A DNA stretch of 61,688 nucleotides from a virus: IMG/VR virus record IMGVR_UViG_3300044620_001837; one strand, written 5' to 3'. A program made the position numbers and the translations under genes. Shown one piece after another: positions 1-61,688 of this stretch. Positions within the stretch are counted from its first letter, which is position 1. Each line of letters starts with the position of its first letter. The notes beneath the pieces were generated by a model. It was not told where the DNA came from. It was given only the letters and a program-made list of their open reading frames with translations, and searched no databases.

Positions 1-63
1 AATTAGAAAACACCGAAATCCTGGTAAATACAAAAAAGAAAGAGACTTGATTTTGTCTGAAAT
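1..63. repeat. Terminal direct repeat, left copy (identical to 61626..61688)
   Basis: Bases 1-63 (AATTAGAAAACACCGAAATCC...GATTTTGTCTGAAAT) recur exactly at 61626-61688. An ORF reads in frame through the junction, so this is a circular-assembly overlap or terminal redundancy. Confidence 0.9.
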
Positions 64-100
64 TGAAAAAATGGAAGCCTTAATTAATGCAATGTCCTAA
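2..100 (+). CDS. 3' part of the junction-spanning small hypothetical protein (continues from 61549..61688)
   Basis: The frame carried over from 61549 through the 63-bp overlap stays open to TAA at 98-100. The tail reads ...KKERDLILSEIEKMEALINAMS*. Confidence 0.55.
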   Translation: MRKHRNPGKYKKERDLILSEIEKMEALINAMS

Positions 101-284
101 ATGCCAATCACAGAGAATCTCTAAAAAGGGATTCTCTGTGTCGGGAAAACAAAGATACCGATGTAAAGATTGCCAGTATTATTTCACTGGTAATCCCGTC
201 GGTAGACCGCCAGAAAATGAAACCAGCAACAACGCCGAAAGATGCCGGCGTTATCGATTAAAGAAAAAGAAATCAAGTTCTTAA
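87..284 (+). CDS. Stand-alone Zn-ribbon DNA-binding protein, IS1 InsA / IS1595 N-terminal-like, with no transposase catalytic domain
   Basis: Four-Cys pattern CPKC-x17-RYRCKDC followed by a basic tail (RCRRYRLKKKK). The start overlaps the end of the preceding ORF. Confidence 0.6.
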   Translation: MQCPKCQSQRISKKGFSVSGKQRYRCKDCQYYFTGNPVGRPPENETSNNAERCRRYRLKKKKSSS

Positions 285-293
285 AGGAGTTTT

Positions 294-788
294 ATGGATT
301 CTCAAAACAGCCCCGAAGTAGTTGCCTACCGCAAAAAACAAAAGCGCATGGCGGAAATTCTCTCTCGATTGGGAGAGATAGAAATTGAAAAAGTATCCTT
401 AGAGCGGCAAAAAGCCAAGTTATTAGCTGAGTACGAACAGTTAAATCAAATAGTTGTAAATCCAGAGGGAAAAGAAGAAAAGGGAAAAAGCAAATTCCAT
501 TTTCCCGAAGACTTAAAACATCGGCGAGAAGAGGCAGATTTGTTAATAGATTTGCTTCGATTGGATTACCTAGTAGGAAAGCCACGCATCTACATACAAC
601 CATCTTCGGTTGTATGCTGGGAGTTAAAGCCCACGCACGAACCAACAATTCGATGGGGATTGTGGCTTCAATCCTCTGGCTGGTCAATGGATAAAATTAA
701 CACCAAAGACCCCGACGAATGGGGAGACTACTTCCCTTGTGATGTGTATGATTTTGCTATTAGCAACGACTTAGAATTAGCGGAGTAA
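294..788 (+). CDS. Hypothetical protein with a coiled-coil N-terminus
   Basis: 164-aa ORF tightly packed after 87..284. No recognisable motif. Confidence 0.55.
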   Translation: MDSQNSPEVVAYRKKQKRMAEILSRLGEIEIEKVSLERQKAKLLAEYEQLNQIVVNPEGKEEKGKSKFHFPEDLKHRREEADLLIDLLRLDYLVGKPRIYIQPSSVVCWELKPTHEPTIRWGLWLQSSGWSMDKINTKDPDEWGDYFPCDVYDFAISNDLELAE

Positions 789-795
789 GGCAACA

Positions 796-966
796 ATGAA
801 CAACGAAGAAATAGAACAACTTGAATTTGAACTCGAACTAGAGTTAGAAGAAATCAACAACCAAATTGCAGAATTAAATGGCAGAAAGCATATCATATAC
901 CAAAAGCTTCGCAAACTATACAAGCACCTGTTAAAAAATGAGAATCAATTACAAGTAAAAAGCTAA
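796..966 (+). CDS. Small acidic coiled-coil hypothetical protein (56 aa, below the ORF-track cutoff)
   Basis: ATG at 796 lies 8 nt after the previous stop. Translation is MNNEEIEQLEFELELELEEINNQIAELNGRK...QVKS, ending at TAA 964-966. Confidence 0.4.
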   Translation: MNNEEIEQLEFELELELEEINNQIAELNGRKHIIYQKLRKLYKHLLKNENQLQVKS

Positions 967-1163
967 AAGAAAAAGCTAAAAGAAAAGGATAGAGAGTGTT
1001 GTTTACTTTCTGTCTTTTTTTTTGTCCCTTGTAGTATGTCTGTTTAGCTTTAAGTATTTCTAAGGACTGCTTATTTTATTTTTTTTTAAGAATCCCGTAA
1101 ATTCTGTATTCTCGACAAAAAGTTCAACCTGTCAACTCCAAAACTAAACACCCACAATATTGA

Positions 1164-1316
1164 TTAAAGGCTGCCGCAATTAATGCGACCAGTCCAACAC
1201 ATCCCAGAAGCCTCATTAGTTAACTGGTCTTTGTTGGATTCGGTAGTCTGAGCAAAGACAGGAGTGACAGTGACAAGAGCAGAAAATAACAAAACAGATG
1301 CTAGAATAGATTTCAT
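1164..1316 (-). CDS. Small secreted Cys-containing peptide (50-aa precursor)
   Basis: Starts at an internal Met of ORF 1164..1418. MKSILASVLLFSALVTVTPVFA/QTTES has signal-peptide n-h-c architecture. The mature ~28-aa part contains 2 Cys (CWTGRINC). Confidence 0.45.
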   Translation of the reverse strand: MKSILASVLLFSALVTVTPVFAQTTESNKDQLTNEASGMCWTGRINCGSL

Positions 1317-1619
1317 GACAAAAAAATAAGTAAGCTCAACTTTTGCTTTTATTATCGGGGGGGAATCCCTGTCTTTCTCTTTTTTGTAAGGATGATAATA
1401 TATGGGTATTTTTAACATATTGAGCGATATTTGGACAATGATTAAAAAATCTCCTCTATGGTTCCAGGTATTTTTGTTTAATTTACAGGTTTACCTGATC
1501 TTAGGTTTTATAGTGTGGGGAGTGGTTTGGGTTGTCTTAAGCCTGCTTTGACCAAAATTTTGTCGGTAACAGCTAGTAGGACTAAACACTATTCAGGAGT
1601 ATCTGAACAAACGACAAAT

Positions 1620-2045
1620 CCCCTGTCAATCCCTCTAGAGAAAGTTCTAGGGGGATTTTTGATGCGATGTAGAGAGAATAGGGATAGAAAGAAAAATGTT
1701 ATCTCTGTTAATCAATGTTATTTCCTCTCTAACATTCTCTATCCCTTTCCTCGCTTACGTTTCAGGCTTTTGTTATGGCTGTTAGGGGATTTTTTGTGTT
1801 TCCCGTTTTGTGTCGTTCGCTTTCCCGATCCCCTCAAAATTCCCCTTTATCCCCATTCTTCCCACCTCCTTGATAGAATCTATATCCCGATCAGTTTTCG
1901 TGTCTCTAGGCGTATTCTTATGGTCGAGTCTGGTTATTTACATCTTTTCTCTTTTTTTACTAGGATCGCCACAACATCCATAACACATTCCTGAAAAGCT
2001 TATCCCGTAAGCTTTTCAGGATGTTAGAAACTCTCTAACATTGAC
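1620..2045 (-). repeat. Dispersed non-coding element, copy A (inverted relative to copies B and C)
   Basis: The reverse complement of 2019-2043 equals 22770-22794 (CAATGTTAGAGAGTTTCTAACATCC). The reverse complement of 1951-1974 matches the GCGATCCTAGT box of B and C. 1631-1668 is the inverse of 53203-53240. It contains a perfect 13-bp hairpin at 1989-2019. Confidence 0.8.
1631..1660 (+). terminator. Rho-independent terminator-like hairpin
   Basis: CCCTCTAGA-gaaagt-TCTAGGGGG (9 bp, one G:T pair) followed by ATTTTT. The same hairpin occurs inverted at 53208-53240. Confidence 0.6.
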
Positions 2046-2127
2046 CTAATCCCGATAACATGGACGTATAGAGATTAATCTATAGTAACTATTCGGAAAA
2101 TTACGGGAAAAAATTCTAAAAATTCAC

Positions 2128-2157
2128 TTGACAATTCAAGAAAATTCGGGATATAGT
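2128..2157 (+). promoter_or_regulatory. Sigma70-type promoter P1, member of the conserved cassette family
   Basis: TTGACA at 2128-2133 followed by ATTCAAGAAA, an 18-nt spacer, and TATAGT at 2152-2157. Confidence 0.7.
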
Positions 2158-2159
2158 GA

Positions 2160-2396
2160 ATGTATCAAGAGACAAACAAAAAAAATAAGAAAAAAATATG
2201 GATTACTACGAAGCTTTCGATAAAGCCCGCAAAAGCGTGGGATTTTCCCGAAAACTTCACTGGCAAGCTGTCTAACATCAAAGGATCACCCTCGGATGAA
2301 TACAAAGCAGACATCTTAGACGATGAAAATCAAAAGGTGGGTGTTGCTCACAACCACATGGACGGAGACGAATGGTACTGCCAATACAAAAAATAA
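2160..2396 (+). CDS. Hypothetical protein with an uncertain start
   Basis: 78-aa ORF, but its ATG lies at or upstream of the predicted P1 start site. An alternative 25-aa ORF (MDYYEAFDKARKS...) starts at 2198 in another frame. Confidence 0.35.
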   Translation: MYQETNKKNKKKIWITTKLSIKPAKAWDFPENFTGKLSNIKGSPSDEYKADILDDENQKVGVAHNHMDGDEWYCQYKK

Positions 2397-2473
2397 TGAC
2401 GTGGCAACTAATTTTCTTGACTTTTTAAAGTGTATAATGTCTTAGGTTATCCCTAAGACATTTTTGCTTTGCT

Positions 2474-2908
2474 ATGGACGAAAAGACAACTCAAGAAATA
2501 ATTAAACGCTACCACGAAAATAATTATTTATCTTTCGTGGAAATAGCGGACGATTTAAAAATAAATTACCATGACCTCGTAAAGCAACTACAGCTATTAG
2601 CAAAAAAAATAAAGTTTAAGGTATTTAACCGCCAAAACAATAGAAATCCGCACGTTTTAAATGTTTCGCCATTTCTGATCGATTATTATTATATAGTCGA
2701 TTGCGATCTGCATATTCTCGCTGAAGTGTTCGGATATTCCTCGGCTCGTAACGTGCTTAGGGTAATGCAAAAAAACACAAACTACGCCGGGAAAAATAAA
2801 AATATGTTTTCAGAAAGAACCGACATTCCTCCGTTTCCACAGCATACTAAAAGAATGAGGGATAGAAATAAAAATAAAAATAAAAATAAAATAAAAGCAA
2901 CAAAATAA
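2474..2908 (+). CDS. Hypothetical protein, possible HTH, with an Asn/Lys-rich tail
   Basis: 144-aa AT-rich ORF. LSFVEIADDLKINYHDLVKQL is HTH-like. The C-terminal NKNKNKNK is encoded by (AAATAA)x4 at 2866-2889. Confidence 0.5.
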   Translation: MDEKTTQEIIKRYHENNYLSFVEIADDLKINYHDLVKQLQLLAKKIKFKVFNRQNNRNPHVLNVSPFLIDYYYIVDCDLHILAEVFGYSSARNVLRVMQKNTNYAGKNKNMFSERTDIPPFPQHTKRMRDRNKNKNKNKIKATK

Positions 2909-3304
2909 ATGATCAACTGGAACCTCGGAAAAGAATTAGCCATCGAAGGATTTGAGGAAATGGTGAATGAATTCGCTCAAGAAATAACCTATCAAATCCG
3001 CGATCCAAAATGGCAATGGCCGCGGGAAACGAGACGGCAAAACGGCATGATCGTCGGCTCTCCCCGGGACATCGTTGACACAGAAGAGCTAAAAAATAGC
3101 CAGTTTATCGAACATATTAGCGATACTGACAAAATTATCGGCTATACCGCCGAACACGCCCCTTATGTTCACGAAGGATACGAAATAGAGCGGGCTGATG
3201 GGGGGATAACCGATGTTCCAGCGCGTCCGTTTATTACCACAGCAGTCGAAGATTATGATCCGCTTGAAAGTTACGCTGATATTATGAGGGGAAAAATAGG
3301 TTGA
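2909..3304 (+). CDS. HK97 gp10-like head-tail joining / tail completion protein
   Basis: The ATG abuts the previous stop. The C-terminal region has ...GGITDVPARPFITTAV, matching the PARPF signature of the HK97 gp10 family. It sits upstream of the tail tube genes. Confidence 0.6.
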   Translation: MINWNLGKELAIEGFEEMVNEFAQEITYQIRDPKWQWPRETRRQNGMIVGSPRDIVDTEELKNSQFIEHISDTDKIIGYTAEHAPYVHEGYEIERADGGITDVPARPFITTAVEDYDPLESYADIMRGKIG

Positions 3305-3308
3305 AAAA

Positions 3309-3755
3309 ATGAATGAAGCCGAACTACGGGAAACCCTTCAAGCCCTCAGAAATAACCTAGAAATAATCCTAGATACCGATCTAGGAAAGTACGAGATAAT
3401 CAATCCCACTGGGCAAAAAATAAAAGAAGTTCCCGCTATCTGGGTAGAGCCACCCGAACTACCCGCAAATTACCGAATAAAAGCGAATAGCGGAATTGAG
3501 GCGATTATCCAACGGGAACCCGACCCCCGTTACGATCCCCTGCTCGGTAACTACATTGAGATGGCAAATTACACGATCGTCTTAAAGCAGTACGATCTGT
3601 CTCGTTCGCTGACTCCTGTAGTGGGCAGAATTCAAATTAGTCCTTACTGGAATATCCTCGAATTGCCCCGCGTGACTGCCTACCTAAAAACAGCCGAAGG
3701 CATAATCCGACCGAAAGCCACTATCAAAGTCTCCACTGCCAAACTTTTAAGGTAA
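3309..3755 (+). CDS. Hypothetical neck/tail protein, assigned by position only
   Basis: 148-aa ORF between the gp10-like gene and the putative major tail gene. Confidence 0.45.
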   Translation: MNEAELRETLQALRNNLEIILDTDLGKYEIINPTGQKIKEVPAIWVEPPELPANYRIKANSGIEAIIQREPDPRYDPLLGNYIEMANYTIVLKQYDLSRSLTPVVGRIQISPYWNILELPRVTAYLKTAEGIIRPKATIKVSTAKLLR

Positions 3756-3791
3756 AATATTACTTGAAACTTTCAGGTAAAAAATAAAATA

Positions 3792-4535
3792 ATGGCGACT
3801 TATTCAGACTTGCAAGCCCCAGATAATTTAACGCCGTCACGCAACGTGAAAGTGCTAGTGTCTGGCGTTTTTGCTTACGGAGATCCTGCGCCTACTAGAA
3901 CCGTCGCCCTCGCTGCAGGAGTTGACGAGGGCGACGATCAGATCACCGTTGCGTCCGAAGGATTCGGACGCATCTTGTTCGAGGGAACCAAGATCGAGAT
4001 CGGCACTACTGGGAGCTATGTTATCGTTCGCAAAAAAACCACGACTACAACGCAGACAGTGATCGACATCGAACGAGCGAAATTCACGGCCGCTCTCGCT
4101 ACTCCCACTCCGCAGACCTGTACGATCCGAGCGTGGATCCCGGTGATTTCGGCCAAAACCTATAATATCGACGCAAGCAATAATGAAGGCTCTGACTCGG
4201 TATTCTCGGACGATCTGGCGATGGAGAAGTTTATCGAAAGCGTCAACTACACTGGCTCTATTTCTGGGCCGGAAGTGTACGGCGATCCCGCTCTAAAGGT
4301 CATTACCACAGCCGAAGAAGAAGGAGCGTGCCTGTATCTCGAAATTCTCAAGCCCGGACAGCGCGGCGGTCGTGACGCTCAGTGCTATGTGTCGCGCGGG
4401 GAGAATGGCGAAAAAGCGTCCTATCTTCAAAACACCATCAACCTCACGATCACTGGTAAAGCGGGCTATATTGACGGTATGGCGACATCTCCGTTCGATA
4501 GTGATGTAGTTGCGGCTGACTACACCTTAGTATGA
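3792..4535 (+). CDS. Putative major tail tube protein
   Basis: 247-aa ORF directly upstream of the chaperone pair and the tape measure gene, with high coding bias. The call is positional. Confidence 0.5.
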   Translation: MATYSDLQAPDNLTPSRNVKVLVSGVFAYGDPAPTRTVALAAGVDEGDDQITVASEGFGRILFEGTKIEIGTTGSYVIVRKKTTTTTQTVIDIERAKFTAALATPTPQTCTIRAWIPVISAKTYNIDASNNEGSDSVFSDDLAMEKFIESVNYTGSISGPEVYGDPALKVITTAEEEGACLYLEILKPGQRGGRDAQCYVSRGENGEKASYLQNTINLTITGKAGYIDGMATSPFDSDVVAADYTLV

Positions 4536-4801
4536 TCCGACACCTAGTAGACGCGGAACAAGAGGTATTTCTCGTAAATTGCGAGATTCGTGGGGAATAT
4601 CTCTATTTTCGTGTCGGCGTGTTTGACAGAGAAATAAAGCAGAAAAATAAAGTTCTTCGCTCCGATCCCGATCCGAGGGGGAATCGAGACGAAATAGAGA
4701 TAGAGCTAGACCCTTTGTGGCTTGATGATCTTCCTCGGATGAAAAAAAATAAACGGGCAAAAATAAATGGCATTAAGTATTTTAGGGAAACTCAAAACTA
4801 A
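4532..4801 (+). CDS. Hypothetical protein
   Basis: An ATGA start/stop overlap with 3792..4535 suggests translational coupling. 89 aa. Confidence 0.45.
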   Translation: MIRHLVDAEQEVFLVNCEIRGEYLYFRVGVFDREIKQKNKVLRSDPDPRGNRDEIEIELDPLWLDDLPRMKKNKRAKINGIKYFRETQN

Positions 4802-5525
4802 CGAAACGTTTTTCTTCCCCTTGCGAAAAGAATGGATCGAGTACATTGACGACGAAACCCTACTAGAAAAACTCGATTCGATCGCATTAGAAAAAGATGG
4901 GGAAATCGGGATCGAATTCCTTAAGCGGTACGGTATCCACCCCTCGGAAAATAAAGCTATGCCGGTCGCCTCCGAAGCGCGAGACAAGGCTGACAAGGCG
5001 TACTTAGAACAGTTAAAAGCAGTCAGTCAAAAAACAGGGCTGTCTGTTGGAGAGGTCGAATCGATCGTTACTAGCGACAATTCGCTACTTGAAAAAGTAG
5101 AAGAAATAATTGTCAATGCAGCGGAAACGGTTGAGCTAGAAAGTGTCGAGAAAAAAATAGAGTCGGCAAAAATAGCCCAAGAATCTATTGTAAATTCCCG
5201 TAAACGCCGGCGAGAGTTTAGCAAAGAAACGGCTGACTTAATCACTCCTTACCTTGACGAACTAAATAAGCTCTATCAAGAAAGAGTAGACACTTTCGAC
5301 AATTACAATCGGGAATTAATCCGATTGTTTTTGAATAGCCCGCGCCGAACAAAAAAAGCGGGGGTAGAGTTTAGTCGAGAAGACATCGATGCTCTCCACC
5401 CTAGTATGTTGGTGCGCCTCTATAACGACTATGTTTATGCAGATATTAGTCAGTGGCCAAAGCCGTCCGAAAAGGAACCAGAACCTAAAGAAAAAGAAGA
5501 TGAGGAAACCGAAAAAAACGAATAG
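4767..5525 (+). CDS. Tail assembly chaperone, G-like (zero-frame product)
   Basis: Acidic 252-aa protein immediately upstream of the tape measure gene. It ends 4 nt after the slippery heptamer A_AAA_AAC. Confidence 0.65.
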   Translation: MALSILGKLKTNETFFFPLRKEWIEYIDDETLLEKLDSIALEKDGEIGIEFLKRYGIHPSENKAMPVASEARDKADKAYLEQLKAVSQKTGLSVGEVESIVTSDNSLLEKVEEIIVNAAETVELESVEKKIESAKIAQESIVNSRKRRREFSKETADLITPYLDELNKLYQERVDTFDNYNRELIRLFLNSPRRTKKAGVEFSREDIDALHPSMLVRLYNDYVYADISQWPKPSEKEPEPKEKEDEETEKNE

Positions 5526-5971
5526 ATGAGGCGATTAACGCTCGCCTAGAAGCGATAAACAACCCGATTGATTGGGAGAAAATCTATTTTCAGTGGTTCG
5601 CTTGGGGATTGCCGGCCGAAGAGTGGCACGAATGGCCAGACTGGATGATTCTCAAAAAATGGTCGGGAGTGCAGCGAATCAAGGCAGAAGAAATAAACTC
5701 GCTATCGGGAACCGTGAGCCAGATTGCCGCAATGGTTCATTCCTACATGAAAGCCCAAGCCAAGGATAGCGGAAAAATAAGCGACCTCACCCCAGGGGAT
5801 TTTCTCCCATACCGACTGGAAAAAGAGAAAGAAACTTTCTTCGATCCCGAAACCGCCGAGATATTGGTAGAGGCATTAAAAGCCGGGGAAGTCCCCGTTT
5901 ATGCCCTACAAATAATCGTGGATTGTGGACTATACGACGAACTCATACAGCTAGGAGACAAGGAAAAATGA
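4767..5971 (+). CDS. Tail assembly chaperone GT-like, a -1 frameshift fusion product (shift at 5513-5519)
   Basis: After a -1 slip at A_AAA_AAC the frame is open with no stop through 5609..5971 (ORF-track protein MPAEEWHEW...). Its TGA at 5969-5971 overlaps the tape measure ATG at 5968. Confidence 0.6.
5513..5519 (+). other. Programmed -1 ribosomal frameshift slippery heptamer A_AAA_AAC
   Basis: An X_XXY_YYZ heptamer in the zero frame of 4767..5525. A 6-bp hairpin AGGCGA-ttaacgc-TCGCCT at 5529-5547 lies 9 nt downstream. Confidence 0.6.
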
Positions 5972-8900
5972 CCGTTTCACTAGGTACGCTAGAAATCGGA
6001 CTAGGTTTAATTACTACTCAGTACGATACTGGTATCGCACGGGCAAAAGGTCAACTTGTCTCCCTACAGCGTATGGCCGCCCGCTCTGGGGTGACGGTGA
6101 AAATCGGGGTAAAAGTAGATGATCGCCCGTTGTACCAACTAAACGATCACCTTAAGTTAAAACGGGATGACCTCGATAAAACCAGCGATCACTATCGGCG
6201 CAACCCTATTCGGGTATTTGTCGAGGATCGGCAACTTGTTAGTCTTAATCAGCAGTTGCGAGAGTTAAAGCGTGTCAGCGTTGATATAAAAGTTCCGTCC
6301 CGACTTGTGGTCGAGCATCGGTTTTCGGGGTATCAGGACAAAGTAGAAAAAGAGATCGAGCGATCAACATCTCGCCTTGCCTCAGAAATCCGAAAATCCT
6401 ATAGCCGCGGAGGGATTGTTGGGGCGGCTAGTCGCTTAGTAACAGGCGTCATTGCTTTACCTTTTAAAGCTACTGCGACGGTTTTAAGAGACGTTGTTAG
6501 AGGCTATTTTGAAAGAATCGGACAAGAATTTTCTAACACTTGGGCAGTAGAACCATCACGCAATGCTGCAAGAAAAATAACTATTGCTATCAAAAAAATA
6601 GACAGATATTTATTAGGACAAAATCAAGTTCTTGAAACTTACTTGTCAGAATTGACTCGCTCTGGAAGCACAGAAAAAGCATTTAACGCCGCTTTTAAAA
6701 GAACTAATGTAAATCAGGTAATAGAAAGGTTTAAAACTCTACAAGAAATAGCTACGGTTCCTGCAAGTAAAACAAAGGAAAGATTAAGGTTAATTCAAAA
6801 AGACCCTGAACTATCGAAAATACTCAAACAATCAACAGAGGAAATACAAAAACAATATGCAGGACAGGGGTTGTCCAAAGCTGAAATAGCAAATTTATCA
6901 ATGCAACGATTTTTAGAAAATGCACAACCTCAGACAAAAGTAGTTAATATACTTAATTCTTTTTTAAAAGAAATTAGCCCCTTTTTACGCTTCGTACAGG
7001 GAATGAAAGACTACAGAACTTCCCTAGAAGCCCAAAAGATTTACAGTGAAAGAAAGGCGGGTTTCCCAAAATTAAAAGAAGGGGAAGACGTTGTTAGCGT
7101 CATTGGAGGCGCACAATTTAGAGGGGGGCAAGGCGGGCGTAAAGCAGCTATGTCTTTAGAGCCGTTAGCTCCCCAAAAAAGATTTATTCCTGTAGAAAAT
7201 CCTGAAACCGATACCGATTTAGAAAATGAAAGGCCAGCAGAAAAACAGTTTAAGGCTTTTATTTCTCGGAATTTAACCTTTTTAGAAGGGGAAGAAGCTC
7301 TAAACACCTTAATAAACGCTTTTAGGCAAATATCGTCTAGCTTGGACGCTTTTACTCCGTCAACTGCTGCGGCTCAAGCATTAGCCAACACAATGCTTGC
7401 TCAAGAGCAAGGACGTAAAGGAAATGTTGTTTCATATTCTTTGGGTGGTGTGGATAATATTCAATATGCCAGAACCGCTCAATTTATGGGAGTAAAAGAT
7501 ACTCAAGCGTTAGCAATGGCTTACCCTTTTGTTGACATAACCCAAAGCACACCCAAAAACTTCACGGCTTCGATGCTAACGTCCGATCCCCTCGGCTTTG
7601 TCAAGCTTCTAGGGATCGGGAATAAAACAAATCAATTTATGGGGATAGAAAGCACAAACCCCTATGGAAGTGCAAATCACCATCAGAAACATCTTTTTAA
7701 AAACATAGAATTTATAAATAAGTTTTTTGCAACAATTAACGCCAATATTCCAGATTTATCTCCTGGCAAAATATCAGCAATTGTAGAAGCAGGAGATAAG
7801 CTTTATGAGTTAATCGGTTCGATGAATCAAATAGAATCGGTGTTGAGTACAGGAGAATTTAATACCGATCTGCCTTTCCACAGATTTTTGCAAGGATACG
7901 ATGGGCAAACCACCAAGTCTAATGTCTTAGACTTGGTGTTAGAAATGATGCAAGATAACTTCGCAATTGAAGCATTTAAAGATGTGGAAGGAGCAGAAGA
8001 ATTTTATGCAAAGTTAAGAAATCAATTTGACAAAATTGCATCACAATTTAAAGAAAAATTTCAAGCGTCAGGCGTTAATTTACCAGAAAACCTTGCTAGA
8101 GATTTTGCTGGTTTTCTGAAATATCAGGAAGTGGCAGAAGGATACAATAAGTCCATGACGGAATTCCAGACCGGAAAAGTCTCTGAAAAACCGTCATGGT
8201 GGGCTGGCAATCTCGATCCCAATACCGTAAAACAGCGCACTGGGAAGCTACAGACAGAAACTATTCCATGGTTTAGAAAAGAAGGCTCTAAATTTGGCTC
8301 CTATCAAGACGCTTTAATAGAAATGTTTACCTTGATTGACAAGGTAACAAAAGAATATGTTAGTCGAGGCGGGAATTTATCGGACGAAACCAGACAAAAT
8401 CTTAAGTTTTTCCCAACTGAAACAATCCCAAGCGAAATAAACGCTTTTTTGGGAAAATCATTTCCTACCAAAAATTTACCCAAAGAAGAAATTGTTAGAG
8501 ACTTAAATCTGCAATTCCCTGAATATACTGCTTCAACATCTAATTTAACTGCTTTACAAAAAATTGATTATGAAGCTGAAAAACAAAGAGTAACTAAGTT
8601 ATTTAGAAATAGGCAAGCGGCTATTCTTGCGTACAATAAATTAATCACGGAACTAACCGCTGAAATTGTCCCTAGTATAGACAAAATAAAAGCGATCGGT
8701 ACGGGTTTTCCTGAACTAGGAATGCACGGCTCCTTTGCCTTTTTAACTGATGAATTTGTTTATAAAACCGATATTGACCCAGAAGGTGTTAATAAAAAGA
8801 TAGCAACTCCTAATGAACTAGAAACATATAAACAATTACAGGGGAGACTATCGCCGCTTCTTTATAAAGCGGTTCCCGATAAAGCTATCGTCACCGAAAG

Positions 8901-11900
8901 AATACAAGGAAAAACGCTAAAAGAAATTTTAACTAGAATAGCGCAACCGTTCAAGAAAGTTCAGAAACAATTGGCGGATGCTACCCTTGCGCTAGATAAA
9001 GTCACAAAAGAAGGCAATGAAGCTGAAATAGAAAGATTAAACAAAGAAATAACAAGTTTAGAAAAAACAGCACAAAAAGAAAAAACTCGCTTCAATAAAG
9101 CGGCAACCATTCTTTATAAACAGGTTGGACAATTAAACTCGGCATTACAAAAAATGGGTGTTGTCCATAATGATTTGGCCGAAACTAACGTATTTTTCTC
9201 GCCTCAAGGAATTCGGGCTATAGACTTCGGTGGATCACAGGTTAATCCTACAGCCGCTCAAAAAATTGAAGACAAGAAAACCGTCATAGATAGAATGATG
9301 GGGAATAATCAGTATAAAGGTTTGATGGACAAAACGGCCGTGGCTGGGGCTATTTTGTCTGGTTTTCAATCCCCTTTGCCAATACCTGAAAAACGAACCG
9401 TTGATCCAGAAAAGTTAAAACAAACCACGCCAGGACAATTAATAGAACTAGGATCAACTAATCCCACGCTCTTGCAGCAATACGGTGAGAAAATAACCTA
9501 CCCTAAAACAAAACCATTTTCTATACCTCCAAAGCAAGAAAAAGTTACTACGCCAAAAACTGAGAAGCTTAATCCTACTGTATTTCTAGAACAATCCTTA
9601 ACCAGAAATACAGACAGAGCTATAACAGCGTTAAATTCTATAGAACAAGCTTTAAATGAAATAAAAAAAGGTATTCTGGCTAAATATGCTAGTCCTTTAA
9701 TCGATCCGTGGCAAAATAGCACGCCTGACCCGTGGGCTAAATCTAACGCCGAATTAATGCGGGCTTTTGTAGATGCAATTAACAAGGTATCCTCACAAAA
9801 GCTTTTGCCGCCCGCTCCTGACGATTTTGGCAGTAGTGAAACAGATAGAGGAAACAGCCCACTAGAAAAAATCTTAGAAGATATATCTATTAAAGCCCAA
9901 GCGGGTTTAAAAAGTGCTTTAACTACTAGATTATCAACTCCCGATAGTAGTGGTGAAATACAGCTTTTAACAGGGCAAGAAAACATTTCAGAACTGTTAA
10001 ATCAGGTATTAATTAGAGAGGTAAAAGAAGCGGGCAGAATACTTGGAAACGCTCTCAAGGATGCCTCTCTAGATGTCGTCAAGTTCGGTCAAATTGTTTT
10101 CACCGTTCTAAAAGCGATCGAACGTCCCGTTATGGCTATTCCCGGTGTGGGACTGGGGAAAAAAGCACTACAGGTAGGGGGAACCGCCGCAATAGGAGCG
10201 GCCGCTCTCCACGCACTCCCGATGGGGTTAGATGCCACAATCGTTAACGAGATGCGAAGCATTCTAGCGGGGGCAATGAGTGCAGGCGGTCGGGAAATGA
10301 TCCAAGCCGTAGCCACACAAATGACTCAAGCTTTTAGCGGCTTGCCGTTTGGAGTGGGACAACAGTTAACGGAAGCGGTAATGAACCTTGTTACCGAACT
10401 AACCAACGGCACTATCAGCGTCTTAGCGCAAGGGGGGGCGGTCGCTGGATCGGCGTTAATGGCGGGGGAAGGGGTTAAGAAGCTTTTAGGGGCGGCTACC
10501 AGTAGCGTCCCTAAATTAATTGACAAAGAAGAACAGCAAAAAATTGAAGGTAAAACCCAGAAACTTTTAAAAGCCGCAAAAGATAAAGCCGGTTCTTTAA
10601 TTACTACTGAAATAACCCCATATTTTGACGAAAAAGCTTTCCCGGTAAGTAGTCCTATTCCAGCTAACATCAAGGCAATTAACCCAAAATATTACACGGT
10701 AAAACAATTACGAGGATTAGCTAGAGATCAGGGAATTGATGTACCAGCATCGGGAGCAGGAGCCAGAAAAGAGGAAATATGGAAATCATTAACTGAAAAA
10801 TTTAACCCTGACCAACTAACTCGACTTTTACTAACAACAAAAGCAAGTGATAGAACAAAATTAGGGAAAAAAGAACTTAGTGGATTCCAAGTTGAAACTA
10901 CAGAAATTCCTGCTGATTTTACCAAGAGAATTGGCATTGGCATAAAAAACATTGGTCAAGAAATTAATACTACTAAAGATATCCAATCTTTAGAACGTCT
11001 TTATTTTCAATTAGAAAAAGTTAAAAAGGGAATTGCATCGTTGAGAGCTAATCCTGAATTTAACACAACAAGTATTAATAAATCATTAAGTGGCTTTTTA
11101 CAGTCAGTTGATAATTTACAGACACAAATTCTTGCTAAAGGTGGTTTGGAGTCAGGTAAAAACCTTAATGAAGGTTTAGCTAAGGGATTAAAAGATAACG
11201 ATGCTGAAAAAATCGTTAGAAAAAATGCACGAAATATTATCGATGGGTTAAATGATGAATTAGGTAATAGATCGCCATCTTGGAAAGGGGAAAAAGCGGG
11301 GCGTTATCTGATTCAGGGTGTAGGAATAGGCATTGAAAAAGAAGAAAGTAGATTAACCACTAAGATAAAAGAGTTAACCACTAAAGTCATCAAAGAATTA
11401 CAAAAAGGATTATCTAATCCTACTCTTAAAGGGCTTTTAGCTACTCTTGCTATAGTTTCTAGTGGGATGCCTGCCAACGCACAGCAGTTTATCCAAACAG
11501 AATCCTTTAAGGGAGTCACGATGAACCCTGCCACAACTGGGGTAGAGGTTGTTAAGCAGGTTGATGTAGATAAAAAAGCTTTCCAAGACAGAAAAGCGAT
11601 CGCCTATAGTTCCGGCCCGATGTTTGATAGGTTTTTCTTGCAAGATAAAAACCAGCAAGTAAACATGATTGCCGATGTTGTCCAGAGAGAACAAGTTTTG
11701 CAGTTATCTCGTAATCGTGCGGCCGCAGAAGAAAGGGGTTTTATCGGCATTAATAAACAAGGAAAATTAAAATTTGGCTATGGCGGTGCAAAATCAAATA
11801 AATTAAGTGATTATGACACTTTTGTTGGCGGTCTTCACGTTTTATATAACGATGAAGTGCCAAAACCCGCTAACTACAAAGGTGGATACCATAGCTCGCT

Positions 11901-14900
11901 AAAACAGCAATTAGCCTATCAAGTACCACGCCCGCGAGTATTTTTCGGTAAAACAAAAGAAGGTAATTTAACTGTTATGGAAGGTCAAAAAGACATGACT
12001 CCACAACAGTTAGAGAAATATGCTCGCTCTATGGGATTTACTGCTGTTATGCTTCCCGATCATGGGAATATGGCGCGGTTAACAGTGCCGGGTCAATCTA
12101 TGAGCCGCATTTTGCCACAATCGTTAGGAGGGACTGGAAAATCTACCCCTTACCAATTAAGATTTTTTGAACGTCCTCAAATAGAAAGCAAACAAGCGAA
12201 GCTATCAGAATCTTCTAGTGTAGTTACCCCTCCTGTTGAAAAAGAAAAAAATCTTTCAGCAAGCAATGTCTTTGATACTGTTGTTGATAGAGAATTGTCT
12301 ATCAGTCCTCAATCAACAACTAACAAAATATTACCAATTAAACATATTTCTAGAAAAGTTGAATCTGCTGACAAAGCATTAACTAACGATCTGTTAGAAT
12401 TTATAGGCAATTATGGGTTAACCGTTGCTTCTTTATTAAGTTTGCTTGGAATAACTGGAAAAGTTGCATCTAAACTTAAAAAAGCAAGTCAACGACAAAA
12501 ACCCTTAGAGGCTATTCCAGTCATTGAAAACATACCACAGCCAAAACAGTCAAATAATACTAATTTATCTCGTATTATAGATGTTGAGTTTAGCGTCGTT
12601 GATGAAAAAATAGATTTTACTTATGTGCAAGCTACTAAGAAGCGCATAAGTGCAATGGGGAGAAAAATTATTGAAGACATCAAATCCTCTAACCCCACTA
12701 TAGACACTTCTGGTACAGTAAGAGCCTTTGAAGAAACCGCAAATAAACTTAGTGAAGATTTTAAACAGCGGATCAACAAAAACAGGACAACCCTCATAGC
12801 TACATCTTTAAATGTATCACGTCCACAACAGGTTTTACCTAGTTTACCAAAGCCAGACATAAAGTCTATATCGCCTGATTTTATCAAATCAATTCAGAAT
12901 AGAAAACTTTCAGCTTTTTCTAATATAGTATTACCAAAACCTCCAAGCATAACACCAGTTAATATACCTACTAGCACGGCAAGCATTAATAAGCTTGGAG
13001 AAACTGCAAAAGACTACATAGATGTTATTTATAAAGTGATAGACGAAGGGGAAAAAGTCGAAAAGAAAATAAAACAGCTTGCTAAAAATTATACTGAAAC
13101 CCCCTCGCCGCAGGAAGCAAGCAATATTCCCGCTCAAGCTGGCTTAGGCGGCAGTGGAGGTGGCAAAAAACCGCCTAGACCTCCTCGTATTGCAGCTTCT
13201 GCTAGTCCCGAACCTGAACCTAAAAAAGAAAAGTTTGATGTATCTAAAGAGGCTGAAAAAGCTTTAAAAGATATTCAAAAGGCTAGAGAGGCAATAAATA
13301 AACTTGACAAAGAAGAGGAAAAACTTAAAAACTTAAAAATAGAATTAGGAATAGAACCAAAAACGACAAGAGAAAAAATTCTTGGAGACTGGAATAAAAA
13401 ACGAGACAATATTTTCAACGCTCTCGATAGTATTGAAAAAGCGGGCGTTTCTAGTGGCTTTACAGACGGCATCGTGACTGGACTTAAAACCGCTATCGCC
13501 CAAGCTGACGGATTTATCAATTTCCTCTCGGTCGGTGGCAAAGCACTCAGAACTCTCGACAAAGAACTCGATGCCGCTACTGGTGGGATGATCAACCTTC
13601 GCAAAGCATCACTAGCAGTCATCGGGGGATTTGCGCTATTCAAAACCGCTGAATTCCTGTTAGAGCCTTTGTTTTTTGCAATTCAGGATTTGCCGTTCCG
13701 AGTACAACAAGCGGTCACGGATTCGTTACTCGCATTTACCGAATTACAGCAAATCAGGATCAACCTCGACATTGCTGGCGTTAACAACGTTGATACGGCA
13801 ATTGACGGACTGCGAAATCGGGCTGATGAACTTGGTATCTCATTCAGAGAATCAGCCAAGCAATACGCCCAGTTCCAGATCGTGACGACTGGCTCACCAC
13901 TACAAGCTCAAGGTGATGACATTTTTGAGGGTTTTCAATCTGCCCTTGCGGTACGGCAAACTAACCCACAACAGCAAACTGAAACATTCCGAGCGATCAA
14001 CCAAATGGCCGCCCGCTCGGTGCTATCAGTAGAAGAATTCACCCAACAATTAACCGAGTCTGGGGGACTGTACGACGCGCTGATTGTTGCGGCGCGTGCG
14101 ATGGGGATGACAACCGCTGAATTCTACCGGCAAGCGTCGGCTGGGCAATTACTTTCTCAGGACGTGATCCCCCGGTTAGCGGCTGAGTACGAACGCCTAA
14201 GTGCGGGGGGAATCGGTGCATCGAGCAAAACTTTACAGGCGGAAATGAACCGCTATCAGAACAATATCGAACAATTATCGATGTCCACAGGGGAAAAACT
14301 TGGCGTTGTGGCTTATCCCGCGCTACAGCTACTTAATACTCTCCTAAAAGGACTAAATGACAATCTCGGCTTAGTTGCGACGGTAAGCGCGTCTGCGGTA
14401 ATCGCCACAATCGGACTACTCGGAAAATCGGTACTGCAATTTTCCGCCGCTACTCGGCTAGGACAAGGATTAATCGCTTCTTACAACGCCTCGTTATTTG
14501 CGATGGGAGTTACCGCAGGGCAAACAACGACCAAAATGCAAATGTTGTCTGCCACGGCAAAAGTAGCGGGCGGAGTGCTAAAAGCAACAATTGGAGCGAT
14601 GATCGTTCCTGCGGCGACGATCGTTGCGCTTCAAACGTTTTACGATATTTTCGAGAACGGGGACGCAAATCTTAAAAATTCGCTTCAAACCCTCAAAGAA
14701 TCGAGAAAAGTTTTAGAGGATTTAGGGAAAATTGAACCCGAAAACGAAAACAAAAATCTCTGGAATAAATTTTTCCCCGATATGAACCTATCGGGAACCG
14801 AGAAATTCTTTAACGTTCTGACGGTCGGAACCGTTTACACCTTTAAGCGAAACAATGCTGTTCGCGACCAGCAAGAAAATCTCAAAAACATCCGAGAAGG

Positions 14901-17900
14901 CGCAGAGGGGCTAGAGACGAACCTAAAAACCTATCAAACCGTACTTTCAGACACAGCTGGGATCGATAAGTTTATCGACTCATTGCAAGGTCTCCGGAAC
15001 TCGCTCGCTCAAGTTCGGGCAGAACGGGCAATCGCCGCAAATAAAGAGGATTTTGCGGCGGTAGCGCGCCTGAACGAGCGAGAACAGGAATTAATGAAGC
15101 AAGAGCAGGAAGCGATCGATAGACGCTTAGGATCGGTCGGTTCTCGCATCACCGCGGATTTACAGGTCGCCGAAGCCGCGCTCGCAGCACTAGAAGAAGA
15201 GTATCAAAAAAGCGGGGGTACGCTTAAGAATTATGGGGCAAAATCGGAGCGTCTCAAGGGAATTATCGCTGGACTTAAAGCCGAACAGCAGAACTATCTC
15301 AATGTCCTTAGAGATCAGGAAAAAGAGTACAAAAAACTTCAGTACGCTTTTAACCGAACTCTTAACGCCCAAGAAAACCGAAACTTTATTAACGCCAGAC
15401 AATCACTAAATCGACAGATCGGTAACGAATTAGCGTTCGCATTGGGACAACTCAACGAGTACGAATTTAACGTCAAGGTACGTGAAGAGTCGCTACAAAC
15501 AGCCAAAGAAAAATTTGCATCCCTTCAAACAACCGCGTCGGAAACCGGGGCGAAGCTAAGTAGTCGTATTACCGAGGCGGCTGACAAAACGCTGTCCACT
15601 TACTTCAAGGACGATCTTAAGCGATTAGGGGTCGGGAATTTTTCCGAGGCGATCGCTAGGAATCTACTTTCCCCGGAAGCGATCGAGCGGGTCATGTCCG
15701 AAAATTCGGGCGATCTCGAATCGAACGCCGCCCTTAAAAACATCCTAGAAATGGCGAAAACTTACGCCACAACTAGACAAGAGATTTTACAGTCCGAGAA
15801 AGAAATTCAGTCTATCAATCGGGAAATAATTACCGAGCGGAAACGTCGTCAGCTGTCCGAAAAACAAGCGGCTAACGAAATCCTAATCGCAGGACAACAG
15901 GAAAAGCTCTACTCCTCCACACCGACAGGCAAGCTTCGCTCGTTACAACCTGCCGAAACACGGGTATCCCTAGAGGAGCTTTACAAGCAATTAGCAGTCG
16001 AACAAGAAAGACTGGCGGCAAACGTCGATGATCCCTTGCAAATTCGCTCAAATATTGCCCGAATTAAAACGAACATCGCCCGGACACGCTTAACCTTACG
16101 GGATCAGCAAAACGATCTTGTTGAGTTCTATACGACTACGGCGATCGAGATCGAGGCAACCAATAAACAGATCGGGCTGACCGCTCGAACCGCGTCAAAT
16201 CAGGTCAAGACTTTCGCCCGTGACCAGACACTAATCGAGATCTCAAAACTTTACAAACAACTCGCTTTTGAGCAATCAAAGCTAGTCGGGACACTCAAGG
16301 GCGATCCCCTCGAAGTTAAAGCCAATATTGCTCGAATTCAACTCCAGATCGAGCAAGCAAAATTATCCCTGCGTGACCAGACAACCGACATTGAGGATTA
16401 CTACACCGGACTGCAAAGACAGGTAGTTGACCTCCGAGTATCGATCGAGGATTACCAGATTCAATCTGCCCGCGAGGTAAGAGGGTTTAAAGAAGCCTAC
16501 GGAGACATGATCCGTGGGTTACAACGATCTCTCATCGAAGCGGAAAACGAATTCCGAGCAAGTCAAAGAAGTCTCGAAAACCAACGCTTGCAGGTGTCGA
16601 TGCTTTCTGGGCGCACACCTGGCGTAAGCTCACTACAGAAGCAATTAGATGACCTCATCCTACAATATCGGGATGAAATAGCCTCGATTCAAGGCGAAGC
16701 GGATAGCCTGAGAACACGGCCGCTCGACATTCGAGATCAGTCAATCCAGTTCGCTCGACAATTACGAGACATTCAAGAGCAAATCTACGATGCCGAACGG
16801 AACCGCTTAAAACAGCTACGGGATTTCTGGATGCAACAAGTCCAGATAGTCCGTGAACTATCACAGCAACAACTAACATTTAAGTCGCTTAACGAAATAT
16901 GGGCAGGAATTTTGGAGAATTCCAAGAAACTACTCGCTAAATCGGGAAAAATTGCGGGCGGAAAAGTCCCGAATGTAGCCCTAGCAATCGGGGAAGCTCC
17001 GAACAATAGCGAAAGCTCCGAACAATACAGACAGGGAACTCCGAACAATCCCCGAACATTACAGAGAGGAGACTACATTGACTATGGCAACGGGCGGATT
17101 TACAAATACGATCCTTCCCCGAATTATGATCCCAAAACGATGCGCTATCGATCGCCGGTCAACGCCGACGAAATCCGTCACCCCTCGGTAGTTCAGCAAG
17201 TCGGCACTTCAGGGTCAGAAGAGTTTGACCGCCTGCTAATGCGATCGGGTCTCTACAAAAACTGGGAAGGTTTTACGCGGGAAGTTCTCAACCCGAACCT
17301 TCAGCCTCTCACTCCCGAAGAAAGAGCGAATTACAACGCTGGCAACGTCGGAAGATATTCTGGTGTGCTGACGGGACAACCACAAGCGAACATCCCGCTC
17401 ACGCCGCTCCCAACTTTTGACTACGATCGAGCTAGGGAACTCGATACTCAAATTCGGATTACCCGTGAGAAAACCCTACAGAATCAAAAAGAAGAAAACC
17501 TACTTAAACTCGAACGGGCAAGGCGGGAAAACCTTGATCGGATCGCAGGACTGATCCAACAAACACAGGAGGCTCGAATTCAAGCCGAGATCGGATTGAG
17601 AGACACGGGAGACACCTCGACTGACCTAATGCGCTCCTCTAAGGGCTATCTCACTTTTTCGGAAAAAATCGAACAAGCCCGACGCAATGGGAGCCGGGAG
17701 ATCGAAAAACAACGAGAGTCGATCCAGTCCCAAATTCGATCGCTCGATCAACTTACCTCGGATTTCGCTAAAAACTCGGAAGAAACACGGGCGCGGCTAT
17801 TTCAAGACACGGGTAACGATGACGCATTCAAGGCTCTTGAAGCCGAAAACAAACGAAACACCGCTATTCTTGAAGGATACAAAGCTCTCGACAATCAACT

Positions 17901-18924
17901 GAGCGTCTATGGACAGATCAGGGGTGAAGCGGCCGCCATGCGAATGATCGAGGATGAGCGGGTAGCCGCCCTCGAACGTTACAACAATCTAATTGCAGAC
18001 GGGATCGACGCGGGGAATCGGATGAACCCACTCGGAACGCTTTTCAGTGCAGGAGAAGCGCAAAAGCTCCGCATAGAAGCAGACTTCGCTCGTCGTCGCC
18101 TCGAACTCCAGCGATATGCCCAAGAAGGTGCTTTATCTCCTACCCAGTTATTTGAAATGTCGGCCGCCCTCGACAAAATGCAACAGGCTAACCTCGCTTC
18201 CGCGTTTATCGAGGCTAATCCTGCGGTGGGAGCGTTTGGGGATTTACTCCGATCCGCGTTCACTGGGGGACGGGACACCCTACAGCAAATGCTGAACGTT
18301 CTGACCAGCTTTCTACAGAAAATCGGGGAAATGGCGGCCAATCAGTTGCTCATGCAAATTTTTGGAGGAAGTGGGAGGGCATCTTCCCCAGTCCCGTCTG
18401 GCGGCGGAGGAGGTGGGCTACTAGGAGGAGCAATAAGCCTATTCACTGGTTCCCTCGGCGGATTTAGCTCGCCTATTGCCTCTACCCCATTTACGGGTGC
18501 ATCTAACTTTTCTCTAGGAACGGGATTCAGCCTCTTTAGTTCTGGCGGAAAAATCGGAGCCGATGCCCCGATAGAGAAAAATGTGATTTCTGCCTTCCGG
18601 CGTGAACGGTCTATGAGCGGAGGGAGAAACCCCCGATTGATCGTGGCCAACGAAGACGAATATGTTATCCCCGCAAACGAAGCCAAGTCTTATCTGGAAT
18701 ACAAAAATGCCCCGATCAAAAACTACGCCAGCGGGGGATTTGTCGGGGGAACTGGCTACAGCGTTACGACCTCGAACAATAATTCGTCTAATCAATCCCT
18801 CTCGATCACCAATGTGAGCAATGTTACGATAGAATCACGAAATGATATGGGATATTCCCTAACTCAGTTAAAAGAGCGTGAGAACGCCCAAAATGAGCGA
18901 ACAAAGCGGAGATTTTTTGGATGA
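5968..18924 (+). CDS. Tape measure protein, 4318 aa, with several embedded globular domains
   Basis: An uninterrupted 12.96-kb ORF. ATG 5968 follows GGAGA and overlaps the GT stop. The tape-measure core is ...AARSVLSVEEFTQQLTESGGLYDALIVAARAMGMTTAEFYRQASAGQLL (~13990-14215). It has long coiled coils, hydrophobic segments and a Gly-rich C-terminus (GGGGGLLGGAISLFTGSLGG). Confidence 0.9.
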   Translation: MTVSLGTLEIGLGLITTQYDTGIARAKGQLVSLQRMAARSGVTVKIGVKVDDRPLYQLNDHLKLKRDDLDKTSDHYRRNPIRVFVEDRQLVSLNQQLRELKRVSVDIKVPSRLVVEHRFSGYQDKVEKEIERSTSRLASEIRKSYSRGGIVGAASRLVTGVIALPFKATATVLRDVVRGYFERIGQEFSNTWAVEPSRNAARKITIAIKKIDRYLLGQNQVLETYLSELTRSGSTEKAFNAAFKRTNVNQVIERFKTLQEIATVPASKTKERLRLIQKDPELSKILKQSTEEIQKQYAGQGLSKAEIANLSMQRFLENAQPQTKVVNILNSFLKEISPFLRFVQGMKDYRTSLEAQKIYSERKAGFPKLKEGEDVVSVIGGAQFRGGQGGRKAAMSLEPLAPQKRFIPVENPETDTDLENERPAEKQFKAFISRNLTFLEGEEALNTLINAFRQISSSLDAFTPSTAAAQALANTMLAQEQGRKGNVVSYSLGGVDNIQYARTAQFMGVKDTQALAMAYPFVDITQSTPKNFTASMLTSDPLGFVKLLGIGNKTNQFMGIESTNPYGSANHHQKHLFKNIEFINKFFATINANIPDLSPGKISAIVEAGDKLYELIGSMNQIESVLSTGEFNTDLPFHRFLQGYDGQTTKSNVLDLVLEMMQDNFAIEAFKDVEGAEEFYAKLRNQFDKIASQFKEKFQASGVNLPENLARDFAGFLKYQEVAEGYNKSMTEFQTGKVSEKPSWWAGNLDPNTVKQRTGKLQTETIPWFRKEGSKFGSYQDALIEMFTLIDKVTKEYVSRGGNLSDETRQNLKFFPTETIPSEINAFLGKSFPTKNLPKEEIVRDLNLQFPEYTASTSNLTALQKIDYEAEKQRVTKLFRNRQAAILAYNKLITELTAEIVPSIDKIKAIGTGFPELGMHGSFAFLTDEFVYKTDIDPEGVNKKIATPNELETYKQLQGRLSPLLYKAVPDKAIVTERIQGKTLKEILTRIAQPFKKVQKQLADATLALDKVTKEGNEAEIERLNKEITSLEKTAQKEKTRFNKAATILYKQVGQLNSALQKMGVVHNDLAETNVFFSPQGIRAIDFGGSQVNPTAAQKIEDKKTVIDRMMGNNQYKGLMDKTAVAGAILSGFQSPLPIPEKRTVDPEKLKQTTPGQLIELGSTNPTLLQQYGEKITYPKTKPFSIPPKQEKVTTPKTEKLNPTVFLEQSLTRNTDRAITALNSIEQALNEIKKGILAKYASPLIDPWQNSTPDPWAKSNAELMRAFVDAINKVSSQKLLPPAPDDFGSSETDRGNSPLEKILEDISIKAQAGLKSALTTRLSTPDSSGEIQLLTGQENISELLNQVLIREVKEAGRILGNALKDASLDVVKFGQIVFTVLKAIERPVMAIPGVGLGKKALQVGGTAAIGAAALHALPMGLDATIVNEMRSILAGAMSAGGREMIQAVATQMTQAFSGLPFGVGQQLTEAVMNLVTELTNGTISVLAQGGAVAGSALMAGEGVKKLLGAATSSVPKLIDKEEQQKIEGKTQKLLKAAKDKAGSLITTEITPYFDEKAFPVSSPIPANIKAINPKYYTVKQLRGLARDQGIDVPASGAGARKEEIWKSLTEKFNPDQLTRLLLTTKASDRTKLGKKELSGFQVETTEIPADFTKRIGIGIKNIGQEINTTKDIQSLERLYFQLEKVKKGIASLRANPEFNTTSINKSLSGFLQSVDNLQTQILAKGGLESGKNLNEGLAKGLKDNDAEKIVRKNARNIIDGLNDELGNRSPSWKGEKAGRYLIQGVGIGIEKEESRLTTKIKELTTKVIKELQKGLSNPTLKGLLATLAIVSSGMPANAQQFIQTESFKGVTMNPATTGVEVVKQVDVDKKAFQDRKAIAYSSGPMFDRFFLQDKNQQVNMIADVVQREQVLQLSRNRAAAEERGFIGINKQGKLKFGYGGAKSNKLSDYDTFVGGLHVLYNDEVPKPANYKGGYHSSLKQQLAYQVPRPRVFFGKTKEGNLTVMEGQKDMTPQQLEKYARSMGFTAVMLPDHGNMARLTVPGQSMSRILPQSLGGTGKSTPYQLRFFERPQIESKQAKLSESSSVVTPPVEKEKNLSASNVFDTVVDRELSISPQSTTNKILPIKHISRKVESADKALTNDLLEFIGNYGLTVASLLSLLGITGKVASKLKKASQRQKPLEAIPVIENIPQPKQSNNTNLSRIIDVEFSVVDEKIDFTYVQATKKRISAMGRKIIEDIKSSNPTIDTSGTVRAFEETANKLSEDFKQRINKNRTTLIATSLNVSRPQQVLPSLPKPDIKSISPDFIKSIQNRKLSAFSNIVLPKPPSITPVNIPTSTASINKLGETAKDYIDVIYKVIDEGEKVEKKIKQLAKNYTETPSPQEASNIPAQAGLGGSGGGKKPPRPPRIAASASPEPEPKKEKFDVSKEAEKALKDIQKAREAINKLDKEEEKLKNLKIELGIEPKTTREKILGDWNKKRDNIFNALDSIEKAGVSSGFTDGIVTGLKTAIAQADGFINFLSVGGKALRTLDKELDAATGGMINLRKASLAVIGGFALFKTAEFLLEPLFFAIQDLPFRVQQAVTDSLLAFTELQQIRINLDIAGVNNVDTAIDGLRNRADELGISFRESAKQYAQFQIVTTGSPLQAQGDDIFEGFQSALAVRQTNPQQQTETFRAINQMAARSVLSVEEFTQQLTESGGLYDALIVAARAMGMTTAEFYRQASAGQLLSQDVIPRLAAEYERLSAGGIGASSKTLQAEMNRYQNNIEQLSMSTGEKLGVVAYPALQLLNTLLKGLNDNLGLVATVSASAVIATIGLLGKSVLQFSAATRLGQGLIASYNASLFAMGVTAGQTTTKMQMLSATAKVAGGVLKATIGAMIVPAATIVALQTFYDIFENGDANLKNSLQTLKESRKVLEDLGKIEPENENKNLWNKFFPDMNLSGTEKFFNVLTVGTVYTFKRNNAVRDQQENLKNIREGAEGLETNLKTYQTVLSDTAGIDKFIDSLQGLRNSLAQVRAERAIAANKEDFAAVARLNEREQELMKQEQEAIDRRLGSVGSRITADLQVAEAALAALEEEYQKSGGTLKNYGAKSERLKGIIAGLKAEQQNYLNVLRDQEKEYKKLQYAFNRTLNAQENRNFINARQSLNRQIGNELAFALGQLNEYEFNVKVREESLQTAKEKFASLQTTASETGAKLSSRITEAADKTLSTYFKDDLKRLGVGNFSEAIARNLLSPEAIERVMSENSGDLESNAALKNILEMAKTYATTRQEILQSEKEIQSINREIITERKRRQLSEKQAANEILIAGQQEKLYSSTPTGKLRSLQPAETRVSLEELYKQLAVEQERLAANVDDPLQIRSNIARIKTNIARTRLTLRDQQNDLVEFYTTTAIEIEATNKQIGLTARTASNQVKTFARDQTLIEISKLYKQLAFEQSKLVGTLKGDPLEVKANIARIQLQIEQAKLSLRDQTTDIEDYYTGLQRQVVDLRVSIEDYQIQSAREVRGFKEAYGDMIRGLQRSLIEAENEFRASQRSLENQRLQVSMLSGRTPGVSSLQKQLDDLILQYRDEIASIQGEADSLRTRPLDIRDQSIQFARQLRDIQEQIYDAERNRLKQLRDFWMQQVQIVRELSQQQLTFKSLNEIWAGILENSKKLLAKSGKIAGGKVPNVALAIGEAPNNSESSEQYRQGTPNNPRTLQRGDYIDYGNGRIYKYDPSPNYDPKTMRYRSPVNADEIRHPSVVQQVGTSGSEEFDRLLMRSGLYKNWEGFTREVLNPNLQPLTPEERANYNAGNVGRYSGVLTGQPQANIPLTPLPTFDYDRARELDTQIRITREKTLQNQKEENLLKLERARRENLDRIAGLIQQTQEARIQAEIGLRDTGDTSTDLMRSSKGYLTFSEKIEQARRNGSREIEKQRESIQSQIRSLDQLTSDFAKNSEETRARLFQDTGNDDAFKALEAENKRNTAILEGYKALDNQLSVYGQIRGEAAAMRMIEDERVAALERYNNLIADGIDAGNRMNPLGTLFSAGEAQKLRIEADFARRRLELQRYAQEGALSPTQLFEMSAALDKMQQANLASAFIEANPAVGAFGDLLRSAFTGGRDTLQQMLNVLTSFLQKIGEMAANQLLMQIFGGSGRASSPVPSGGGGGGLLGGAISLFTGSLGGFSSPIASTPFTGASNFSLGTGFSLFSSGGKIGADAPIEKNVISAFRRERSMSGGRNPRLIVANEDEYVIPANEAKSYLEYKNAPIKNYASGGFVGGTGYSVTTSNNNSSNQSLSITNVSNVTIESRNDMGYSLTQLKERENAQNERTKRRFFG

Positions 18925-19109
18925 GCAAAGGATTAATAACGGTGGTAATCATGATCGTGGCGGCGATTGTGTGGGGGGTACTACCGTCGTGCCGGGGAGA
19001 TCGGACAATACAGGAGAATCTCTGCACGATTTACCGCAACGGGTTAGCGATGGGGTCTATACAGAAGAATAGCGAGTATGAACACGTTTGTTATTGCGCC
19101 AATCGGTGA
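18921..19109 (+). CDS. Small membrane protein
   Basis: ATGA overlap with the tape measure stop. The N-terminal transmembrane segment is LITVVIMIVAAIVWGVL. Confidence 0.5.
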   Translation: MSKGLITVVIMIVAAIVWGVLPSCRGDRTIQENLCTIYRNGLAMGSIQKNSEYEHVCYCANR

Positions 19110-19500
19110 GCGGATCGTTACCGAGGCGATCGAGTGGATTGGAACGCCATGGCATCATGGACAGAGCAAAAAAGGTATCGGTTGCGATTGCGTCGGGTTC
19201 CTCGCCGGCGTTGGAGTGAGCGTGGGGTTTCTCTCGCCAGACTTTACCCTCGAAAACTACGAACGAATTCCTAGAAACAACTTCCTTGTAAAATCCCTTG
19301 ATCGCTATCTAGTCCGTGTGGAAGGAAAACCCGATATTGGCGATGTGCTGGTGTTCAAGCGAGCGGGTGTAATAACTCACGTCGGCATTTATGCGGGGAA
19401 GGAGGTATATCTTCACGCCGACACGAAAAAAGGCGTAATCTGTTCTTATCTCGCTGATGTCATAAGAACGCTTGTTTTGATTTATCGGGTAAAATATTAA
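19078..19500 (+). CDS. NlpC/P60-family tail-associated peptidase (lambda gpK / GTA g14-like)
   Basis: GIGCDCVGFLAGV supplies the catalytic Cys and ITHVGIYAG...LHAD the His. The gene sits after the tape measure. Confidence 0.8.
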   Translation: MNTFVIAPIGERIVTEAIEWIGTPWHHGQSKKGIGCDCVGFLAGVGVSVGFLSPDFTLENYERIPRNNFLVKSLDRYLVRVEGKPDIGDVLVFKRAGVITHVGIYAGKEVYLHADTKKGVICSYLADVIRTLVLIYRVKY

Positions 19501-19528
19501 CATAAACTTTAAGATTCTTGTTTAAACC

Positions 19529-22093
19529 GTGGCTAATTTCCTAATCCCTACCGCTATCGGACTCGGAGCCAATCTACTCCTAACACTACTAGCCCCGTCT
19601 GGCCCGCGACAGCAAAAAGGGAAAATCGAGGACACCGGTGTTCCCGATGCTGAGTTCGGATTCTCCCTCTCCCTCCCCTTTGGGCGGGTGCGAAAAAAAG
19701 GATTGCCGATGATGTGGGCTTTAAAGCTAAAAGAAAGAAGAAAAGTATCGGGAGGGAAAGGTGGTGGGACACAAATAGAAACTTTTTCCTACTTTTTAAC
19801 AGCCGCTTATCCAATCGCACGGGAAATCAGTTCTGTCCGGCGTGTTTGGATGAACCGGATATTGGTTTATAGTAGTGAGTCGGATGACCCGAGAAGCGAA
19901 AGGTTTTTAGAGCATTGCACAATCTACACGGGCGATCAGACTACGCCATCCTCGGTAATCCAAGAGAACGAACCAGACTACCCCATTCCTGTATTTAAAG
20001 GATGGAGTTATATGGCTTTTGATGATTATCCAATCGCTGAATATGAAGGCAGTGGATTTCCTCAAATTGAAGTGGAAGTTGTGGGGCAAAGCGGCGAAAA
20101 TCCTAAAGTCAAAGATATTCTTGTACGAATTTGCGAAATAGCGGGAATAGCCGAAAATAAAGTCGATGTGAGCGGGGTTCCCGATAATTTAGAGATTGAA
20201 GGCTTTGATTTACTATTTGATGGAACCTCGTTCGCCGATCAGATCGGGGAATTATTGAGAGCGTTTTTCTTGATAGTCAGAGAAACAAAAGATAAGCTTA
20301 TTTTCAAACAGCAAACAGCAGGGGAAGTCACCCATATCCCGAAACTGTCATTAGGGGCAAAAAAATTCGGAGATCGTCCGATAGATTTATATGAAATAAA
20401 GCTTACACATTTTCGAGAAATCCCAAGTGCCGTAACAGTAAACGGATTAAACATTAATAAAGACCAAGACGCTATTTCAGTTGTCGCAAAAGACCCCGCC
20501 GCAAAACACACTAACGAACTAACAATTCAAACCAAATTAATATCTAGTGATAACTTATTTATCACGCTTGCATCTCGCATTCTTTTCCTCGGACGCTCGC
20601 AATCCAAAACGTTTTCTAAAATGTTTTTATTGCCCACATGGGACGATCTTGCCGTAGGAGATTTAATATCGGCAGACGGCGACCGCTTATTCCATCGAGA
20701 GGTTTTACAGATCACAAAAAAAGTTAGAGGCGCAGGGTACTTGATCGAGTTAGAAGCGACTCGATTTCAGGGCTTTTCAAACCAGTGCAAGCATATAGCG
20801 GTCTACGATTTAGGAGTTTACAATGCTCCGGTTCCTCCCCAATTTGGGCAGTGGATTACACGCATTCAAAAGGGAACGGTGTTTGATCCGATTGAGTTTT
20901 ACCGTTCCCCGATGCGAGTAGAAACTACCTTGCCGCTCGGTCAGATTTCGCCACTGCCAAATACCGAATTTAGGATTTATGATGCTGACGACAATCTCAT
21001 TTTTACCCGAAATACAGCCCATGGACTCACTGCCGATTCAACGTGGTCACAAGTAACCGACTGTACTGGCATAGACCAGCTTACAAGCGATAATTTATTA
21101 GAAATTATTGTCGATCTTCCATTTGCCCCTCCCGTCGAAACTCCTGCAAGCTACGGTTCGGCTACAGCGATTGTTATTGAATGCCCACCGGTTAATTCCT
21201 CGGATGCCGATCTGGGTTTTTATCTTGCAATTGAAGGAGATGAAGACTATCGAACTGGGACAATATTTTACTCCGAGGACGGCGGGGAAAGCTACCTTTT
21301 TGCTACTGCTATTACTGGCGAAAGTGTGACAGGGACAGTGTTAAGTTTTAGCACAAACTTTAATAATTCGTCTCCTAATTTTATTGACGACCTCAATACA
21401 GTCCAAGTAAGAATGGATTCAGGAGAAATCGAGCCAGTAACACTTGAGAAATTCTTGTCAGGAAAACAACTCGGTTGGTTTTCTACGGGCGAAATTATCG
21501 CTTTTAAAAATGCGGAAATTGTCTCGAATAATCCACTAACTTTTGATATTTCCTACATGATTCGTGGCACTAAAGGAACCGAGGCTTTTATTGACAATCA
21601 CGCTATCGGAGAGCGGTTCGTACTGCTTACTGATTATCTTGTCCGCCTACCTGCTGAATTGTTCGATGTCAACCGGGAAGTTCGTTTTAAAATCGTGCCA
21701 GATGGATTGACCGAGACAGAAGTTGCTAACGAGACAATCCACACAGTCACACTAGAAAGCGTCAAGCCGTTTCCTGCGGTTGTGACATCGGAACGAGTCG
21801 GCGGTGACGTAATCATTTCGTGGTATCGGAGAACGCGGATTAACGGCCGATGGACGGACTATATCGATATTCCGTTTGCCCCAGGTGAACTCGATACCTA
21901 CACGGTCAGAATTTACGACGGTAGCACGATAAGACGGGAATTCGTAACTGGGGTGGGAGAGCGATCTGTCACCTACACCTCAGCACAACAAATAGCCGAT
22001 TGGGGATCAGTCCAATCGGCGTACACTGTTCGGGTTTTTCAGAATTCAAGTTACCCCGTGGCTTTCAAGGAAGCATTAGGGGTGAGCGTTTAA
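19529..22093 (+). CDS. Host-specificity / central tail protein (lambda J-like, GTA g15-like)
   Basis: 854 aa with a GTG start. The N-terminus ...SGGKGGGTQIETFSYFLTAAYPIA... resembles the conserved J/g15 N-terminal block. The gene follows the NlpC/P60 gene. Confidence 0.65.
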   Translation: MANFLIPTAIGLGANLLLTLLAPSGPRQQKGKIEDTGVPDAEFGFSLSLPFGRVRKKGLPMMWALKLKERRKVSGGKGGGTQIETFSYFLTAAYPIAREISSVRRVWMNRILVYSSESDDPRSERFLEHCTIYTGDQTTPSSVIQENEPDYPIPVFKGWSYMAFDDYPIAEYEGSGFPQIEVEVVGQSGENPKVKDILVRICEIAGIAENKVDVSGVPDNLEIEGFDLLFDGTSFADQIGELLRAFFLIVRETKDKLIFKQQTAGEVTHIPKLSLGAKKFGDRPIDLYEIKLTHFREIPSAVTVNGLNINKDQDAISVVAKDPAAKHTNELTIQTKLISSDNLFITLASRILFLGRSQSKTFSKMFLLPTWDDLAVGDLISADGDRLFHREVLQITKKVRGAGYLIELEATRFQGFSNQCKHIAVYDLGVYNAPVPPQFGQWITRIQKGTVFDPIEFYRSPMRVETTLPLGQISPLPNTEFRIYDADDNLIFTRNTAHGLTADSTWSQVTDCTGIDQLTSDNLLEIIVDLPFAPPVETPASYGSATAIVIECPPVNSSDADLGFYLAIEGDEDYRTGTIFYSEDGGESYLFATAITGESVTGTVLSFSTNFNNSSPNFIDDLNTVQVRMDSGEIEPVTLEKFLSGKQLGWFSTGEIIAFKNAEIVSNNPLTFDISYMIRGTKGTEAFIDNHAIGERFVLLTDYLVRLPAELFDVNREVRFKIVPDGLTETEVANETIHTVTLESVKPFPAVVTSERVGGDVIISWYRRTRINGRWTDYIDIPFAPGELDTYTVRIYDGSTIRREFVTGVGERSVTYTSAQQIADWGSVQSAYTVRVFQNSSYPVAFKEALGVSV

Positions 22094-22176
22094 CTAACAT
22101 CGGTTTTTGTTTTTTCTAAAAACTTTTGAAGCATTTCCGACATTATCGGAGAGTTCACAAGAGACTTTAAATCTAG

Positions 22177-22626
22177 TCAGGCATAGAAGCGTTCATACAT
22201 CCTTTTGTTTGATTCCATATTATTTCTAAACTCAATAAAGAAGTTATGCTGATCAGTGTCGGAATCTTTATTGGCAACAATTCCAGTAAACAATTTAATA
22301 CAGTTAAAAACCGCCTGTTCTGGTGACTTGCCAACTACATCAATATATTTGCCGTTAACGCAACAAGTAATAAACCATACGATCATGCCACTATAAGAGA
22401 AACTATTTTTGGTAGCATATTTATCTGACTTAAAGCGAAGTCCATCATGGTAACAATATTGAGATAGAATTGGGCAAACAACAGCTTTTAATACAATGAG
22501 CAATAGCTCTAGCTCTGTCAACTCTAATTCTGTCTCTTTTTCCAAAAGAGACAATTTATGTCCTAATCCTAATTCATCTAATAACTTTCCTGTTTCTCCT
22601 TCTATGATTTCTTCAAAAAAACGCAT
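22177..22626 (-). CDS. Hypothetical protein, a moron-like opposite-strand gene
   Basis: 149-aa AT-rich ORF on the opposite strand to its neighbours, with its own cassette-type promoter at 22713-22742. Confidence 0.55.
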   Translation of the reverse strand: MRFFEEIIEGETGKLLDELGLGHKLSLLEKETELELTELELLLIVLKAVVCPILSQYCYHDGLRFKSDKYATKNSFSYSGMIVWFITCCVNGKYIDVVGKSPEQAVFNCIKLFTGIVANKDSDTDQHNFFIEFRNNMESNKRMYERFYA

Positions 22627-22712
22627 AAAAATCTCCTTTTTGCAGGGGGGCGTAAGCTTTTAGTCCTTTGATATAAAATTTTCCCTACGTCGAGAGTGCG
22701 ATTCTTATCCTT

Positions 22713-22742
22713 ATCTTAATCGATCCCGATCAGAATTGTCAA
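22713..22742 (-). promoter_or_regulatory. Sigma70-type promoter P2 (cassette variant) for 22177..22626
   Basis: The minus strand reads CTTGACAATTCTGATCGGGATCGAT-TAAGAT, with an 18-nt spacer. Confidence 0.6.
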
Positions 22743-22769
22743 GTAATTTCTCTGTTATTTTTCCCCCTC

Positions 22770-23045
22770 CAATGTTAGAGAGTTTCTAACATCCCGAAAC
22801 GTCCACGGGGAACGGGTTCTAGGGTTTTGTTATTGGAGTTATCCCGATCCTAGTGAGAAAGAAGGATAGGAGAGGGATAAGCGAGGTCAACCGCTAAGAT
22901 GAAGGTTTTCTGTAGAGAAAAAACGAGAGTCGAGGATCGGGGAAACATCCATAACAAAAGGATAGAAGTATTGATATATATACTTTTTCTTATGTTATTT
23001 ACTCCCTAACATCGCTTTAACATCCTCAACGTAGGATACTTGTAC
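22770..23045 (+). repeat. Dispersed non-coding element, copy B
   Basis: 22770-22794 equals the reverse complement of 2019-2043. 22953-23016 matches 53100-53163 with 4 mismatches in 64 nt by my alignment. TAACATCC boxes lie at 22787, 22943 and 23018. Confidence 0.8.
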
Positions 23046-23072
23046 TACCCACCTCGCTATTTTCCCTAATCT

Positions 23073-23100
23073 TAGATTTCTAAAATAATTTAGAAATCTA
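23073..23100. promoter_or_regulatory. Perfect 12-bp inverted repeat abutting the -35 of P3 (operator candidate)
   Basis: TAGATTTCTAAA-ataa-TTTAGAAATCTA ends 1 nt before TTGACA at 23102. Confidence 0.45.
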
Positions 23101-23101
23101 C

Positions 23102-23130
23102 TTGACAATTCAAGAAAGACTGTATATGAT
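23102..23130 (+). promoter_or_regulatory. Sigma70-type promoter P3 (cassette) for the recombination/replication genes
   Basis: TTGACA-ATTCAAGAAAGACTGTA-TATGAT with a 17-nt spacer. Confidence 0.75.
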
Positions 23131-23162
23131 TTAAGAAAGTTGAGTTTTCTTTAGATAAAATT

Positions 23163-24167
23163 ATGTCAGGCGAAATTGTTAAAGCTTCATCGAGTCCGCT
23201 AGAGTTAAAGACGATTGACGACATGAAAAAACTAGCGTCTTTAATGGCAGAGTCCAAGCTGTTTACTGATACGCAATCAGTGGCACAATGTTTTGTAAAA
23301 GTTCTTGCCGGGAAAGAGTTGGGGATTCCCGCTTTTGCCTCGATGACTGGAATTCATATCATTAAAGGCAAGCCTGTTATTAGTGCCAACCTAATGGCTA
23401 CCCTAATTAAGGGGTCAGGTAAGTATCGATACAAAAAATTATTGCACGACGCTGACAAGTGCGAGATTGAATTTTTTGAGTTAATACAGGGCAAGTGGGA
23501 ATCGCTCGGCGTGACCTCGTTCACGATGCTGGACGCAAAAACCGCAGGACTCGGTAGTAATCCAAACTGGCAGAAGTTTCCTAAGAATATGCTTTTCGCT
23601 CGGTGTATCTCTAATGGGTTCCGCGAGTTCTGTCCCGATCTCGCCCTCGGTGCGCCTGTTTATTCCTTTGACGAACTAGGAGCAGAAGTAAACGAAAACG
23701 GGGACGCAATCAATGTGGAAGTAGTCAAGCCTCGAACCGAACCCGATATTTCCGAATGGGTTCCCCGAATGATGAACTACGCAGTTAATGAATTGGGAAT
23801 GAGTTCAGATACTGCGAGAGATATTTTCAAAAAGCACAATGCTTTCAAGGACGAAAAAGCTAAGGGGAAATGCTGGAAAGATATTCACGTCACAGCATTA
23901 GTAAACGCAGGGGTTGACGCTTTTGTGGCGGAATCAATTTACAAAGAAAACAGCAAAAATAAGGACGCTCTAAAAATAGCTGTTCTTGATAGAATTACCG
24001 CGTTAAATAAAAGCGGTAATCCCGACACGGGAGGAAAAGTTACGTTTACCGCAGAACAAGTAGTCGGCAACGAAATCAATCCAGAAATCAGCGCAGAAGT
24101 AGACGCAATGATCGAGGACAGATTACTAAAAACTGTCCCCGTCTCTGAAGATTCGGACGATTTCTAA
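23163..24167 (+). CDS. recT: RecT/Redbeta-family single-strand annealing protein
   Basis: ...VKVLAGKELGIPAFASMTGIHIIKGKPVISANLMATLIKGSG... and ...NWQKFPKNMLFARCISNGFREFCPD... match the conserved RecT-family blocks. Confidence 0.7.
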   Translation: MSGEIVKASSSPLELKTIDDMKKLASLMAESKLFTDTQSVAQCFVKVLAGKELGIPAFASMTGIHIIKGKPVISANLMATLIKGSGKYRYKKLLHDADKCEIEFFELIQGKWESLGVTSFTMLDAKTAGLGSNPNWQKFPKNMLFARCISNGFREFCPDLALGAPVYSFDELGAEVNENGDAINVEVVKPRTEPDISEWVPRMMNYAVNELGMSSDTARDIFKKHNAFKDEKAKGKCWKDIHVTALVNAGVDAFVAESIYKENSKNKDALKIAVLDRITALNKSGNPDTGGKVTFTAEQVVGNEINPEISAEVDAMIEDRLLKTVPVSEDSDDF

Positions 24168-24233
24168 AAAGCTTGTCAGGGGGCATTGACAACGCCGATC
24201 ACCTTTTATCAACAATCATCAGGAGTAACAGCA

Positions 24234-25355
24234 ATGACCCTTAATTTTTTAGTCACAACCCGCGCGGAAGTTCTCAACGCCAAGATTGAAGAAATCGGAG
24301 AATGTTCAGTAATCATGATCGATGGAACTGTCCCTGGATGGAAACCCCGATCAAGGGATTGGCATTTTGATCACCATCGACCGGGAGGCGAAAAGATCCA
24401 AATCGATGACATCGAAAAAACAATTGAAATTAACGCGGAAATGGGGATAGATCTTCCTTCTCAATTCCCGAAAGAGAAAGACAACAATATCCTTTTTTGC
24501 ACCACCCAATTAGACGCTGACGCTATCTGTAGCGCAGTGCATTTGTACATGGCGTATCTAGGGACAAGTGAAAAAGAGAGCCAATATCTTTGGAATCAAG
24601 ACAATGCCGAAATGAAGCTCTGCGCCATTTCCTACGATTGCGATCACCTTGCCGTCCCGTTTCTTCTATCCAAGTACGCCGATTTTGCCGCTCAATGTGT
24701 AGCGGGGATGAAGTGTGAATCGGACGATCTTGCAATCGATCTGGATATGCCCAAAGATCGACGGGAATGGACAATCGAAGATAAGGAATACTTTCATTCC
24801 CGCGCGTTTGAGCGGTCGTTCTGGAATCTTGTCAAAGCTATCGAGGGAAAAGATAATTGGCCGTGTGATCACCCGAAAGTCGATGAATACTGGGAAAAGG
24901 TCAAAGGATTCACAGATCAGCTAATCGAAGAAAATCGGATCACCTTTTATAAAGGTTGTGCGATAGTCACAATGTCGGGATTGGGAGAAACCTACATCGA
25001 TCCCCGTTGTGTTTATCAGTCGATTGATCGCATGATCGATAATTATTATGATATTTTTCCCATCATCCTTACGATGCACGATGTAATCGTAACCAAAAAA
25101 ATTGACAAATTTACTAGCAAAAAATTCGTTGGCAACAAGTACACTCTTGCCTGCAATCCATATCACCCTGATGCCGAAACCGAAAAAATCAACTTTGCAA
25201 GGTTAACTTACTCCGTACTTTCGGAAGCCGAAAAATTCTACGATCCAGATGCAGAAGGATGGAGTGGTCGTGCCACGGTCGGCGAATCGAATGCCTGCTC
25301 TAACTTATCACCTCCCACGGTGATCGAGATCATTTTAAAGACTTGTCGTTTTTAA
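24234..25355 (+). CDS. Hypothetical protein, possible nuclease partner of RecT (DHH-like motif)
   Basis: I chose ATG 24234 because AGGAG lies 8 nt upstream (the ORF track starts at a TTG at 24186). It contains WHFDHHRPGG and TQLDADAICSA. The functional idea is positional only. Confidence 0.45.
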   Translation: MTLNFLVTTRAEVLNAKIEEIGECSVIMIDGTVPGWKPRSRDWHFDHHRPGGEKIQIDDIEKTIEINAEMGIDLPSQFPKEKDNNILFCTTQLDADAICSAVHLYMAYLGTSEKESQYLWNQDNAEMKLCAISYDCDHLAVPFLLSKYADFAAQCVAGMKCESDDLAIDLDMPKDRREWTIEDKEYFHSRAFERSFWNLVKAIEGKDNWPCDHPKVDEYWEKVKGFTDQLIEENRITFYKGCAIVTMSGLGETYIDPRCVYQSIDRMIDNYYDIFPIILTMHDVIVTKKIDKFTSKKFVGNKYTLACNPYHPDAETEKINFARLTYSVLSEAEKFYDPDAEGWSGRATVGESNACSNLSPPTVIEIILKTCRF

Positions 25356-25465
25356 TTTTAATAGTGTCAAAATTATTTGCTAATCCTGACATGAACGAGA
25401 TTGAGTAACTAAAGCGCCGTGTCTACCATTTAAAAACTCAGATCAATCTATTGTCCCAAGTCTAT

Positions 25466-26044
25466 CTAGATTTGAAGTCCGATCAATGGGTAGACGCTCA
25501 AGAATGTTGCGAGAGACTTAAAATCTCTCGCAATTGCTTGAAAATCCGAAATTTTAGCAAAAAGTGCCTGTAGTTCCCCGACAATAATCGGGGCTTTAAC
25601 CTGAATGTCGGCATTTCGGAATATCTCGGCCGCTAGATTGGGATTTAGGTTCGGCTGTCCCTGTTTGCGATAATTAGGGTCTTTTGTAAATTCGCTAATT
25701 GAATCCCACTCACCATTTAGGTAGGTTACGAACGAATCTGTGTCAAGCCCAAATACTGCAGCCAAGAGTCGCATATTTCCAAGATCGGGACAAGAGGCAA
25801 TGCGGGTGACTTCCCAGTTTTGGATCGCCCCAACAGATACTCTTGCCCCGGGGATTTTTAGCCTTGCTCCTTCCGCTTCGATCCAATCCGTAAAAGCTTC
25901 TTGGGTCATCCCCAAATTTTCTCGTTTTTCTTTGAGACATTTGCCGAGGCGTTCAATTCCATGCTCGGTTAACGCAGAAGATTTTGTGCGCTTCCTCGGA
26001 ACTTTTTCGCCTTTTTCGTTGGTAACAGTACGCGATACAGCCAT
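25466..26044 (-). CDS. XRE-family HTH transcriptional regulator (CI-like repressor candidate)
   Basis: LGMTQEAFTDWI...VSVGAIQNWE is an HTH_XRE core. The gene is divergent from a small RHH gene. No S24 peptidase motif was seen. Confidence 0.7.
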   Translation of the reverse strand: MAVSRTVTNEKGEKVPRKRTKSSALTEHGIERLGKCLKEKRENLGMTQEAFTDWIEAEGARLKIPGARVSVGAIQNWEVTRIASCPDLGNMRLLAAVFGLDTDSFVTYLNGEWDSISEFTKDPNYRKQGQPNLNPNLAAEIFRNADIQVKAPIIVGELQALFAKISDFQAIARDFKSLATFLSVYPLIGLQI

Positions 26045-26190
26045 ATCAACTTTCTAGTGTGTATGTTAATGGAATACAAAATATTCTAGCGCGTATTCCA
26101 TAAACACGACAACATAACATAAATGTCAATATTGGACAGACGCTGTGCTATTCTAAGAACAGAGCCATCTATCGCATTACTAGAATTATC
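26045..26190. promoter_or_regulatory. Divergent switch region between the repressor-like and Cro-like genes
   Basis: Inverted repeat TGGAATAC (26070-26077) N15 GTATTCCA (26093-26100). ATTCTAG/CTAGAAT boxes lie at 26083-26089 and 26180-26186, with a variant ATTCTAA at 26150-26156. On the minus strand, TTGACA is at 26129-26124 and TAGAAT at 26089-26084. Confidence 0.5.
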
Positions 26191-26424
26191 ATGACTGCCA
26201 AACTAAAATCTCCCGCCACAAAATTTTCCTCGTACATTGATTCCGATCTCTGGGATCGTGTCGGGGAGAGGGAAAAACAGACGGGAAAAACCAAAAGAGA
26301 GCTTTTAGAGTCAGCTATCACTTTATATCTCTCGATTCCCCCAGAAATCGAACAGGAAATCAAGAAAGAAGCTGATTCTTTTTATGTTTCCAAGCTTCGT
26401 AAAAAAATTAGACAGATTACTTAA
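26191..26424 (+). CDS. Ribbon-helix-helix (CopG/Arc-like) protein, a Cro-analogue candidate
   Basis: KFSSYIDSDLWDRVGEREKQTGKTKRELLESAITLYL fits a beta-strand/helix/helix RHH pattern. Confidence 0.6.
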   Translation: MTAKLKSPATKFSSYIDSDLWDRVGEREKQTGKTKRELLESAITLYLSIPPEIEQEIKKEADSFYVSKLRKKIRQIT

Positions 26425-26544
26425 GATTACTTTCTGTAGTATTCCTTTGTCAGGAATTTTCTGTTAGGATTTTTAATAGAATCTTTTCGGGAGAATTCCG
26501 ATGTCCAATAAAAAAACTCGCGGGGAGCGAGTTCCAAAACACAA

Positions 26545-29370
26545 ATGTATCTTATGAATACTATGATAACACACAATCGCGTCAAGTTGCAACCCTGCCC
26601 CCACTGCGGGAATCGAAACGAAACAAATTACTGTTACGGATTCACATCGGATGAGGGAAATCTGCTCTCTGTCTGCAAGCGAGGAGCGGAACCCGGCGAG
26701 GGGTGGGAGAAGTCGGGAAAAACCGACAGCGCGGGCGATTCTATCTACTATTTGAAGCGTGACAAGAAGTTTTCAGAATTTAAGAAAGAGAAAACCACCT
26801 ACTACGCCTATCCCAAGCTTGCCAACGGCACGATCGTCCAAGTGTACCGGAAGGATTACCAAGAAGACGGGCGATGGAAAAAAGAAATTCGTCAGCAACA
26901 CTCGACAAACAACGGGAAAACGTGGAATTGGAACCTGCAAGGCATTAACTACAGCGAGATTCCCCTTTACCATGCCGAACGACTGAAGAAAGCGATCGGG
27001 GTGGGAACTCCGATTCTAGTAGTCGAGGGAGAGAACAAGGTAGAGAAGTTAGAAGCGATGGGATTCGTCGCCACCTGTAGCCTCGGCGGGGCGGGAAAAT
27101 GGCAACCATCACACTCGGAATTTTTGAAGGGAGCGAAACTAATTCTCTGCCCAGACCGGGATAATCCTGGCGTGAAGCACGTTCAGCGCATCTATCAAGA
27201 TTTTCCCGACGCTCGCTTCCTGTACGCCTACCCCGATTCCCCATTGTGGGATCATCTTCCCGAATCCGGAGGATGCGATTTAATCGATTGGATCGAGGAA
27301 ACAAAAGCCACAAAAGAGCAAGTCTTGGCGGGTGTAGTCGATACCCCGAAAGAATTACGGGTTAGGGAGCCTAAAAGCAAACCCACAGAGCAACTGCTAT
27401 CCCTAGAGGATATCGTCCCCGCCATTGACGCAGCGATCGAACAACACCTGACCCTTACTAAGTGGGAAGCGAAGATACATGAGTGGGCAAAACTCACGGG
27501 CAAGACACCGAGCGATATTCGCGAACTGAAAAAGGCACGGGAACGGGAACTAGAAGAGTCAGAACGGATCGACACGGGAATAACTGACTTTCTCCAGAAT
27601 AATCACTATCGGCAAGACAAGCTCGATATATTCAAGATCGTTCCCCGCCCCCTCGCCGAAGCTCTAGATTCACGGGCTAAGACGATCAACCAGCCATCGA
27701 TCCGACTACTGCATTCGCTCTGGCCGGTCATGGGCGCAATCCTCGGTTCTCGATTTGCTGTCAATCTCCGCACAGCGAGAAACTCCAGGAATTGTTGGAA
27801 AGAATCCCCAATCTTTTACATGGCGGATGTAGATTATCCGAGCGGCGGAAAAACCACGACACAGAAGCAGATTTACCGCGTTTTGAAGGAACGGGATAAA
27901 GTCGAGCAAATGCGAGTGGATCAAGAAGAGGTACACCTTGAAGACTTAAAGTCCTCATGGGCTGAAATGACCCGCGAGGAACGCAAGGAGAACATCACAA
28001 ATCCTAGCGTTAACCCGCGCCTTTACGAGCGAGAACACTGCAAGGCTAAACGATGGGTCTACGATCATGGAACCCTAGATGCAATTCTAAAATCGATTTC
28101 CTTGCAGTCCCCGTGGCAAGGTTCGGTATGGCTGGCCGACGAACTAACCGGGCTATTTGACGGGATGAACCAGTACAAGAGCGGCGGAAAGGGAAGTGAT
28201 CGCCAGAAATTACTAGAGGCTTGGAACGATCCGCTACAATTCACTTTTGACCGCGTAAACCGCGAGAGTCGGTACAGCATGAACGGGCAAACCCTTAATA
28301 TATTGGGGGGGATACAAGTCGGAAAACTTCGGAAGTACCTCGATCTTTCCGATGATGTGGATGGGCTAGTTTCCCGGTTTCATTTTTTGATCAACGAACC
28401 GCTCGATCCCGTCCCCGGTCGCCCGCCAATGGACGAGAACTCGGTCGAGGACTTGATACTAGAAGCGTTTAATCGGGTAAGCGGTATCGAGCTAGAAATC
28501 GGGGAAAGCGGTGTCGAACGTTACGATCTTTGGTTTACCGAGAAAGGCGAAACTTTTGCATGGGACGTGAATCACCGCTACAACAATCTCGTTAAGCAAA
28601 ATCGAGCCAAAAACCCCGCTTTTACGGCGTACATCGGGAAACAGATGAAAGAGTTTTTGCGGTTTGCTATTACCATCCACTTGCTGAATTGGATTTACGA
28701 TCCCGAACACACCGATCTTTACAAAATCCCCGTCCAGACCGCAGCGAAAGCGGCCGCCGTGACCGATTTTTATATCAACCAATTTCTCGCTATTCAGGGC
28801 ATCACCGGGGGCGACGATCAGAATCCCATTCAGGGTATTCTGCATGAAATCTGGGAAATCGTGAGAACTTTTGGCAAAATTACGACCCGCGAGGTTCACC
28901 AAAAATTTCAGAGCCGGAAGATTGACGGGCAAAAGATGAACTCTGGACTCGCTCTTGAACTACTCAGTCAATTGCAGAAAGCCGGACACGGACGGCTTGA
29001 GGGAAAAACTCTACACTTCCAAGAGCCACAAGCGATCGCCGTAGAAGAAATAGTATTCGAGGAAGAAGAGTTTACTGTTCTAGCTTCGGAGCAAAAGACC
29101 GAACCGCCCCGCCCCGAAGAATACTCGGCTGATGGTGTACACCTTGACAGTTTGCCAAATTTTGAGCGGCAGGAAGTTCTGATCCGAACCGCAGAACCGA
29201 TAGACACGGGAGAGCGAACTATTCCGACCCGAACGATCGCCCGAATCGTGGGCGTGACCATCGACACGATCGGCAATTGGCTGATTGAAGCAGAAGCTCG
29301 AATAGGTGAGGCTGTGGCTCGGTTTAGTTTGCCGTTCGGAAGTTGTTATGTGAACGACGTGGGGACGTGA
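26545..29370 (+). CDS. Bifunctional Toprim primase / P-loop helicase (P4-alpha / DUF3987-like)
   Basis: Zn-binding CPHCGN...C. Toprim motifs ILVVEGENKVEKL and ILCPDRDNPG. P-loop YPSGGKTTTQ. 941 aa. Confidence 0.75.
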   Translation: MYLMNTMITHNRVKLQPCPHCGNRNETNYCYGFTSDEGNLLSVCKRGAEPGEGWEKSGKTDSAGDSIYYLKRDKKFSEFKKEKTTYYAYPKLANGTIVQVYRKDYQEDGRWKKEIRQQHSTNNGKTWNWNLQGINYSEIPLYHAERLKKAIGVGTPILVVEGENKVEKLEAMGFVATCSLGGAGKWQPSHSEFLKGAKLILCPDRDNPGVKHVQRIYQDFPDARFLYAYPDSPLWDHLPESGGCDLIDWIEETKATKEQVLAGVVDTPKELRVREPKSKPTEQLLSLEDIVPAIDAAIEQHLTLTKWEAKIHEWAKLTGKTPSDIRELKKARERELEESERIDTGITDFLQNNHYRQDKLDIFKIVPRPLAEALDSRAKTINQPSIRLLHSLWPVMGAILGSRFAVNLRTARNSRNCWKESPIFYMADVDYPSGGKTTTQKQIYRVLKERDKVEQMRVDQEEVHLEDLKSSWAEMTREERKENITNPSVNPRLYEREHCKAKRWVYDHGTLDAILKSISLQSPWQGSVWLADELTGLFDGMNQYKSGGKGSDRQKLLEAWNDPLQFTFDRVNRESRYSMNGQTLNILGGIQVGKLRKYLDLSDDVDGLVSRFHFLINEPLDPVPGRPPMDENSVEDLILEAFNRVSGIELEIGESGVERYDLWFTEKGETFAWDVNHRYNNLVKQNRAKNPAFTAYIGKQMKEFLRFAITIHLLNWIYDPEHTDLYKIPVQTAAKAAAVTDFYINQFLAIQGITGGDDQNPIQGILHEIWEIVRTFGKITTREVHQKFQSRKIDGQKMNSGLALELLSQLQKAGHGRLEGKTLHFQEPQAIAVEEIVFEEEEFTVLASEQKTEPPRPEEYSADGVHLDSLPNFERQEVLIRTAEPIDTGERTIPTRTIARIVGVTIDTIGNWLIEAEARIGEAVARFSLPFGSCYVNDVGT

Positions 29371-29375
29371 TCCCG

Positions 29376-29588
29376 ATGATTGGAGAATATTGTGAATCAC
29401 GCCATCCAGATCGCCGTTACCGAGTGAATTCTTTCGGACAAACATTTAAAGTTTGCAAACCAATTGGAACGATAAAAACCGCACTCGGAATCTATTACCA
29501 TTTCGAGTCAGTCGATCCCGAATTCCCCGAATGGAAGGGACACAAATTCTATTGTTTTCGGAAGGAAGATTTTACGGAAATTACTTGA
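29376..29588 (+). CDS. Hypothetical protein
   Basis: ATG 29376 lies just after the primase stop. The stop TGA is embedded in the -35 of P4. Confidence 0.4.
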   Translation: MIGEYCESRHPDRRYRVNSFGQTFKVCKPIGTIKTALGIYYHFESVDPEFPEWKGHKFYCFRKEDFTEIT

Positions 29589-29613
29589 CAATTCAAGAAA
29601 AGATTGATATGAT
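29585..29613 (+). promoter_or_regulatory. Sigma70-type promoter P4 (cassette)
   Basis: TTGACA-ATTCAAGAAAAGATTGA-TATGAT, followed by TTAATTAAT as in P5. Confidence 0.75.
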
Positions 29614-29643
29614 TTAATTAATGGAAACACTTAAGGAGCATCA

Positions 29644-29841
29644 ATGAAATCTTTATTAAATGAAAGCGGACAAACTCTTTCCTATCTAGCCCTTTGGTAT
29701 CGGGAACAATACTACTCTAAAGCAAGGGGCGACCTCGACCCCACTGGAAAGTTAAAAAAACAAATCTTATCTCACAAACTCAACGAGATAAATGCACACC
29801 TAAAACGCTTTGGAATTTGTCCAGTCAAGTTAAATCCCTAA
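29644..29841 (+). CDS. Hypothetical protein
   Basis: 65-aa ORF with AAGGAG 8 nt upstream, immediately after P4. Confidence 0.5.
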   Translation: MKSLLNESGQTLSYLALWYREQYYSKARGDLDPTGKLKKQILSHKLNEINAHLKRFGICPVKLNP

Positions 29842-29857
29842 AACAAGGAGTATCAAA

Positions 29858-30049
29858 ATGAAAGAAAAAGAAAAAGCTATTTCTTGGGAATCCATAAAGG
29901 AACACGATCCCGAAAATCCCAAAGGGATTGTCAAACAAGTCGAAGAAAGAGAGTCTGTCGAGCGATTTAAAGCGCATTTAGCAATGTGCAAGTTTAACGC
30001 TAAGGAATGGAGAATGAAGTATAGAGAAGAATCAACACGAGGAAATTAG
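29858..30049 (+). CDS. Hypothetical protein
   Basis: 63-aa ORF with an AAGGAG-type RBS. Confidence 0.5.
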   Translation: MKEKEKAISWESIKEHDPENPKGIVKQVEERESVERFKAHLAMCKFNAKEWRMKYREESTRGN

Positions 30050-30239
30050 AATAACCGATCTCGATCAGGAATAAAAATCACTCTAACCCCTCGACCTTTC
30101 TTTCTCTCTTATCAATTGCAGATCGAGGGGATCGGAGATGGCTATCTCTGTTTTCCAAAAACCCGCGCAAGGGCATTGCGAGACATTTTGAATCAATTGC
30201 CGTTACGATTAAAGATGGAAAACTGGAGATTAGAATCCC

Positions 30240-30548
30240 ATGAAATCAGAAAAACCCAAAACTGTAGCAAATTTAAAAGTTGGCGATACAGTAATTTTGT
30301 TTAACCTTGAACCTCTATTCATAGAGGGGGTTATAAAATCTATATCGCCAGTAGGCAAAAGAAGTCTTTTGCTAATACGAATAACGGGCAAATACCAAAA
30401 CAAATCGCTTGGCGCTTATCGGAGCGTCAGACATTACGACACCTTTGAATTGTTAAATAGCGATATGCCCTTATCGGCTTATGGTACTATCGCACTAAAA
30501 GAGGTTCACCAACCTCGCCCTGAAAGAGACGAGGATTGTCTGGGCTAA
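30240..30548 (+). CDS. Hypothetical protein
   Basis: 102-aa ORF with no recognisable motif. Confidence 0.45.
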   Translation: MKSEKPKTVANLKVGDTVILFNLEPLFIEGVIKSISPVGKRSLLLIRITGKYQNKSLGAYRSVRHYDTFELLNSDMPLSAYGTIALKEVHQPRPERDEDCLG

Positions 30549-30695
30549 TTCGGACAACGTAAGCGGTGAATAGCCCGTCGAGCCGTTAGATGTCACAGAC
30601 CTCCGAATACTTCCCTAGTTCGGATTTCCTCTAAGCCTTATTGGTAGCTATCGCTAAAGGGCGGGGGTTCAAACCCAAATTTTCGATGAATTAAA

Positions 30696-31547
30696 ATGCA
30701 AAACCTAGACAGTAAAACATTTTTTGCCTTTGGCGGCGGCGTTCAGTCAACCGCTATAGCCCTTCTATTAATTCATGAACCCCACAAACTACTCGATCTT
30801 GGATTAACTCTCCCGAAAACAATTATTTTTGCCGACACAGGAGCGGAACCGAAAGCGATTTACGATCACGTTAACCAAATATTTGAAATGCTGTCAAGAG
30901 CCGAGTATGACACGGTAGTAGTTCAGCGCATTGAAAAAAATGGATCAATCATTCCAATTCACGAGCAATGGTGGGGACTCGCTTCTATTCCATGGTTTAC
31001 AAGGTCGTTAGATGGTCAAGTCGGAATGCTAAAAAGGCAGTGTACCGAAGAATTTAAAATTAAGCCGATCCAAAAAGAAATCCGCGCCAGACTGGGATAC
31101 AAAAAAGGTCAAAGAATCCCACCCCTGACCGCTAAACTTTGGCTCGGAATTTCTGTTGATGAACAGAGAAGAGCGAAAATTAATCAAGATAAGTGGCTCA
31201 ACAACAAACACCCGCTTATTTATCTAGGGTGGAATCGCAACGATTGCGCCGTTTACAATTACCTTCATCTAAATCGGAACGTATCAAAATCATCATGTTT
31301 CTTCTGTCCGTTTAAGCATCGACAAGAATGGATGCGAATGAGGCAAGAAGAACCCGATGAATTTGCTCGGGCTGTAGAAGTTGACAAAAAAATTCGGCAT
31401 TTAGTAACTATTGGCAAATGCCGACAAGATGTTTTTGTTCATTCGTCAGGCTTGCCACTAGAAGATGCCGTACTAGATCAATTATCTCTTCCGCTTGGAA
31501 TCGATTACGGCTTCGGAAAAGAATGTGCAGGGCATTGTGGAGTATAA
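30696..31547 (+). CDS. PAPS reductase / PP-loop ATP-pyrophosphatase family protein
   Basis: The N-terminal PP-loop variant is FAFGGGVQSTAIALLL. Cys motifs SSCFFCPF and ECAGHCGV are present. 283 aa. Confidence 0.7.
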   Translation: MQNLDSKTFFAFGGGVQSTAIALLLIHEPHKLLDLGLTLPKTIIFADTGAEPKAIYDHVNQIFEMLSRAEYDTVVVQRIEKNGSIIPIHEQWWGLASIPWFTRSLDGQVGMLKRQCTEEFKIKPIQKEIRARLGYKKGQRIPPLTAKLWLGISVDEQRRAKINQDKWLNNKHPLIYLGWNRNDCAVYNYLHLNRNVSKSSCFFCPFKHRQEWMRMRQEEPDEFARAVEVDKKIRHLVTIGKCRQDVFVHSSGLPLEDAVLDQLSLPLGIDYGFGKECAGHCGV

Positions 31548-31552
31548 GCAAA

Positions 31553-34402
31553 ATGAATTTAACTTTATTCCAAGAACAACCTTTTAGGATTCCGACCCCG
31601 ACAATCCAACTTCGCCCTGATCAAAAAGCTCTTAAAAAAGAGATTTATGATCAGCTTAGATCGGGATTCAAGCGCGTGCTAGTAGTTGCACCGTGCGGCT
31701 ACGGTAAGTGTCTAGCAAAAGATACGCCAATTATTATGTATGACGGTAGCGTGAAGCTGTCACAAAATATTGCAGTAGGGGATATTCTGATGGGGGATGA
31801 CAGCAAGCCCCGTCATGTCGATTCAATCTGTAGAGGAAGAGAAACTATGGTAAAGGTAATCCCGAACAAGGGAGAGCCGTTTACCTGCAATCGTAGTCAC
31901 ATTCTTTCGCTAGTTTATAATGGGAGAAGCTACCCGAAATCAGGATGGATTAACGGAAATATTTACGATTTTTCTATTGATCAGTATCTTTCTCTCCCGA
32001 AACATATTCAAATCTCGATGTTGCTCTATCGGGTTCCTGTAGAATTCGATAGCAAGCCTGTCACGATAGACCCCTACTTTCTTGGAATATGGCTAGGAGA
32101 TGGCAATCACAGGAACACGGGGGTCTGCACGTCCAATCCTGTATTGATCGACTATATCAAGAAATACGCTGATCGTTTAGGGATGAAAGTCTATTCTGAT
32201 GCAAGAAATGACAATCCGAATTCTCAGCTTCATAGGATCACAACAGGAGAGAAGGGGCCAGGAAAAAATTATTTGCTAAACATGATAAAAGACTTATCTC
32301 TCATCGAAAACAAGCATATCCCTCGAAACTATCTAATCAACTCAAGAGAAGTCAGGTTAGAACTTCTCGCTGGACTTCTTGACACGGACGGACACTGGCA
32401 GATAAATGGAGGCTACGAAATAGCGCAAAGAAGAAAAGAACTTGCGGATCAAATTGTTTTTCTCTCTCGCTCTTTAGGCTTTTTTGCAAGTGTAGGAACC
32501 AAAGAAGTAAAAGGAGAAACTTACTATCGTGTCAGAATTAGCGGCAACACAGAGACTATCCCGATCAAGACCGAATACAAGAAAACCCCGAAAGAATACA
32601 TAGAAAAACAGAAATGCAATGTTTTAAGAACGAATTTCAAGCTAGAGTTTTTGAAGGAAGATGATTACTATGGGTTTACAATCGACGGAAATCGCCGTTT
32701 TTTACTAGGAGATTTTACCGTAACCCACAATACTGTCCTATTCTGTCAGATGATTTACGATGCAGCGATTAAAAAGCACCGCCGCACCCTGATCGTCGTG
32801 CCGTTTATATGCTTGATTGACCAGACTCTAGACGCTCTTGAAAAATTCGGATTAACCGCAGGAGTTATAGCGGGAAACTATAGAGAAGATCGTCTGCAAA
32901 AAGTACAAATTGCCACCACACAAACACTAGCAAGACGAGATATTTCTTGGTTTAATCCTGAAGTAATATTTCTTGATGAGTGCCATCTTTCCGCCTATTC
33001 ACTTTGGTTTCGAGATAATTTTAATAATCTCAAAGACGGGAAACAAACAACCTCGATAGTAGATATTAGTTCCGAACTAGCTATTTTAGGCATCGCTATC
33101 GAGAGAGAAAGTCTAGAATTCGGGTATCGAGTCACTTTCGAGGAAGTAAAGCAAAAGTACAAATCTCTCACATTACTCCATCACCCCGATCACGGGGGAA
33201 GTAAAAAGAAGATGCAAGAATTGAATTCTGCATGGGAGATTTTAAGGAAACAAGAACATTTATTTTCTGGGAAAGAACTATCAATGGACAGCCAGATCGT
33301 CATCGGACTGACGGCGACCCCGTGGCGATTGTCAAAACGGGAGGAGTTAGGAGATATTTTCGAGACGCAAGTAACCGGCCCGACTCCGAAAGAGATGATC
33401 GAGCGGAAAGCTTTATTGGGATGCGTGTACTTTGCCACCAAAAACCAAATTGACACCAAAGGGGTTAAAACTACGGGTGGCGATTTTGATGCGGCGGAAC
33501 TCGAAACTCGATGCTTAGAGGCGGTACAATCAATTGTTTCCGAGTACAAGCGACTCGGACAAAACCGTCAATTCGTGTGTTTTGCCGCAGGGAAAGTTCA
33601 CGCGGACTCGCTGGCTAAAGAATTTACCGATCAAGGAATTCCCGTCGCCGTTATTACCGCAGAAACTCCACAGGAGGAACGAAAAGAGATTTTTAAAAAT
33701 GTAGCGCAATTAAAAATGCGGGGGATTATCAATATCAATACTTGTGGAATCGGATTTAATCTGCCTGAAATTAGCTGTATTATCCATTCCCGTCCGACAA
33801 AATCTATGACTTTGTATATCCAGATGACGGGGCGAGGACAACGGCTCTGCCCTCAACTTAACAAAACCGATTGCCTTGTTTTAGATCAGGCAGGAAATAC
33901 CAAGCGTCACGGGTTTATCGAAGACGTGACCTATCCCGATCTTCGGAAGGCATTAAACACAGAAAAAAGAGAAGCTCCCGTCAAGGAGTGCGAAAATTGC
34001 GGGTGCATGGTTCACGCCTCCGCTCGTGTTTGTCCAGAGTGCGGTTTCGAGTTTCCTTCCGCTCGAACAGAAAAACGGATTGCCAGCGAAAAGCTTCAGT
34101 TAATACTTCCAGACGAGGACAAAACCCTCTACTACGCTTATCGACAGGCAAGACGAGAGGCTTACGAGAAGGGCAAAAAACCAGAATGGGCGCGCTACGA
34201 AATTGTTAGAATTTATAAGCTATCGCAATGGTGGCCTAAAGCTTTCTGGAAACTTTACGCAGTTTTCGGGACAAACTATACTAAAGATGACGTAAAAAGC
34301 TATTGGGACTACTTGAATCGTTGTTGCGGTAATCCCGATTGGATAGAAAAATGTATGAAAGAGGAATTTGGAGATGACTACAGCGAGAATATTGGGAAAT
34401 AA
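31553..34402 (+). CDS. SF2 (DEAD/DEAH-like) helicase with an intein in the P-loop, an inserted J-domain and a C-terminal Zn-ribbon
   Basis: The Walker A motif APCGYGK/T is split by the intein. DECH lies at 32975-32986 and TATP at 33311-33322. The helicase C-domain has QMTGRGQR. Zn-ribbon is CENCGC...CPECG. I chose ATG 31553 (MNLTLFQEQ), 6 nt after the previous stop. Confidence 0.85.
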   Translation: MNLTLFQEQPFRIPTPTIQLRPDQKALKKEIYDQLRSGFKRVLVVAPCGYGKCLAKDTPIIMYDGSVKLSQNIAVGDILMGDDSKPRHVDSICRGRETMVKVIPNKGEPFTCNRSHILSLVYNGRSYPKSGWINGNIYDFSIDQYLSLPKHIQISMLLYRVPVEFDSKPVTIDPYFLGIWLGDGNHRNTGVCTSNPVLIDYIKKYADRLGMKVYSDARNDNPNSQLHRITTGEKGPGKNYLLNMIKDLSLIENKHIPRNYLINSREVRLELLAGLLDTDGHWQINGGYEIAQRRKELADQIVFLSRSLGFFASVGTKEVKGETYYRVRISGNTETIPIKTEYKKTPKEYIEKQKCNVLRTNFKLEFLKEDDYYGFTIDGNRRFLLGDFTVTHNTVLFCQMIYDAAIKKHRRTLIVVPFICLIDQTLDALEKFGLTAGVIAGNYREDRLQKVQIATTQTLARRDISWFNPEVIFLDECHLSAYSLWFRDNFNNLKDGKQTTSIVDISSELAILGIAIERESLEFGYRVTFEEVKQKYKSLTLLHHPDHGGSKKKMQELNSAWEILRKQEHLFSGKELSMDSQIVIGLTATPWRLSKREELGDIFETQVTGPTPKEMIERKALLGCVYFATKNQIDTKGVKTTGGDFDAAELETRCLEAVQSIVSEYKRLGQNRQFVCFAAGKVHADSLAKEFTDQGIPVAVITAETPQEERKEIFKNVAQLKMRGIININTCGIGFNLPEISCIIHSRPTKSMTLYIQMTGRGQRLCPQLNKTDCLVLDQAGNTKRHGFIEDVTYPDLRKALNTEKREAPVKECENCGCMVHASARVCPECGFEFPSARTEKRIASEKLQLILPDEDKTLYYAYRQARREAYEKGKKPEWARYEIVRIYKLSQWWPKAFWKLYAVFGTNYTKDDVKSYWDYLNRCCGNPDWIEKCMKEEFGDDYSENIGK
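31709..32731 (+). mobile_element. Intein (341 aa) with a LAGLIDADG homing-endonuclease domain
   Basis: It starts with Cys (GYGK/CLAKDTPIIMYDG) and ends ...TVTHN, followed by Thr. LAGLIDADG blocks are FLGIWLGDGN and LLAGLLDTDGHW. Removing it restores GYGKT. Confidence 0.85.
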
Positions 34403-36848
34403 CGGGCTTTTATTAAATTCTTCTCAGGAATATAAAGAGCAAGTCGCAAACGAGTTATTCCGGCTTGTCAGCGTTGGGCGCGCCCCGATTCTTTCCCGAA
34501 CCTTAACAACGCCTCCGACAAGTGGACTAACCGCTGACTCTTTTTACATCGTTCCCGCTGGCGCGTCGGGAGCGTGGGCGGGAAAAACTAACCAGATCGC
34601 TTGTCCAGCAATCGGTGTAAACGGACAACCAGTATCGGGAGCGTGGAAATTTTACGAGCCTTTTGCCGGATTAAATGTTTCTCTCGTGTCGGGTGGAACG
34701 TTTTTTTACGATGGGGATTCGTGGGCGACTGCTCCAAGCGGGGGTGATATGCTTGCGGCAGAATACGATAGCGATGGAGATATGAAGGTCGATGCGGCGG
34801 AAGTAGCGGATTCAATCGCCGGAAATCCAGCAGACGATACTTTTTATGGGAAAGAATCGGGAAATAAGGGCTTTTTTAATTTCTTCCCGAAAGTTAGAGC
34901 GACCGTACTGACGGGATTAAGTACGGCCACAGGAGGGGCAGTAGCCGCAACCGATACGGTACTAGGGGCGATCGGAAAACTACAGAAACAGGTGAGCGAT
35001 ATAGTCGCAGGCGGGGTAGGTGTTACTGACGGGGATAAGGGCGATATTACCGTATCGGGTACGGGTACGAACTGGACGATCGATAATGACGCGGTAACGT
35101 TACCTAAACTCCAAAACATCGCCACCAATCGACTGCTAGGGCGATCAACATCGGGATCGGGAGATGTAGAGGAAATTCAGTTAGGGACGGGATTGAGTCT
35201 ATCGGGAGGTACGCTATCGAGTACGGGTACGGGTACAGGCGGCGCTATCACCGTACAAGACGAGTGGACAACCCTCACGATTAACGCCACGAGTCTGAAT
35301 TTCACGGGCGCGGGAGTTACCGCCACGAATAGCGGTGGTGCTGTTACGGTTAGCGTGCCGGGTGGAGGGGGTTCTTTCGTCGATCTCAACTACCGGAATC
35401 TAGCGGTACAGTACGGGGCTGCGGCTTATTTTCCCCTAGATGAAACATCGGGTACTACCGCAAGTAATTTAATCGCCCCAGCCAATACGGGAGACTACCA
35501 GAATTCGCCGACGTTAAATCAATCCTCACTACTTACCTCTAACGTCGGTAAAAGTGTTAGTTTCTCTAGAGCGTCTAGTCAGGGGGTTCTAATAAACAAT
35601 GTCGGCTTTACATCGGTTCCCTTCACGATCGAGGGAATGATTAAGCTGCCTGATACGAGCCAGCAGGGGGTATTTTTCGGAATACGGGTGCAGGCGGGAT
35701 CGAACAAAGGCGAGTTCTATTTAGGGGTCGGCAATAACTCTACCGATAGCAACGGGAACGAGTTGATTGGATTAAGCGAGTTCGTGGGGTTTTACGAAAC
35801 GAATACCAACTTAGGAACTCGAATCAATCATCTTGCAATGACGGTATCAAATTCGCTTCAGCTAACGATCTACCTGAACGGGACTCAGGTATTTCAAGGC
35901 AATACATCAGGAAGCGAGGCGATAACTGGGACGAACGGTAACGGGATGATCGCCTACCAATCGGGATCGGCAACGAGATGGGTAACGGCATTAATAGACG
36001 AGGTATCGTATTATCCGAGCGTTCTATCATCGGGACAGATCGCCCTAAGATCGGCGTTGGCTTTTAGTAATATCTCGACTAACCGAGAATTGCTGACCGC
36101 GGATCGAACCTATTTCGTGGGATATAGTGGCGCAAGCGATAGTAACGATGGGTTGACGACAGGATCTTCGTTTGCGACATGGCAAAAAGCGATCGATGTT
36201 GCCGCGACTCTCGATCTCGGTATTTATGCTGTAACAATACAAATTCAAAACGGCACTTACACCGAACCGATCGCTTTAAAATATTTAGTCGGGGCTGGAA
36301 AAGTAACGATTAAGGGGAATTCAAATACCCCCGCAAATGTCGTTTTATCAACTACCACAACAGCGATTATTGCAAGTGGAAATATTTCTAATTGGATCAT
36401 AGACGGGATCGAGATCTCTAGTTCGTCTGGGAACTGCTTAGAGGTTAACTCTAACGCTTCTGTTGAAATCCAAAATCTTCGATTCGGGAACGCGGGATTC
36501 GCTCATATTGCAGTATCCGAAGGCGGGCTAGTACGAGTTGCCGGAAACTACACGATAGCGGGAAATTCAGCGATGGGTTTTCATGTTTTGGCGCAATTTT
36601 CTGGCTTTTTTTCTTGCGCTGGTAGAACCATTACTTTAGTAGGAACACCAACTTTTGGCTCTACATTCGGATTTGCTTCTTCAATTTGGCAGGGAAGCAT
36701 AGATTTTGTAAACTCGACTTTTTTGGGATCGGCAAACGGAAGACGATACTTCGCCGAAAAAGGTGGCTATATACGCGGGACAGTAAACGGTTCATTGCCA
36801 GGGAACTCCGAGGGAGTTGCCAACTCGCCCGGATTTTATTCACTTTAA
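34374..36848 (+). CDS. Tail fibre / receptor-binding protein with a LamG-like lectin domain and a C-terminal beta-helix-like region
   Basis: Gly/Thr-rich repeats. YFPLDETSGTTASNL...VSFSRASSQGVLINN...ALIDEVSYYPSVLSSGQI fits a LamG/ConA-like pattern. The C-terminal repetitive strand pattern is pectate-lyase-like. Confidence 0.6.
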   Translation: MTTARILGNNGLLLNSSQEYKEQVANELFRLVSVGRAPILSRTLTTPPTSGLTADSFYIVPAGASGAWAGKTNQIACPAIGVNGQPVSGAWKFYEPFAGLNVSLVSGGTFFYDGDSWATAPSGGDMLAAEYDSDGDMKVDAAEVADSIAGNPADDTFYGKESGNKGFFNFFPKVRATVLTGLSTATGGAVAATDTVLGAIGKLQKQVSDIVAGGVGVTDGDKGDITVSGTGTNWTIDNDAVTLPKLQNIATNRLLGRSTSGSGDVEEIQLGTGLSLSGGTLSSTGTGTGGAITVQDEWTTLTINATSLNFTGAGVTATNSGGAVTVSVPGGGGSFVDLNYRNLAVQYGAAAYFPLDETSGTTASNLIAPANTGDYQNSPTLNQSSLLTSNVGKSVSFSRASSQGVLINNVGFTSVPFTIEGMIKLPDTSQQGVFFGIRVQAGSNKGEFYLGVGNNSTDSNGNELIGLSEFVGFYETNTNLGTRINHLAMTVSNSLQLTIYLNGTQVFQGNTSGSEAITGTNGNGMIAYQSGSATRWVTALIDEVSYYPSVLSSGQIALRSALAFSNISTNRELLTADRTYFVGYSGASDSNDGLTTGSSFATWQKAIDVAATLDLGIYAVTIQIQNGTYTEPIALKYLVGAGKVTIKGNSNTPANVVLSTTTTAIIASGNISNWIIDGIEISSSSGNCLEVNSNASVEIQNLRFGNAGFAHIAVSEGGLVRVAGNYTIAGNSAMGFHVLAQFSGFFSCAGRTITLVGTPTFGSTFGFASSIWQGSIDFVNSTFLGSANGRRYFAEKGGYIRGTVNGSLPGNSEGVANSPGFYSL

Positions 36849-36964
36849 TAGCAACAAAAATCGCCCTTGATAGTAGTAATAATCCCTTTTGGATTTGTGT
36901 AGGGGTTATGGGTAGTGAGCGGGTTTTAATGATAGTATAGTATAGACACAAAACTCAACCTAAA

Positions 36965-37114
36965 ATGAATTTTCAAAACAAAGACATCGCTCACCCCACA
37001 ATCCAAAAGTTTCTCAAGCTTATTGGATTAGTTAGGCAAATACCTGCTTCAAAATTGGACAAAGCGATAGAACTCTTAGAGGAAATAGCGGTAGAAATAC
37101 CAATTCAAAATTAA
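36965..37114 (+). CDS. Small hypothetical protein (49 aa, below the ORF-track cutoff)
   Basis: MNFQNKDIAHPTIQKFLKLIGLVRQIP...IQN* fills the gap between the fibre gene and 37143. Confidence 0.3.
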   Translation: MNFQNKDIAHPTIQKFLKLIGLVRQIPASKLDKAIELLEEIAVEIPIQN

Positions 37115-37142
37115 CTATTTACACTGATCAAGTATCATTTTA

Positions 37143-39467
37143 ATGCTTTATTACCATCTATTTGGAACTTGTCGAGAAAAACCTTTAAACGGCTTAGGAG
37201 ACAGCCCTGGCTTTTGGCGCACATCAAACCCTATTTCTTGGGATAAAAACCCAAAACTAGATATAGTAACTTTTGATGGGGGATTAGGAACATCCGGGCA
37301 GTTGTGGAAAATTATCACCAAGTATGGACAAATACAAGGAATTGGCTATGTTTCTGAGGCTGACTATAATACTCGAAATATTGGGTTTGGCATTGTTGGT
37401 GGTGGCGGTGAAATTTATCGGACATCCGCTAATTATTTTTATCAAGGCTCGATTACTGGGAGCAGTAGGCTCGGCTATAACGTTGAAATTACCCATATAG
37501 TTCGTATCACCGATCCCGCCCATTTTCCTGCAAATCCCTATCCCGTAAATCTTCCCGAATTCCCGATTTTACCAGACAAGGATTTTAGCGTAGAAATCCA
37601 GTTTCAAAATTACGAGTACGACAACACTGGCGATGCCGAACAAAGAATTGTGGAATGGGCTGACCCGATCCGAATTTTTAATCTTTCTAGGTCTGCCCTG
37701 CGAACCGACGACCTTGACAGTCTTCTCGACTTTCACGAAGGAAGACAGGGAGCGAAAGGGGATTTTCTTTATCGGGATTTATCAGATGATTGGGCTACAA
37801 GGAACCAGATAGACCTCGGCAACGGAGCCACATCACAGGGCGCTCTTTATCCCAGTGCAGACGGAATCCTGACCGAGTTTGTTTTGACCAAAGCATACTC
37901 TTGCGGTGGAAACATTCACTACCGCCCGATCTTGTTCCCCGATACTGGACTAAAAATTTACCGAGACGACAACGAACTGACGGGCTACGTTGTCGCTCCT
38001 GACCGAATCGTTTTCGACAACCCGCCCGCCGTAGGAATTTTGACATGGGAGGGGAGTTTTAAAGTTCCTTGCTCGTTTGAGAGCGATCGCCTTGACTATC
38101 GACCGCTGGTCAAAATTGTCGATGGAAACCCAGTCAAGGTAAAGGGCGTGTTCGAGATTCCCTCGCTCGTTCTGCGCGAGTCGAGGATTGAGCCGGCGAT
38201 CGTTCCTACTGATGTATTTGAAGACGGCACAAATCACAAATTCAAGCTCAATCTCTACAAAGCCTCAACACTATCGCCCGAATTTCAAACCAATATTGCC
38301 GAACTCTCTAGCGGGGAAAGAAAGCGGTTCTCACGCCGGCGAAAAGCGGTTGATACCAATTCCCTGCAACAACGGAGAAACCTTCGTCAAAACGAGCTAG
38401 AGTATTTGATTTGCCTCTGGCTTTCCCACAAGGGAACCGGTGCAACCTTTCAATTCCCCGATCTCCTGAACGGGGGAAACGTAATCTCTCGATTTAACTC
38501 AAAATCCCTCAATTATTCCAATCAAACTAATCAGCGCGTCTATTCCCTAGGAGAGCTTCAAATCCGACGTTTTACGGACGGAATTCGAGGGGATGGGGGG
38601 ACGGGGGGAGATTTATCCGATCCCGTCCTGACGATCTGTAGAGCTATCCTGATCGAGCTTGCGGACGGGGAAAGACTTGGATATACCAATCACTCGCGAG
38701 ATATTAGGATCGATGGAGTGACCTATCGTTCTCGCTGCGCCCTTGACCCGACCGCGCTTGATCGCTCTATCGGATTGACTTCCAATAACGAAGAATTCCG
38801 AGGGGCATTTATTGACGACCTAACCGAGCCGCTAATTCTTTCGCCCCGCTTTCAAGAAGCTAAGATTACCACGGCAATTATAGACTGGCGAAACCTCCCC
38901 GACTCGCTCCTAGATTTGCCCGACGAGCGGGTGCAAATTGGCTTTGTCGGGGAAATCAACTCGAAAAGTGGCGAAACCTACACCCTCGAAAATCTTACCG
39001 AGGCCAGTATCAAACTTCGGCAATCACGGGACGAGCGGGTAACGCCCCTGTGTGGATGGTTTTTTGGGCAAAACAACGGTGACGGGACTGGATGCCAAAA
39101 AACCGTCCCAACTTATACAACTTCTGTGGGAAGTATTGCAGATCGCCGTATTGTCGAGGTTTATGGAATTTTTGAGAACCTTGCGTGGGGAACCTTGACT
39201 TTTCTTGACGGCAAGAATAAAAACGCTACTTACGCAATTTACACATCTCAATTTTTTCCATTTTCAGGAACTACACGGATCGAGTTATTTACTGGGGCGG
39301 CCGACTCGATCGCCGCTCACGATTCAGTACGGCTCACCGCAGGGTGCGATCGTACCTACAAGACGTGCAAAAATCTCTGGGAAAACACGGATAATTTTTT
39401 GGCTGTTCCTACGTTTGGGAATTTTATGCCAGGAAATGACTTCCTATTTTCGTCGCCACGGGCTTAA
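37143..39467 (+). CDS. Fused distal-tail/hub protein with GTA g12-like (DUF2460) and g13-like (DUF2163 + BR0599) domains
   Basis: ...AEQRIVEWADPIRIFNLSRSALRTDDLDSLLDFHEGRQGAKGDFLYRDLSDD is the DUF2460 block. ...ILIELADGERLGYTNHSRDIRIDGVTYRS is DUF2163-like. The C-terminal CDRTYKTCKNLWENTDNFLAVPTFGNFMPG is BR0599-like. Confidence 0.7.
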   Translation: MLYYHLFGTCREKPLNGLGDSPGFWRTSNPISWDKNPKLDIVTFDGGLGTSGQLWKIITKYGQIQGIGYVSEADYNTRNIGFGIVGGGGEIYRTSANYFYQGSITGSSRLGYNVEITHIVRITDPAHFPANPYPVNLPEFPILPDKDFSVEIQFQNYEYDNTGDAEQRIVEWADPIRIFNLSRSALRTDDLDSLLDFHEGRQGAKGDFLYRDLSDDWATRNQIDLGNGATSQGALYPSADGILTEFVLTKAYSCGGNIHYRPILFPDTGLKIYRDDNELTGYVVAPDRIVFDNPPAVGILTWEGSFKVPCSFESDRLDYRPLVKIVDGNPVKVKGVFEIPSLVLRESRIEPAIVPTDVFEDGTNHKFKLNLYKASTLSPEFQTNIAELSSGERKRFSRRRKAVDTNSLQQRRNLRQNELEYLICLWLSHKGTGATFQFPDLLNGGNVISRFNSKSLNYSNQTNQRVYSLGELQIRRFTDGIRGDGGTGGDLSDPVLTICRAILIELADGERLGYTNHSRDIRIDGVTYRSRCALDPTALDRSIGLTSNNEEFRGAFIDDLTEPLILSPRFQEAKITTAIIDWRNLPDSLLDLPDERVQIGFVGEINSKSGETYTLENLTEASIKLRQSRDERVTPLCGWFFGQNNGDGTGCQKTVPTYTTSVGSIADRRIVEVYGIFENLAWGTLTFLDGKNKNATYAIYTSQFFPFSGTTRIELFTGAADSIAAHDSVRLTAGCDRTYKTCKNLWENTDNFLAVPTFGNFMPGNDFLFSSPRA

Positions 39468-39549
39468 TATAGTTTTAAAAAGCTCAAGCTAATTCCGTTG
39501 TAGTTGACTATTGTGAGTAAAATTACGGATAGAGTATTGACTACGAAAA

Positions 39550-40041
39550 ATGAAAACTACCTCTATCCTTGTTTCGCCCACAACAGTTATCAATCGCCCG
39601 TCCGATTGGACACTGCAAGACTGGGGCGTTATATTTAGTGTTGTGCTGGCAACAAGCTCGATCATCATATCGTATTTGTTGATCAAATCTAAATCACAGG
39701 CAGAAGAATTGGATCGTATTAACCTTGAAAAGGCTACAGAGTTTAGCGATACCCAATCCAGTAGGCTTGAAAAAATGATGTCAAAACTCGATGAAAGTGT
39801 GAAGAATCTCGATAATTCGGTCAAAAACTTGAGCGAAAAAATCACGGGATTAACTGAACGAATGGCGGTTGTCGAAACGAAACAACAGGTAGCCGATCTG
39901 GTTTTGCCTAGTTATGAGCATCAGTTTAGCGAACTACGATCACGGCAAGAATCCCAAGATTGTCATTTAATGGAAATTCGACAACAGCAAATAAAAATAT
40001 TTACCTGTTTTAAATCCTTAACAGAAACTATCGAAGCCTAA
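39550..40041 (+). CDS. Membrane-anchored coiled-coil protein, a possible lysis accessory or holin-like protein
   Basis: One N-terminal transmembrane segment (WGVIFSVVLATSSIIISYLLI) followed by a coiled coil. The gene is immediately upstream of the endolysin. Confidence 0.4.
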   Translation: MKTTSILVSPTTVINRPSDWTLQDWGVIFSVVLATSSIIISYLLIKSKSQAEELDRINLEKATEFSDTQSSRLEKMMSKLDESVKNLDNSVKNLSEKITGLTERMAVVETKQQVADLVLPSYEHQFSELRSRQESQDCHLMEIRQQQIKIFTCFKSLTETIEA

Positions 40042-40042
40042 A

Positions 40043-40795
40043 ATGAATAGCCTACTCGCCACTCAAAACACACTCCTTAAAACCCACCCGCTCGACTCCT
40101 CTAGCCCGAATCTACCCCCAGATTTTAAATCTGTTCCGATTGCCAAAGGACAAAAAGTAATTTATAAATGGCTAAAGCGGAAAGGAAATCACTACCTAAT
40201 AGAAGTCCATCCCCCGATAGATGGACGCTATAACTGGTACGCGTTTCAAGGGCATTTTGATGGAACGGGAATAGAGTCTCCTGTCGTCAGAAAAGACCAG
40301 TGCGAAGCGATTTTTGAGAGAGCGATAACCGATCATCAATTCCAGTCCCTTGATCGCTGTCTCAAACGATTCGATATAACCACCATCCCCCGTGTTCGTC
40401 ATTTTCTTGCTCAAATTGCCCACGAAAGCGGCGGTTTAAGATGGATGGTTGAACTGGCATCAGGAGCCGCTTACGAGGGGCGGCAGGATTTGGGGAATGT
40501 TTTTCCAGGCGATGGACCGCGGTTTAAAGGCGTGGACGCTTTGCAAATGACTGGACGTGCTAACTATCAAGCTTTTGCCAACTTTATCGGCGATCAAAGA
40601 GTTATGGAAGGCTGGCAATATGTCTCCAAAAATTATCTATTTTTACCTAGTGGATTTTGGTGGCACAACAACAATATGAATGCTTTAATTGATCGGGGCG
40701 CAACTGTTCGGCAAGTTACCCGACGAGTGAACGGGGGATACAACGGGCTTGCAGACAGAGAACGGTACTACCAGAGAGCTTTACGATTTATCTAA
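40043..40795 (+). CDS. Endolysin, glycoside hydrolase family 19 (chitinase-like)
   Basis: FLAQIAHESGGLRWMVE...YEGRQDLGNVFPGDGPRFKGVDALQMTGRANYQAF matches the GH19 phage-lysin signature. Confidence 0.8.
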   Translation: MNSLLATQNTLLKTHPLDSSSPNLPPDFKSVPIAKGQKVIYKWLKRKGNHYLIEVHPPIDGRYNWYAFQGHFDGTGIESPVVRKDQCEAIFERAITDHQFQSLDRCLKRFDITTIPRVRHFLAQIAHESGGLRWMVELASGAAYEGRQDLGNVFPGDGPRFKGVDALQMTGRANYQAFANFIGDQRVMEGWQYVSKNYLFLPSGFWWHNNNMNALIDRGATVRQVTRRVNGGYNGLADRERYYQRALRFI

Positions 40796-40814
40796 ATTTA
40801 TTCTCCCAATCTAC

Positions 40815-40843
40815 TTGACAATTCCAGAAAGCTTGTGTATGAT
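40815..40843 (+). promoter_or_regulatory. Sigma70-type promoter P5 (cassette variant)
   Basis: TTGACA-ATTCCAGAAAGCTTGTG-TATGAT followed by TTAATTAAT. Confidence 0.7.
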
Positions 40844-40875
40844 TTAATTAATCAAGTTTTTTGGAGTTGTTTCGT

Positions 40876-41019
40876 ATGAACGAAAGAGAATTATTATCTG
40901 AACTCAATCAACTAATTAATCTCCTTCAGGAATTAGTTGCAGAACAAAAAGAAATGAACCGATATTTAAAGGAAATATCGGAATCCTTACACTCCTTTGC
41001 AGACTCAAAAAAGGAGTAG
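40876..41019 (+). CDS. Small coiled-coil hypothetical protein (47 aa)
   Basis: ATG 40876 has GGAG upstream and lies just downstream of P5. Translation is MNERELLSELNQLINLLQELVAEQKEMNRYLKEI... Confidence 0.4.
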   Translation: MNERELLSELNQLINLLQELVAEQKEMNRYLKEISESLHSFADSKKE

Positions 41020-41081
41020 CTATTCACAAATCCACCGATAGCGAGTCTATTCAATTAACCAAACTATTACAATGTAAAGCC

Positions 41082-41360
41082 ATGAACAAAGGATACAGAC
41101 CATTAATCATCGAAGATATTGACGGCAACAAGGTTTTTGTAAATTGCTGTTTAATTGTTTCGATTACAAAAAATGAGTGTTTTGCTCAAAACGATCAATA
41201 TGTCGTTGAAATTAGTGAGGCGTTGGCAAAACTACGAATCTCCCGTTCTGTAGCCGAAATTTTAATGGATCGGCTTGTCGATGAGCTATTTTTCACCGCC
41301 GAATCTATCGAGAGAGAAAAAGCAATTTTAAATCAACCAGAGGAGCAAGATGATGTTTAG
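41082..41360 (+). CDS. Hypothetical protein
   Basis: 92-aa ORF that overlaps the next ORF by 11 nt. Confidence 0.5.
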   Translation: MNKGYRPLIIEDIDGNKVFVNCCLIVSITKNECFAQNDQYVVEISEALAKLRISRSVAEILMDRLVDELFFTAESIEREKAILNQPEEQDDV

Positions 41361-51160: not shown

Positions 51161-52228
51161 TTAAATTTCATCCCATCCAGTTAAGCCAGAAGACATAACA
51201 TAACTGGTAACGGTTGCTTCAAAAAAGTTAGCTTTGGTGTGGCCTTCTTTTTTGGTATCGGAGAAGCGTTCCAGATGGGTATAGGGACTTTTGTTATACT
51301 TTTCTTCCTTGTATAAAGGCTCAAGTCCGATCGCTTTCAGCCGAATATTAGCGAGGTATTTGGTGTACTGTTCGGTACTGTATTCGGTAATACCTAAAAT
51401 GTCGTTGCCAACAATGTGATTTGTCCAGCGACATTCGTGTTTAACGGCAGTATCGAACATCTCATAAATCTGTTCAACGGAATAGGAGAAAGTGTCCATA
51501 GCTTCCGGAATAAGTTTCTGATACAAACGGACGTGACTTAATTCGTCCCGGTTGATCATTTTGAAAACGTCAGCACTACCCGACATTAGCTGTCGAGAAG
51601 CGAGATTATAGAAAAAGATAAAGCCGTTGTAAAAGTACAAACTCTCCAGCAAATAATCGGCGACAAGGGCGATAAAATAGCTTTCAGTAGTTTGTTTGTC
51701 GATATATTGCTGGTAGAGACTAGCAATAAATTCACAGCGATCCCTGAGAACTTTATCAGTGCGCCAAAAGTCATAAACTTCGCCTCTGCGAGCGGAGGGA
51801 ATAATCGTTTCAATTAAGTATTGATAACTTTGATTGTGCATGGCCTCTTGAGAAATTTGTTCCGCCATACAAAGACTAATTTCTGGGGCAGTGACGCTAC
51901 CTTTTAGGTGGGGAATATTACAGGTTTGTACGGAATCAAGAAAAGTTAGATAGGACAAAATACCATCATAAGCAGATCTTTCTTCGTCGGCAAGATGCCC
52001 GTATTCAGTCACGTCTTGAGTGATATCTAATCGTTGCGGAATCCAGAAATTTTCACGCATTTGTTGATATAAACCCACCGCCCAAGTGTAGCGGACATCG
52101 TTTAATTGCATCAGGTTGGTGGTGTTACCAAACCAGATCGAACGGTTTTCGATCGCATCATCTCCCGCCGGATTGAATATCGGGGAAATGGGCATTGAAT
52201 GGGGAGAATTAACTAAATGTAAGGACAT
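51161..52228 (-). CDS. nrdB: Ribonucleotide reductase class I beta (R2) subunit
   Basis: Di-iron ligand motifs EAMHNQSY, LLESLYFYNGF and DELSHVRLY. 355 aa. The C-terminal tail is ...SSGLTGWDEI. Confidence 0.9.
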   Translation of the reverse strand: MSLHLVNSPHSMPISPIFNPAGDDAIENRSIWFGNTTNLMQLNDVRYTWAVGLYQQMRENFWIPQRLDITQDVTEYGHLADEERSAYDGILSYLTFLDSVQTCNIPHLKGSVTAPEISLCMAEQISQEAMHNQSYQYLIETIIPSARRGEVYDFWRTDKVLRDRCEFIASLYQQYIDKQTTESYFIALVADYLLESLYFYNGFIFFYNLASRQLMSGSADVFKMINRDELSHVRLYQKLIPEAMDTFSYSVEQIYEMFDTAVKHECRWTNHIVGNDILGITEYSTEQYTKYLANIRLKAIGLEPLYKEEKYNKSPYTHLERFSDTKKEGHTKANFFEATVTSYVMSSGLTGWDEI

Positions 52229-52744
52229 AATTGCCGTTGATTGAAAGACAGGAATTGATTGACTCGGATATTACTGCTTGATTTAGCCAATCACCTAAAT
52301 TATCCTCAAAGTAAAATCTTTGCAGGAACTAGACAACACAGTATTTGAAGCAAAACCGCTTCAATTCAAGCAAATTTTGTAGAAATACAACTATCGTGGG
52401 GCGCACGAAAAGTAACGCTTGGGGAAAGAACTACCTCTGGACTAGGAATCGCAAGGGACTTAGTTTAAGTGGACTTGTTGAACCAAGAATCCCTCGCTTT
52501 TAGCGATGGGAGCGTCAAGTGCATAATAAAAGCTAACTTATCCCCTCTCGGAAAATGTTCTATTTCCCCCTTTTTAGGGCATTTTCGAGGTGAGAAGTGG
52601 TTTAGGGCTAATCTTTTTCGTACCAAAACCGACCGCGAAACTCCCATTTATCCCTGTATTTTTGAGTAGGTTCCCCCTTTTGTTTCCATCGAGTGATATT
52701 GCTTTTTAAATTGGGACACTTCCCTGTTATCGATGTGTGAAACT

Positions 52745-53245
52745 CTAACATTTTCAATAACATCCGAAATCCATTTCTATCAAGCTTTTCAGAAAAATGT
52801 TAGGATGTTCGGGCGATCCTAGTGAGAAAAAAGTCGGGAGAAAAAGAGATGTGTTACATGAGTAGTATGTGTAATACATCGAACTCTACTATAGGGATCG
52901 CTGTTCGAGGTGTGTGGGGATGTTAGAGATGTTTTAACATCCTGAAACGCTTACTCTGTCTACAATGTAGCAAAGTGTTATGGATGTTTAGCCGATCCTA
53001 GTAAGAAGAAAAAATGGGAGAAGATAGAGCAAGGTCATCCGTGAAAAAGTAAGAAATTGGATCAGGAAAAAGTAAACACAGAAAATTGATTAACACTCTA
53101 ACAAAAGGATAGAAGTATTGATATATCTATCTTTCCTTATGTTATTTACTCCCTAACATCGCTCTAACGGTCTAACATCCCTATCCCGTCCCCGTCCCCA
53201 CATCGCACTAAAAATCCCCCTAGAAACTTCTCTAGGGGGATGGAC
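52745..53245 (+). repeat. Dispersed non-coding element, copy C (left module duplicated in tandem)
   Basis: The left module occurs at 52745-52833 and again at 52918-53015 (TAACATCC ... GGATGTT ... GSCGATCCTAGTRAGAA). The right module 53100-53163 matches 22953-23016. The terminal hairpin is at 53208-53240. Confidence 0.8.
53208..53240 (-). terminator. Rho-independent terminator downstream of the BRO-N gene
   Basis: The minus strand reads TCCCCCTAGA-gaagtt-TCTAGGGGGA (10-bp perfect stem) followed by TTTTTAG. Confidence 0.7.
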
Positions 53246-53261
53246 GTAGGATTCTATCGTT

Positions 53262-54020
53262 TTAGTGGGTTCTGCTCACTCTGACTCGCAGTTTAGTCAC
53301 TCCTGATGGAATACTTTCTTGATCGCACTCACATCGCTCTAAAACCTCTGGCAAAAGCGATCGCAAAATAGCCGAATTGATTTTGACAAGGTTTCCCTGT
53401 TCATCGGGAATCTTGCGGGATTGAAACTTCTGATGGAGATCCCGAACTTTGGGCATGACTCCTTTTACCTGGACGAACCGATCGATGAATGCGGCCATAT
53501 CGTCTAGTAACCTTTCCCGTATCTGTTTTCCGGTAAGTTTTCCTGCGGAATACTGTGCATATTCGATCTGGTTTTGTTCTAGGCGAAGTTCCTCGATTAT
53601 CCGATCATTAGTGCTTACAATCCGTTCCCGTTCTAGCTCGATTTTTGCGGTTTCTAGTTCAATTTTCAGGGTTTCGACCTCCGACAACTCTTGCCGTTGT
53701 CCATATCCCCCCGTCTTGCGGATTGAGGGCAGAACTTTTTCAAAAACCCAGTCTTGGAATTTTTCTGCGGCTGGTAACTTGGAAGAGAAAATCAGTTGAT
53801 AGATACCGGGTTCCTCTAGAACCATTACATCACGGAGTTTTCCGTCAAGTGTCTGGGATTTACAGACACTTTTGTTTTTCTCGTTAACAAGTCGGTAAAC
53901 AGCGTCGGCGGGATCGGCGTAACCCAACACTCGGGCTACATCGTTAGCGACGGGGCGATCGCCGACAAAACGGATTTCTTCGTCTTGAAACTCGAAAACT
54001 GCTAAATTAGAGTTAGCCAT
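53262..54020 (-). CDS. BRO-N domain protein (phage antirepressor-like)
   Basis: LAVFEFQDEEIRFVGDRPVANDVARVLGY...GIYQLIFSSKLPAAEKFQDWVFEKVLPSIRKTGGY is the BRO-N signature. I chose the start at MANSNLAVF. Confidence 0.8.
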   Translation of the reverse strand: MANSNLAVFEFQDEEIRFVGDRPVANDVARVLGYADPADAVYRLVNEKNKSVCKSQTLDGKLRDVMVLEEPGIYQLIFSSKLPAAEKFQDWVFEKVLPSIRKTGGYGQRQELSEVETLKIELETAKIELERERIVSTNDRIIEELRLEQNQIEYAQYSAGKLTGKQIRERLLDDMAAFIDRFVQVKGVMPKVRDLHQKFQSRKIPDEQGNLVKINSAILRSLLPEVLERCECDQESIPSGVTKLRVRVSRTH

Positions 54021-54116
54021 AGTGTTAACCTTTCTAACATTGTGGTCAGACCTTCTAGTGTTCGCTAGGGGCATTTTTGTTATACAGCTTCAGAAAGTTT
54101 CTGTTATGATGGATAA

Positions 54117-54187
54117 TGCAGGTGAGTGAAACGGCTCACGCAAGGCTCATAACCTTGAAACAGCGGGTTCGACTCCCGTGCCTGCGT
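54117..54187 (+). tRNA. tRNA-like gene with anticodon CAT (Met, or Ile2 if lysidinylated)
   Basis: Hand-folded cloverleaf with segment lengths 7/2/4/6/4/1/5/7/5/5/5/7/5/7/1. The anticodon loop is CTCATAA, the T-loop TTCGACT and the D-loop contains GG. The acceptor has two G:T pairs and position 8 is G. TATGAT at 54105-54110 is placed as a -10. Confidence 0.6.
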
Positions 54188-55866
54188 TACCGTCCTCGTC
54201 CCCTCGATAATCCGGCCCTAAATTCGTTCACCGGGCTGGGCGATGCAATCGGCATCACTCCATCATCATCATGTCCCAGAAACTCATTTTCAAGGGAATA
54301 GAACGCGCCAGACAAGGAATCAACTATGTCATTTACTGGTGGTGTCTTTTTGTTGCCATCAAAGTTCTGGCAAGCATTAAGAAATCGATTATTCCAGACG
54401 GAGTCACGAAGTAAAAATATCTGTCCCCTACTGGCCGCCGTGGCCGCAGGTAACGCCCGTGTTAATTTGTCTCCCTGTGGGGCGATCGCTGCCACATCAT
54501 GATTCGGATGATATTCTCGGATGACATTGGTGATCGTATTTTCTACAAATTTACCGCTCGATCCGCCCTCTTGTTCCCACCGAACCGCCACGGGTTTCCC
54601 ATCTATCCCGGCAGTGTTTTTCAACATTAATTCAACTTCCCCGACTTTTTTCTGCTCACAGAGATTATCGGCGACAACGTAAACAAATTCTCTTACTTCT
54701 TTTCCGTCCGATAGTACGGTTTTAATACGCTCGTATTTATAAACAAGCGTTCCAGAAGTGTAGCAGTGATAATTCTCGGCATTTTCCTTCGCTGTAGCGG
54801 CCAAGTCCCAGAATCGCACTTTTCCGATCAGTTTCCAGTCATCGGGAATGCTATCCAGTATCTCGAACCATGTGCGATCAAAAACAGTTCCAGCTTCATA
54901 TTTAACCTTCCAGTTTCCCTTGAGTAGCCTTTCTCGCTCGATCGGATGGAGAGCGTACAGGTTAGCAAGGTAAGTAGGATTGACCTTAATTAAGGCTCGA
55001 TTATCAAAAATTGTAGCGGGGATGAAAGTGAAGCTTTTTACTAAATCTTCTGGTTTAATTTTTACATCATCGTCCGCTAAAAACTCCTCTCGAATATCGG
55101 GCGGGATCATCTCGAAAAGCTTGTTTTTAAGGTCAAACTTTTCGATTAGTTCATCTCTTGTATCAGCCCAATGTACGGTATTTCCTTCTCGTACAAAATA
55201 CCGCACGACTCCCGCTCTTTCCTCGATAGCGTATCCCGTCCGCGGGTCGATCCACCACGAGATAAAATCGGCTACCCAACTATCAGCATCGGGGTTACAG
55301 GTAGCCCTGACTGCCGGCTTAATTCCCGATACCGATCTATTACGGGAAAGGAGATAGAAAAATTGATCTTCCGTAAAGTGAGTTAGCTCATCAAAGCCGA
55401 TTCGGGCAATCTGCGCCCCTTGGTAGCTGTAAACGGTTTTTTCGTGCTGTAAATGCCGAAATGATATTCGCGAACCGCTTGCAAACCTCCATTCAAGGTT
55501 CGGTTTTTCTGCGAAACTTCCCTTGATCGGTTGATAGATTTTCCTGCTTTCATCAACCAATCCGCCCGCTTGCGTAAATTCGGGATAAGTACGCCGAAAA
55601 ATTACCGCTCGGTAGTCGGGATTATCGATAAATTCTTGTCGGGCAAAATCGACTAAAAGGGCGTGAGATTTCCCGGAGCCGGCCGCACCGCCGAAAATTA
55701 TTACATCTGCGTCAACTGCCCCGAAAAGAGCCTGTTTTCCTTCCTGCAAACGAGGAAATGTGACGATATTATTTGCCGCATTCGTTTCTTGAATGCGGCG
55801 ATAGGTTTCCGTGTTGGATTTAATCTTTGATCGGTTTTTAATCGATAGTCCGTTACGGAATTTCAT
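54187..55866 (-). CDS. terL: Terminase large subunit
   Basis: Walker A FGGAAGSGKSHALL, Walker B IGFDELTHF, and a C-terminal nuclease-type block VRFWDLAAT. 559 aa. Confidence 0.85.
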   Translation of the reverse strand: MKFRNGLSIKNRSKIKSNTETYRRIQETNAANNIVTFPRLQEGKQALFGAVDADVIIFGGAAGSGKSHALLVDFARQEFIDNPDYRAVIFRRTYPEFTQAGGLVDESRKIYQPIKGSFAEKPNLEWRFASGSRISFRHLQHEKTVYSYQGAQIARIGFDELTHFTEDQFFYLLSRNRSVSGIKPAVRATCNPDADSWVADFISWWIDPRTGYAIEERAGVVRYFVREGNTVHWADTRDELIEKFDLKNKLFEMIPPDIREEFLADDDVKIKPEDLVKSFTFIPATIFDNRALIKVNPTYLANLYALHPIERERLLKGNWKVKYEAGTVFDRTWFEILDSIPDDWKLIGKVRFWDLAATAKENAENYHCYTSGTLVYKYERIKTVLSDGKEVREFVYVVADNLCEQKKVGEVELMLKNTAGIDGKPVAVRWEQEGGSSGKFVENTITNVIREYHPNHDVAAIAPQGDKLTRALPAATAASRGQIFLLRDSVWNNRFLNACQNFDGNKKTPPVNDIVDSLSGAFYSLENEFLGHDDDGVMPIASPSPVNEFRAGLSRGRGR

Positions 55867-55869
55867 TGC

Positions 55870-56175
55870 TTATAACCAATAGGTTTTTTCTTCTTTTTCC
55901 CCGCAGAAATCGACCTTATAGTTAATTGCATCTTCAAGGGTATTGAACGTGCGTAGTTCTTCCCATTGAATATCTTTCCACCATTCCCAGATCGTAAAAA
56001 CACTATCTTGCCCGCAGATAAAATCACCGACGCATATAATTACAATAACTGGAAACATAAGAGAATACCCGATTACCTTAAATATATTTCTTCTTTGGTA
56101 AAGAGTAAAAATCGTAGTGTTTTTAGCGTAGCTGGCACTTCCGATAACTTTAAATTGTTTATTGCATTTAAACAT
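55870..56175 (-). CDS. Hypothetical membrane protein
   Basis: 101 aa with a hydrophobic segment VIGYSLMFPVIVIICVGDFI. It lies between the terminase genes. Confidence 0.45.
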   Translation of the reverse strand: MFKCNKQFKVIGSASYAKNTTIFTLYQRRNIFKVIGYSLMFPVIVIICVGDFICGQDSVFTIWEWWKDIQWEELRTFNTLEDAINYKVDFCGEKEEKTYWL

Positions 56176-56473
56176 AGGGGTATTTCCACTGTCTTTCTAG
56201 GGTTTTAAAATTCACCAAAGGAACACAAAAGTCACCATATTTAATCCCATCGGGCTTAATCGCTTTTCTGGCACGATTGTAAAGTATTTTACGGAATCTT
56301 AACGTGAACATTATTTCTTGAATAGGAAGCGATAGCCAATCAAAATTGTTGTCAACATAGGAATCGAAGCCTTGCTCTAGTTGAGGGTTTTGATAACCAT
56401 AATCAGTCTCTATTCTTGCTAATTCTAACGCAAGAAAAGTATCACAAACTGTTTTATCTATTAATGTAGTCAT
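56168..56473 (-). CDS. Hypothetical protein
   Basis: 101-aa ORF overlapping both neighbours by a few nt, consistent with an operon. Confidence 0.5.
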   Translation of the reverse strand: MTTLIDKTVCDTFLALELARIETDYGYQNPQLEQGFDSYVDNNFDWLSLPIQEIMFTLRFRKILYNRARKAIKPDGIKYGDFCVPLVNFKTLERQWKYPYV

Positions 56474-57237
56474 TCTTCATCCTCATCGTGTTTCATCATT
56501 TTAGTAGGAATTAGCACGTCATCAATCTCTGCGCTATCACGAATAATTACTGCTAGGTCATCAGCACCAGACCCGATCGCTCCCTGCCCGATTATTTTGC
56601 CATCGGGGTCGATAACCGCTAATCCATGTTTTTGAACGATATTTAGTGCATATTCGAGAGTGTCTAATCCCATAACTTTTTCAAGCACATCTGTTAGGGC
56701 TTTGCTCATAGTCAGCGCGTCCCGGTGTGACCAGTTCCCGTTAGGTTCAATTGTTACCTGTAATGGAGTTCCATCTTCATTGATCGATGTAATCTGCTTT
56801 CTACTAATCGGGTAATTTGTCATCGCCTCGATCTTGTCAAGCGATTTTATTGCGATTTTTAGTGTTCTCTCGCGAATTTCGGTCAAAACATGGTCAATAT
56901 GCCCGTCTTGTTCTTGGACTTTTTTTAGCCAGTAAGCTCTCGCTCGTTCTTCCCATCGGTAATTCTTGCAAGCAATTTCCCAGTTATCTGGCGTATCGAT
57001 ATTTCGCTTGATTTGCGTTTTTGGAATTTCTTGTCCTGCCGCAATTGAACAATTTTGATAGGCGCGGTTAAGCGTTCGGTAGCCACTTGGTAAAGATAAA
57101 TACCAAAGCGAGAATCTTTCGTACCACTCTGGCATTTCGTAAGGCTGTTTTTCCCAGACTGGAAAAGTTACAAATTCGATAGGTTCTTTCGGGATTAAGT
57201 TTTTTGGTCGCTTTCCTGTTTCTTTTACTATTGGCAT
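56470..57237 (-). CDS. Possible terminase small subunit
   Basis: First gene of the minus-strand terminase operon. EMPEWYERFSLWYLSLPSGYRTLNRAY resembles the N-terminal DNA-binding block of some small terminases. Weak. Confidence 0.4.
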   Translation of the reverse strand: MPIVKETGKRPKNLIPKEPIEFVTFPVWEKQPYEMPEWYERFSLWYLSLPSGYRTLNRAYQNCSIAAGQEIPKTQIKRNIDTPDNWEIACKNYRWEERARAYWLKKVQEQDGHIDHVLTEIRERTLKIAIKSLDKIEAMTNYPISRKQITSINEDGTPLQVTIEPNGNWSHRDALTMSKALTDVLEKVMGLDTLEYALNIVQKHGLAVIDPDGKIIGQGAIGSGADDLAVIIRDSAEIDDVLIPTKMMKHDEDEE

Positions 57238-57279
57238 TTAGATAAGGTAAAGTTTGTAATCATACTAGACAACTCAATT

Positions 57280-57882
57280 ATGCCAGATAAGTTAGCGATC
57301 GAATATTGCCGCCTCTCCGATCTTGTTCCGCTAAAAAGCAATTCCAAAAAGCACGCAACCGAAAACACGATCGCTCTGATTCTTGAATTTGGATTTAAAG
57401 ACCCGATAGGCATAGACCCGTCTCTTAACAAGGGGAAAGGAGGGATTACAGAGGGTCATGATCGCCGTGCGGCTTTACTAGAAATCAAAAAACGGAATAT
57501 TAAGCCGCCGCGGGGAATTTTGACCGATAAAGACGGAGAATGGTTAGTGCCTGTTTTGATAGGAGTAGAGGCGGAAAGTGAGGGAAAAGCTGTAAAATAC
57601 TCCATTTTACACAACCATTCTACGATTCACGGGGCAGGACTCGATCCTATCGATGAGCTAAAATTATTCGATCACGATCTGCTACTCGAACAAGCAGAAT
57701 ATCTCGATAGCGAGGGGGAAAATTTAGGAGCGATCGGGGATTTAAATTCAATTCTTGCCACCTTGAATGTAGGAGACAGCGACGATAGTGGCGATGAAAT
57801 TCCCGACGATAATCAAGATATAGATGAAGAAAGCTTAGGAGAAACCAAACACGAATGCCCAAACTGTGGCTTTAAATGGTGA
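57280..57882 (+). CDS. ParB N-terminal (ParB/Srx nuclease-like) domain protein with a C-terminal Zn-ribbon
   Basis: LSDLVPLKSNSKKH...LEFGFKDPIGI...ITEGHDRRAALLEI is the GxxRxxA-type ParB box. The tail is acidic, and the end has CPNCGFKW. It overlaps the methyltransferase start. Confidence 0.65.
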   Translation: MPDKLAIEYCRLSDLVPLKSNSKKHATENTIALILEFGFKDPIGIDPSLNKGKGGITEGHDRRAALLEIKKRNIKPPRGILTDKDGEWLVPVLIGVEAESEGKAVKYSILHNHSTIHGAGLDPIDELKLFDHDLLLEQAEYLDSEGENLGAIGDLNSILATLNVGDSDDSGDEIPDDNQDIDEESLGETKHECPNCGFKW

Positions 57883-58904
57883 TAGTTATGACGTGGAATT
57901 TTCACCCAAAACCACAAACAAAACCGATTACAATACGAGAGGCTTTTAGGGGATTAAACGAGAGCGAACCTTGTCCGATTGTTATGCCCGAATATATCCG
58001 AAAAGTCGCTAGGGAGATAACACCGGGGGATTTTAATAGCGACAAGGTAAAGCCGATACTTGCCAAGCATAATAATGGGAAAACGGGCGGTTTTATGAGT
58101 TTAAAGCGACTATCATGGCACAAAGAATCATGCACTCTTATTAAATCTTCCCACTGGGGAAACATCGGCATAATTCACCCCAATGGTGAGCGGTTTATCA
58201 ATGAAGCGGAATTAAAGCGGGTTGGGAGTTTTCCCGACGATTTTATATTCCCTGATTCCCTCGGATTTAAAAATGTGATCGAGCGGATCGGGAATTCAGT
58301 CCCCCCCAATCTAATGCGGGCGATCGCTGAGAATATCAAAAATTCACCATTTCTTCGAGATACCGATCGCCTGACCGCGATCGATACTTTTTCAGGATGT
58401 GGAGGATCGTCGCTCGGATTAAAGCTCGCTGGCTACGATGAACGCTTGGCCGTGGAGTGGGATGATAATGCGTCCGCTACCTACCGAGTCAATTTCCCCG
58501 ACACTCCCCTGTATCATGGCGATATAGCAAAACTTTCCCTAGAAAAAGCGATCGAACTATCGGGATTGAGACTTGGAGAACTCGATTTACTCACTGGCTC
58601 ACCGCCCTGCCAAGGATTCAGCGTGGCAGGGAAACGAAACCTGTATGATGATCGCAATCAGCTATTTAAAGAGTATTGTCGGTTTTTGCAGGGTTTCAAG
58701 CCAAAAGCGTTCGTGATGGAAAATGTGCCCGGTATGATTTGTGGCCACATGAAACAGGTCGCTCTCAATATATATAAAGAGTTGCGATCCTGTGGGTACG
58801 AGGTCAGGGGGCAAGTCCTCAACGCTAAATACTATGGGGTTCCGCAATCTAGGGAGCGGGTGATCCTAGTCGGTGTACGCTCGGATTTAGTACAGAGGCA
58901 TTAG
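57876..58904 (+). CDS. DNA (cytosine-5) methyltransferase with circularly permuted motif order
   Basis: Motif X GNSVPP lies at 58290-58307, before motif I FSGCGG (58389-58406). Motif IV SPPCQGFS has its Cys at 58608-58610. ENV is at 58719-58727 and QSRER at 58845-58859. The ORF stops 15 codons after motif VIII. Confidence 0.85.
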   Translation: MVIVMTWNFHPKPQTKPITIREAFRGLNESEPCPIVMPEYIRKVAREITPGDFNSDKVKPILAKHNNGKTGGFMSLKRLSWHKESCTLIKSSHWGNIGIIHPNGERFINEAELKRVGSFPDDFIFPDSLGFKNVIERIGNSVPPNLMRAIAENIKNSPFLRDTDRLTAIDTFSGCGGSSLGLKLAGYDERLAVEWDDNASATYRVNFPDTPLYHGDIAKLSLEKAIELSGLRLGELDLLTGSPPCQGFSVAGKRNLYDDRNQLFKEYCRFLQGFKPKAFVMENVPGMICGHMKQVALNIYKELRSCGYEVRGQVLNAKYYGVPQSRERVILVGVRSDLVQRH

Positions 58905-58947
58905 CTATAGATGTGCATCGATAGTTATCTATGATGGGCATTGAAAA

Positions 58948-58989
58948 AACTCTCGAAAAAAAGTTTCAAGATTTTCTGAGAGTTTTTTT
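58948..58989 (+). terminator. Rho-independent terminator after the methyltransferase gene
   Basis: AACTCTCGAAAA...TTTTCTGAGAGTT forms a stem with one bulge, followed by TTTTT. Confidence 0.6.
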
Positions 58990-59055
58990 GTGAGAATCAG
59001 CAGACTCCTTGCGGGGCAAGTGTTTTAGGAGTTAGGCAGTGCTTCTGTCCTTTAC

Positions 59056-59084
59056 TTGACAATTCAAGAAATGAGCGGCATTCT
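59056..59084 (+). promoter_or_regulatory. Promoter P7 (cassette -35 region with a weak -10)
   Basis: CTTGACAATTCAAGAAA is perfectly conserved. At a 17-nt spacing the -10 is only CATTCT. Confidence 0.5.
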
Positions 59085-59152
59085 TAAGCTATGAGGGAAA
59101 ACAAAACGCCCCAAACAAACACGAAACATCACAAGAAAAGGAAAAAATCATC

Positions 59153-60451
59153 ATGTTTTTGTCTATCGAACAAATCAAAACCTGCGAAGTTTACTCCGAA
59201 TTACAAGCTATCGGCAAGGAACTGAATATCGCTTACGAAGCGGAATTAAGAATACTAAGAATTTCTAAGGACAAGTTGCGGGAATCGATTATTAATTGGA
59301 TCGAGGAAAACTTAGCTGATTATTTCCCAGATTGGAAAATCGAGCCGATTAGCATCGAGAATGTAGAAATCAAAGCGCAGGGAGTTAAATTCCCGAAAAT
59401 CAACAAAAACGCAACAATAGAACAGTACCTAGAGCAAAGCGATTGTTACGAGTTTGACGTGATTATAACCGAAAAAATCACCTTATCCGATAAGGATTTT
59501 ATCGAGTTTAAGCAAAAGCTTTTGGCTGATTATGAATGGTTAGCTGGCAAAGGCGGGGAGCAGAACTGCTTACTCGTAACATCTCTAAACGGCGATCCAC
59601 TCGTGGTCGATCCACAAGGTCATAACTATCCTCGCTATGTAGGATTCCTGACAGAAGAAACCACAAACGAAACCGAAATCGTGACCGCTATCGAGGAGAT
59701 CGAAACTGAAACTATCGAAGAAACCGAGACTATCGATGAAACCGAGACTATCGATGAAACCGAGTCAGAAACGACCCCTGACGAAACCGAGAAAGATATC
59801 CACATCAGCGTTACCCCTGATAAGAAATACTGGGTAACAAAAAACTACACCGAAAACTGTATGCAATTAACAGATAGCACTTTTAAAGTGATTGCTTCTA
59901 TCCCCATGGAAGTATGGGAATCGCTAAAAGTAAAAACTCATATCATGCTGTACAAAGAATGGCTGGAACTAAACACTCCTGTAAACATTCCCACGATCTC
60001 TGAATGGCTAGAGTCTAAAGGACTAAATGATCGCTGGGTTGATACAGGATTAGTAAACATGGACTGCCGATTGTTCACTGACGGCACTAAATACTACGCC
60101 GTCAATAAAGATGGGGCTATCATGTCCACAATGGATAGCCAGTTCTTTAACCCGAAGTGGTTTAAGTCTCAGTCGTGGGAAAGCTGGCTAGGTATCGAGA
60201 AAAAATCATCAAGCCGCAAGTCTGGCGCACCCGGCACACGCGCATCCAATCCCAACGCTAAGACTCCCAAAGTACCGCAAAAACTGATCGACTTTATGCG
60301 AGAAAAACCCCGGACAGTACAAGAAATGATGGAACTGATGGGATGGAATTACCACAACGCCCGCAATTACTTAAACTACATCAAGTGGAACGGGATGACT
60401 CTCGTTTCCGAGGGCAAAGGCGAAAGCCGTACTCATCAAATCATTGACTAA
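59153..60451 (+). CDS. Hypothetical protein with acidic Thr/Glu tandem repeats and a C-terminal winged-helix-like region
   Basis: ETIEETETIDETETIDETESETTPDETE is encoded by the 18-nt unit GAAACCGAGACTATCGAT, present twice at 59720-59755. The C-terminus RTVQEMMELMGWNYHNARNYLNYIKWNG is wHTH-like. Confidence 0.55.
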   Translation: MFLSIEQIKTCEVYSELQAIGKELNIAYEAELRILRISKDKLRESIINWIEENLADYFPDWKIEPISIENVEIKAQGVKFPKINKNATIEQYLEQSDCYEFDVIITEKITLSDKDFIEFKQKLLADYEWLAGKGGEQNCLLVTSLNGDPLVVDPQGHNYPRYVGFLTEETTNETEIVTAIEEIETETIEETETIDETETIDETESETTPDETEKDIHISVTPDKKYWVTKNYTENCMQLTDSTFKVIASIPMEVWESLKVKTHIMLYKEWLELNTPVNIPTISEWLESKGLNDRWVDTGLVNMDCRLFTDGTKYYAVNKDGAIMSTMDSQFFNPKWFKSQSWESWLGIEKKSSSRKSGAPGTRASNPNAKTPKVPQKLIDFMREKPRTVQEMMELMGWNYHNARNYLNYIKWNGMTLVSEGKGESRTHQIID

Positions 60452-60517
60452 ACTCCCACGGGTTCCCCTCGGAGCCCCTCTCTAGAAACCACTAATCACC
60501 TAACAGGAGTAAAAACA

Positions 60518-60742
60518 ATGTTAACCCCGCACACACAAGAAAGATGTTTCCGCTTCTGGGAAATTATAAACGAAGCACAAACAAAAAAGGAGATTGAGAG
60601 AGCGGTTACAGGATTAAAAGCTTGGAAAAGTTCCAACTCATATCGCCTAACCGAATCAGACAAAGCGGCGATTGATTTGTACATCCATCAAGCAAAAAAA
60701 GGAATTAATCGCACATTAAATTATTCCAATCGTTCTTTTTAA
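60518..60742 (+). CDS. Hypothetical protein
   Basis: 74-aa ORF with a GGAG-type RBS. Confidence 0.45.
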   Translation: MLTPHTQERCFRFWEIINEAQTKKEIERAVTGLKAWKSSNSYRLTESDKAAIDLYIHQAKKGINRTLNYSNRSF

Positions 60743-60946
60743 TCCCCTCTAGTAAACTCTAATTACAATGGAGTAAAAACTCTGCAAGGCTTTCGATTGT
60801 TAATAACCTTATCTACAATCTATCTACAATGATAACAAGTAGATATACTTAGTACATCTGCTCAAAAATAATTCTCCCACTTACTTAACTTTATTGGGAG
60901 AATGATCCACAATAGAAATGTAAACAAAACACAGAGGTAACAAGCT

Positions 60947-61384
60947 ATGACTTCTATTGATTTTTACGAGAGAGATACGCTTATTAAGCGCATCGAAGAC
61001 AATTTTAATCAGATTAGTCAAAAATACTTTGAGGGAAGCTACGGAATAGTAAGCGTTATTGATAACAGCGATGATAACGGCGATTATGTTACAGTCAGAG
61101 GACATAGTTTATTTGTTGGGGACTATGATACTCAAAAGCTTTTTGATGTTTTAGAAAATTATAGTCAAAAAGAGTACGAGCTTTCCTGTTACGAGCTTTG
61201 GGATTATTTAGATAATTGTAAATACACCCTTCCAGAAAATCAGGAAACTGAAAATGAGTTAAAGACCGATGATGAGTTATCTTTTTCTGAAAAACGACAA
61301 GTTGCGCTTGTTGATATGTTGTTAGGTGAAGCTGTAATTACTACCAAAGCTTTTACCTTAAGCGACGAAGTTATAAGGACATAA
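60947..61384 (+). CDS. Strongly acidic hypothetical protein
   Basis: 145 aa rich in Asp/Glu (DNSDDNGDY, ENQETENELKTDDE). Confidence 0.5.
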   Translation: MTSIDFYERDTLIKRIEDNFNQISQKYFEGSYGIVSVIDNSDDNGDYVTVRGHSLFVGDYDTQKLFDVLENYSQKEYELSCYELWDYLDNCKYTLPENQETENELKTDDELSFSEKRQVALVDMLLGEAVITTKAFTLSDEVIRT

Positions 61385-61484
61385 AAGCTATTCACGAAGC
61401 AAAAGCAAAAGCTTCTAAAAGAGATTTAGAAGCAATGTTTACACTAGGAGACTATGGAGTTATCTAAAAATTTTCCCTAACCTC

Positions 61485-61514
61485 TTGACAACATAAAAAC
61501 ATATCTCCTATAAT
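61485..61514 (+). promoter_or_regulatory. Near-consensus sigma70 promoter P8
   Basis: TTGACA at 61485-61490, an 18-nt spacer, and TATAAT at 61509-61514. Confidence 0.7.
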
Positions 61515-61548
61515 AGGGGATATTCCAAAACACAAAGGAGATAAACAG

Positions 61549-61688
61549 ATGCTTAACAGAGAAAAACGTACAATAGAAATACAAATTGAATACAAAAAAC
61601 AAAGACTTTCTGTAGTTGAATTACAAATTAGAAAACACCGAAATCCTGGTAAATACAAAAAAGAAAGAGACTTGATTTTGTCTGAAAT
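61549..61688 (+). CDS. Junction-spanning small hypothetical protein, 5' part (58 aa in total, ending at 100)
   Basis: ATG 61549 is preceded by AAGGAG (61535-61540) and P8. Translation is MLNREKRTIEIQIEYKKQRLSVVELQIRKHRNPGKYKKERDLILSEI..., and the frame continues across the 63-bp overlap. Confidence 0.55.
   Translation, partial: MLNREKRTIEIQIEYKKQRLSVVELQIRKHRNPGKYKKERDLILSE
61626..61688. repeat. Terminal direct repeat, right copy (identical to 1..63)
   Basis: Exact 63-nt identity with the window start. Confidence 0.9.

Follow-up and report, generated by a model that had tools for sequence, protein, structure and literature searches.

The window, a 61,688-nucleotide stretch of viral DNA from IMG/VR, harbors a giant tape measure protein gene; within it, nucleotides ~8668-9375 specify a compact domain with two lobes that is protein-kinase-like and belongs to the atypical Bud32/RIO type. 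As read from the aligned homologues, the catalytic set is complete, comprising a glycine loop, the β3 Lys, the αC Glu, the HxD...N loop and the Asp of DxG. The domain, situated at residues ~900-1150 of the 4318-aa protein, is apparently an active Bud32/RIO-type kinase within the tape measure protein.

Fold and catalytic motifs of the kinase-like domain

We examined an original prediction that the translation of 8680-9330 contains the kinase motifs in their proper order. The strings it quoted, IKAIGTGFPELGMHGSFAFLTDEFVYK, AIVTERIQGKTLKEIL, MGVVHNDLAETNVFF and IRAIDFGGSQ, do lie in one frame of one ORF, and the codons it named are correctly placed: IKAIGTGF begins at nucleotide 8686, giving the Lys codon at 8764-8766, VVHNDL begins at 9160 (HND, 9166-9174) and AIDFGG at 9217 (DFG, 9223-9231). 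The features of the domain, all on the + strand, are as follows.

8668..9375 (approx.), +, protein-kinase-like domain, both lobes (AlphaFold2, Foldseek, profiles)
8719..8733, +, glycine-rich loop G-M-H-G-S (window LGMHGSF; family alignment)
8764..8766, +, β3 Lys (VYK), in 38/38 sequences covering the column
8815..8817, +, αC Glu (NELETY), 39/39
8896..8910, +, hinge motif E-R-I-Q-G (Glu 38/39, Arg 34/39, Gly 39/39)
8917..9153, +, helical hairpin, residues 113-191 of alignment A2 (AlphaFold2)
9166..9189, +, catalytic loop H-N-D-L-A-E-T-N (His, Asp and Asn invariant)
9223..9231, +, D-F-G, family consensus DLG (Asp 39/39, Gly 37/39)
9271..9294, +, invariant Asp and Arg after DFG (DKKTVIDR; consensus DxxTTxQRA; family alignment)
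9376..9489, +, conserved proline-rich tail after the kinase (PLPIPEKR...IELGS; consensus)

The NCBIfam model arch_bud32 (TIGR03724) matched the single window sequence with an E-value of 5.8e-9; its score, 35.7 bits where the family cut-off is 125, leaves the domain outside the Bud32/PRPK family as that model defines it. Pfam RIO1, Pkinase, Kdo and APH all match the same segment (8668-9375 region), and the same Pfam kinase families match independently in 7-11 of 21 family members (best E-value 1e-6). Among Pfam families, RIO1 scores highest with the window sequence, reaching 22.7 bits on the excised fragment, and it matches 11 of the 21 members; with the whole protein it gives 18.8 bits, under its cut-off of 22, and aligns over profile positions 103-149 only. 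Scores for the NF0114xx models were 27-33 bits (cut-offs 174-246), and for Pfam Pkinase 15-20 bits against 31.7, which places the domain outside the eukaryotic-type Ser/Thr/Tyr kinases. These scores, far under the Bud32, RIO and Pkinase family cut-offs, argue that the kinase module of the giant tape measure family is a new clade. When a profile built from the 21 sequences was compared with the PDB, Bud32 came out on top (8unk_B, E-value 4.7e-6), and the best 60 of the 1384 sequences at E<=1 were all kinases.

AlphaFold2 modelled the domain (alignment A2) with a pLDDT of 92 and a pTM of 0.87. The predicted fold is two-lobed and α/β, with a five-stranded N-lobe (strands 38-41, 51-55, 59-64, 94-98 and 102-106; A2 numbering) that includes the αC helix (77-86), a hinge, and a helical C-lobe with only two helices after DFG. 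Foldseek against the PDB returned 742 matches at E<=10, of which the best 50 all belong to the protein-kinase-like superfamily; Rio2, PRPK/Bud32, APH and PknB are among the matches. The top match by E-value is Archaeoglobus fulgidus Rio2 (PDB 1zar/1tqi; 1.2e-6, 20% identity), but with a TM-score of only 0.33-0.38 and a high rmsd, whereas PRPK 6wqx_D superposes with a TM-score of 0.63 (target-normalised) over 276 columns. The prediction was meant to stand or fall by profile and structure matches to the protein-kinase-like superfamily, and by whether the fold was more than coiled coil; significant matches of both kinds were obtained, the model is a two-lobed α/β kinase fold, and the claim survives.

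Chance likeness of motifs in a coiled-coil-rich protein lacking a kinase fold was also considered. Taken singly, the window sequence scores close to or under the Pfam cut-offs, and the sequence alignment spans only the catalytic loop to DFG. We rejected this reading as almost certainly wrong, given the Bud32 E-value, a profile that matches kinases only among the matches listed, invariant motifs, and a confident model that matches both lobes of solved kinases.

Conservation was counted over 39 distinct homologous tape measure proteins of 31-49% identity (mean column identity 33%). The β3 Lys, the αC Glu, the His and Asp of HxD, the Asn and the DFG Asp are invariant among them and stand in kinase order (K62, E79, H196, D198, N203 and D215; A2 numbering), as the original prediction had required of HND and DFG. 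The hinge Arg is replaced by Lys in the remaining five of the 39. Because the catalytic residues are strictly invariant at this level of identity, we infer that the domain binds ATP-Mg and transfers or hydrolyses the γ-phosphate. The same residues bear on the idea that the kinase fold is a non-catalytic structural or binding module, with motifs kept for stability or nucleotide binding only. Pseudokinases are common, and here the activation segment is absent and the domain is embedded in a structural protein; however, pseudokinases usually lose at least one of the catalytic residues, and all six are invariant in 39 diverged sequences, so that we regard a scaffold as very improbable.

Two elements differ in detail from what had been predicted. 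A glycine-rich loop is indeed present, but its conserved part is LGMHGSF, and the preceding GTGFPEL is a 5-residue insertion of this lineage only and the sole part of the model with pLDDT below 50. The family consensus of the loop is GMSGA (G-M-x-G-A), with G47-x-x-G50 invariant (A2), which departs from the canonical GxGxxG as in other atypical kinases. Likewise, the supposed ~60-residue coiled-coil insertion holds as to length (56 residues between the invariant K114 and F171), but it is predicted to be an antiparallel helical hairpin (helices 113-144 and 147-191), and the same spacing ranges over 39-140 aa across the family. In the model, the base of the hairpin would correspond to an extended αD/αE and its tip to an insertion of variable length. 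The proline-rich tail is extended, and pLDDT there drops to about 60.

The likeness to small RIO/Bud32/Kdo-type kinases, as first proposed, agrees with the nearest neighbours in sequence and structure, Bud32/PRPK and Rio2. Bud32/PRPK (TP53RK, the atypical kinase/ATPase of KEOPS) is both the best sequence neighbour and the best structural superposition. Shared with it are an HxDLxxxN loop without the eukaryotic-type Lys, a minimal C-lobe without an activation segment, and an Asp shortly after DFG. The loop reads HNDLAxxN, as opposed to HRDLKxxN in typical eukaryotic-type kinases, and HMMER pairs it with the HNDLTTSN loop of Bud32 and the post-DFG Asp with that of Bud32 'KAVDL'. Unlike Bud32/PRPK, the domain has no Kae1 or Cgi121 partner or context (no Kae1, Cgi121 or Pcc1 domain was found in the giant ORF or in the window), carries the family's hairpin between hinge and catalytic loop, and is embedded in a virion protein. 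It differs from RIO kinases in lacking the RIO-specific N-terminal helix and winged-helix domain, and from eukaryotic-type kinases in lacking an activation segment ending in APE and the αF-αI subdomains.

The domain could instead phosphorylate a small molecule or envelope component (a sugar, a lipid, LPS core or an antibiotic-like compound), in the manner of APH, choline kinase, KdkA or WaaP. The HxDLxxxN (Brenner-type) loop is common to these families, the Pfam APH, Kdo and choline-kinase and NCBIfam KdkA and homoserine-kinase models match, Foldseek matches APH(2'') and capreomycin phosphotransferase, and a possible lipase-like domain lies within the same block of the protein. Yet the top sequence and structure scores belong to Bud32/PRPK and Rio2, the model with its two helices after DFG lacks the large helical substrate-binding C-lobe of APH and choline kinases, and the periplasm contains no ATP. 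We consider such a substrate quite unlikely.

The giant tape measure protein and its N-terminal block

The kinase-like domain belongs to a protein with the following features, all on the + strand.

5968..18924, +, giant tape measure protein ORF (ATG 5968, 4318 aa)
6070..9522, +, conserved N-terminal block, ORF residues ~50-1200 (phmmer, AlphaFold2)
7075..7767, +, α/β domain, putative Ser-Asp-His hydrolase (invariant columns, model)
13756..14277, +, Pfam TMP_3 core, aa 2612-2785 (Pfam match)
14365..14652, +, two strongly hydrophobic segments, aa 2815-2843 and 2885-2910 (Kyte-Doolittle)

The same ORF also opens upstream at TTG 5923 (5923..18924, 4333 aa). Pfam TMP_3 matches it with 50.2 bits, above the cut-off of 41, identifying the core domain, and this core is kept in 13-15 of 21 relatives (phmmer, cluster representatives). 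The ORF matches PHROG 2335, 'tail length tape measure protein', with an E-value of 4e-17, and JGI labels near-identical cluster members 'tape measure domain-containing protein'. One relative (L003) encodes first the major head (phrog_29) and then the major tail protein (phrog_1407), followed by a 287-aa ORF and the giant ORF; the window has the same ORF pattern, with a tail protein at 19529-22093 downstream of the giant ORF. Judged by these matches and this gene order, the giant ORF is the tape measure protein of a siphophage tail module. The hydrophobic segments adjoin the TMP_3 core on its 3' side, peaking at 2.12 and 1.96 (Kyte-Doolittle, 19-residue window). A Pfam search found no muralytic domain in the protein.

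An N-terminal block of ~1150 aa, of which the kinase-like module is the last third, is common to the whole family. In phmmer comparisons with 21 cluster representatives, residues 150-1200 are covered in 15-21 of them and residues 1200-2500 in 0-4. AlphaFold2 predicts residues 16-1200 to be a packed multidomain body (pLDDT 73, pTM 0.65). In one relative (L002) the ORF ends after 2141 aa; the block may therefore not always be fused to the TMP core. Within the block, the α/β domain has an invariant Ser (7438-7440, SYSLGG), Asp (7585-7587) and His (7678-7680), and its model presents a strand-Ser-helix arrangement (strand 485-490, then helix 491-507). The sole match is a weak one, obtained with Foldseek, to A. 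fulgidus lipase 2zyi (E-value 0.012); Pfam, NCBIfam and PDB-profile searches returned none. Tentatively, the domain is a possible Ser-Asp-His hydrolase.

An exhaustive single-sequence search of 1.84 billion representatives yielded 22 clusters, all of them giant proteins or fragments thereof, and no cellular homologue at E<=0.001. The kinase module occurs at 23 IMG/VR loci, on contigs of up to 90 kb. A tblastn search with the module gave no hit among 50,697 phage records, and the module is absent in every isolated phage searched. Every instance of the block lies in a metagenomic tape measure protein of giant size (3000-5800 aa), and its presence defines a family of such proteins from uncultivated siphophages. 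The cyanophage origin that had been suggested finds no support: the tail-tip genes of the window are similar to their counterparts in gene-transfer-agent-type siphophages of Alphaproteobacteria, and none of the isolated phages searched is a near relative.

Possible delivery of the kinase into the host

Several phage systems offer a comparison. T7 gp0.7, the RIO-like and ChoK-like kinases of Synechococcus phage S-CBWM1 and the ABC1-like kinase of Bacillus phage vB_BcoS-136 are of the same superfamily, and in predicted structure they rank with the nearest viral proteins (E-values 4e-6 to 3e-5). T7 gp0.7 is an early takeover kinase, a function akin to that proposed here. These stand-alone kinases are separate non-structural genes that need prior expression, whereas a tape measure kinase would predate transcription. 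Tape measure proteins are known to embed enzymes, such as lysozyme/transglycosylase and M23 peptidase modules, the Rpf-like motif of mycobacteriophage TM4 and T5 pb2, and JGI names one relative in the present family (P0002) muramidase/beta-lactamase. The principle, a catalytic module acting during entry, is the same. However, the modules known so far act on peptidoglycan, a reaction that takes place outside the cytoplasm and is independent of ATP, while a kinase needs ATP-Mg, which implies action in the cytoplasm. The N4 virion RNA polymerase and the T7 ejection proteins gp14-16 are pilot enzymes delivered by the virion, likewise very large, pre-made, passed at least partly unfolded through a narrow channel and active at DNA entry; they differ in being packaged in a podophage capsid, outside the tail ruler, and in their RNA polymerase or transglycosylase chemistry.

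The best explanation, to which we give about an even chance, is that the tape measure kinase passes into the host ahead of the DNA and acts there as a pre-made kinase. We propose that the domain may be delivered together with the phage DNA because of general tape measure biology: the protein forms a trimer with its N-termini in the neck against the DNA end and its C-termini at the tail tip, and, serving as a pilot, it departs from the virion before the DNA does (PMC11661146). The N-terminal block would be kept unfolded or extended in the tail and exit last, immediately before the DNA; it would thread a channel formed by the C-terminal hydrophobic part and refold in the cytoplasm. The refolded kinase would act before any phage gene is transcribed, in host takeover or in blocking defence. 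Since the small C-lobe, as modelled, has neither an activation segment nor substrate-binding subdomains, the adjacent domains of the block probably determine which substrate is used, in the manner of Bud32 and RIO.

Delivery makes demands on the protein. The tail-tube lumen is about 4 nm, and three copies of a folded ~1000-aa block are too large for it; therefore unfolded storage or processing must be assumed. ATP is found only in the cytoplasm, so the N-terminal half of the 4318-aa protein would have to cross the envelope, which to our knowledge is proven for no tape measure protein. The tape measure gene is expressed late, and the enzyme is then also present in the producing cell, which counts against a delivered kinase. 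So does the fact that Bud32 and RIO are mainly ATPase switches and less kinases acting on other proteins.

The enzyme might instead serve the producing cell, where its ATPase or kinase activity would provide a conformational switch or checkpoint for assembly of the very long tail, or where it would be a late-phase kinase, with the block trimmed afterwards or idle after ejection. The switches formed by Bud32 and RIO, its closest relatives, operate in the assembly of large complexes, ATP is available in the producing cell, and the block, a packed body in the model, exceeds the lumen when folded. Processing or fragmentation is frequent among tape measure proteins (PMC11661146), but no protease or cleavage motif was identified here. 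The block also occupies the N-terminus, the part that touches both the tail completion protein and the end of the DNA in 80alpha (PMC11661146), and its first ~200 aa are conserved too, which argues for a block retained in the virion. An assembly role is in our estimate unlikely, though not negligible.

Delivery into the host as a pre-made kinase can be extended to the whole block. On this tentative reading, which we hold to be possible but doubtful, the block would be an injected multi-enzyme effector that combines the Bud32/RIO-like kinase with the putative Ser-Asp-His hydrolase and phosphorylates host targets. It would lie unfolded in the tail and enter the cytoplasm directly ahead of the DNA, where host transcription, defence or envelope-stress proteins would be phosphorylated before phage gene expression. 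In the literature searched, no report of a tape measure protein with a kinase came to light, and as far as that search goes this enzyme class is new to these proteins. If the multi-enzyme reading is true, the siphophage tape measure protein would serve as a device for delivering protein, with a parallel in the cargo of contractile injection systems.

A kinase fold fused to a tape measure protein

The domain under study (nucleotides ~8668-9375) lies within a giant ORF that is followed by a tail gene:

5923..18924 (+): giant ORF, 4333 aa long if read from its first TTG, or 4318 aa if read from ATG 5968
19529-22093 (+): GTA-type (gene-transfer-agent) tail protein with Phage-tail_3 plus Rcc01698_C, downstream of the giant ORF

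The giant ORF matches Pfam TMP_3 at aa 2612-2785 (50.2 bits, cut-off 41) and PHROG 2335 and 18891, both 'tail length tape measure protein', at aa 2537-3487. Near-identical proteins carry the JGI name 'tape measure domain-containing protein', and in the relative L003 the genes run from major head protein to major tail protein, a 287-aa ORF and the giant ORF. The remainder of the window is plainly phage from its gene content, which includes a large terminase, a ribonucleotide reductase small subunit, a C5 methylase, a DUF3987 primase, a helicase and a DUF2460/gp84/BR0599 hub protein.

The tail-tip genes occupy two separate places: directly after the tape measure gene comes the GTA-type host-specificity protein, and ~15 kb further on, past the primase and helicase genes, the hub fusion protein (DUF2460/gp84-N/BR0599; 37143-39467, +). 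An intein-like element, composed of a Hom_end-associated Hint and a LAGLIDADG homing endonuclease, interrupts the helicase ORF (31418-34402, +; ResIII plus Helicase_C), which also matches DnaJ marginally, at 27.7 bits against a cut-off of 27.8. A tRNA-Met (CAT) gene (54117-54187, +) overlaps by one base the stop-codon end of the large terminase gene on the opposite strand (54187-55866, minus).

The original prediction placed a protein-kinase-like domain at 8680-9330, inside the tape measure gene. Every peptide it quoted is present in the translation of this interval, and its codon positions for Lys (8764-8766), HND (9166-9174) and DFG (9223-9231) are right. Using the single sequence, Pfam RIO1, Pkinase, Kinase-like, Kdo, choline kinase and APH all matched one common stretch, with scores near or below their cut-offs. 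The top five NCBIfam matches were all Bud32 models (TIGR03724, E 5.8e-9), and likewise Bud32 (8unk_B) ranked first in a phmmer search against the PDB.

An exhaustive HMMER search of 1.84 billion representatives with the single sequence returned 22 clusters at E<=1e-20, all of them proteins of 3000-5800 aa or fragments thereof with the module at ~aa 800-1350, and no ordinary kinases at E<=0.001. We aligned 21 of these cluster sequences, which are 31-49% identical to the window (mean column identity 33%). Searching the PDB with the resulting profile gave 1384 sequences at E<=1; kinases filled all 60 matches listed, led by Bud32 (4.7e-6), MSK1, a Kae1-Bud32 fusion and TP53RK. Scanned individually, 11 of the 21 members matched Pkinase, 11 RIO1, 9 APH and 7 Kdo.

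AlphaFold2 on this alignment predicts a two-lobed kinase fold (mean pLDDT 92, pTM 0.87), not a pure coiled coil. The N-lobe consists of five strands and the alphaC helix, and is followed by the hinge, a long helical hairpin, the catalytic loop and two short strands; only two helices follow DFG. Foldseek against the PDB retrieved Rio2 (1.2e-6), APH(2''), PRPK (TM 0.63 on target, 276 columns), Kae1-Bud32 and PknB, and all 50 matches listed belong to the kinase-like superfamily. Among viral models, stand-alone kinases matched best, such as the ABC1-like protein of a Bacillus phage and two proteins of Synechococcus phage S-CBWM1, one RIO-like and one ChoK-like; no tape measure protein was among them. 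The module carries the following elements:

Glycine loop: family consensus GMSGA in the alignment
Catalytic loop: family consensus HNDLAxxN
9376-9489 (+): proline-rich tail at the C-terminal end of the module, PLPxPxxR...L.P......IPLGS, kept in nearly all family members

In the window, a 5-residue lineage-specific insertion (GTGFPEL) directly precedes the glycine loop and is the sole low-confidence part of the model. The Lys found in eukaryotic-type Ser/Thr kinases is missing from the catalytic loop, as it is from the loops of Bud32, RIO, Kdo and APH. An insertion between hinge and catalytic loop does exist where a ~60-residue coiled coil had been proposed; it is predicted to be an antiparallel helical hairpin whose base is alphaD/alphaE, with 56 residues between K114 and F171 in the window and 39-140 in relatives. 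A second variable site, from the catalytic Asn to DFG, measures 11-67 residues. No activation segment follows DFG. Next come an invariant Asp and an invariant Arg (DxxTTxQRA), the Asp being paired by HMMER with that of Bud32 KAVDL. The proline-rich motif could be a docking or processing site.

A separate kinase clade of metagenomic origin

The invariant columns of the alignment are the kinase catalytic set (G47/G50, K62, E79, H196, D198, N203 and D215-x-G217), together with family-specific positions (G88-R89, R107, G110, K114, F171, G183, D231, R238, G261). We widened the set with 23 IMG/VR loci to 39 distinct sequences, and the Lys, Glu, His, Asp, Asn and DFG Asp were still invariant; the His and Asp of HND and the Asp of DFG are thus conserved in homologous tape measure proteins. 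Chance resemblance is extremely improbable against the Bud32 model match, profile matches listed that are kinases only, a confident model and invariant motifs. Together the fold, the motifs and their conservation support the interpretation of the module as a protein-kinase-like domain, and the finding is real.

Its fold and all its motifs place the domain in the protein-kinase-like superfamily. It falls outside the families Bud32 (35.7 bits, cut-off 125; no KEOPS partners), RIO (18.8 on the whole protein, cut-off 22) and Pkinase (15-20, cut-off 31.7; no activation segment). The suggested RIO/Bud32/Kdo style proved apt, as the nearest sequence and structure neighbours are Bud32/PRPK and Rio2; two truncated cluster members had already been labelled 'Bud32' by automated JGI annotation. 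The domain is a separate kinase clade restricted to this tape measure family. Our literature searches turned up neither a kinase within a tape measure protein nor a virion-packaged phage kinase. The domain is a new variation on two established themes, namely kinases encoded by phages and enzymes built into tape measure proteins.

Sequences of the family come from metagenomes (JGI, ENA, Logan), with 23 IMG/VR loci on contigs of up to 90 kb. The window protein had no exact-sequence match among existing records, and looking up the terminase yielded sample identifiers only. Only the exhaustive search recovered it: in a word-indexed protein search the domain alone gave no matches and the family profile one fragment. 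Neither tblastn of the module nor megablast of 25 kb matched any of 50,697 phage records, and therefore no isolate is available as a model. A first scan of genome contigs found no module; a second picked up two contigs that had been assigned to metagenome-assembled genomes (Methylomonas and Alphaproteobacteria), which are probably mis-binned phage contigs and unreliable as host evidence. A cyanophage origin, as implied by the original prediction, is not supported: nothing points to cyanobacteria, the closest terminases (~42% identical) come from Rhizobium phages, and the tail-tip protein is similar to its counterparts in GTA-type siphophages that infect Alphaproteobacteria.

The window has 43% G+C overall. 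Shine-Dalgarno motifs are absent from most of its sampled genes, and A-rich leaders are common (e.g. starts 2909, 3792, 4767 and 39550), which may hint that the host makes little use of such motifs. For this reason a scan for an internal in-frame start with a Shine-Dalgarno motif, yielding a shorter 'normal' tape measure protein, was uninformative in the window.

Architecture of the giant protein

A phmmer comparison of the whole window protein with 21 representatives revealed four zones:

aa ~50-1200: zone 1, conserved unit (aa 150-1200 covered by 15-21 of 21 relatives)
aa 1200-2500: zone 2, variable or unique
aa 2600-2900: zone 3, TMP_3 core, conserved again (13-15 relatives)
Remaining C-terminal part: zone 4, common to few relatives only

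Strong hydrophobic segments (aa 2815-2843 and 2885-2910) come right after the TMP_3 core. Since aa ~50-1200 is the conserved unit, the kinase forms the last third of an N-terminal block that defines the family. Modelled with AlphaFold2 over aa 16-1200 (pLDDT 73, pTM 0.65), this block divides as follows, counted from Met16:

First ~200 residues: low-confidence helical stretch
200-365: helical region
370-600 (window 7075-7767, +): alpha/beta domain
600-900: helical region, then the kinase

The alpha/beta domain holds three residues that are invariant across the family: a Ser on a strand-helix turn (in SYSLGG; codon 7438-7440), an Asp (7585-7587) and a His (7678-7680). Foldseek gave one weak match, the A. 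fulgidus lipase 2zyi (E 0.012); a profile search against the PDB returned nothing, and neither Pfam nor NCBIfam offered sequence-profile support. Tentatively, this domain may be a Ser-Asp-His hydrolase of lipase- or esterase-like type.

The middle of the protein differs among relatives. In the window, segment 11425-12222 (+; aa 1835-2100) contains a Sec-signal-peptide-like stretch, LKGLLATLAIVSSGMPANA directly before QQ. Behind it lies a ~240-aa region absent from all other family members and without homologues in the PDB, NCBIfam or the protein database; the segment could be a captured secreted-protein gene. A relative of 4425 aa carries the JGI name 'muramidase (phage lysozyme)/beta-lactamase class A', and on this account the middle part (window aa 1200-2500) seems to be a slot for interchangeable modules, muralytic ones included. 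With L001, a 96% identical relative, the alignment is lost at window aa 1789 and picks up again at L001 aa 2166, ~330 aa on in that protein, against window aa 1735-1816; this break near ORF aa ~1790-1816 points to an extra segment or a rearrangement in the variable region. In L002 (6551-12973), a ~38% identical relative, a stop codon closes the kinase-bearing ORF at 2141 aa, upstream of any tape measure core. This would reflect either a block encoded there on its own or a sequencing error in the contig.

Catalysis and site of action

Because six catalytic residues are invariant at ~33% column identity, we argue for an active ATP-dependent enzyme; a pseudokinase is unlikely with these residues kept in all 39 sequences. 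The same invariance speaks against a non-catalytic scaffold, a role we consider highly improbable.

Tape measure proteins are known to carry cell-wall-degrading modules, which act outside the cytoplasm. As three folded blocks of ~1000 aa cannot fit a tail-tube lumen of ~4 nm, the N-terminal block would be stored extended and refold later, or would be processed. In phage 80alpha, the tape measure trimer has its N-termini in the neck, where they abut the tail completion protein and the end of the DNA, and its C-termini at the tip, bound to Tal; the protein is believed to exit together with the DNA, as a pilot (PMC11661146). By analogy, the block described here would sit next to the DNA and be the last part to leave. 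Since a kinase needs ATP-Mg, acting after ejection would imply entry into the cytoplasm, probably via a channel of the C-terminal hydrophobic part. We give about an even chance to a delivered effector kinase.

The domain's relatives Bud32 and RIO are ATPase switches in the assembly of large complexes. An assembly-phase or late-phase enzyme in the producing cell, the chief alternative, is in keeping with this and plausible if not probable. A kinase of small molecules appears unlikely.

An ATP-dependent kinase fold with strict catalytic conservation implies that part of the protein works where ATP is, in the cytoplasm of the newly infected cell or in the producing cell. The family is a new self-contained clade of atypical kinases, a minimal Bud32-like core with a hairpin of variable length, and bears on kinase evolution. 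If the kinase acts in the infected cell, it would provide a testable handle on the distance that a tape measure protein covers while siphophage DNA enters the cell, and on whether siphophages deliver ready-made effectors that act before transcription, for example against defence systems.

What the first reader, a model, noticed from the sequence alone, without database searches (positions are those of the whole stretch)
33100..33260. J-domain (HPD) inserted into the core of an SF2 helicase
About 108 residues lie between helicase motif II (DECH, 32975-32986) and motif III (TATP, 33311-33322), where ~25-30 are usual. The insert reads ELAILGIAIERESLEFGYRVTFEEVKQKYKSLTLLHHPDHGGSKKKMQELNSAWEILRK. 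This follows the J-domain layout: helix II, the invariant HPD (33182-33190), then helix III (compare the generic form LGv....s.eeIKkaYrkLalkyHPDk.g.....f..in.AyevL). Free-standing phage J-proteins are rare but known, and polyomavirus large T antigen combines a J-domain with an SF3 helicase. A J-domain spliced into an SF2 helicase core suggests direct recruitment of host DnaK/Hsp70 to the phage replication or recombination machinery.
Basis: partly seen in the sequence, partly recalled or inferred. Interest (0 to 1): 0.75.

Follow-up and report, generated by a model that had tools for sequence, protein, structure and literature searches.

The report
J-domain spliced into phage helicase
An uncultured phage's RadD-like DNA helicase carries a real, conserved J-domain (the module that switches on Hsp70/DnaK chaperones) inserted inside its ATPase core, a layout apparently not described before and a likely way to bring the host chaperone to phage DNA transactions.

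Summary
The helicase gene (31553-34402, +) has 108 residues between motif II (DECH) and motif III (TATP). Relatives without the insert have 21-34.

The insert is a J-domain by four lines of evidence:
- Pfam DnaJ scores 31.9-32.7 bits against a 27.8 cut-off, and 19 of 20 homologous inserts also match.
- The best solved-structure sequence hit is the murine polyomavirus T-antigen J-domain (E 2.3e-6).
- AlphaFold models the insert as an ordered helical module (pLDDT about 88-96).
- All 21 top Foldseek PDB hits for the insert model are J-domains.

The residues HPD, Tyr25/Lys26 and a Phe47 equivalent are kept. HPD is invariant across lineages down to about 36% identity, and the insert evolves under purifying selection (dN/dS 0.05-0.14).

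The host protein is a RadD-like SF2 helicase in the replication/recombination module of a complete ~61.6 kb phage genome that shows no Hsp70 signature motifs.

There are three caveats. A large sister subclade deleted HPD yet conserves the rest of the insert. One close relative has PPD instead of HPD. DnaK recruitment and HPD exposure remain untested.

No cultured phage, public annotation or paper found here reports this architecture.

The parts
31553..34402 (+). RadD-like SF2 helicase gene (949-aa precursor; 608-aa spliced protein)
   Evidence: ORF and translation. Pfam ResIII/Helicase_C. PHROG 16 DNA helicase, 5e-75. Best PDB relative is E. coli RadD 6JDE, E 1e-55, and RadD is also top by Foldseek.
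31709..32731 (+). Intein (Hint + LAGLIDADG homing endonuclease) splitting Walker A GYGK|T
   Evidence: Pfam Hom_end_hint 1.7e-19, Hom_end, LAGLIDADG_3. The boundaries Cys1...His-Asn/Thr+1 and intein-free homologues reading GYGKT.
32975..32986 (+). Helicase motif II (DECH)
   Evidence: Direct reading. D134, E135 and H137 are invariant in alignment A1.
32987..33310 (+). 108-aa segment between motifs II and III that contains the insertion
   Evidence: 106 aa in the aligned interval here versus 21-34 aa in insert-free relatives.
33041..33274 (+). J-domain module (helix I 33056-33085; helix II 33137-33181; helix III 33203-33250; short helix IV-like 33254-33265)
   Evidence: Pfam DnaJ 31.9-32.7 bits. 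AF2 secondary structure with pLDDT about 88-96. Foldseek top 21 PDB hits are all J-domains. Coordinates mapped.
33182..33190 (+). HPD tripeptide at the helix II-III turn
   Evidence: Direct reading. Invariant in 20 HPD-bearing homologues down to about 28% insert identity. Aligns to His33-Pro34-Asp35 of E. coli DnaJ.
33311..33322 (+). Helicase motif III (TATP)
   Evidence: Direct reading. G244, T246 and P249 are invariant.
33821..33844 (+). Helicase motif VI (QMTGRGQR)
   Evidence: Direct reading. Q416, G419, R420 and R423 are invariant.
33989..34042 (+). CxxC...CxxC zinc ribbon, as in RadD-type helicases
   Evidence: C472 and C475 are nearly invariant and C486 and C489 invariant. Weak Pfam zinc-ribbon hits. 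Coordinates.
23163..24167 (+). RecT-like single-strand annealing protein (context: recombination module)
   Evidence: PHROG 561, 9.5e-26.
26545..29370 (+). DUF3987 primase/helicase, the likely replicative enzyme (context)
   Evidence: Pfam DUF3987 2.7e-25. PHROG DNA primase/helicase families. The same gene type lies upstream of the J-helicase in L001 and L002.

Best explanation
The insert is a bona fide J-domain of the short-loop 'HPDxGGS' type, acquired once by a clade of phage RadD-like SF2 helicases. It is spliced into a permissive surface loop of the first RecA-like lobe, between motifs II and III.

In this phage it most likely acts as a built-in co-chaperone. The HPD loop and the basic face of helix II would dock on ATP-bound host DnaK and trigger ATP hydrolysis. 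DnaK would then clamp onto a polypeptide next to the helicase, either a partner or an obstacle on phage DNA, or the helicase assembly itself. This would couple chaperone remodelling to replication or recombination without needing host DnaJ.

Shown: the domain's identity, its predicted fold, conservation of the catalytic residues, purifying selection, and the phage replication/recombination context.
Inferred: binding and stimulation of DnaK, the identity of the client, and the exposure of HPD.
For: - Profile: Pfam DnaJ is above the curated cut-off for the insert, and 19/20 homologous inserts match.
- PDB sequence search: only J-domains are significant. The best is the murine polyomavirus T-antigen J-domain 1FAF, E 2.3e-6, 19/38 identical.
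- Fold: the AF2 full-length model has pLDDT 87.7 overall and about 88-96 in the insert, with helices at 161-170, 188-202 and 210-225 flanking HPD 203-205. For the isolated insert model, the top 21 Foldseek PDB hits are all J-domains (1FAF, Tim14, T. thermophilus DnaJ and others).
- Functional residues: BLASTP against E. coli DnaJ aligns Lys22, Tyr25, Lys26, HPD33-35 and Met at the Phe47 position. Established DnaJ mutagenesis shows these positions are essential.
- Conservation: HPD, GG, N-x-A-W and F are invariant or nearly so across lineages sharing only 28-72% insert identity.
- Selection: insert dN/dS is 0.05-0.14, similar to the helicase core.
- Permissive site: unrelated low-complexity inserts sit in the same loop in other relatives.
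- Geometry: both ends of a J-domain lie at the pole opposite HPD (established structure), so insertion through its base points HPD outward.
- No phage Hsp70: the genome is complete (63-nt terminal overlap) and its six-frame translation has no Hsp70 signature motifs, so any partner must be host DnaK.
- Context: RecT-like protein, DUF3987 primase-helicase, tail genes and terminase. Homologues sit in equivalent phage modules.
- Precedents (established knowledge): lambda replication needs DnaK/DnaJ to remodel O-P-DnaB, SV40/polyoma large T couples a J-domain to its helicase, and phage RB43 Rki is a working J-protein (PMC3486835).
Against: - No biochemical data exist.
- In the full-length protein the Pfam score only equals the cut-off (27.8 bits), and only 4 of about 30 family members carry a precomputed DnaJ annotation.
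- An abundant sister subclade (53 of 63 IMG/VR loci that carry the insert) has a 4-residue deletion that removes HPD. It still keeps the rest of the insert under strong purifying selection (dN/dS 0.05 versus 0.09 for the core).
- The closest intein-free relative, P0002/L085, reads PPD instead of HPD. DnaK stimulation is therefore dispensable in some lineages, and the domain must also do something else.
- Solvent exposure of HPD in the model could not be computed because no coordinates were available.
- Helix IV is very short.
- The host is unidentified.
Confidence: 0.6

Rival explanations
1. The insert is J-derived but works mainly as a structural or partner-binding 'J-like' module, comparable to Pam16/Tim16 or other degenerate J-like domains. 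It might serve as a helical protrusion that contacts DNA, SSB, RecT or the primase-helicase. The HPD in this phage would then be an ancestral leftover that is not needed.
For: - The HPD-less subclade keeps the whole module with dN/dS 0.05, lower than the core's 0.09.
- It dominates sampled viral contigs, 53 of 63.
- P0002/L085, 86% identical to the window protein, has PPD.
- Conserved flanks outside the canonical J-domain (LKDG before it, H-x-x-LF after it, with G4 and F79 invariant) suggest tight integration with the helicase.
Against: - HPD is strictly invariant in every other lineage, across six 50%-identity clusters and down to about 28% insert identity. That is hard to explain without selection on the motif itself.
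- The accessory functional positions (Tyr/Phe/His25, Lys/Arg26, Met at position 47) are also kept.
- The two HPD losses are shallow and nested inside HPD-bearing lineages.
Confidence: 0.25
2. The J-domain is a host-takeover device rather than a replication aid. It would titrate or redirect DnaK to alter the heat-shock response, as RB43 Rki does by stabilising sigma-32, or to blunt DnaJ/DnaK-dependent antiphage sensing. The helicase would serve only as a carrier.
For: - Free-standing phage J-proteins with this kind of role exist (PMC3486835).
- J-proteins of the same HPDxGGS subtype are common as small stand-alone proteins in phage and metagenome data.
- DnaJ-dependent phage sensing has been reported (cited in PMC12619734).
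Against: - A titration role does not require insertion into a conserved enzyme core.
- The fusion has been stably inherited with the helicase across deep divergence, and the module co-evolves at the same rate as the core. Both argue that its function is tied to the helicase.
Confidence: 0.1
3. The resemblance is a chance HPD-containing helical segment, with no J-domain ancestry.
For: J-domains are short. The full-length Pfam score sits exactly at threshold, and Foldseek E-values for the isolated model are weak (7.9e-3 at best).
Against: - Independent profile hits for 19/20 diverged homologues.
- 50% identity over 38 residues to a solved J-domain.
- All top structural matches are J-domains, with probability 0.92-1.00 for most.
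- An insert profile recovers 17,143 J-type proteins.
Confidence: 0.02

Closest known systems
Polyomavirus large T antigen (J-domain + SF3 helicase)
   Same: A viral DNA helicase polypeptide that carries its own J-domain with HPDxGG and a short helix II-III loop. The murine polyomavirus T-antigen J-domain (PDB 1FAF) is the best sequence match (E 2.3e-6, 19/38 identical) and the best structural match to this insert. The J-domain is expected to recruit host Hsp70 to the replication protein.
   Different: Large T is an SF3 (AAA+) hexameric initiator with the J-domain at its N-terminus, on a linker. Here the helicase is SF2 and RadD-like, the J-domain is internal between motifs II and III of RecA lobe 1, and the host is a bacterium. 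The helicases are unrelated, so the fusion is convergent. The HPDxGGS subtype is also widespread in small bacterial and phage J-proteins, so the similarity to T antigen does not imply direct descent.
E. coli RadD (YejH) SF2 DNA repair helicase (PDB 6JDE/7R7J)
   Same: Closest solved relative of the helicase body by sequence profile (E 1e-55) and by fold. It shares two RecA lobes, a zinc ribbon and a helical C-terminal domain.
   Different: RadD has no J-domain and only a short motif II-III connector. Identity is about 20-22%. The phage protein also carries an intein.
Phage RB43 Rki and other free-standing phage J-proteins
   Same: Phage-encoded J-domains that act on host DnaK (PMC3486835). Similar HPDxGGS J-domains occur in T4-like Aeromonas phages, a Desulfovibrio phage and jumbo phages.
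   Different: Those are small stand-alone proteins or N-terminal J-domains. None is embedded in an enzyme core, and none of the 50,697 deposited phage genomes encodes the J-helicase.
HMO-2011-type phage DNA polymerase with a partial DnaJ central domain
   Same: A phage replication enzyme with a chaperone-derived module inserted between its catalytic domains (PMC9038755).
   Different: That insert is the cysteine-rich CXXCXGXG zinc-finger domain of DnaJ, not the J-domain. It has no HPD and is not expected to stimulate DnaK ATPase.
Lambda O-P-DnaB remodelling by host DnaJ/DnaK/GrpE
   Same: The functional paradigm (established knowledge): Hsp70 action at a phage helicase complex is needed to activate replication.
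   Different: Lambda uses the host's separate DnaJ and the host DnaB helicase. Here the J-function would be built into a phage accessory helicase.

Membership tests
J-domain (DnaJ/Hsp40 J-domain, Pfam PF00226) | Profile match at or above the curated gathering score | tested here: met
   31.9 bits (108-aa segment) and 32.7 bits (83-aa module) against a 27.8 cut-off. The full-length protein scores exactly 27.8. 19/20 homologous inserts match at E <= 0.01.
J-domain (DnaJ/Hsp40 J-domain, Pfam PF00226) | Invariant His-Pro-Asp in the loop between helices II and III | tested here: met
   HPD at 33182-33190 lies between predicted helices 188-202 and 210-225. It aligns to H33-P34-D35 of E. coli DnaJ.
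J-domain (DnaJ/Hsp40 J-domain, Pfam PF00226) | Four-helix fold with an antiparallel helix II/III hairpin | tested here: met
   AF2 predicts helices I, II and III plus a short helix IV. The top 21 Foldseek PDB matches are J-domains (TM 0.42-0.60). This is prediction only, and helix IV is minimal.
J-domain (DnaJ/Hsp40 J-domain, Pfam PF00226) | Helix II basic/aromatic residues (DnaJ Tyr25, Lys26) and helix III hydrophobic residue (Phe47) needed for DnaK interaction | tested here: met
   Y-K aligns with Tyr25-Lys26 and Met aligns with Phe47. Across homologues these positions are aromatic (Y/F/H) and K/R.
J-domain (DnaJ/Hsp40 J-domain, Pfam PF00226) | Stimulates Hsp70/DnaK ATPase in an HPD-dependent way | not testable with these tools
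   Needs biochemistry or genetic complementation.
RadD-like SF2 helicase | SF2 motifs I, II, III and VI in two RecA-like lobes | tested here: met
   GYGK|T (restored by intein splicing), DECH, TAT and QMTGRGQR. The invariant columns are listed. Pfam ResIII and Helicase_C hits.
RadD-like SF2 helicase | Closest solved homologue is RadD, with a CxxC...CxxC zinc ribbon after lobe 2 | tested here: met
   6JDE at E 1e-55. RadD entries fill Foldseek ranks 1-8. The four Cys are conserved.
RadD-like SF2 helicase | SSB-stimulated ATPase / recombination accessory activity | not testable with these tools
   Only the context (a RecT-like gene 7 kb upstream) is suggestive.
Polyomavirus large-T-type J-helicase | N-terminal J-domain followed by origin-binding domain and SF3 helicase | tested here: not met
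   The helicase is SF2 and the J-domain is internal. It is a functional analogue, not a family member.
Class 1 intein with LAGLIDADG homing endonuclease | Hint domain with N-terminal Cys, C-terminal His-Asn and a nucleophilic +1 residue, inserted in a conserved host motif | tested here: met
   CLAKD...VTHN|T within GYGK|T. Pfam Hom_end_hint 1.7e-19, Hom_end 8.4e-11, LAGLIDADG_3 5.7e-9.

The most novel reading that the evidence does not exclude
The J-domain sits between motif II (ATP hydrolysis) and motif III (which couples hydrolysis to DNA translocation). Its presentation to DnaK could therefore be gated by the helicase's nucleotide or DNA-bound state. That would make a chaperone-coupled DNA motor that fires host Hsp70 only where the helicase is engaged or stalled, for example to strip SSB, RecA or defence proteins, or to disassemble the phage primase-helicase from DNA. 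It would be a bacterial-virus counterpart of large T antigen that arose independently on an SF2 scaffold.
Probability: 0.12. Interest if true: 0.85.

Novelty: new variant of a known kind. Interest (0 to 1): 0.62.

Why it matters
J-domains are the adaptors that decide where Hsp70 acts. DnaK and DnaJ were discovered through their requirement for lambda replication, and polyomaviruses hard-wire a J-domain onto their replicative helicase.

Finding the same solution built independently into the ATPase core of an unrelated (SF2, RadD-like) helicase suggests that Hsp70 remodelling of helicase complexes is a recurrent need of DNA viruses. The fusion occurs in a clade of environmental phages and has been conserved over deep divergence.

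It also provides:
- a compact natural example of a domain-inserted J-protein for studying local Hsp70 targeting;
- a natural experiment (HPD-bearing versus HPD-deleted sister clades) for separating chaperone-dependent from chaperone-independent roles;
- a warning that standard annotation misses the domain. All public names are just 'superfamily II DNA or RNA helicase'.

Tried and rejected
- A word-indexed homologue search with the 85-aa insert alone returned nothing. This is a tool limitation, because close homologues plainly exist. I replaced it with the exhaustive profile search.
- Model coordinates are not exposed to scripts, so burial or exposure of HPD could not be computed.
- Host identification failed. 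The helicase's nearest genome hits are three freshwater MAG contigs binned as Flavobacteriaceae/Crocinitomicaceae, probably mis-binned phage. The terminase search gave only about 40% identical prophages of many phyla. A 52-nt match to Microcystis phage MaMV-DC has no exact counterpart in GTDB genomes.
- Rfam found only the tRNA.
- The best phage-database hit to the insert (Desulfovibrio/Nitratidesulfovibrio phage) is a free-standing N-terminal J-protein, not a helicase.
- BFVD structural neighbours of the whole model are ordinary phage SF2 helicases. The closest two (494 and 470 aa) are too short to hold the insert.
- The idea that the J-domain serves intein splicing was rejected, because intein-free homologues keep the insert.
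- Independent double acquisition (P0044 groups with J-less sequences in the NJ tree) was judged unlikely. Its insert flanks resemble those of the P0030 group, but this is not resolved.
Full report
**Observation**

The + strand ORF that contains the finding is best read from the ATG at 31553 to the stop at 34402. The longer ORF starting at 31418 overlaps the upstream gene, and homologues align from the 31553 methionine.

DECH is at 32975-32986, HPD at 33182-33190 and TATP at 33311-33322. Exactly 108 codons lie between motif II and motif III.

In a 50-sequence alignment of the family, the equivalent interval is 21-34 residues in members without an insert. It is 96-114 residues in members with it.

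**Is the insert a J-domain?**

- **Profile.** Pfam DnaJ (PF00226) matches the insert at 31.9 bits (E 1.4e-7) and the trimmed 83-aa module at 32.7 bits, against a curated cut-off of 27.8. In the full-length protein the score is exactly 27.8. Nineteen of twenty homologous inserts, scanned independently, also hit DnaJ.
- **Solved structures by sequence.** A phmmer search of all PDB sequences returns J-domain proteins almost exclusively. The best hit is the murine polyomavirus T-antigen J-domain (1FAF, E 2.3e-6), with 19 of 38 aligned residues identical, including HPDxGGS and MQELNSxW.
- **Functional residues.** BLASTP against the E. coli DnaJ J-domain places the window's Lys, Tyr-Lys, HPD and Met on DnaJ Arg22, Tyr25-Lys26, His33-Pro34-Asp35 and Phe47. 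Established mutagenesis identifies these as the positions needed for DnaK interaction.
- **Predicted fold, full length.** AlphaFold2 on the spliced 608-aa protein with the family alignment gives mean pLDDT 87.7 and pTM 0.81. The insert scores about 88-96 and forms helices 161-170 (I), 188-202 (II) and 210-225 (III), plus a short helix 227-230. HPD sits at the II-III turn.
- **Predicted fold, insert alone.** The insert modelled alone has pLDDT 78. Its 21 best PDB structural neighbours are all J-domains: 1FAF, Tim14, T. thermophilus DnaJ, Tid1, CbpA, auxilin and others. TM is 0.42-0.60, but E-values are modest.
- **Reverse search.** A profile of the inserts, searched exhaustively against 1.84 billion representatives, recovers 17,143 J-type proteins. 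The sampled non-helicase hits are ordinary J-proteins.

The chance explanation is excluded.

**What carries it**

The protein body is an SF2 helicase whose closest solved relative is E. coli RadD. The profile E-value is 1e-55, and RadD entries occupy Foldseek ranks 1-8. It has a conserved CxxC...CxxC zinc ribbon and a helical C-terminal domain.

It is independent of the J-insert, because intein-free homologues keep the insert.

**Genome context**

The window is a complete assembly: its first 63 nt equal its last 63 nt. It is a tailed-phage genome of about 61.6 kb with these genes:

| Feature | Coordinates |
|---|---|
| RecT-like annealing protein | 23163-24167 |
| DUF3987 primase-helicase | 26545-29370 |
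| PAPS-reductase-like gene | 30696-31547 |
| Endolysin | 40043-40795 |
| Large terminase | 54187-55866, minus strand |
| Tape-measure protein (4333 aa) | 5923-18924 |

Tail genes are also present. The DUF3987 protein is the likelier replicative helicase, and the J-bearing RadD-like enzyme is probably accessory.

No Hsp70 signature motif occurs in any reading frame. Any Hsp70 partner must therefore be the host's.

Two diverged homologues (39% and 48% identical) sit in equivalent phage modules, each with a DUF3987 gene a few kb upstream.

**Distribution and evolution**

- **Depth.** The insert is present in homologues down to about 36% overall identity. At 50% clustering, about six representative clusters are helicase-embedded: P0037, P0021, P0002, P0035, P0124 and P0127.
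- **Single origin.** In a neighbour-joining tree built without the insert columns, insert-bearing sequences form essentially one clade. This is consistent with a single ancient insertion. One exception is P0044, whose placement is unresolved.
- **Conserved positions.** Within HPD-bearing members, His, Pro, Asp, a Trp in helix III, a Phe after helix III and a Gly before helix I are invariant.
- **Selection.** Codon analysis gives insert dN/dS of 0.05-0.14, similar to the core at 0.08-0.11.
- **Permissive site.** The same loop holds unrelated low-complexity inserts in some cyanobacterial relatives, so it tolerates insertions.
- **Geometry.** Both termini of a J-domain lie at the pole opposite the HPD loop (established structure). 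Insertion through the base should therefore project HPD away from the RecA lobe. This is inference, not measurement.

**The complication**

Of 63 loci that carry the insert (viral-contig and other fetched loci), 53 belong to a shallow subclade. In that subclade a 4-residue deletion converts LIHHPDHGGTKE to LIH----AESKE and removes HPD. Its sister (P0005/L087) retains HPD.

The rest of the module in this subclade is under strong purifying selection: dN/dS is 0.05 versus 0.09 for the core, over 603 pairs.

The closest intein-free relative of the window protein (P0002/L085, 86% identical) reads PPD.

J-activity is therefore dispensable in some lineages, and the module must also have an HPD-independent role, structural or in partner binding. 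The window's own protein and its nearest relatives (97% and 81% identical) keep a canonical HPD.

**Mechanism**

The best-supported reading is a functional, built-in J-domain that recruits and activates host DnaK next to the helicase. DnaK would then clamp onto an adjacent partner or obstacle during replication or recombination.

This parallels lambda's need for DnaJ/DnaK at O-P-DnaB and the J-domain of polyomavirus large T (established knowledge). Phage RB43 Rki shows that phage J-domains can work with DnaK (PMC3486835).

I put this at about 0.6. A mainly structural, J-like role gets about 0.25, host-takeover titration about 0.1, and chance about 0.02. These readings are not fully exclusive.

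**Comparison with the known, and novelty**

- **Deposited phages.** None of 50,697 phage genomes encodes the fusion. Their J-domains are free-standing.
- **Cellular genomes.** GTDB species-representative genomes contain it only on three freshwater MAG contigs, all HPD-less and probably phage.
- **Viral structure library.** BFVD neighbours of the whole model are ordinary phage SF2 helicases, the closest of them too short to hold the insert.
- **Public annotation.** All public names for the protein and its relatives are 'superfamily II DNA or RNA helicase' or 'hypothetical protein'.
- **Literature.** Five searches found no description of this architecture. The nearest precedent is the DnaJ zinc-finger (not J-domain) insert in HMO-2011-type phage DNA polymerases.

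The similarity to T-antigen J-domains reflects membership in the widespread short-loop HPDxGGS subtype. That subtype is common in small metagenomic J-proteins (145 of the 192 HPD sites among the best 146 profile hits are followed by x-GG). It does not indicate direct descent.

I classify the finding as a new variant of a known kind: a class-C J-protein, functionally analogous to large T, but with the J-domain inserted inside an SF2 RecA lobe.

**Limits**

- There is no biochemistry.
- The host is unknown.
- The neighbour-joining tree is rough.
- The dN/dS values use simple Nei-Gojobori estimates, with synonymous sites near saturation for the deeper pairs.

Noticed in passing
window 31709-32731: A 341-aa intein (Hint + LAGLIDADG homing endonuclease; Cys1 ... 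His-Asn/Thr+1) interrupts the Walker A motif GYGK|T of the same helicase. It is present in the closest relatives (L083, L084, L086, L135) but absent from L085/P0002. A more distant helicase (P0099, 39% identical) also carries homing-endonuclease/Hint domains.
   Followed up: partly
window 1-63 and 61626-61688: The first 63 nt are identical to the last 63 nt. The window is therefore a circularly closed assembly of a complete phage genome of about 61,625 bp. The exact helicase protein is on six public contigs, the longest being 61,688 bp.
   Followed up: partly
window 5923-18924: A single 4333-aa ORF, about 21% of the genome, with a tape-measure (TMP_3) domain at residues 2612-2785. A distant relative (L001) has a 4300-aa counterpart. 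This is an unusually long tape-measure-type protein for a 62 kb phage.
   Followed up: partly
L087-L134 and L003-L005 (relatives); window equivalent 33176-33199: A large sister subclade has a 4-residue deletion that removes HPD (LIHHPDHGGTKE becomes LIH----AESKE). It still keeps the J-like module under strong purifying selection (dN/dS 0.05). L085/P0002 has PPD. These are natural loss-of-HPD variants.
   Followed up: yes
window 30596-30647: A 52-nt intergenic stretch upstream of the PAPS-reductase-like gene is 94% identical to a non-annotated region of Microcystis phage MaMV-DC. It is the only near-identical match to any deposited phage. A 29-nt core has no exact match in GTDB genomes. Its meaning is unknown.
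   Followed up: partly
P0046, P0048, P0055 (Okeania relatives), same loop as window 32987-33310: Unrelated low-complexity inserts of 58-92 aa occupy the same motif II-III loop in cyanobacterial homologues. The site appears to be a hotspot that tolerates insertions.
   Followed up: no
window 54117-54187: A tRNA-Met (CAT) gene on the + strand ends at the same base where the minus-strand large-terminase ORF (54187-55866) ends. It is the only Rfam or ARAGORN hit in the genome.
   Followed up: no
P0121, P0122, P0128 and others (one search hits): The insert profile also retrieved odd multi-J proteins. P0121 (679 aa) has six tandem J-domains, and several 1,500-3,900-aa proteins have two or three J-domains. 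Their origin was not examined.
   Followed up: no

Follow-up and report, generated by a model that had tools for sequence, protein, structure and literature searches.

Three intergenic blocks of one phage genome share modules rich in short boxes, which raises the question of what such blocks do, as structured RNAs, degenerate transposons, origins, partition sites and arrays of protein-binding sites were all entertained in a sequence-only reading of this DNA. The window, namely the whole stretch of 61,688 nt that was analysed, contains a complete, circularly assembled genome of 61,625 bp, in which bases 1-63 are a repeat of 61626-61688. The three blocks, A (~1709-2056), B (22768-23026) and C (52739-53173), proved to be real, with the module coordinates of the earlier reading right to ~10 nt, and form a conserved family of compound non-coding elements, previously undescribed, which takes up ~2% of the genome (Table 1). 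Besides the proteins listed in Table 1, the genome encodes an intein-containing helicase, an endolysin and RusA, while tRNA-Met is the sole Rfam match passing in the whole window. The genome has no near cultured phage, the closest cultured terminase sharing 42% identity.

The boxes are highly concentrated in these blocks. TAACA/TGTTA is observed 31 times in 1,183 nt where 2.4 occurrences are expected (P ~6e-24), and the three densest clusters of this box in the genome are the three loci. For ATGTTA/TAACAT, the blocks hold 19 copies, half of those in the genome, where 0.4 would be expected, and the boxes are thus enriched 13- to 47-fold. A repeat search of the window recovers the homologies between the left modules that had been described (I1, I3, I4, I7 and D13), as well as the pair of right modules in B and C. 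The blocks hold no credible ORF, as had also been stated before; their frames are short and unconserved in relatives, and their substitutions are without 3-nt periodicity. That the blocks are cis-acting DNA elements and not genes is put forward here with an evenly balanced degree of confidence.

Table 1. Positions of the elements, their parts, neighbouring terminators and selected genes in the window.
Feature	Position	Strand	Remarks
InsA-like Zn-ribbon ORF	87-284		
Intrinsic terminator of the plus-strand operon ending before A (neighbour)	1625..1662	+	UUUUU on plus only
A, unit U, R-type	1709..1795	+	nhmmer E = 3.5e-9; 'diverged right module' of the sequence-only reading
A, centre, purine-rich	1796..1957	-	purine fraction 0.69; ~70% identity to L127 orthologue
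A, unit U, L-type	1958..2056	-	nhmmer E = 1.2e-20; left module of the sequence-only reading
TACTATAG motif beyond the L-type unit of A, at a distance of 24 nt	2080..2087	-	kept in L127 and L238 orthologues
Tail protein	19529-22093		
B, unit U, L-type	22768..22855	+	nhmmer E = 1.5e-17
B, centre, purine-rich	22856..22929	+	purine fraction 0.70; 103 nt between inner boxes
B, unit U, R-type	22930..23026	-	nhmmer E = 1.5e-19; 70-nt core (22952-23021) 93% identical to that of C R-type (53099-53168), repeat D3
RecT-like protein	23163-24167		
Toprim + DUF3987 primase-helicase	26545-29370		
Ribonucleotide reductase small subunit	51161-52228	-	
C, first L-type unit U (C1)	52739..52824	+	nhmmer E = 3.9e-12; outer hairpin arm degenerate
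C1-C2 near-invariant block: TGTTACAT-N9-ATGTGTAATACA palindrome, then TACTATAG	52845..52895	+	
C, second L-type unit U (C2)	52913..53003	+	nhmmer E = 4.6e-19
C, centre	53004..53078	+	purine fraction 0.72; 103 nt between inner boxes
C, unit U, R-type	53079..53173	-	nhmmer E = 1.5e-13
Intrinsic terminator of the convergent TerL/Bro-N operon (neighbour, outside the element)	53214..53241	-	terminator scan; UUUUU on minus only
Bro-N/Ant-like protein	53262-54074	-	
Terminase large subunit (TerL)	54187-55866	-	
ParB-like N-terminal domain protein	57280-57882		

The left and right modules belong to a single family of ~100-nt unit, designated U. As aligned in a family of 21 units (11 left arms and 10 reverse-complemented right arms), the L arms and the reverse-complemented R arms match across ~100 nt, so that terminal inverted repeats are present. 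A profile HMM of U (nhmmer) identifies seven units and no more in the window, all of them in the three blocks, at E-values of 1e-9 to 1e-20; these seven units are always inward-facing, head-to-head, an architecture overlooked in the sequence-only reading. The homology claimed there between the right modules of B and C holds, but the right module is no module of its own, as it is the reverse complement of the left module, and what had been taken as its diverged version in A is recognised as an R-type U (Table 1). RNAalifold on three B orthologues pairs the entire left module with the entire right module. Element C contains extra tandem units, and in relatives it has two units per side; the number of units per locus is 2-4 and differs among lineages.

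Each unit carries six (A/G)TGTTA-type boxes with a spacing of ~10, 10, 13-14, 41 and 8-9 nt (21/21 units), where direct GTTA boxes are found at ~0, 10 and 20, the inverted TAACA 13-14 nt further on, TGTTA after another 41 nt and GTT after 8-9 nt more. The inner pair of U is TGTTAT-GRATGTT, located 41 bp past the inverted TAACA, while the three outer boxes are kept in R arms and fewer of them in L arms. The 41-nt interval is kept in length, with a sequence identity between L-type and R-type units of 0.36 as against 0.63-0.64 in the box regions. Conserved helical phasing of repeated short boxes is thus present in the 21 units.

The centres between the facing units are of fixed size. From inner box to inner box, every B and C centre of three lineages spans 103-104 nt and the A centres of the window and L127 span 189-190 nt, and the inter-unit gap of element A in L238 is ~162 nt, as in the window. 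The eight centres examined are all purine-rich on the strand given by the orientation of the sequence-only reading, with fractions of 0.67-0.79 where the genome averages 0.53, and their GC content is 35-52%. The centre carries an invariant GC..GGTC motif, which is found in B within a centre that is ~88-90% conserved across orthologues. A TATATA-centred palindrome is present in the R arms of B and C and lacking in A, with opposite half-sites kept in different lineages. The motif TACTATAG has only two copies in the window, one preceding A-L and the other C-L2 at the equivalent place; the copy at 2080..2087 may represent a -10 element or else one more palindromic site. The second copy belongs to the C1-C2 block, of which ~40/44 positions are identical across three lineages and which is duplicated in L227. 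A T7-like promoter (TAATAC...ACTATAGGGA) considered in this block was rejected, as its spacing exceeds the required one by 4-5 nt, TACTATAG occurs only twice, and a single-subunit RNA polymerase was not detected.

The elements are located at the three boundaries separating the major transcription units. The operon running from 59 kb to 1.5 kb ends in a terminator, and element A separates this from the promoter of the structural operon; B is flanked on one side by the end of that structural operon and on the other by the promoter heading the recombination and replication module, and C comes past the terminator of the terminase/Bro operon. The hairpins beside A and C, which the sequence-only reading took as terminators closing these two copies, are the terminators of convergent operons, as their U-runs lie on the strand opposite to the orientation assumed there (plus at 1622-1668, minus at 53205-53252); the hairpin at 1625..1662 is also more stable on the plus strand (-18.9 vs -14.3 kcal/mol). 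The orientation of the elements relative to the flanking operons is inconsistent, A and C being reversed after a terminator and B forward, and B of L207 begins 20 nt past the tail-gene terminator, leaving no space for a promoter. A near-identical sigma-70-type promoter, TTGACAATTCAAG-N-TATGAT, heads transcription units on both strands, six on the plus strand and one on the minus strand. As the remaining 4 consensus promoter copies have no boxes upstream, the elements are not simple or general promoter accessories. Among other candidates, none of the NtcA (GTA-N8-TAC), RpaB HLR1, DnaA-box and Pho-box motifs fits on comparison by eye; N4-like hairpin promoters, which are used by a giant virion RNA polymerase, were ruled out, as the 4,333-aa ORF is a tape measure protein. 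A CRISPR-repeat-like 36-mer is found at 52675-52710, without an exact match in genomes.

Relatives were collected by pattern scans and protein-anchored searches, which yielded two further lineages, both uncultured, besides near-identical variants of the window. The L127-type lineage (loci L127, L202, L206, L208 and L209) shares 67% terminase identity, and the L207-type lineage (loci L207, L218, L227 and L238) shares 86% tail protein identity. The three loci are syntenic in both. Between the window and L209, element B is ~80% identical, whereas identity at the four-fold degenerate sites of the tail gene next to it is 37%, which is essentially saturation; between the window and L207, the corresponding values are ~79% and 58%. 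Judged from these comparisons, the elements are under strong purifying selection, as the identity of B is far above that of the four-fold degenerate sites. In the more distant phages L129 and L130 (47-51% terminase identity), the profile search found no unit, and a nucleotide search of 50,697 phage records with the element and a 20-kb stretch returned no homologue, a 40-nt IS-like fragment excepted.

The boxes have changed in concert. The L127-type lineage carries TAACACCC and GAATGTT (GAACGTT in its B copy) where the window carries TAACATCC and GGATGTT, and the change is common to three paralogues, namely the left arms of A, B and C2, which fits either co-evolution with a putative binding protein or conversion of one copy by another. 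Within the window, the right arm of B resembles that of C more closely than window B resembles its own orthologues, which indicates gene conversion between loci. One flank of each element varies in gene content among lineages, and the elements are therefore placed at mosaic junctions.

The sequence-only reading listed a structured ncRNA family, and its mutually exclusive hairpins would make this a riboswitch-like switch; a long hairpin RNA formed from both arms is another form of the RNA reading. The inverted repeats are indeed many, B folds as one long hairpin (-55 to -63 kcal/mol, RNAalifold), and the local hairpin of the window's A (winA) is a perfect 14-bp stem; conservation among orthologues spans the whole element, beyond the boxes, and the purine strand bias agrees in direction with the possible -10 element TACTAT within TACTATAG, whose conservation before A-L and C-L2 leaves room for a transcript. 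The purine bias of the centres is in itself a hint of transcription, or of R-loops, in the orientation assumed by that reading. However, no Rfam family matched, as only chance-level hits are obtained on the three loci at E <= 10, and the consensus fold of the left module reaches merely -1.28 kcal/mol. The mutually exclusive pairing that had been proposed for TAACATCC and GGATGTT is broken by the non-compensatory L127-type changes in three paralogues. Pairing in the two alternative hairpins equals that of shuffles (71.6% vs 72.0% for H1, 70.7% vs 70.0% for H2), and the covariation score of both local hairpins is that of column shuffles, in tests whose power is limited by the number of lineages, only three. 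G-U pairs, counted against A-C mismatches as 1:6 and 16:19, are not in excess, and thus neither strand shows an RNA signature. Complementarity of cognate arms is not above that of non-cognate arms, which means that there is no co-evolution of arms. Moreover, the terminator U-runs sit on the opposite strand, the promoter scan gives no sigma-70-like site in C, and L207 B has no room for a promoter. The RNA reading is not supported by these results and is considered decidedly unlikely.

The architecture of inverted arms also resembles that of a mobile element, and the elements could be a domesticated or relic foldback (MITE-like) transposon, whose arms would be transposon ends with subterminal transposase-binding repeats that were later co-opted. 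Such an element is suggested by the inverted arms of ~100 bp, each with several boxes ~10 bp apart, by TGTTAT...ATAACA as the outer termini, by the asymmetry of L and R ends and by a total size of 260-350 bp, and also by the location at junctions where lineages differ in flanking genes and by the InsA-like Zn-ribbon ORF 1.4 kb from A. The ends of Tn7 and Mu and foldback MITEs share the inverted ~100-bp arms, the ~10-bp-spaced repeats, the TGT...ACA termini and the L/R asymmetry, but the phage elements differ from them in being syntenic and under purifying selection, with no transposase among the ORFs scanned, no consistent target-site duplication and no copies found elsewhere. Host genomes, in which the sequence-only reading would have placed further copies of a MITE, gave 0 matches among 185,579 species genomes scanned with two specific patterns, although diverged copies may escape such scans, as they require an exact pattern match; the genome scan with the short pattern CGATCCTAGTRAGAA was unspecific. 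Scans of IMG/VR and metagenomes returned only the same three loci, whose positions are syntenic across three phage lineages with saturated synonymous sites and whose conservation is well above neutral, which is unexpected of a relic. No consistent target-site duplication is seen by eye, and no transposase or integrase domain is found in the ORFs scanned. A transposon relic is therefore held to be unlikely, while the elements may be of mobile origin and later domesticated.

Cis-acting DNA elements are favoured by the conservation of boxes and spacing, the concerted box changes, the lack of selection on pairing and the inconsistent orientation. The protein-binding array or origin that the sequence-only reading had set beside the RNA fares best, as box sequence and spacing are kept while the spacer sequence is free. 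The favoured reading, to which an even chance is given, is that the elements are DNA-level arrays of putative protein-binding boxes at operon boundaries. We infer protein binding, complex formation and functional output as follows. A predicted sequence-specific DNA-binding protein, probably phage-encoded, would occupy boxes along a single face of the helix, and both coated arms would build a higher-order nucleoprotein complex at the boundaries of the major transcription units; this complex might enhance or silence the neighbouring promoters, serve as a replication origin or do both, like baculovirus hrs. The InsA-like Zn-ribbon ORF was considered as the binder and rejected, as it is not found in the L127-type and L207-type loci examined. 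A pure binding array has no need for the purine-rich strand bias of the centres or for the conservation of TACTATAG (TACTAT) just outside A-L and C-L2, and, for an origin, an AT-rich unwinding region is unclear in B and C beyond the TATATA palindrome, which A lacks as well.

A rival reading is that of R-loop or primer-RNA origins, three per genome, as in T4 oriF/oriG or ColE1. In such origins, a weak TACTAT promoter immediately beyond the L arm would drive transcription across the unit into the centre, giving a purine-rich RNA whose stable RNA-DNA hybrid would prime replication, and the box arrays would bind the phage primase-helicase or an initiator. The purine bias lies on the same strand in 8/8 centres examined, TACTATAG upstream of A and C2 is kept in three lineages, the Toprim + DUF3987 primase-helicase is phage-encoded, and B heads the recombination and replication module; inverted arrays with a centre between them are, in addition, a layout typical of origins. 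This reading is nevertheless rather unlikely, as B is without TACTATAG and in L207 lies directly behind a terminator, the -35 element is absent, the promoter scan of C is empty, and no clear AT-rich unwinding element is shared by all copies. GC skew gives no independent origin signal, as it tracks gene orientation.

Partition (centromere) arrays, or global-operator arrays to which a small repressor binds, would likewise consist of boxes in DNA, and would imply the lifestyle of a plasmid-prophage. The models are the heptad arrays bound by the omega protein of pSM19035 and the dispersed centromere sites of phage N15. The phage resembles them in its three dispersed arrays of short boxes, direct and inverted, beside promoters; it encodes a protein with a ParB-like N-terminal domain (Table 1), the sole candidate for a partition gene, and an integrase was not detected. 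The ParB-like ORF, however, adjoins a C5 methylase and matches DNA-methyltransferase families too, a ParA-type ATPase is absent among the ORFs scanned, which cover the small ORFs in part, the boxes are spaced and not contiguous, and the lysogenic or plasmid state is hypothetical. A role in partition or as global operators is thus very unlikely.

For the favoured reading of protein-binding arrays, the closest known architecture is that of the baculovirus hr, and iteron origins having inverted arrays come next. The viral protein binding hrs is IE-1. The hrs are dispersed non-coding regions, which contain variable copies of a 60-100-bp unit with an imperfect palindrome and serve as enhancers and replication origins via a viral DNA-binding protein (PMC4535591). 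The phage elements are similar in being dispersed, multi-unit, non-coding loci, three in number, with lineage-variable copy number and concerted evolution. They differ in that their sequences are dissimilar to hrs, their units are inverted and facing around a fixed purine-rich centre whereas hrs are tandem arrays, and they are found in a tailed phage with a bacterial host, where the role as enhancer or origin is putative. A phage counterpart of hrs, in which the three loci would be joint origins and enhancers or boundary elements of a long-tailed cyanophage and a candidate binder would co-evolve with the boxes, is a tentative proposal, possible but doubtful.

Iteron-type systems for comparison include the SaPI ori, the ori/crr of phage P4 and the oriS/oriL of HSV, where HSV has three origins and P4 has ori plus crr. 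Helically phased short boxes flank a centre in these origins as they do here, several copies occur per genome, and the phage has its own primase-helicase; unlike them, the phage elements have no clear common AT-rich unwinding centre, only B is near replication genes, and binding of an initiator is putative. Compound packaging sites such as P1 pac and SPP1 pac also have two clusters of short boxes around a centre of ~80-100 bp, with GATC-containing boxes at the inner ends, and element C is located ~1 kb from the terminase gene, as in pac/cos arrangements; such sites, however, are present once and not in three copies, and A and B are distant from the terminase genes.

The stoperators of mycobacteriophages are repeated sites of one regulator scattered in intergenic gaps (PMC9283540). 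Both the stoperators and the P1 C1 operator network resemble the phage elements in having repeated sites for one phage regulator, which is putative here. Stoperators, however, are single asymmetric sites of 13-14 bp, ~20-30 per genome, oriented with transcription, whereas in the phage elements ~6 boxes are locked in a 100-bp unit and only three compound loci occur.

Non-coding DNA is scarce in tailed phages and is usually accounted for by promoters, terminators and a single origin or packaging site, while the present genome keeps three elements of rigid geometry under selection matching that on the adjacent structural gene. If they are multi-copy origins or enhancers, the box sequence, the spacing rule and the three deletable loci would provide handles on the organisation of replication and on how one transcription unit gives way to another, and the hr-type solution of large insect viruses would also exist in phages. 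The pattern of boxes and spacing may, in addition, serve as a search key for the candidate binding protein.

The host of this phage can be approached through the 40-nt IS-like fragment mentioned above, which is common to Microcystis phages and one Microcystis genome. Taken with the GCGATCGC (HIP1) motifs, this shared fragment indicates a cyanobacterial host, and the hosts of the uncultured phage group are probably bloom-forming cyanobacteria.

The right arms of elements B and C, the inward-facing R-type units of two of the three non-coding blocks of inverted six-box units, share 93% identity (see table) and resemble each other more closely than element B of the window resembles its orthologues, a pattern suggestive of recent gene conversion between the B and C loci. 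In two relatives, L227 (L207-type lineage) and L127 (L127-type lineage), repeated GCGTTTCCCGATGCC units followed by terminator-like hairpins lie upstream of element C, between it and a second Bro-N gene; the hairpins differ in stem sequence, and T-runs are present.

Transcription units of the window are headed by a near-identical family of sigma-70-type promoters, ACTTGACAATTCAAGAAA-N-TATGAT, which is kept in relatives (L207:12959 and L209:13878). The promoter of the RecT operon, the recombination/replication module downstream of element B, has its -35 element adjoined by a perfect AT-rich hairpin of 12 bp (TAGATTTCTAAA-ATAA-TTTAGAAATCTA), which is missing in the L207 and L209 orthologues. An inverted repeat in a divergent region, ATGGAATAC-N16-GTATTCCAT, adjoins a weakly HTH_3-like ORF (25466-26044); it may be an operator, and it does not belong to the TGTTA-type box family.

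Coordinates of the features described (window positions unless a locus is named)
Feature	Position	Strand
Terminal direct repeat (63 nt, exact)	1-63 = 61626-61688	
InsA-type zinc ribbon ORF (65 aa)	87-284	+
ACTTGACAATTCAAGAAA-N-TATGAT promoters	2128, 23102, 29585, 40815, 49262, 59056	+
ACTTGACAATTCAAGAAA-N-TATGAT promoter	22742	-
Tape measure ORF (4,333 aa)	5923-18924	+
Right arm of element B	22952-23021	
Hairpin at RecT-operon promoter	23066-23101	
Inverted repeat, candidate operator	26060-26125	
Helicase gene with intein	31418-34402	+
Window-specific insert	52465-52720 (core 52479-52518)	
CRISPR-repeat-like 36-mer	52675-52710	
Right arm of element C	53099-53168	
tRNA-Met gene	54117-54187	+
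GCGTTTCCCGATGCC units and hairpins, L227	1140-1330	-
GCGTTTCCCGATGCC units and hairpins, L127	~14270-14300	

An insert specific to the window separates the ribonucleotide reductase small subunit gene from element C. A 40-nt piece of it shares 91–97% identity with a site in Microcystis phages (Ma-LMM01 and MaMV phages), where the Ma-LMM01 copy sits at a transposase gene, and exact copies occur in one Microcystis sp. genome and one Spirulina subsalsa genome. This piece is probably the remnant of an IS end, and it offers a hint as to the host. Another sequence, GTTTCCATCGAGTGATATTGCTTTTTAAATTGGGAC, is 36 nt long, looks like a CRISPR repeat (Rfam CRISPR-DR7; 21.7 bits, E = 0.17) and has no exact copy among 185,579 genomes; one idea is that it could be a solitary repeat serving as an RNA anti-CRISPR.

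The window carries an exact terminal direct repeat and is a complete, circularly assembled genome of 61,625 bp. It has a single ORF of 4,333 aa matching tape measure protein families, which implies an exceptionally long tail. The 65-aa ORF, whose zinc ribbon is of the InsA transposase type (PF03811, 32.4 bits), lies 1.4 kb away from element A; window-type contigs carry it, but it did not turn up in the L127-type and L207-type loci examined. The helicase gene is split by an intein with Hint and LAGLIDADG homing endonuclease domains and also contains a DnaJ-like segment. The tRNA-Met gene is wedged between the Bro-N and terminase genes, both on the minus strand.
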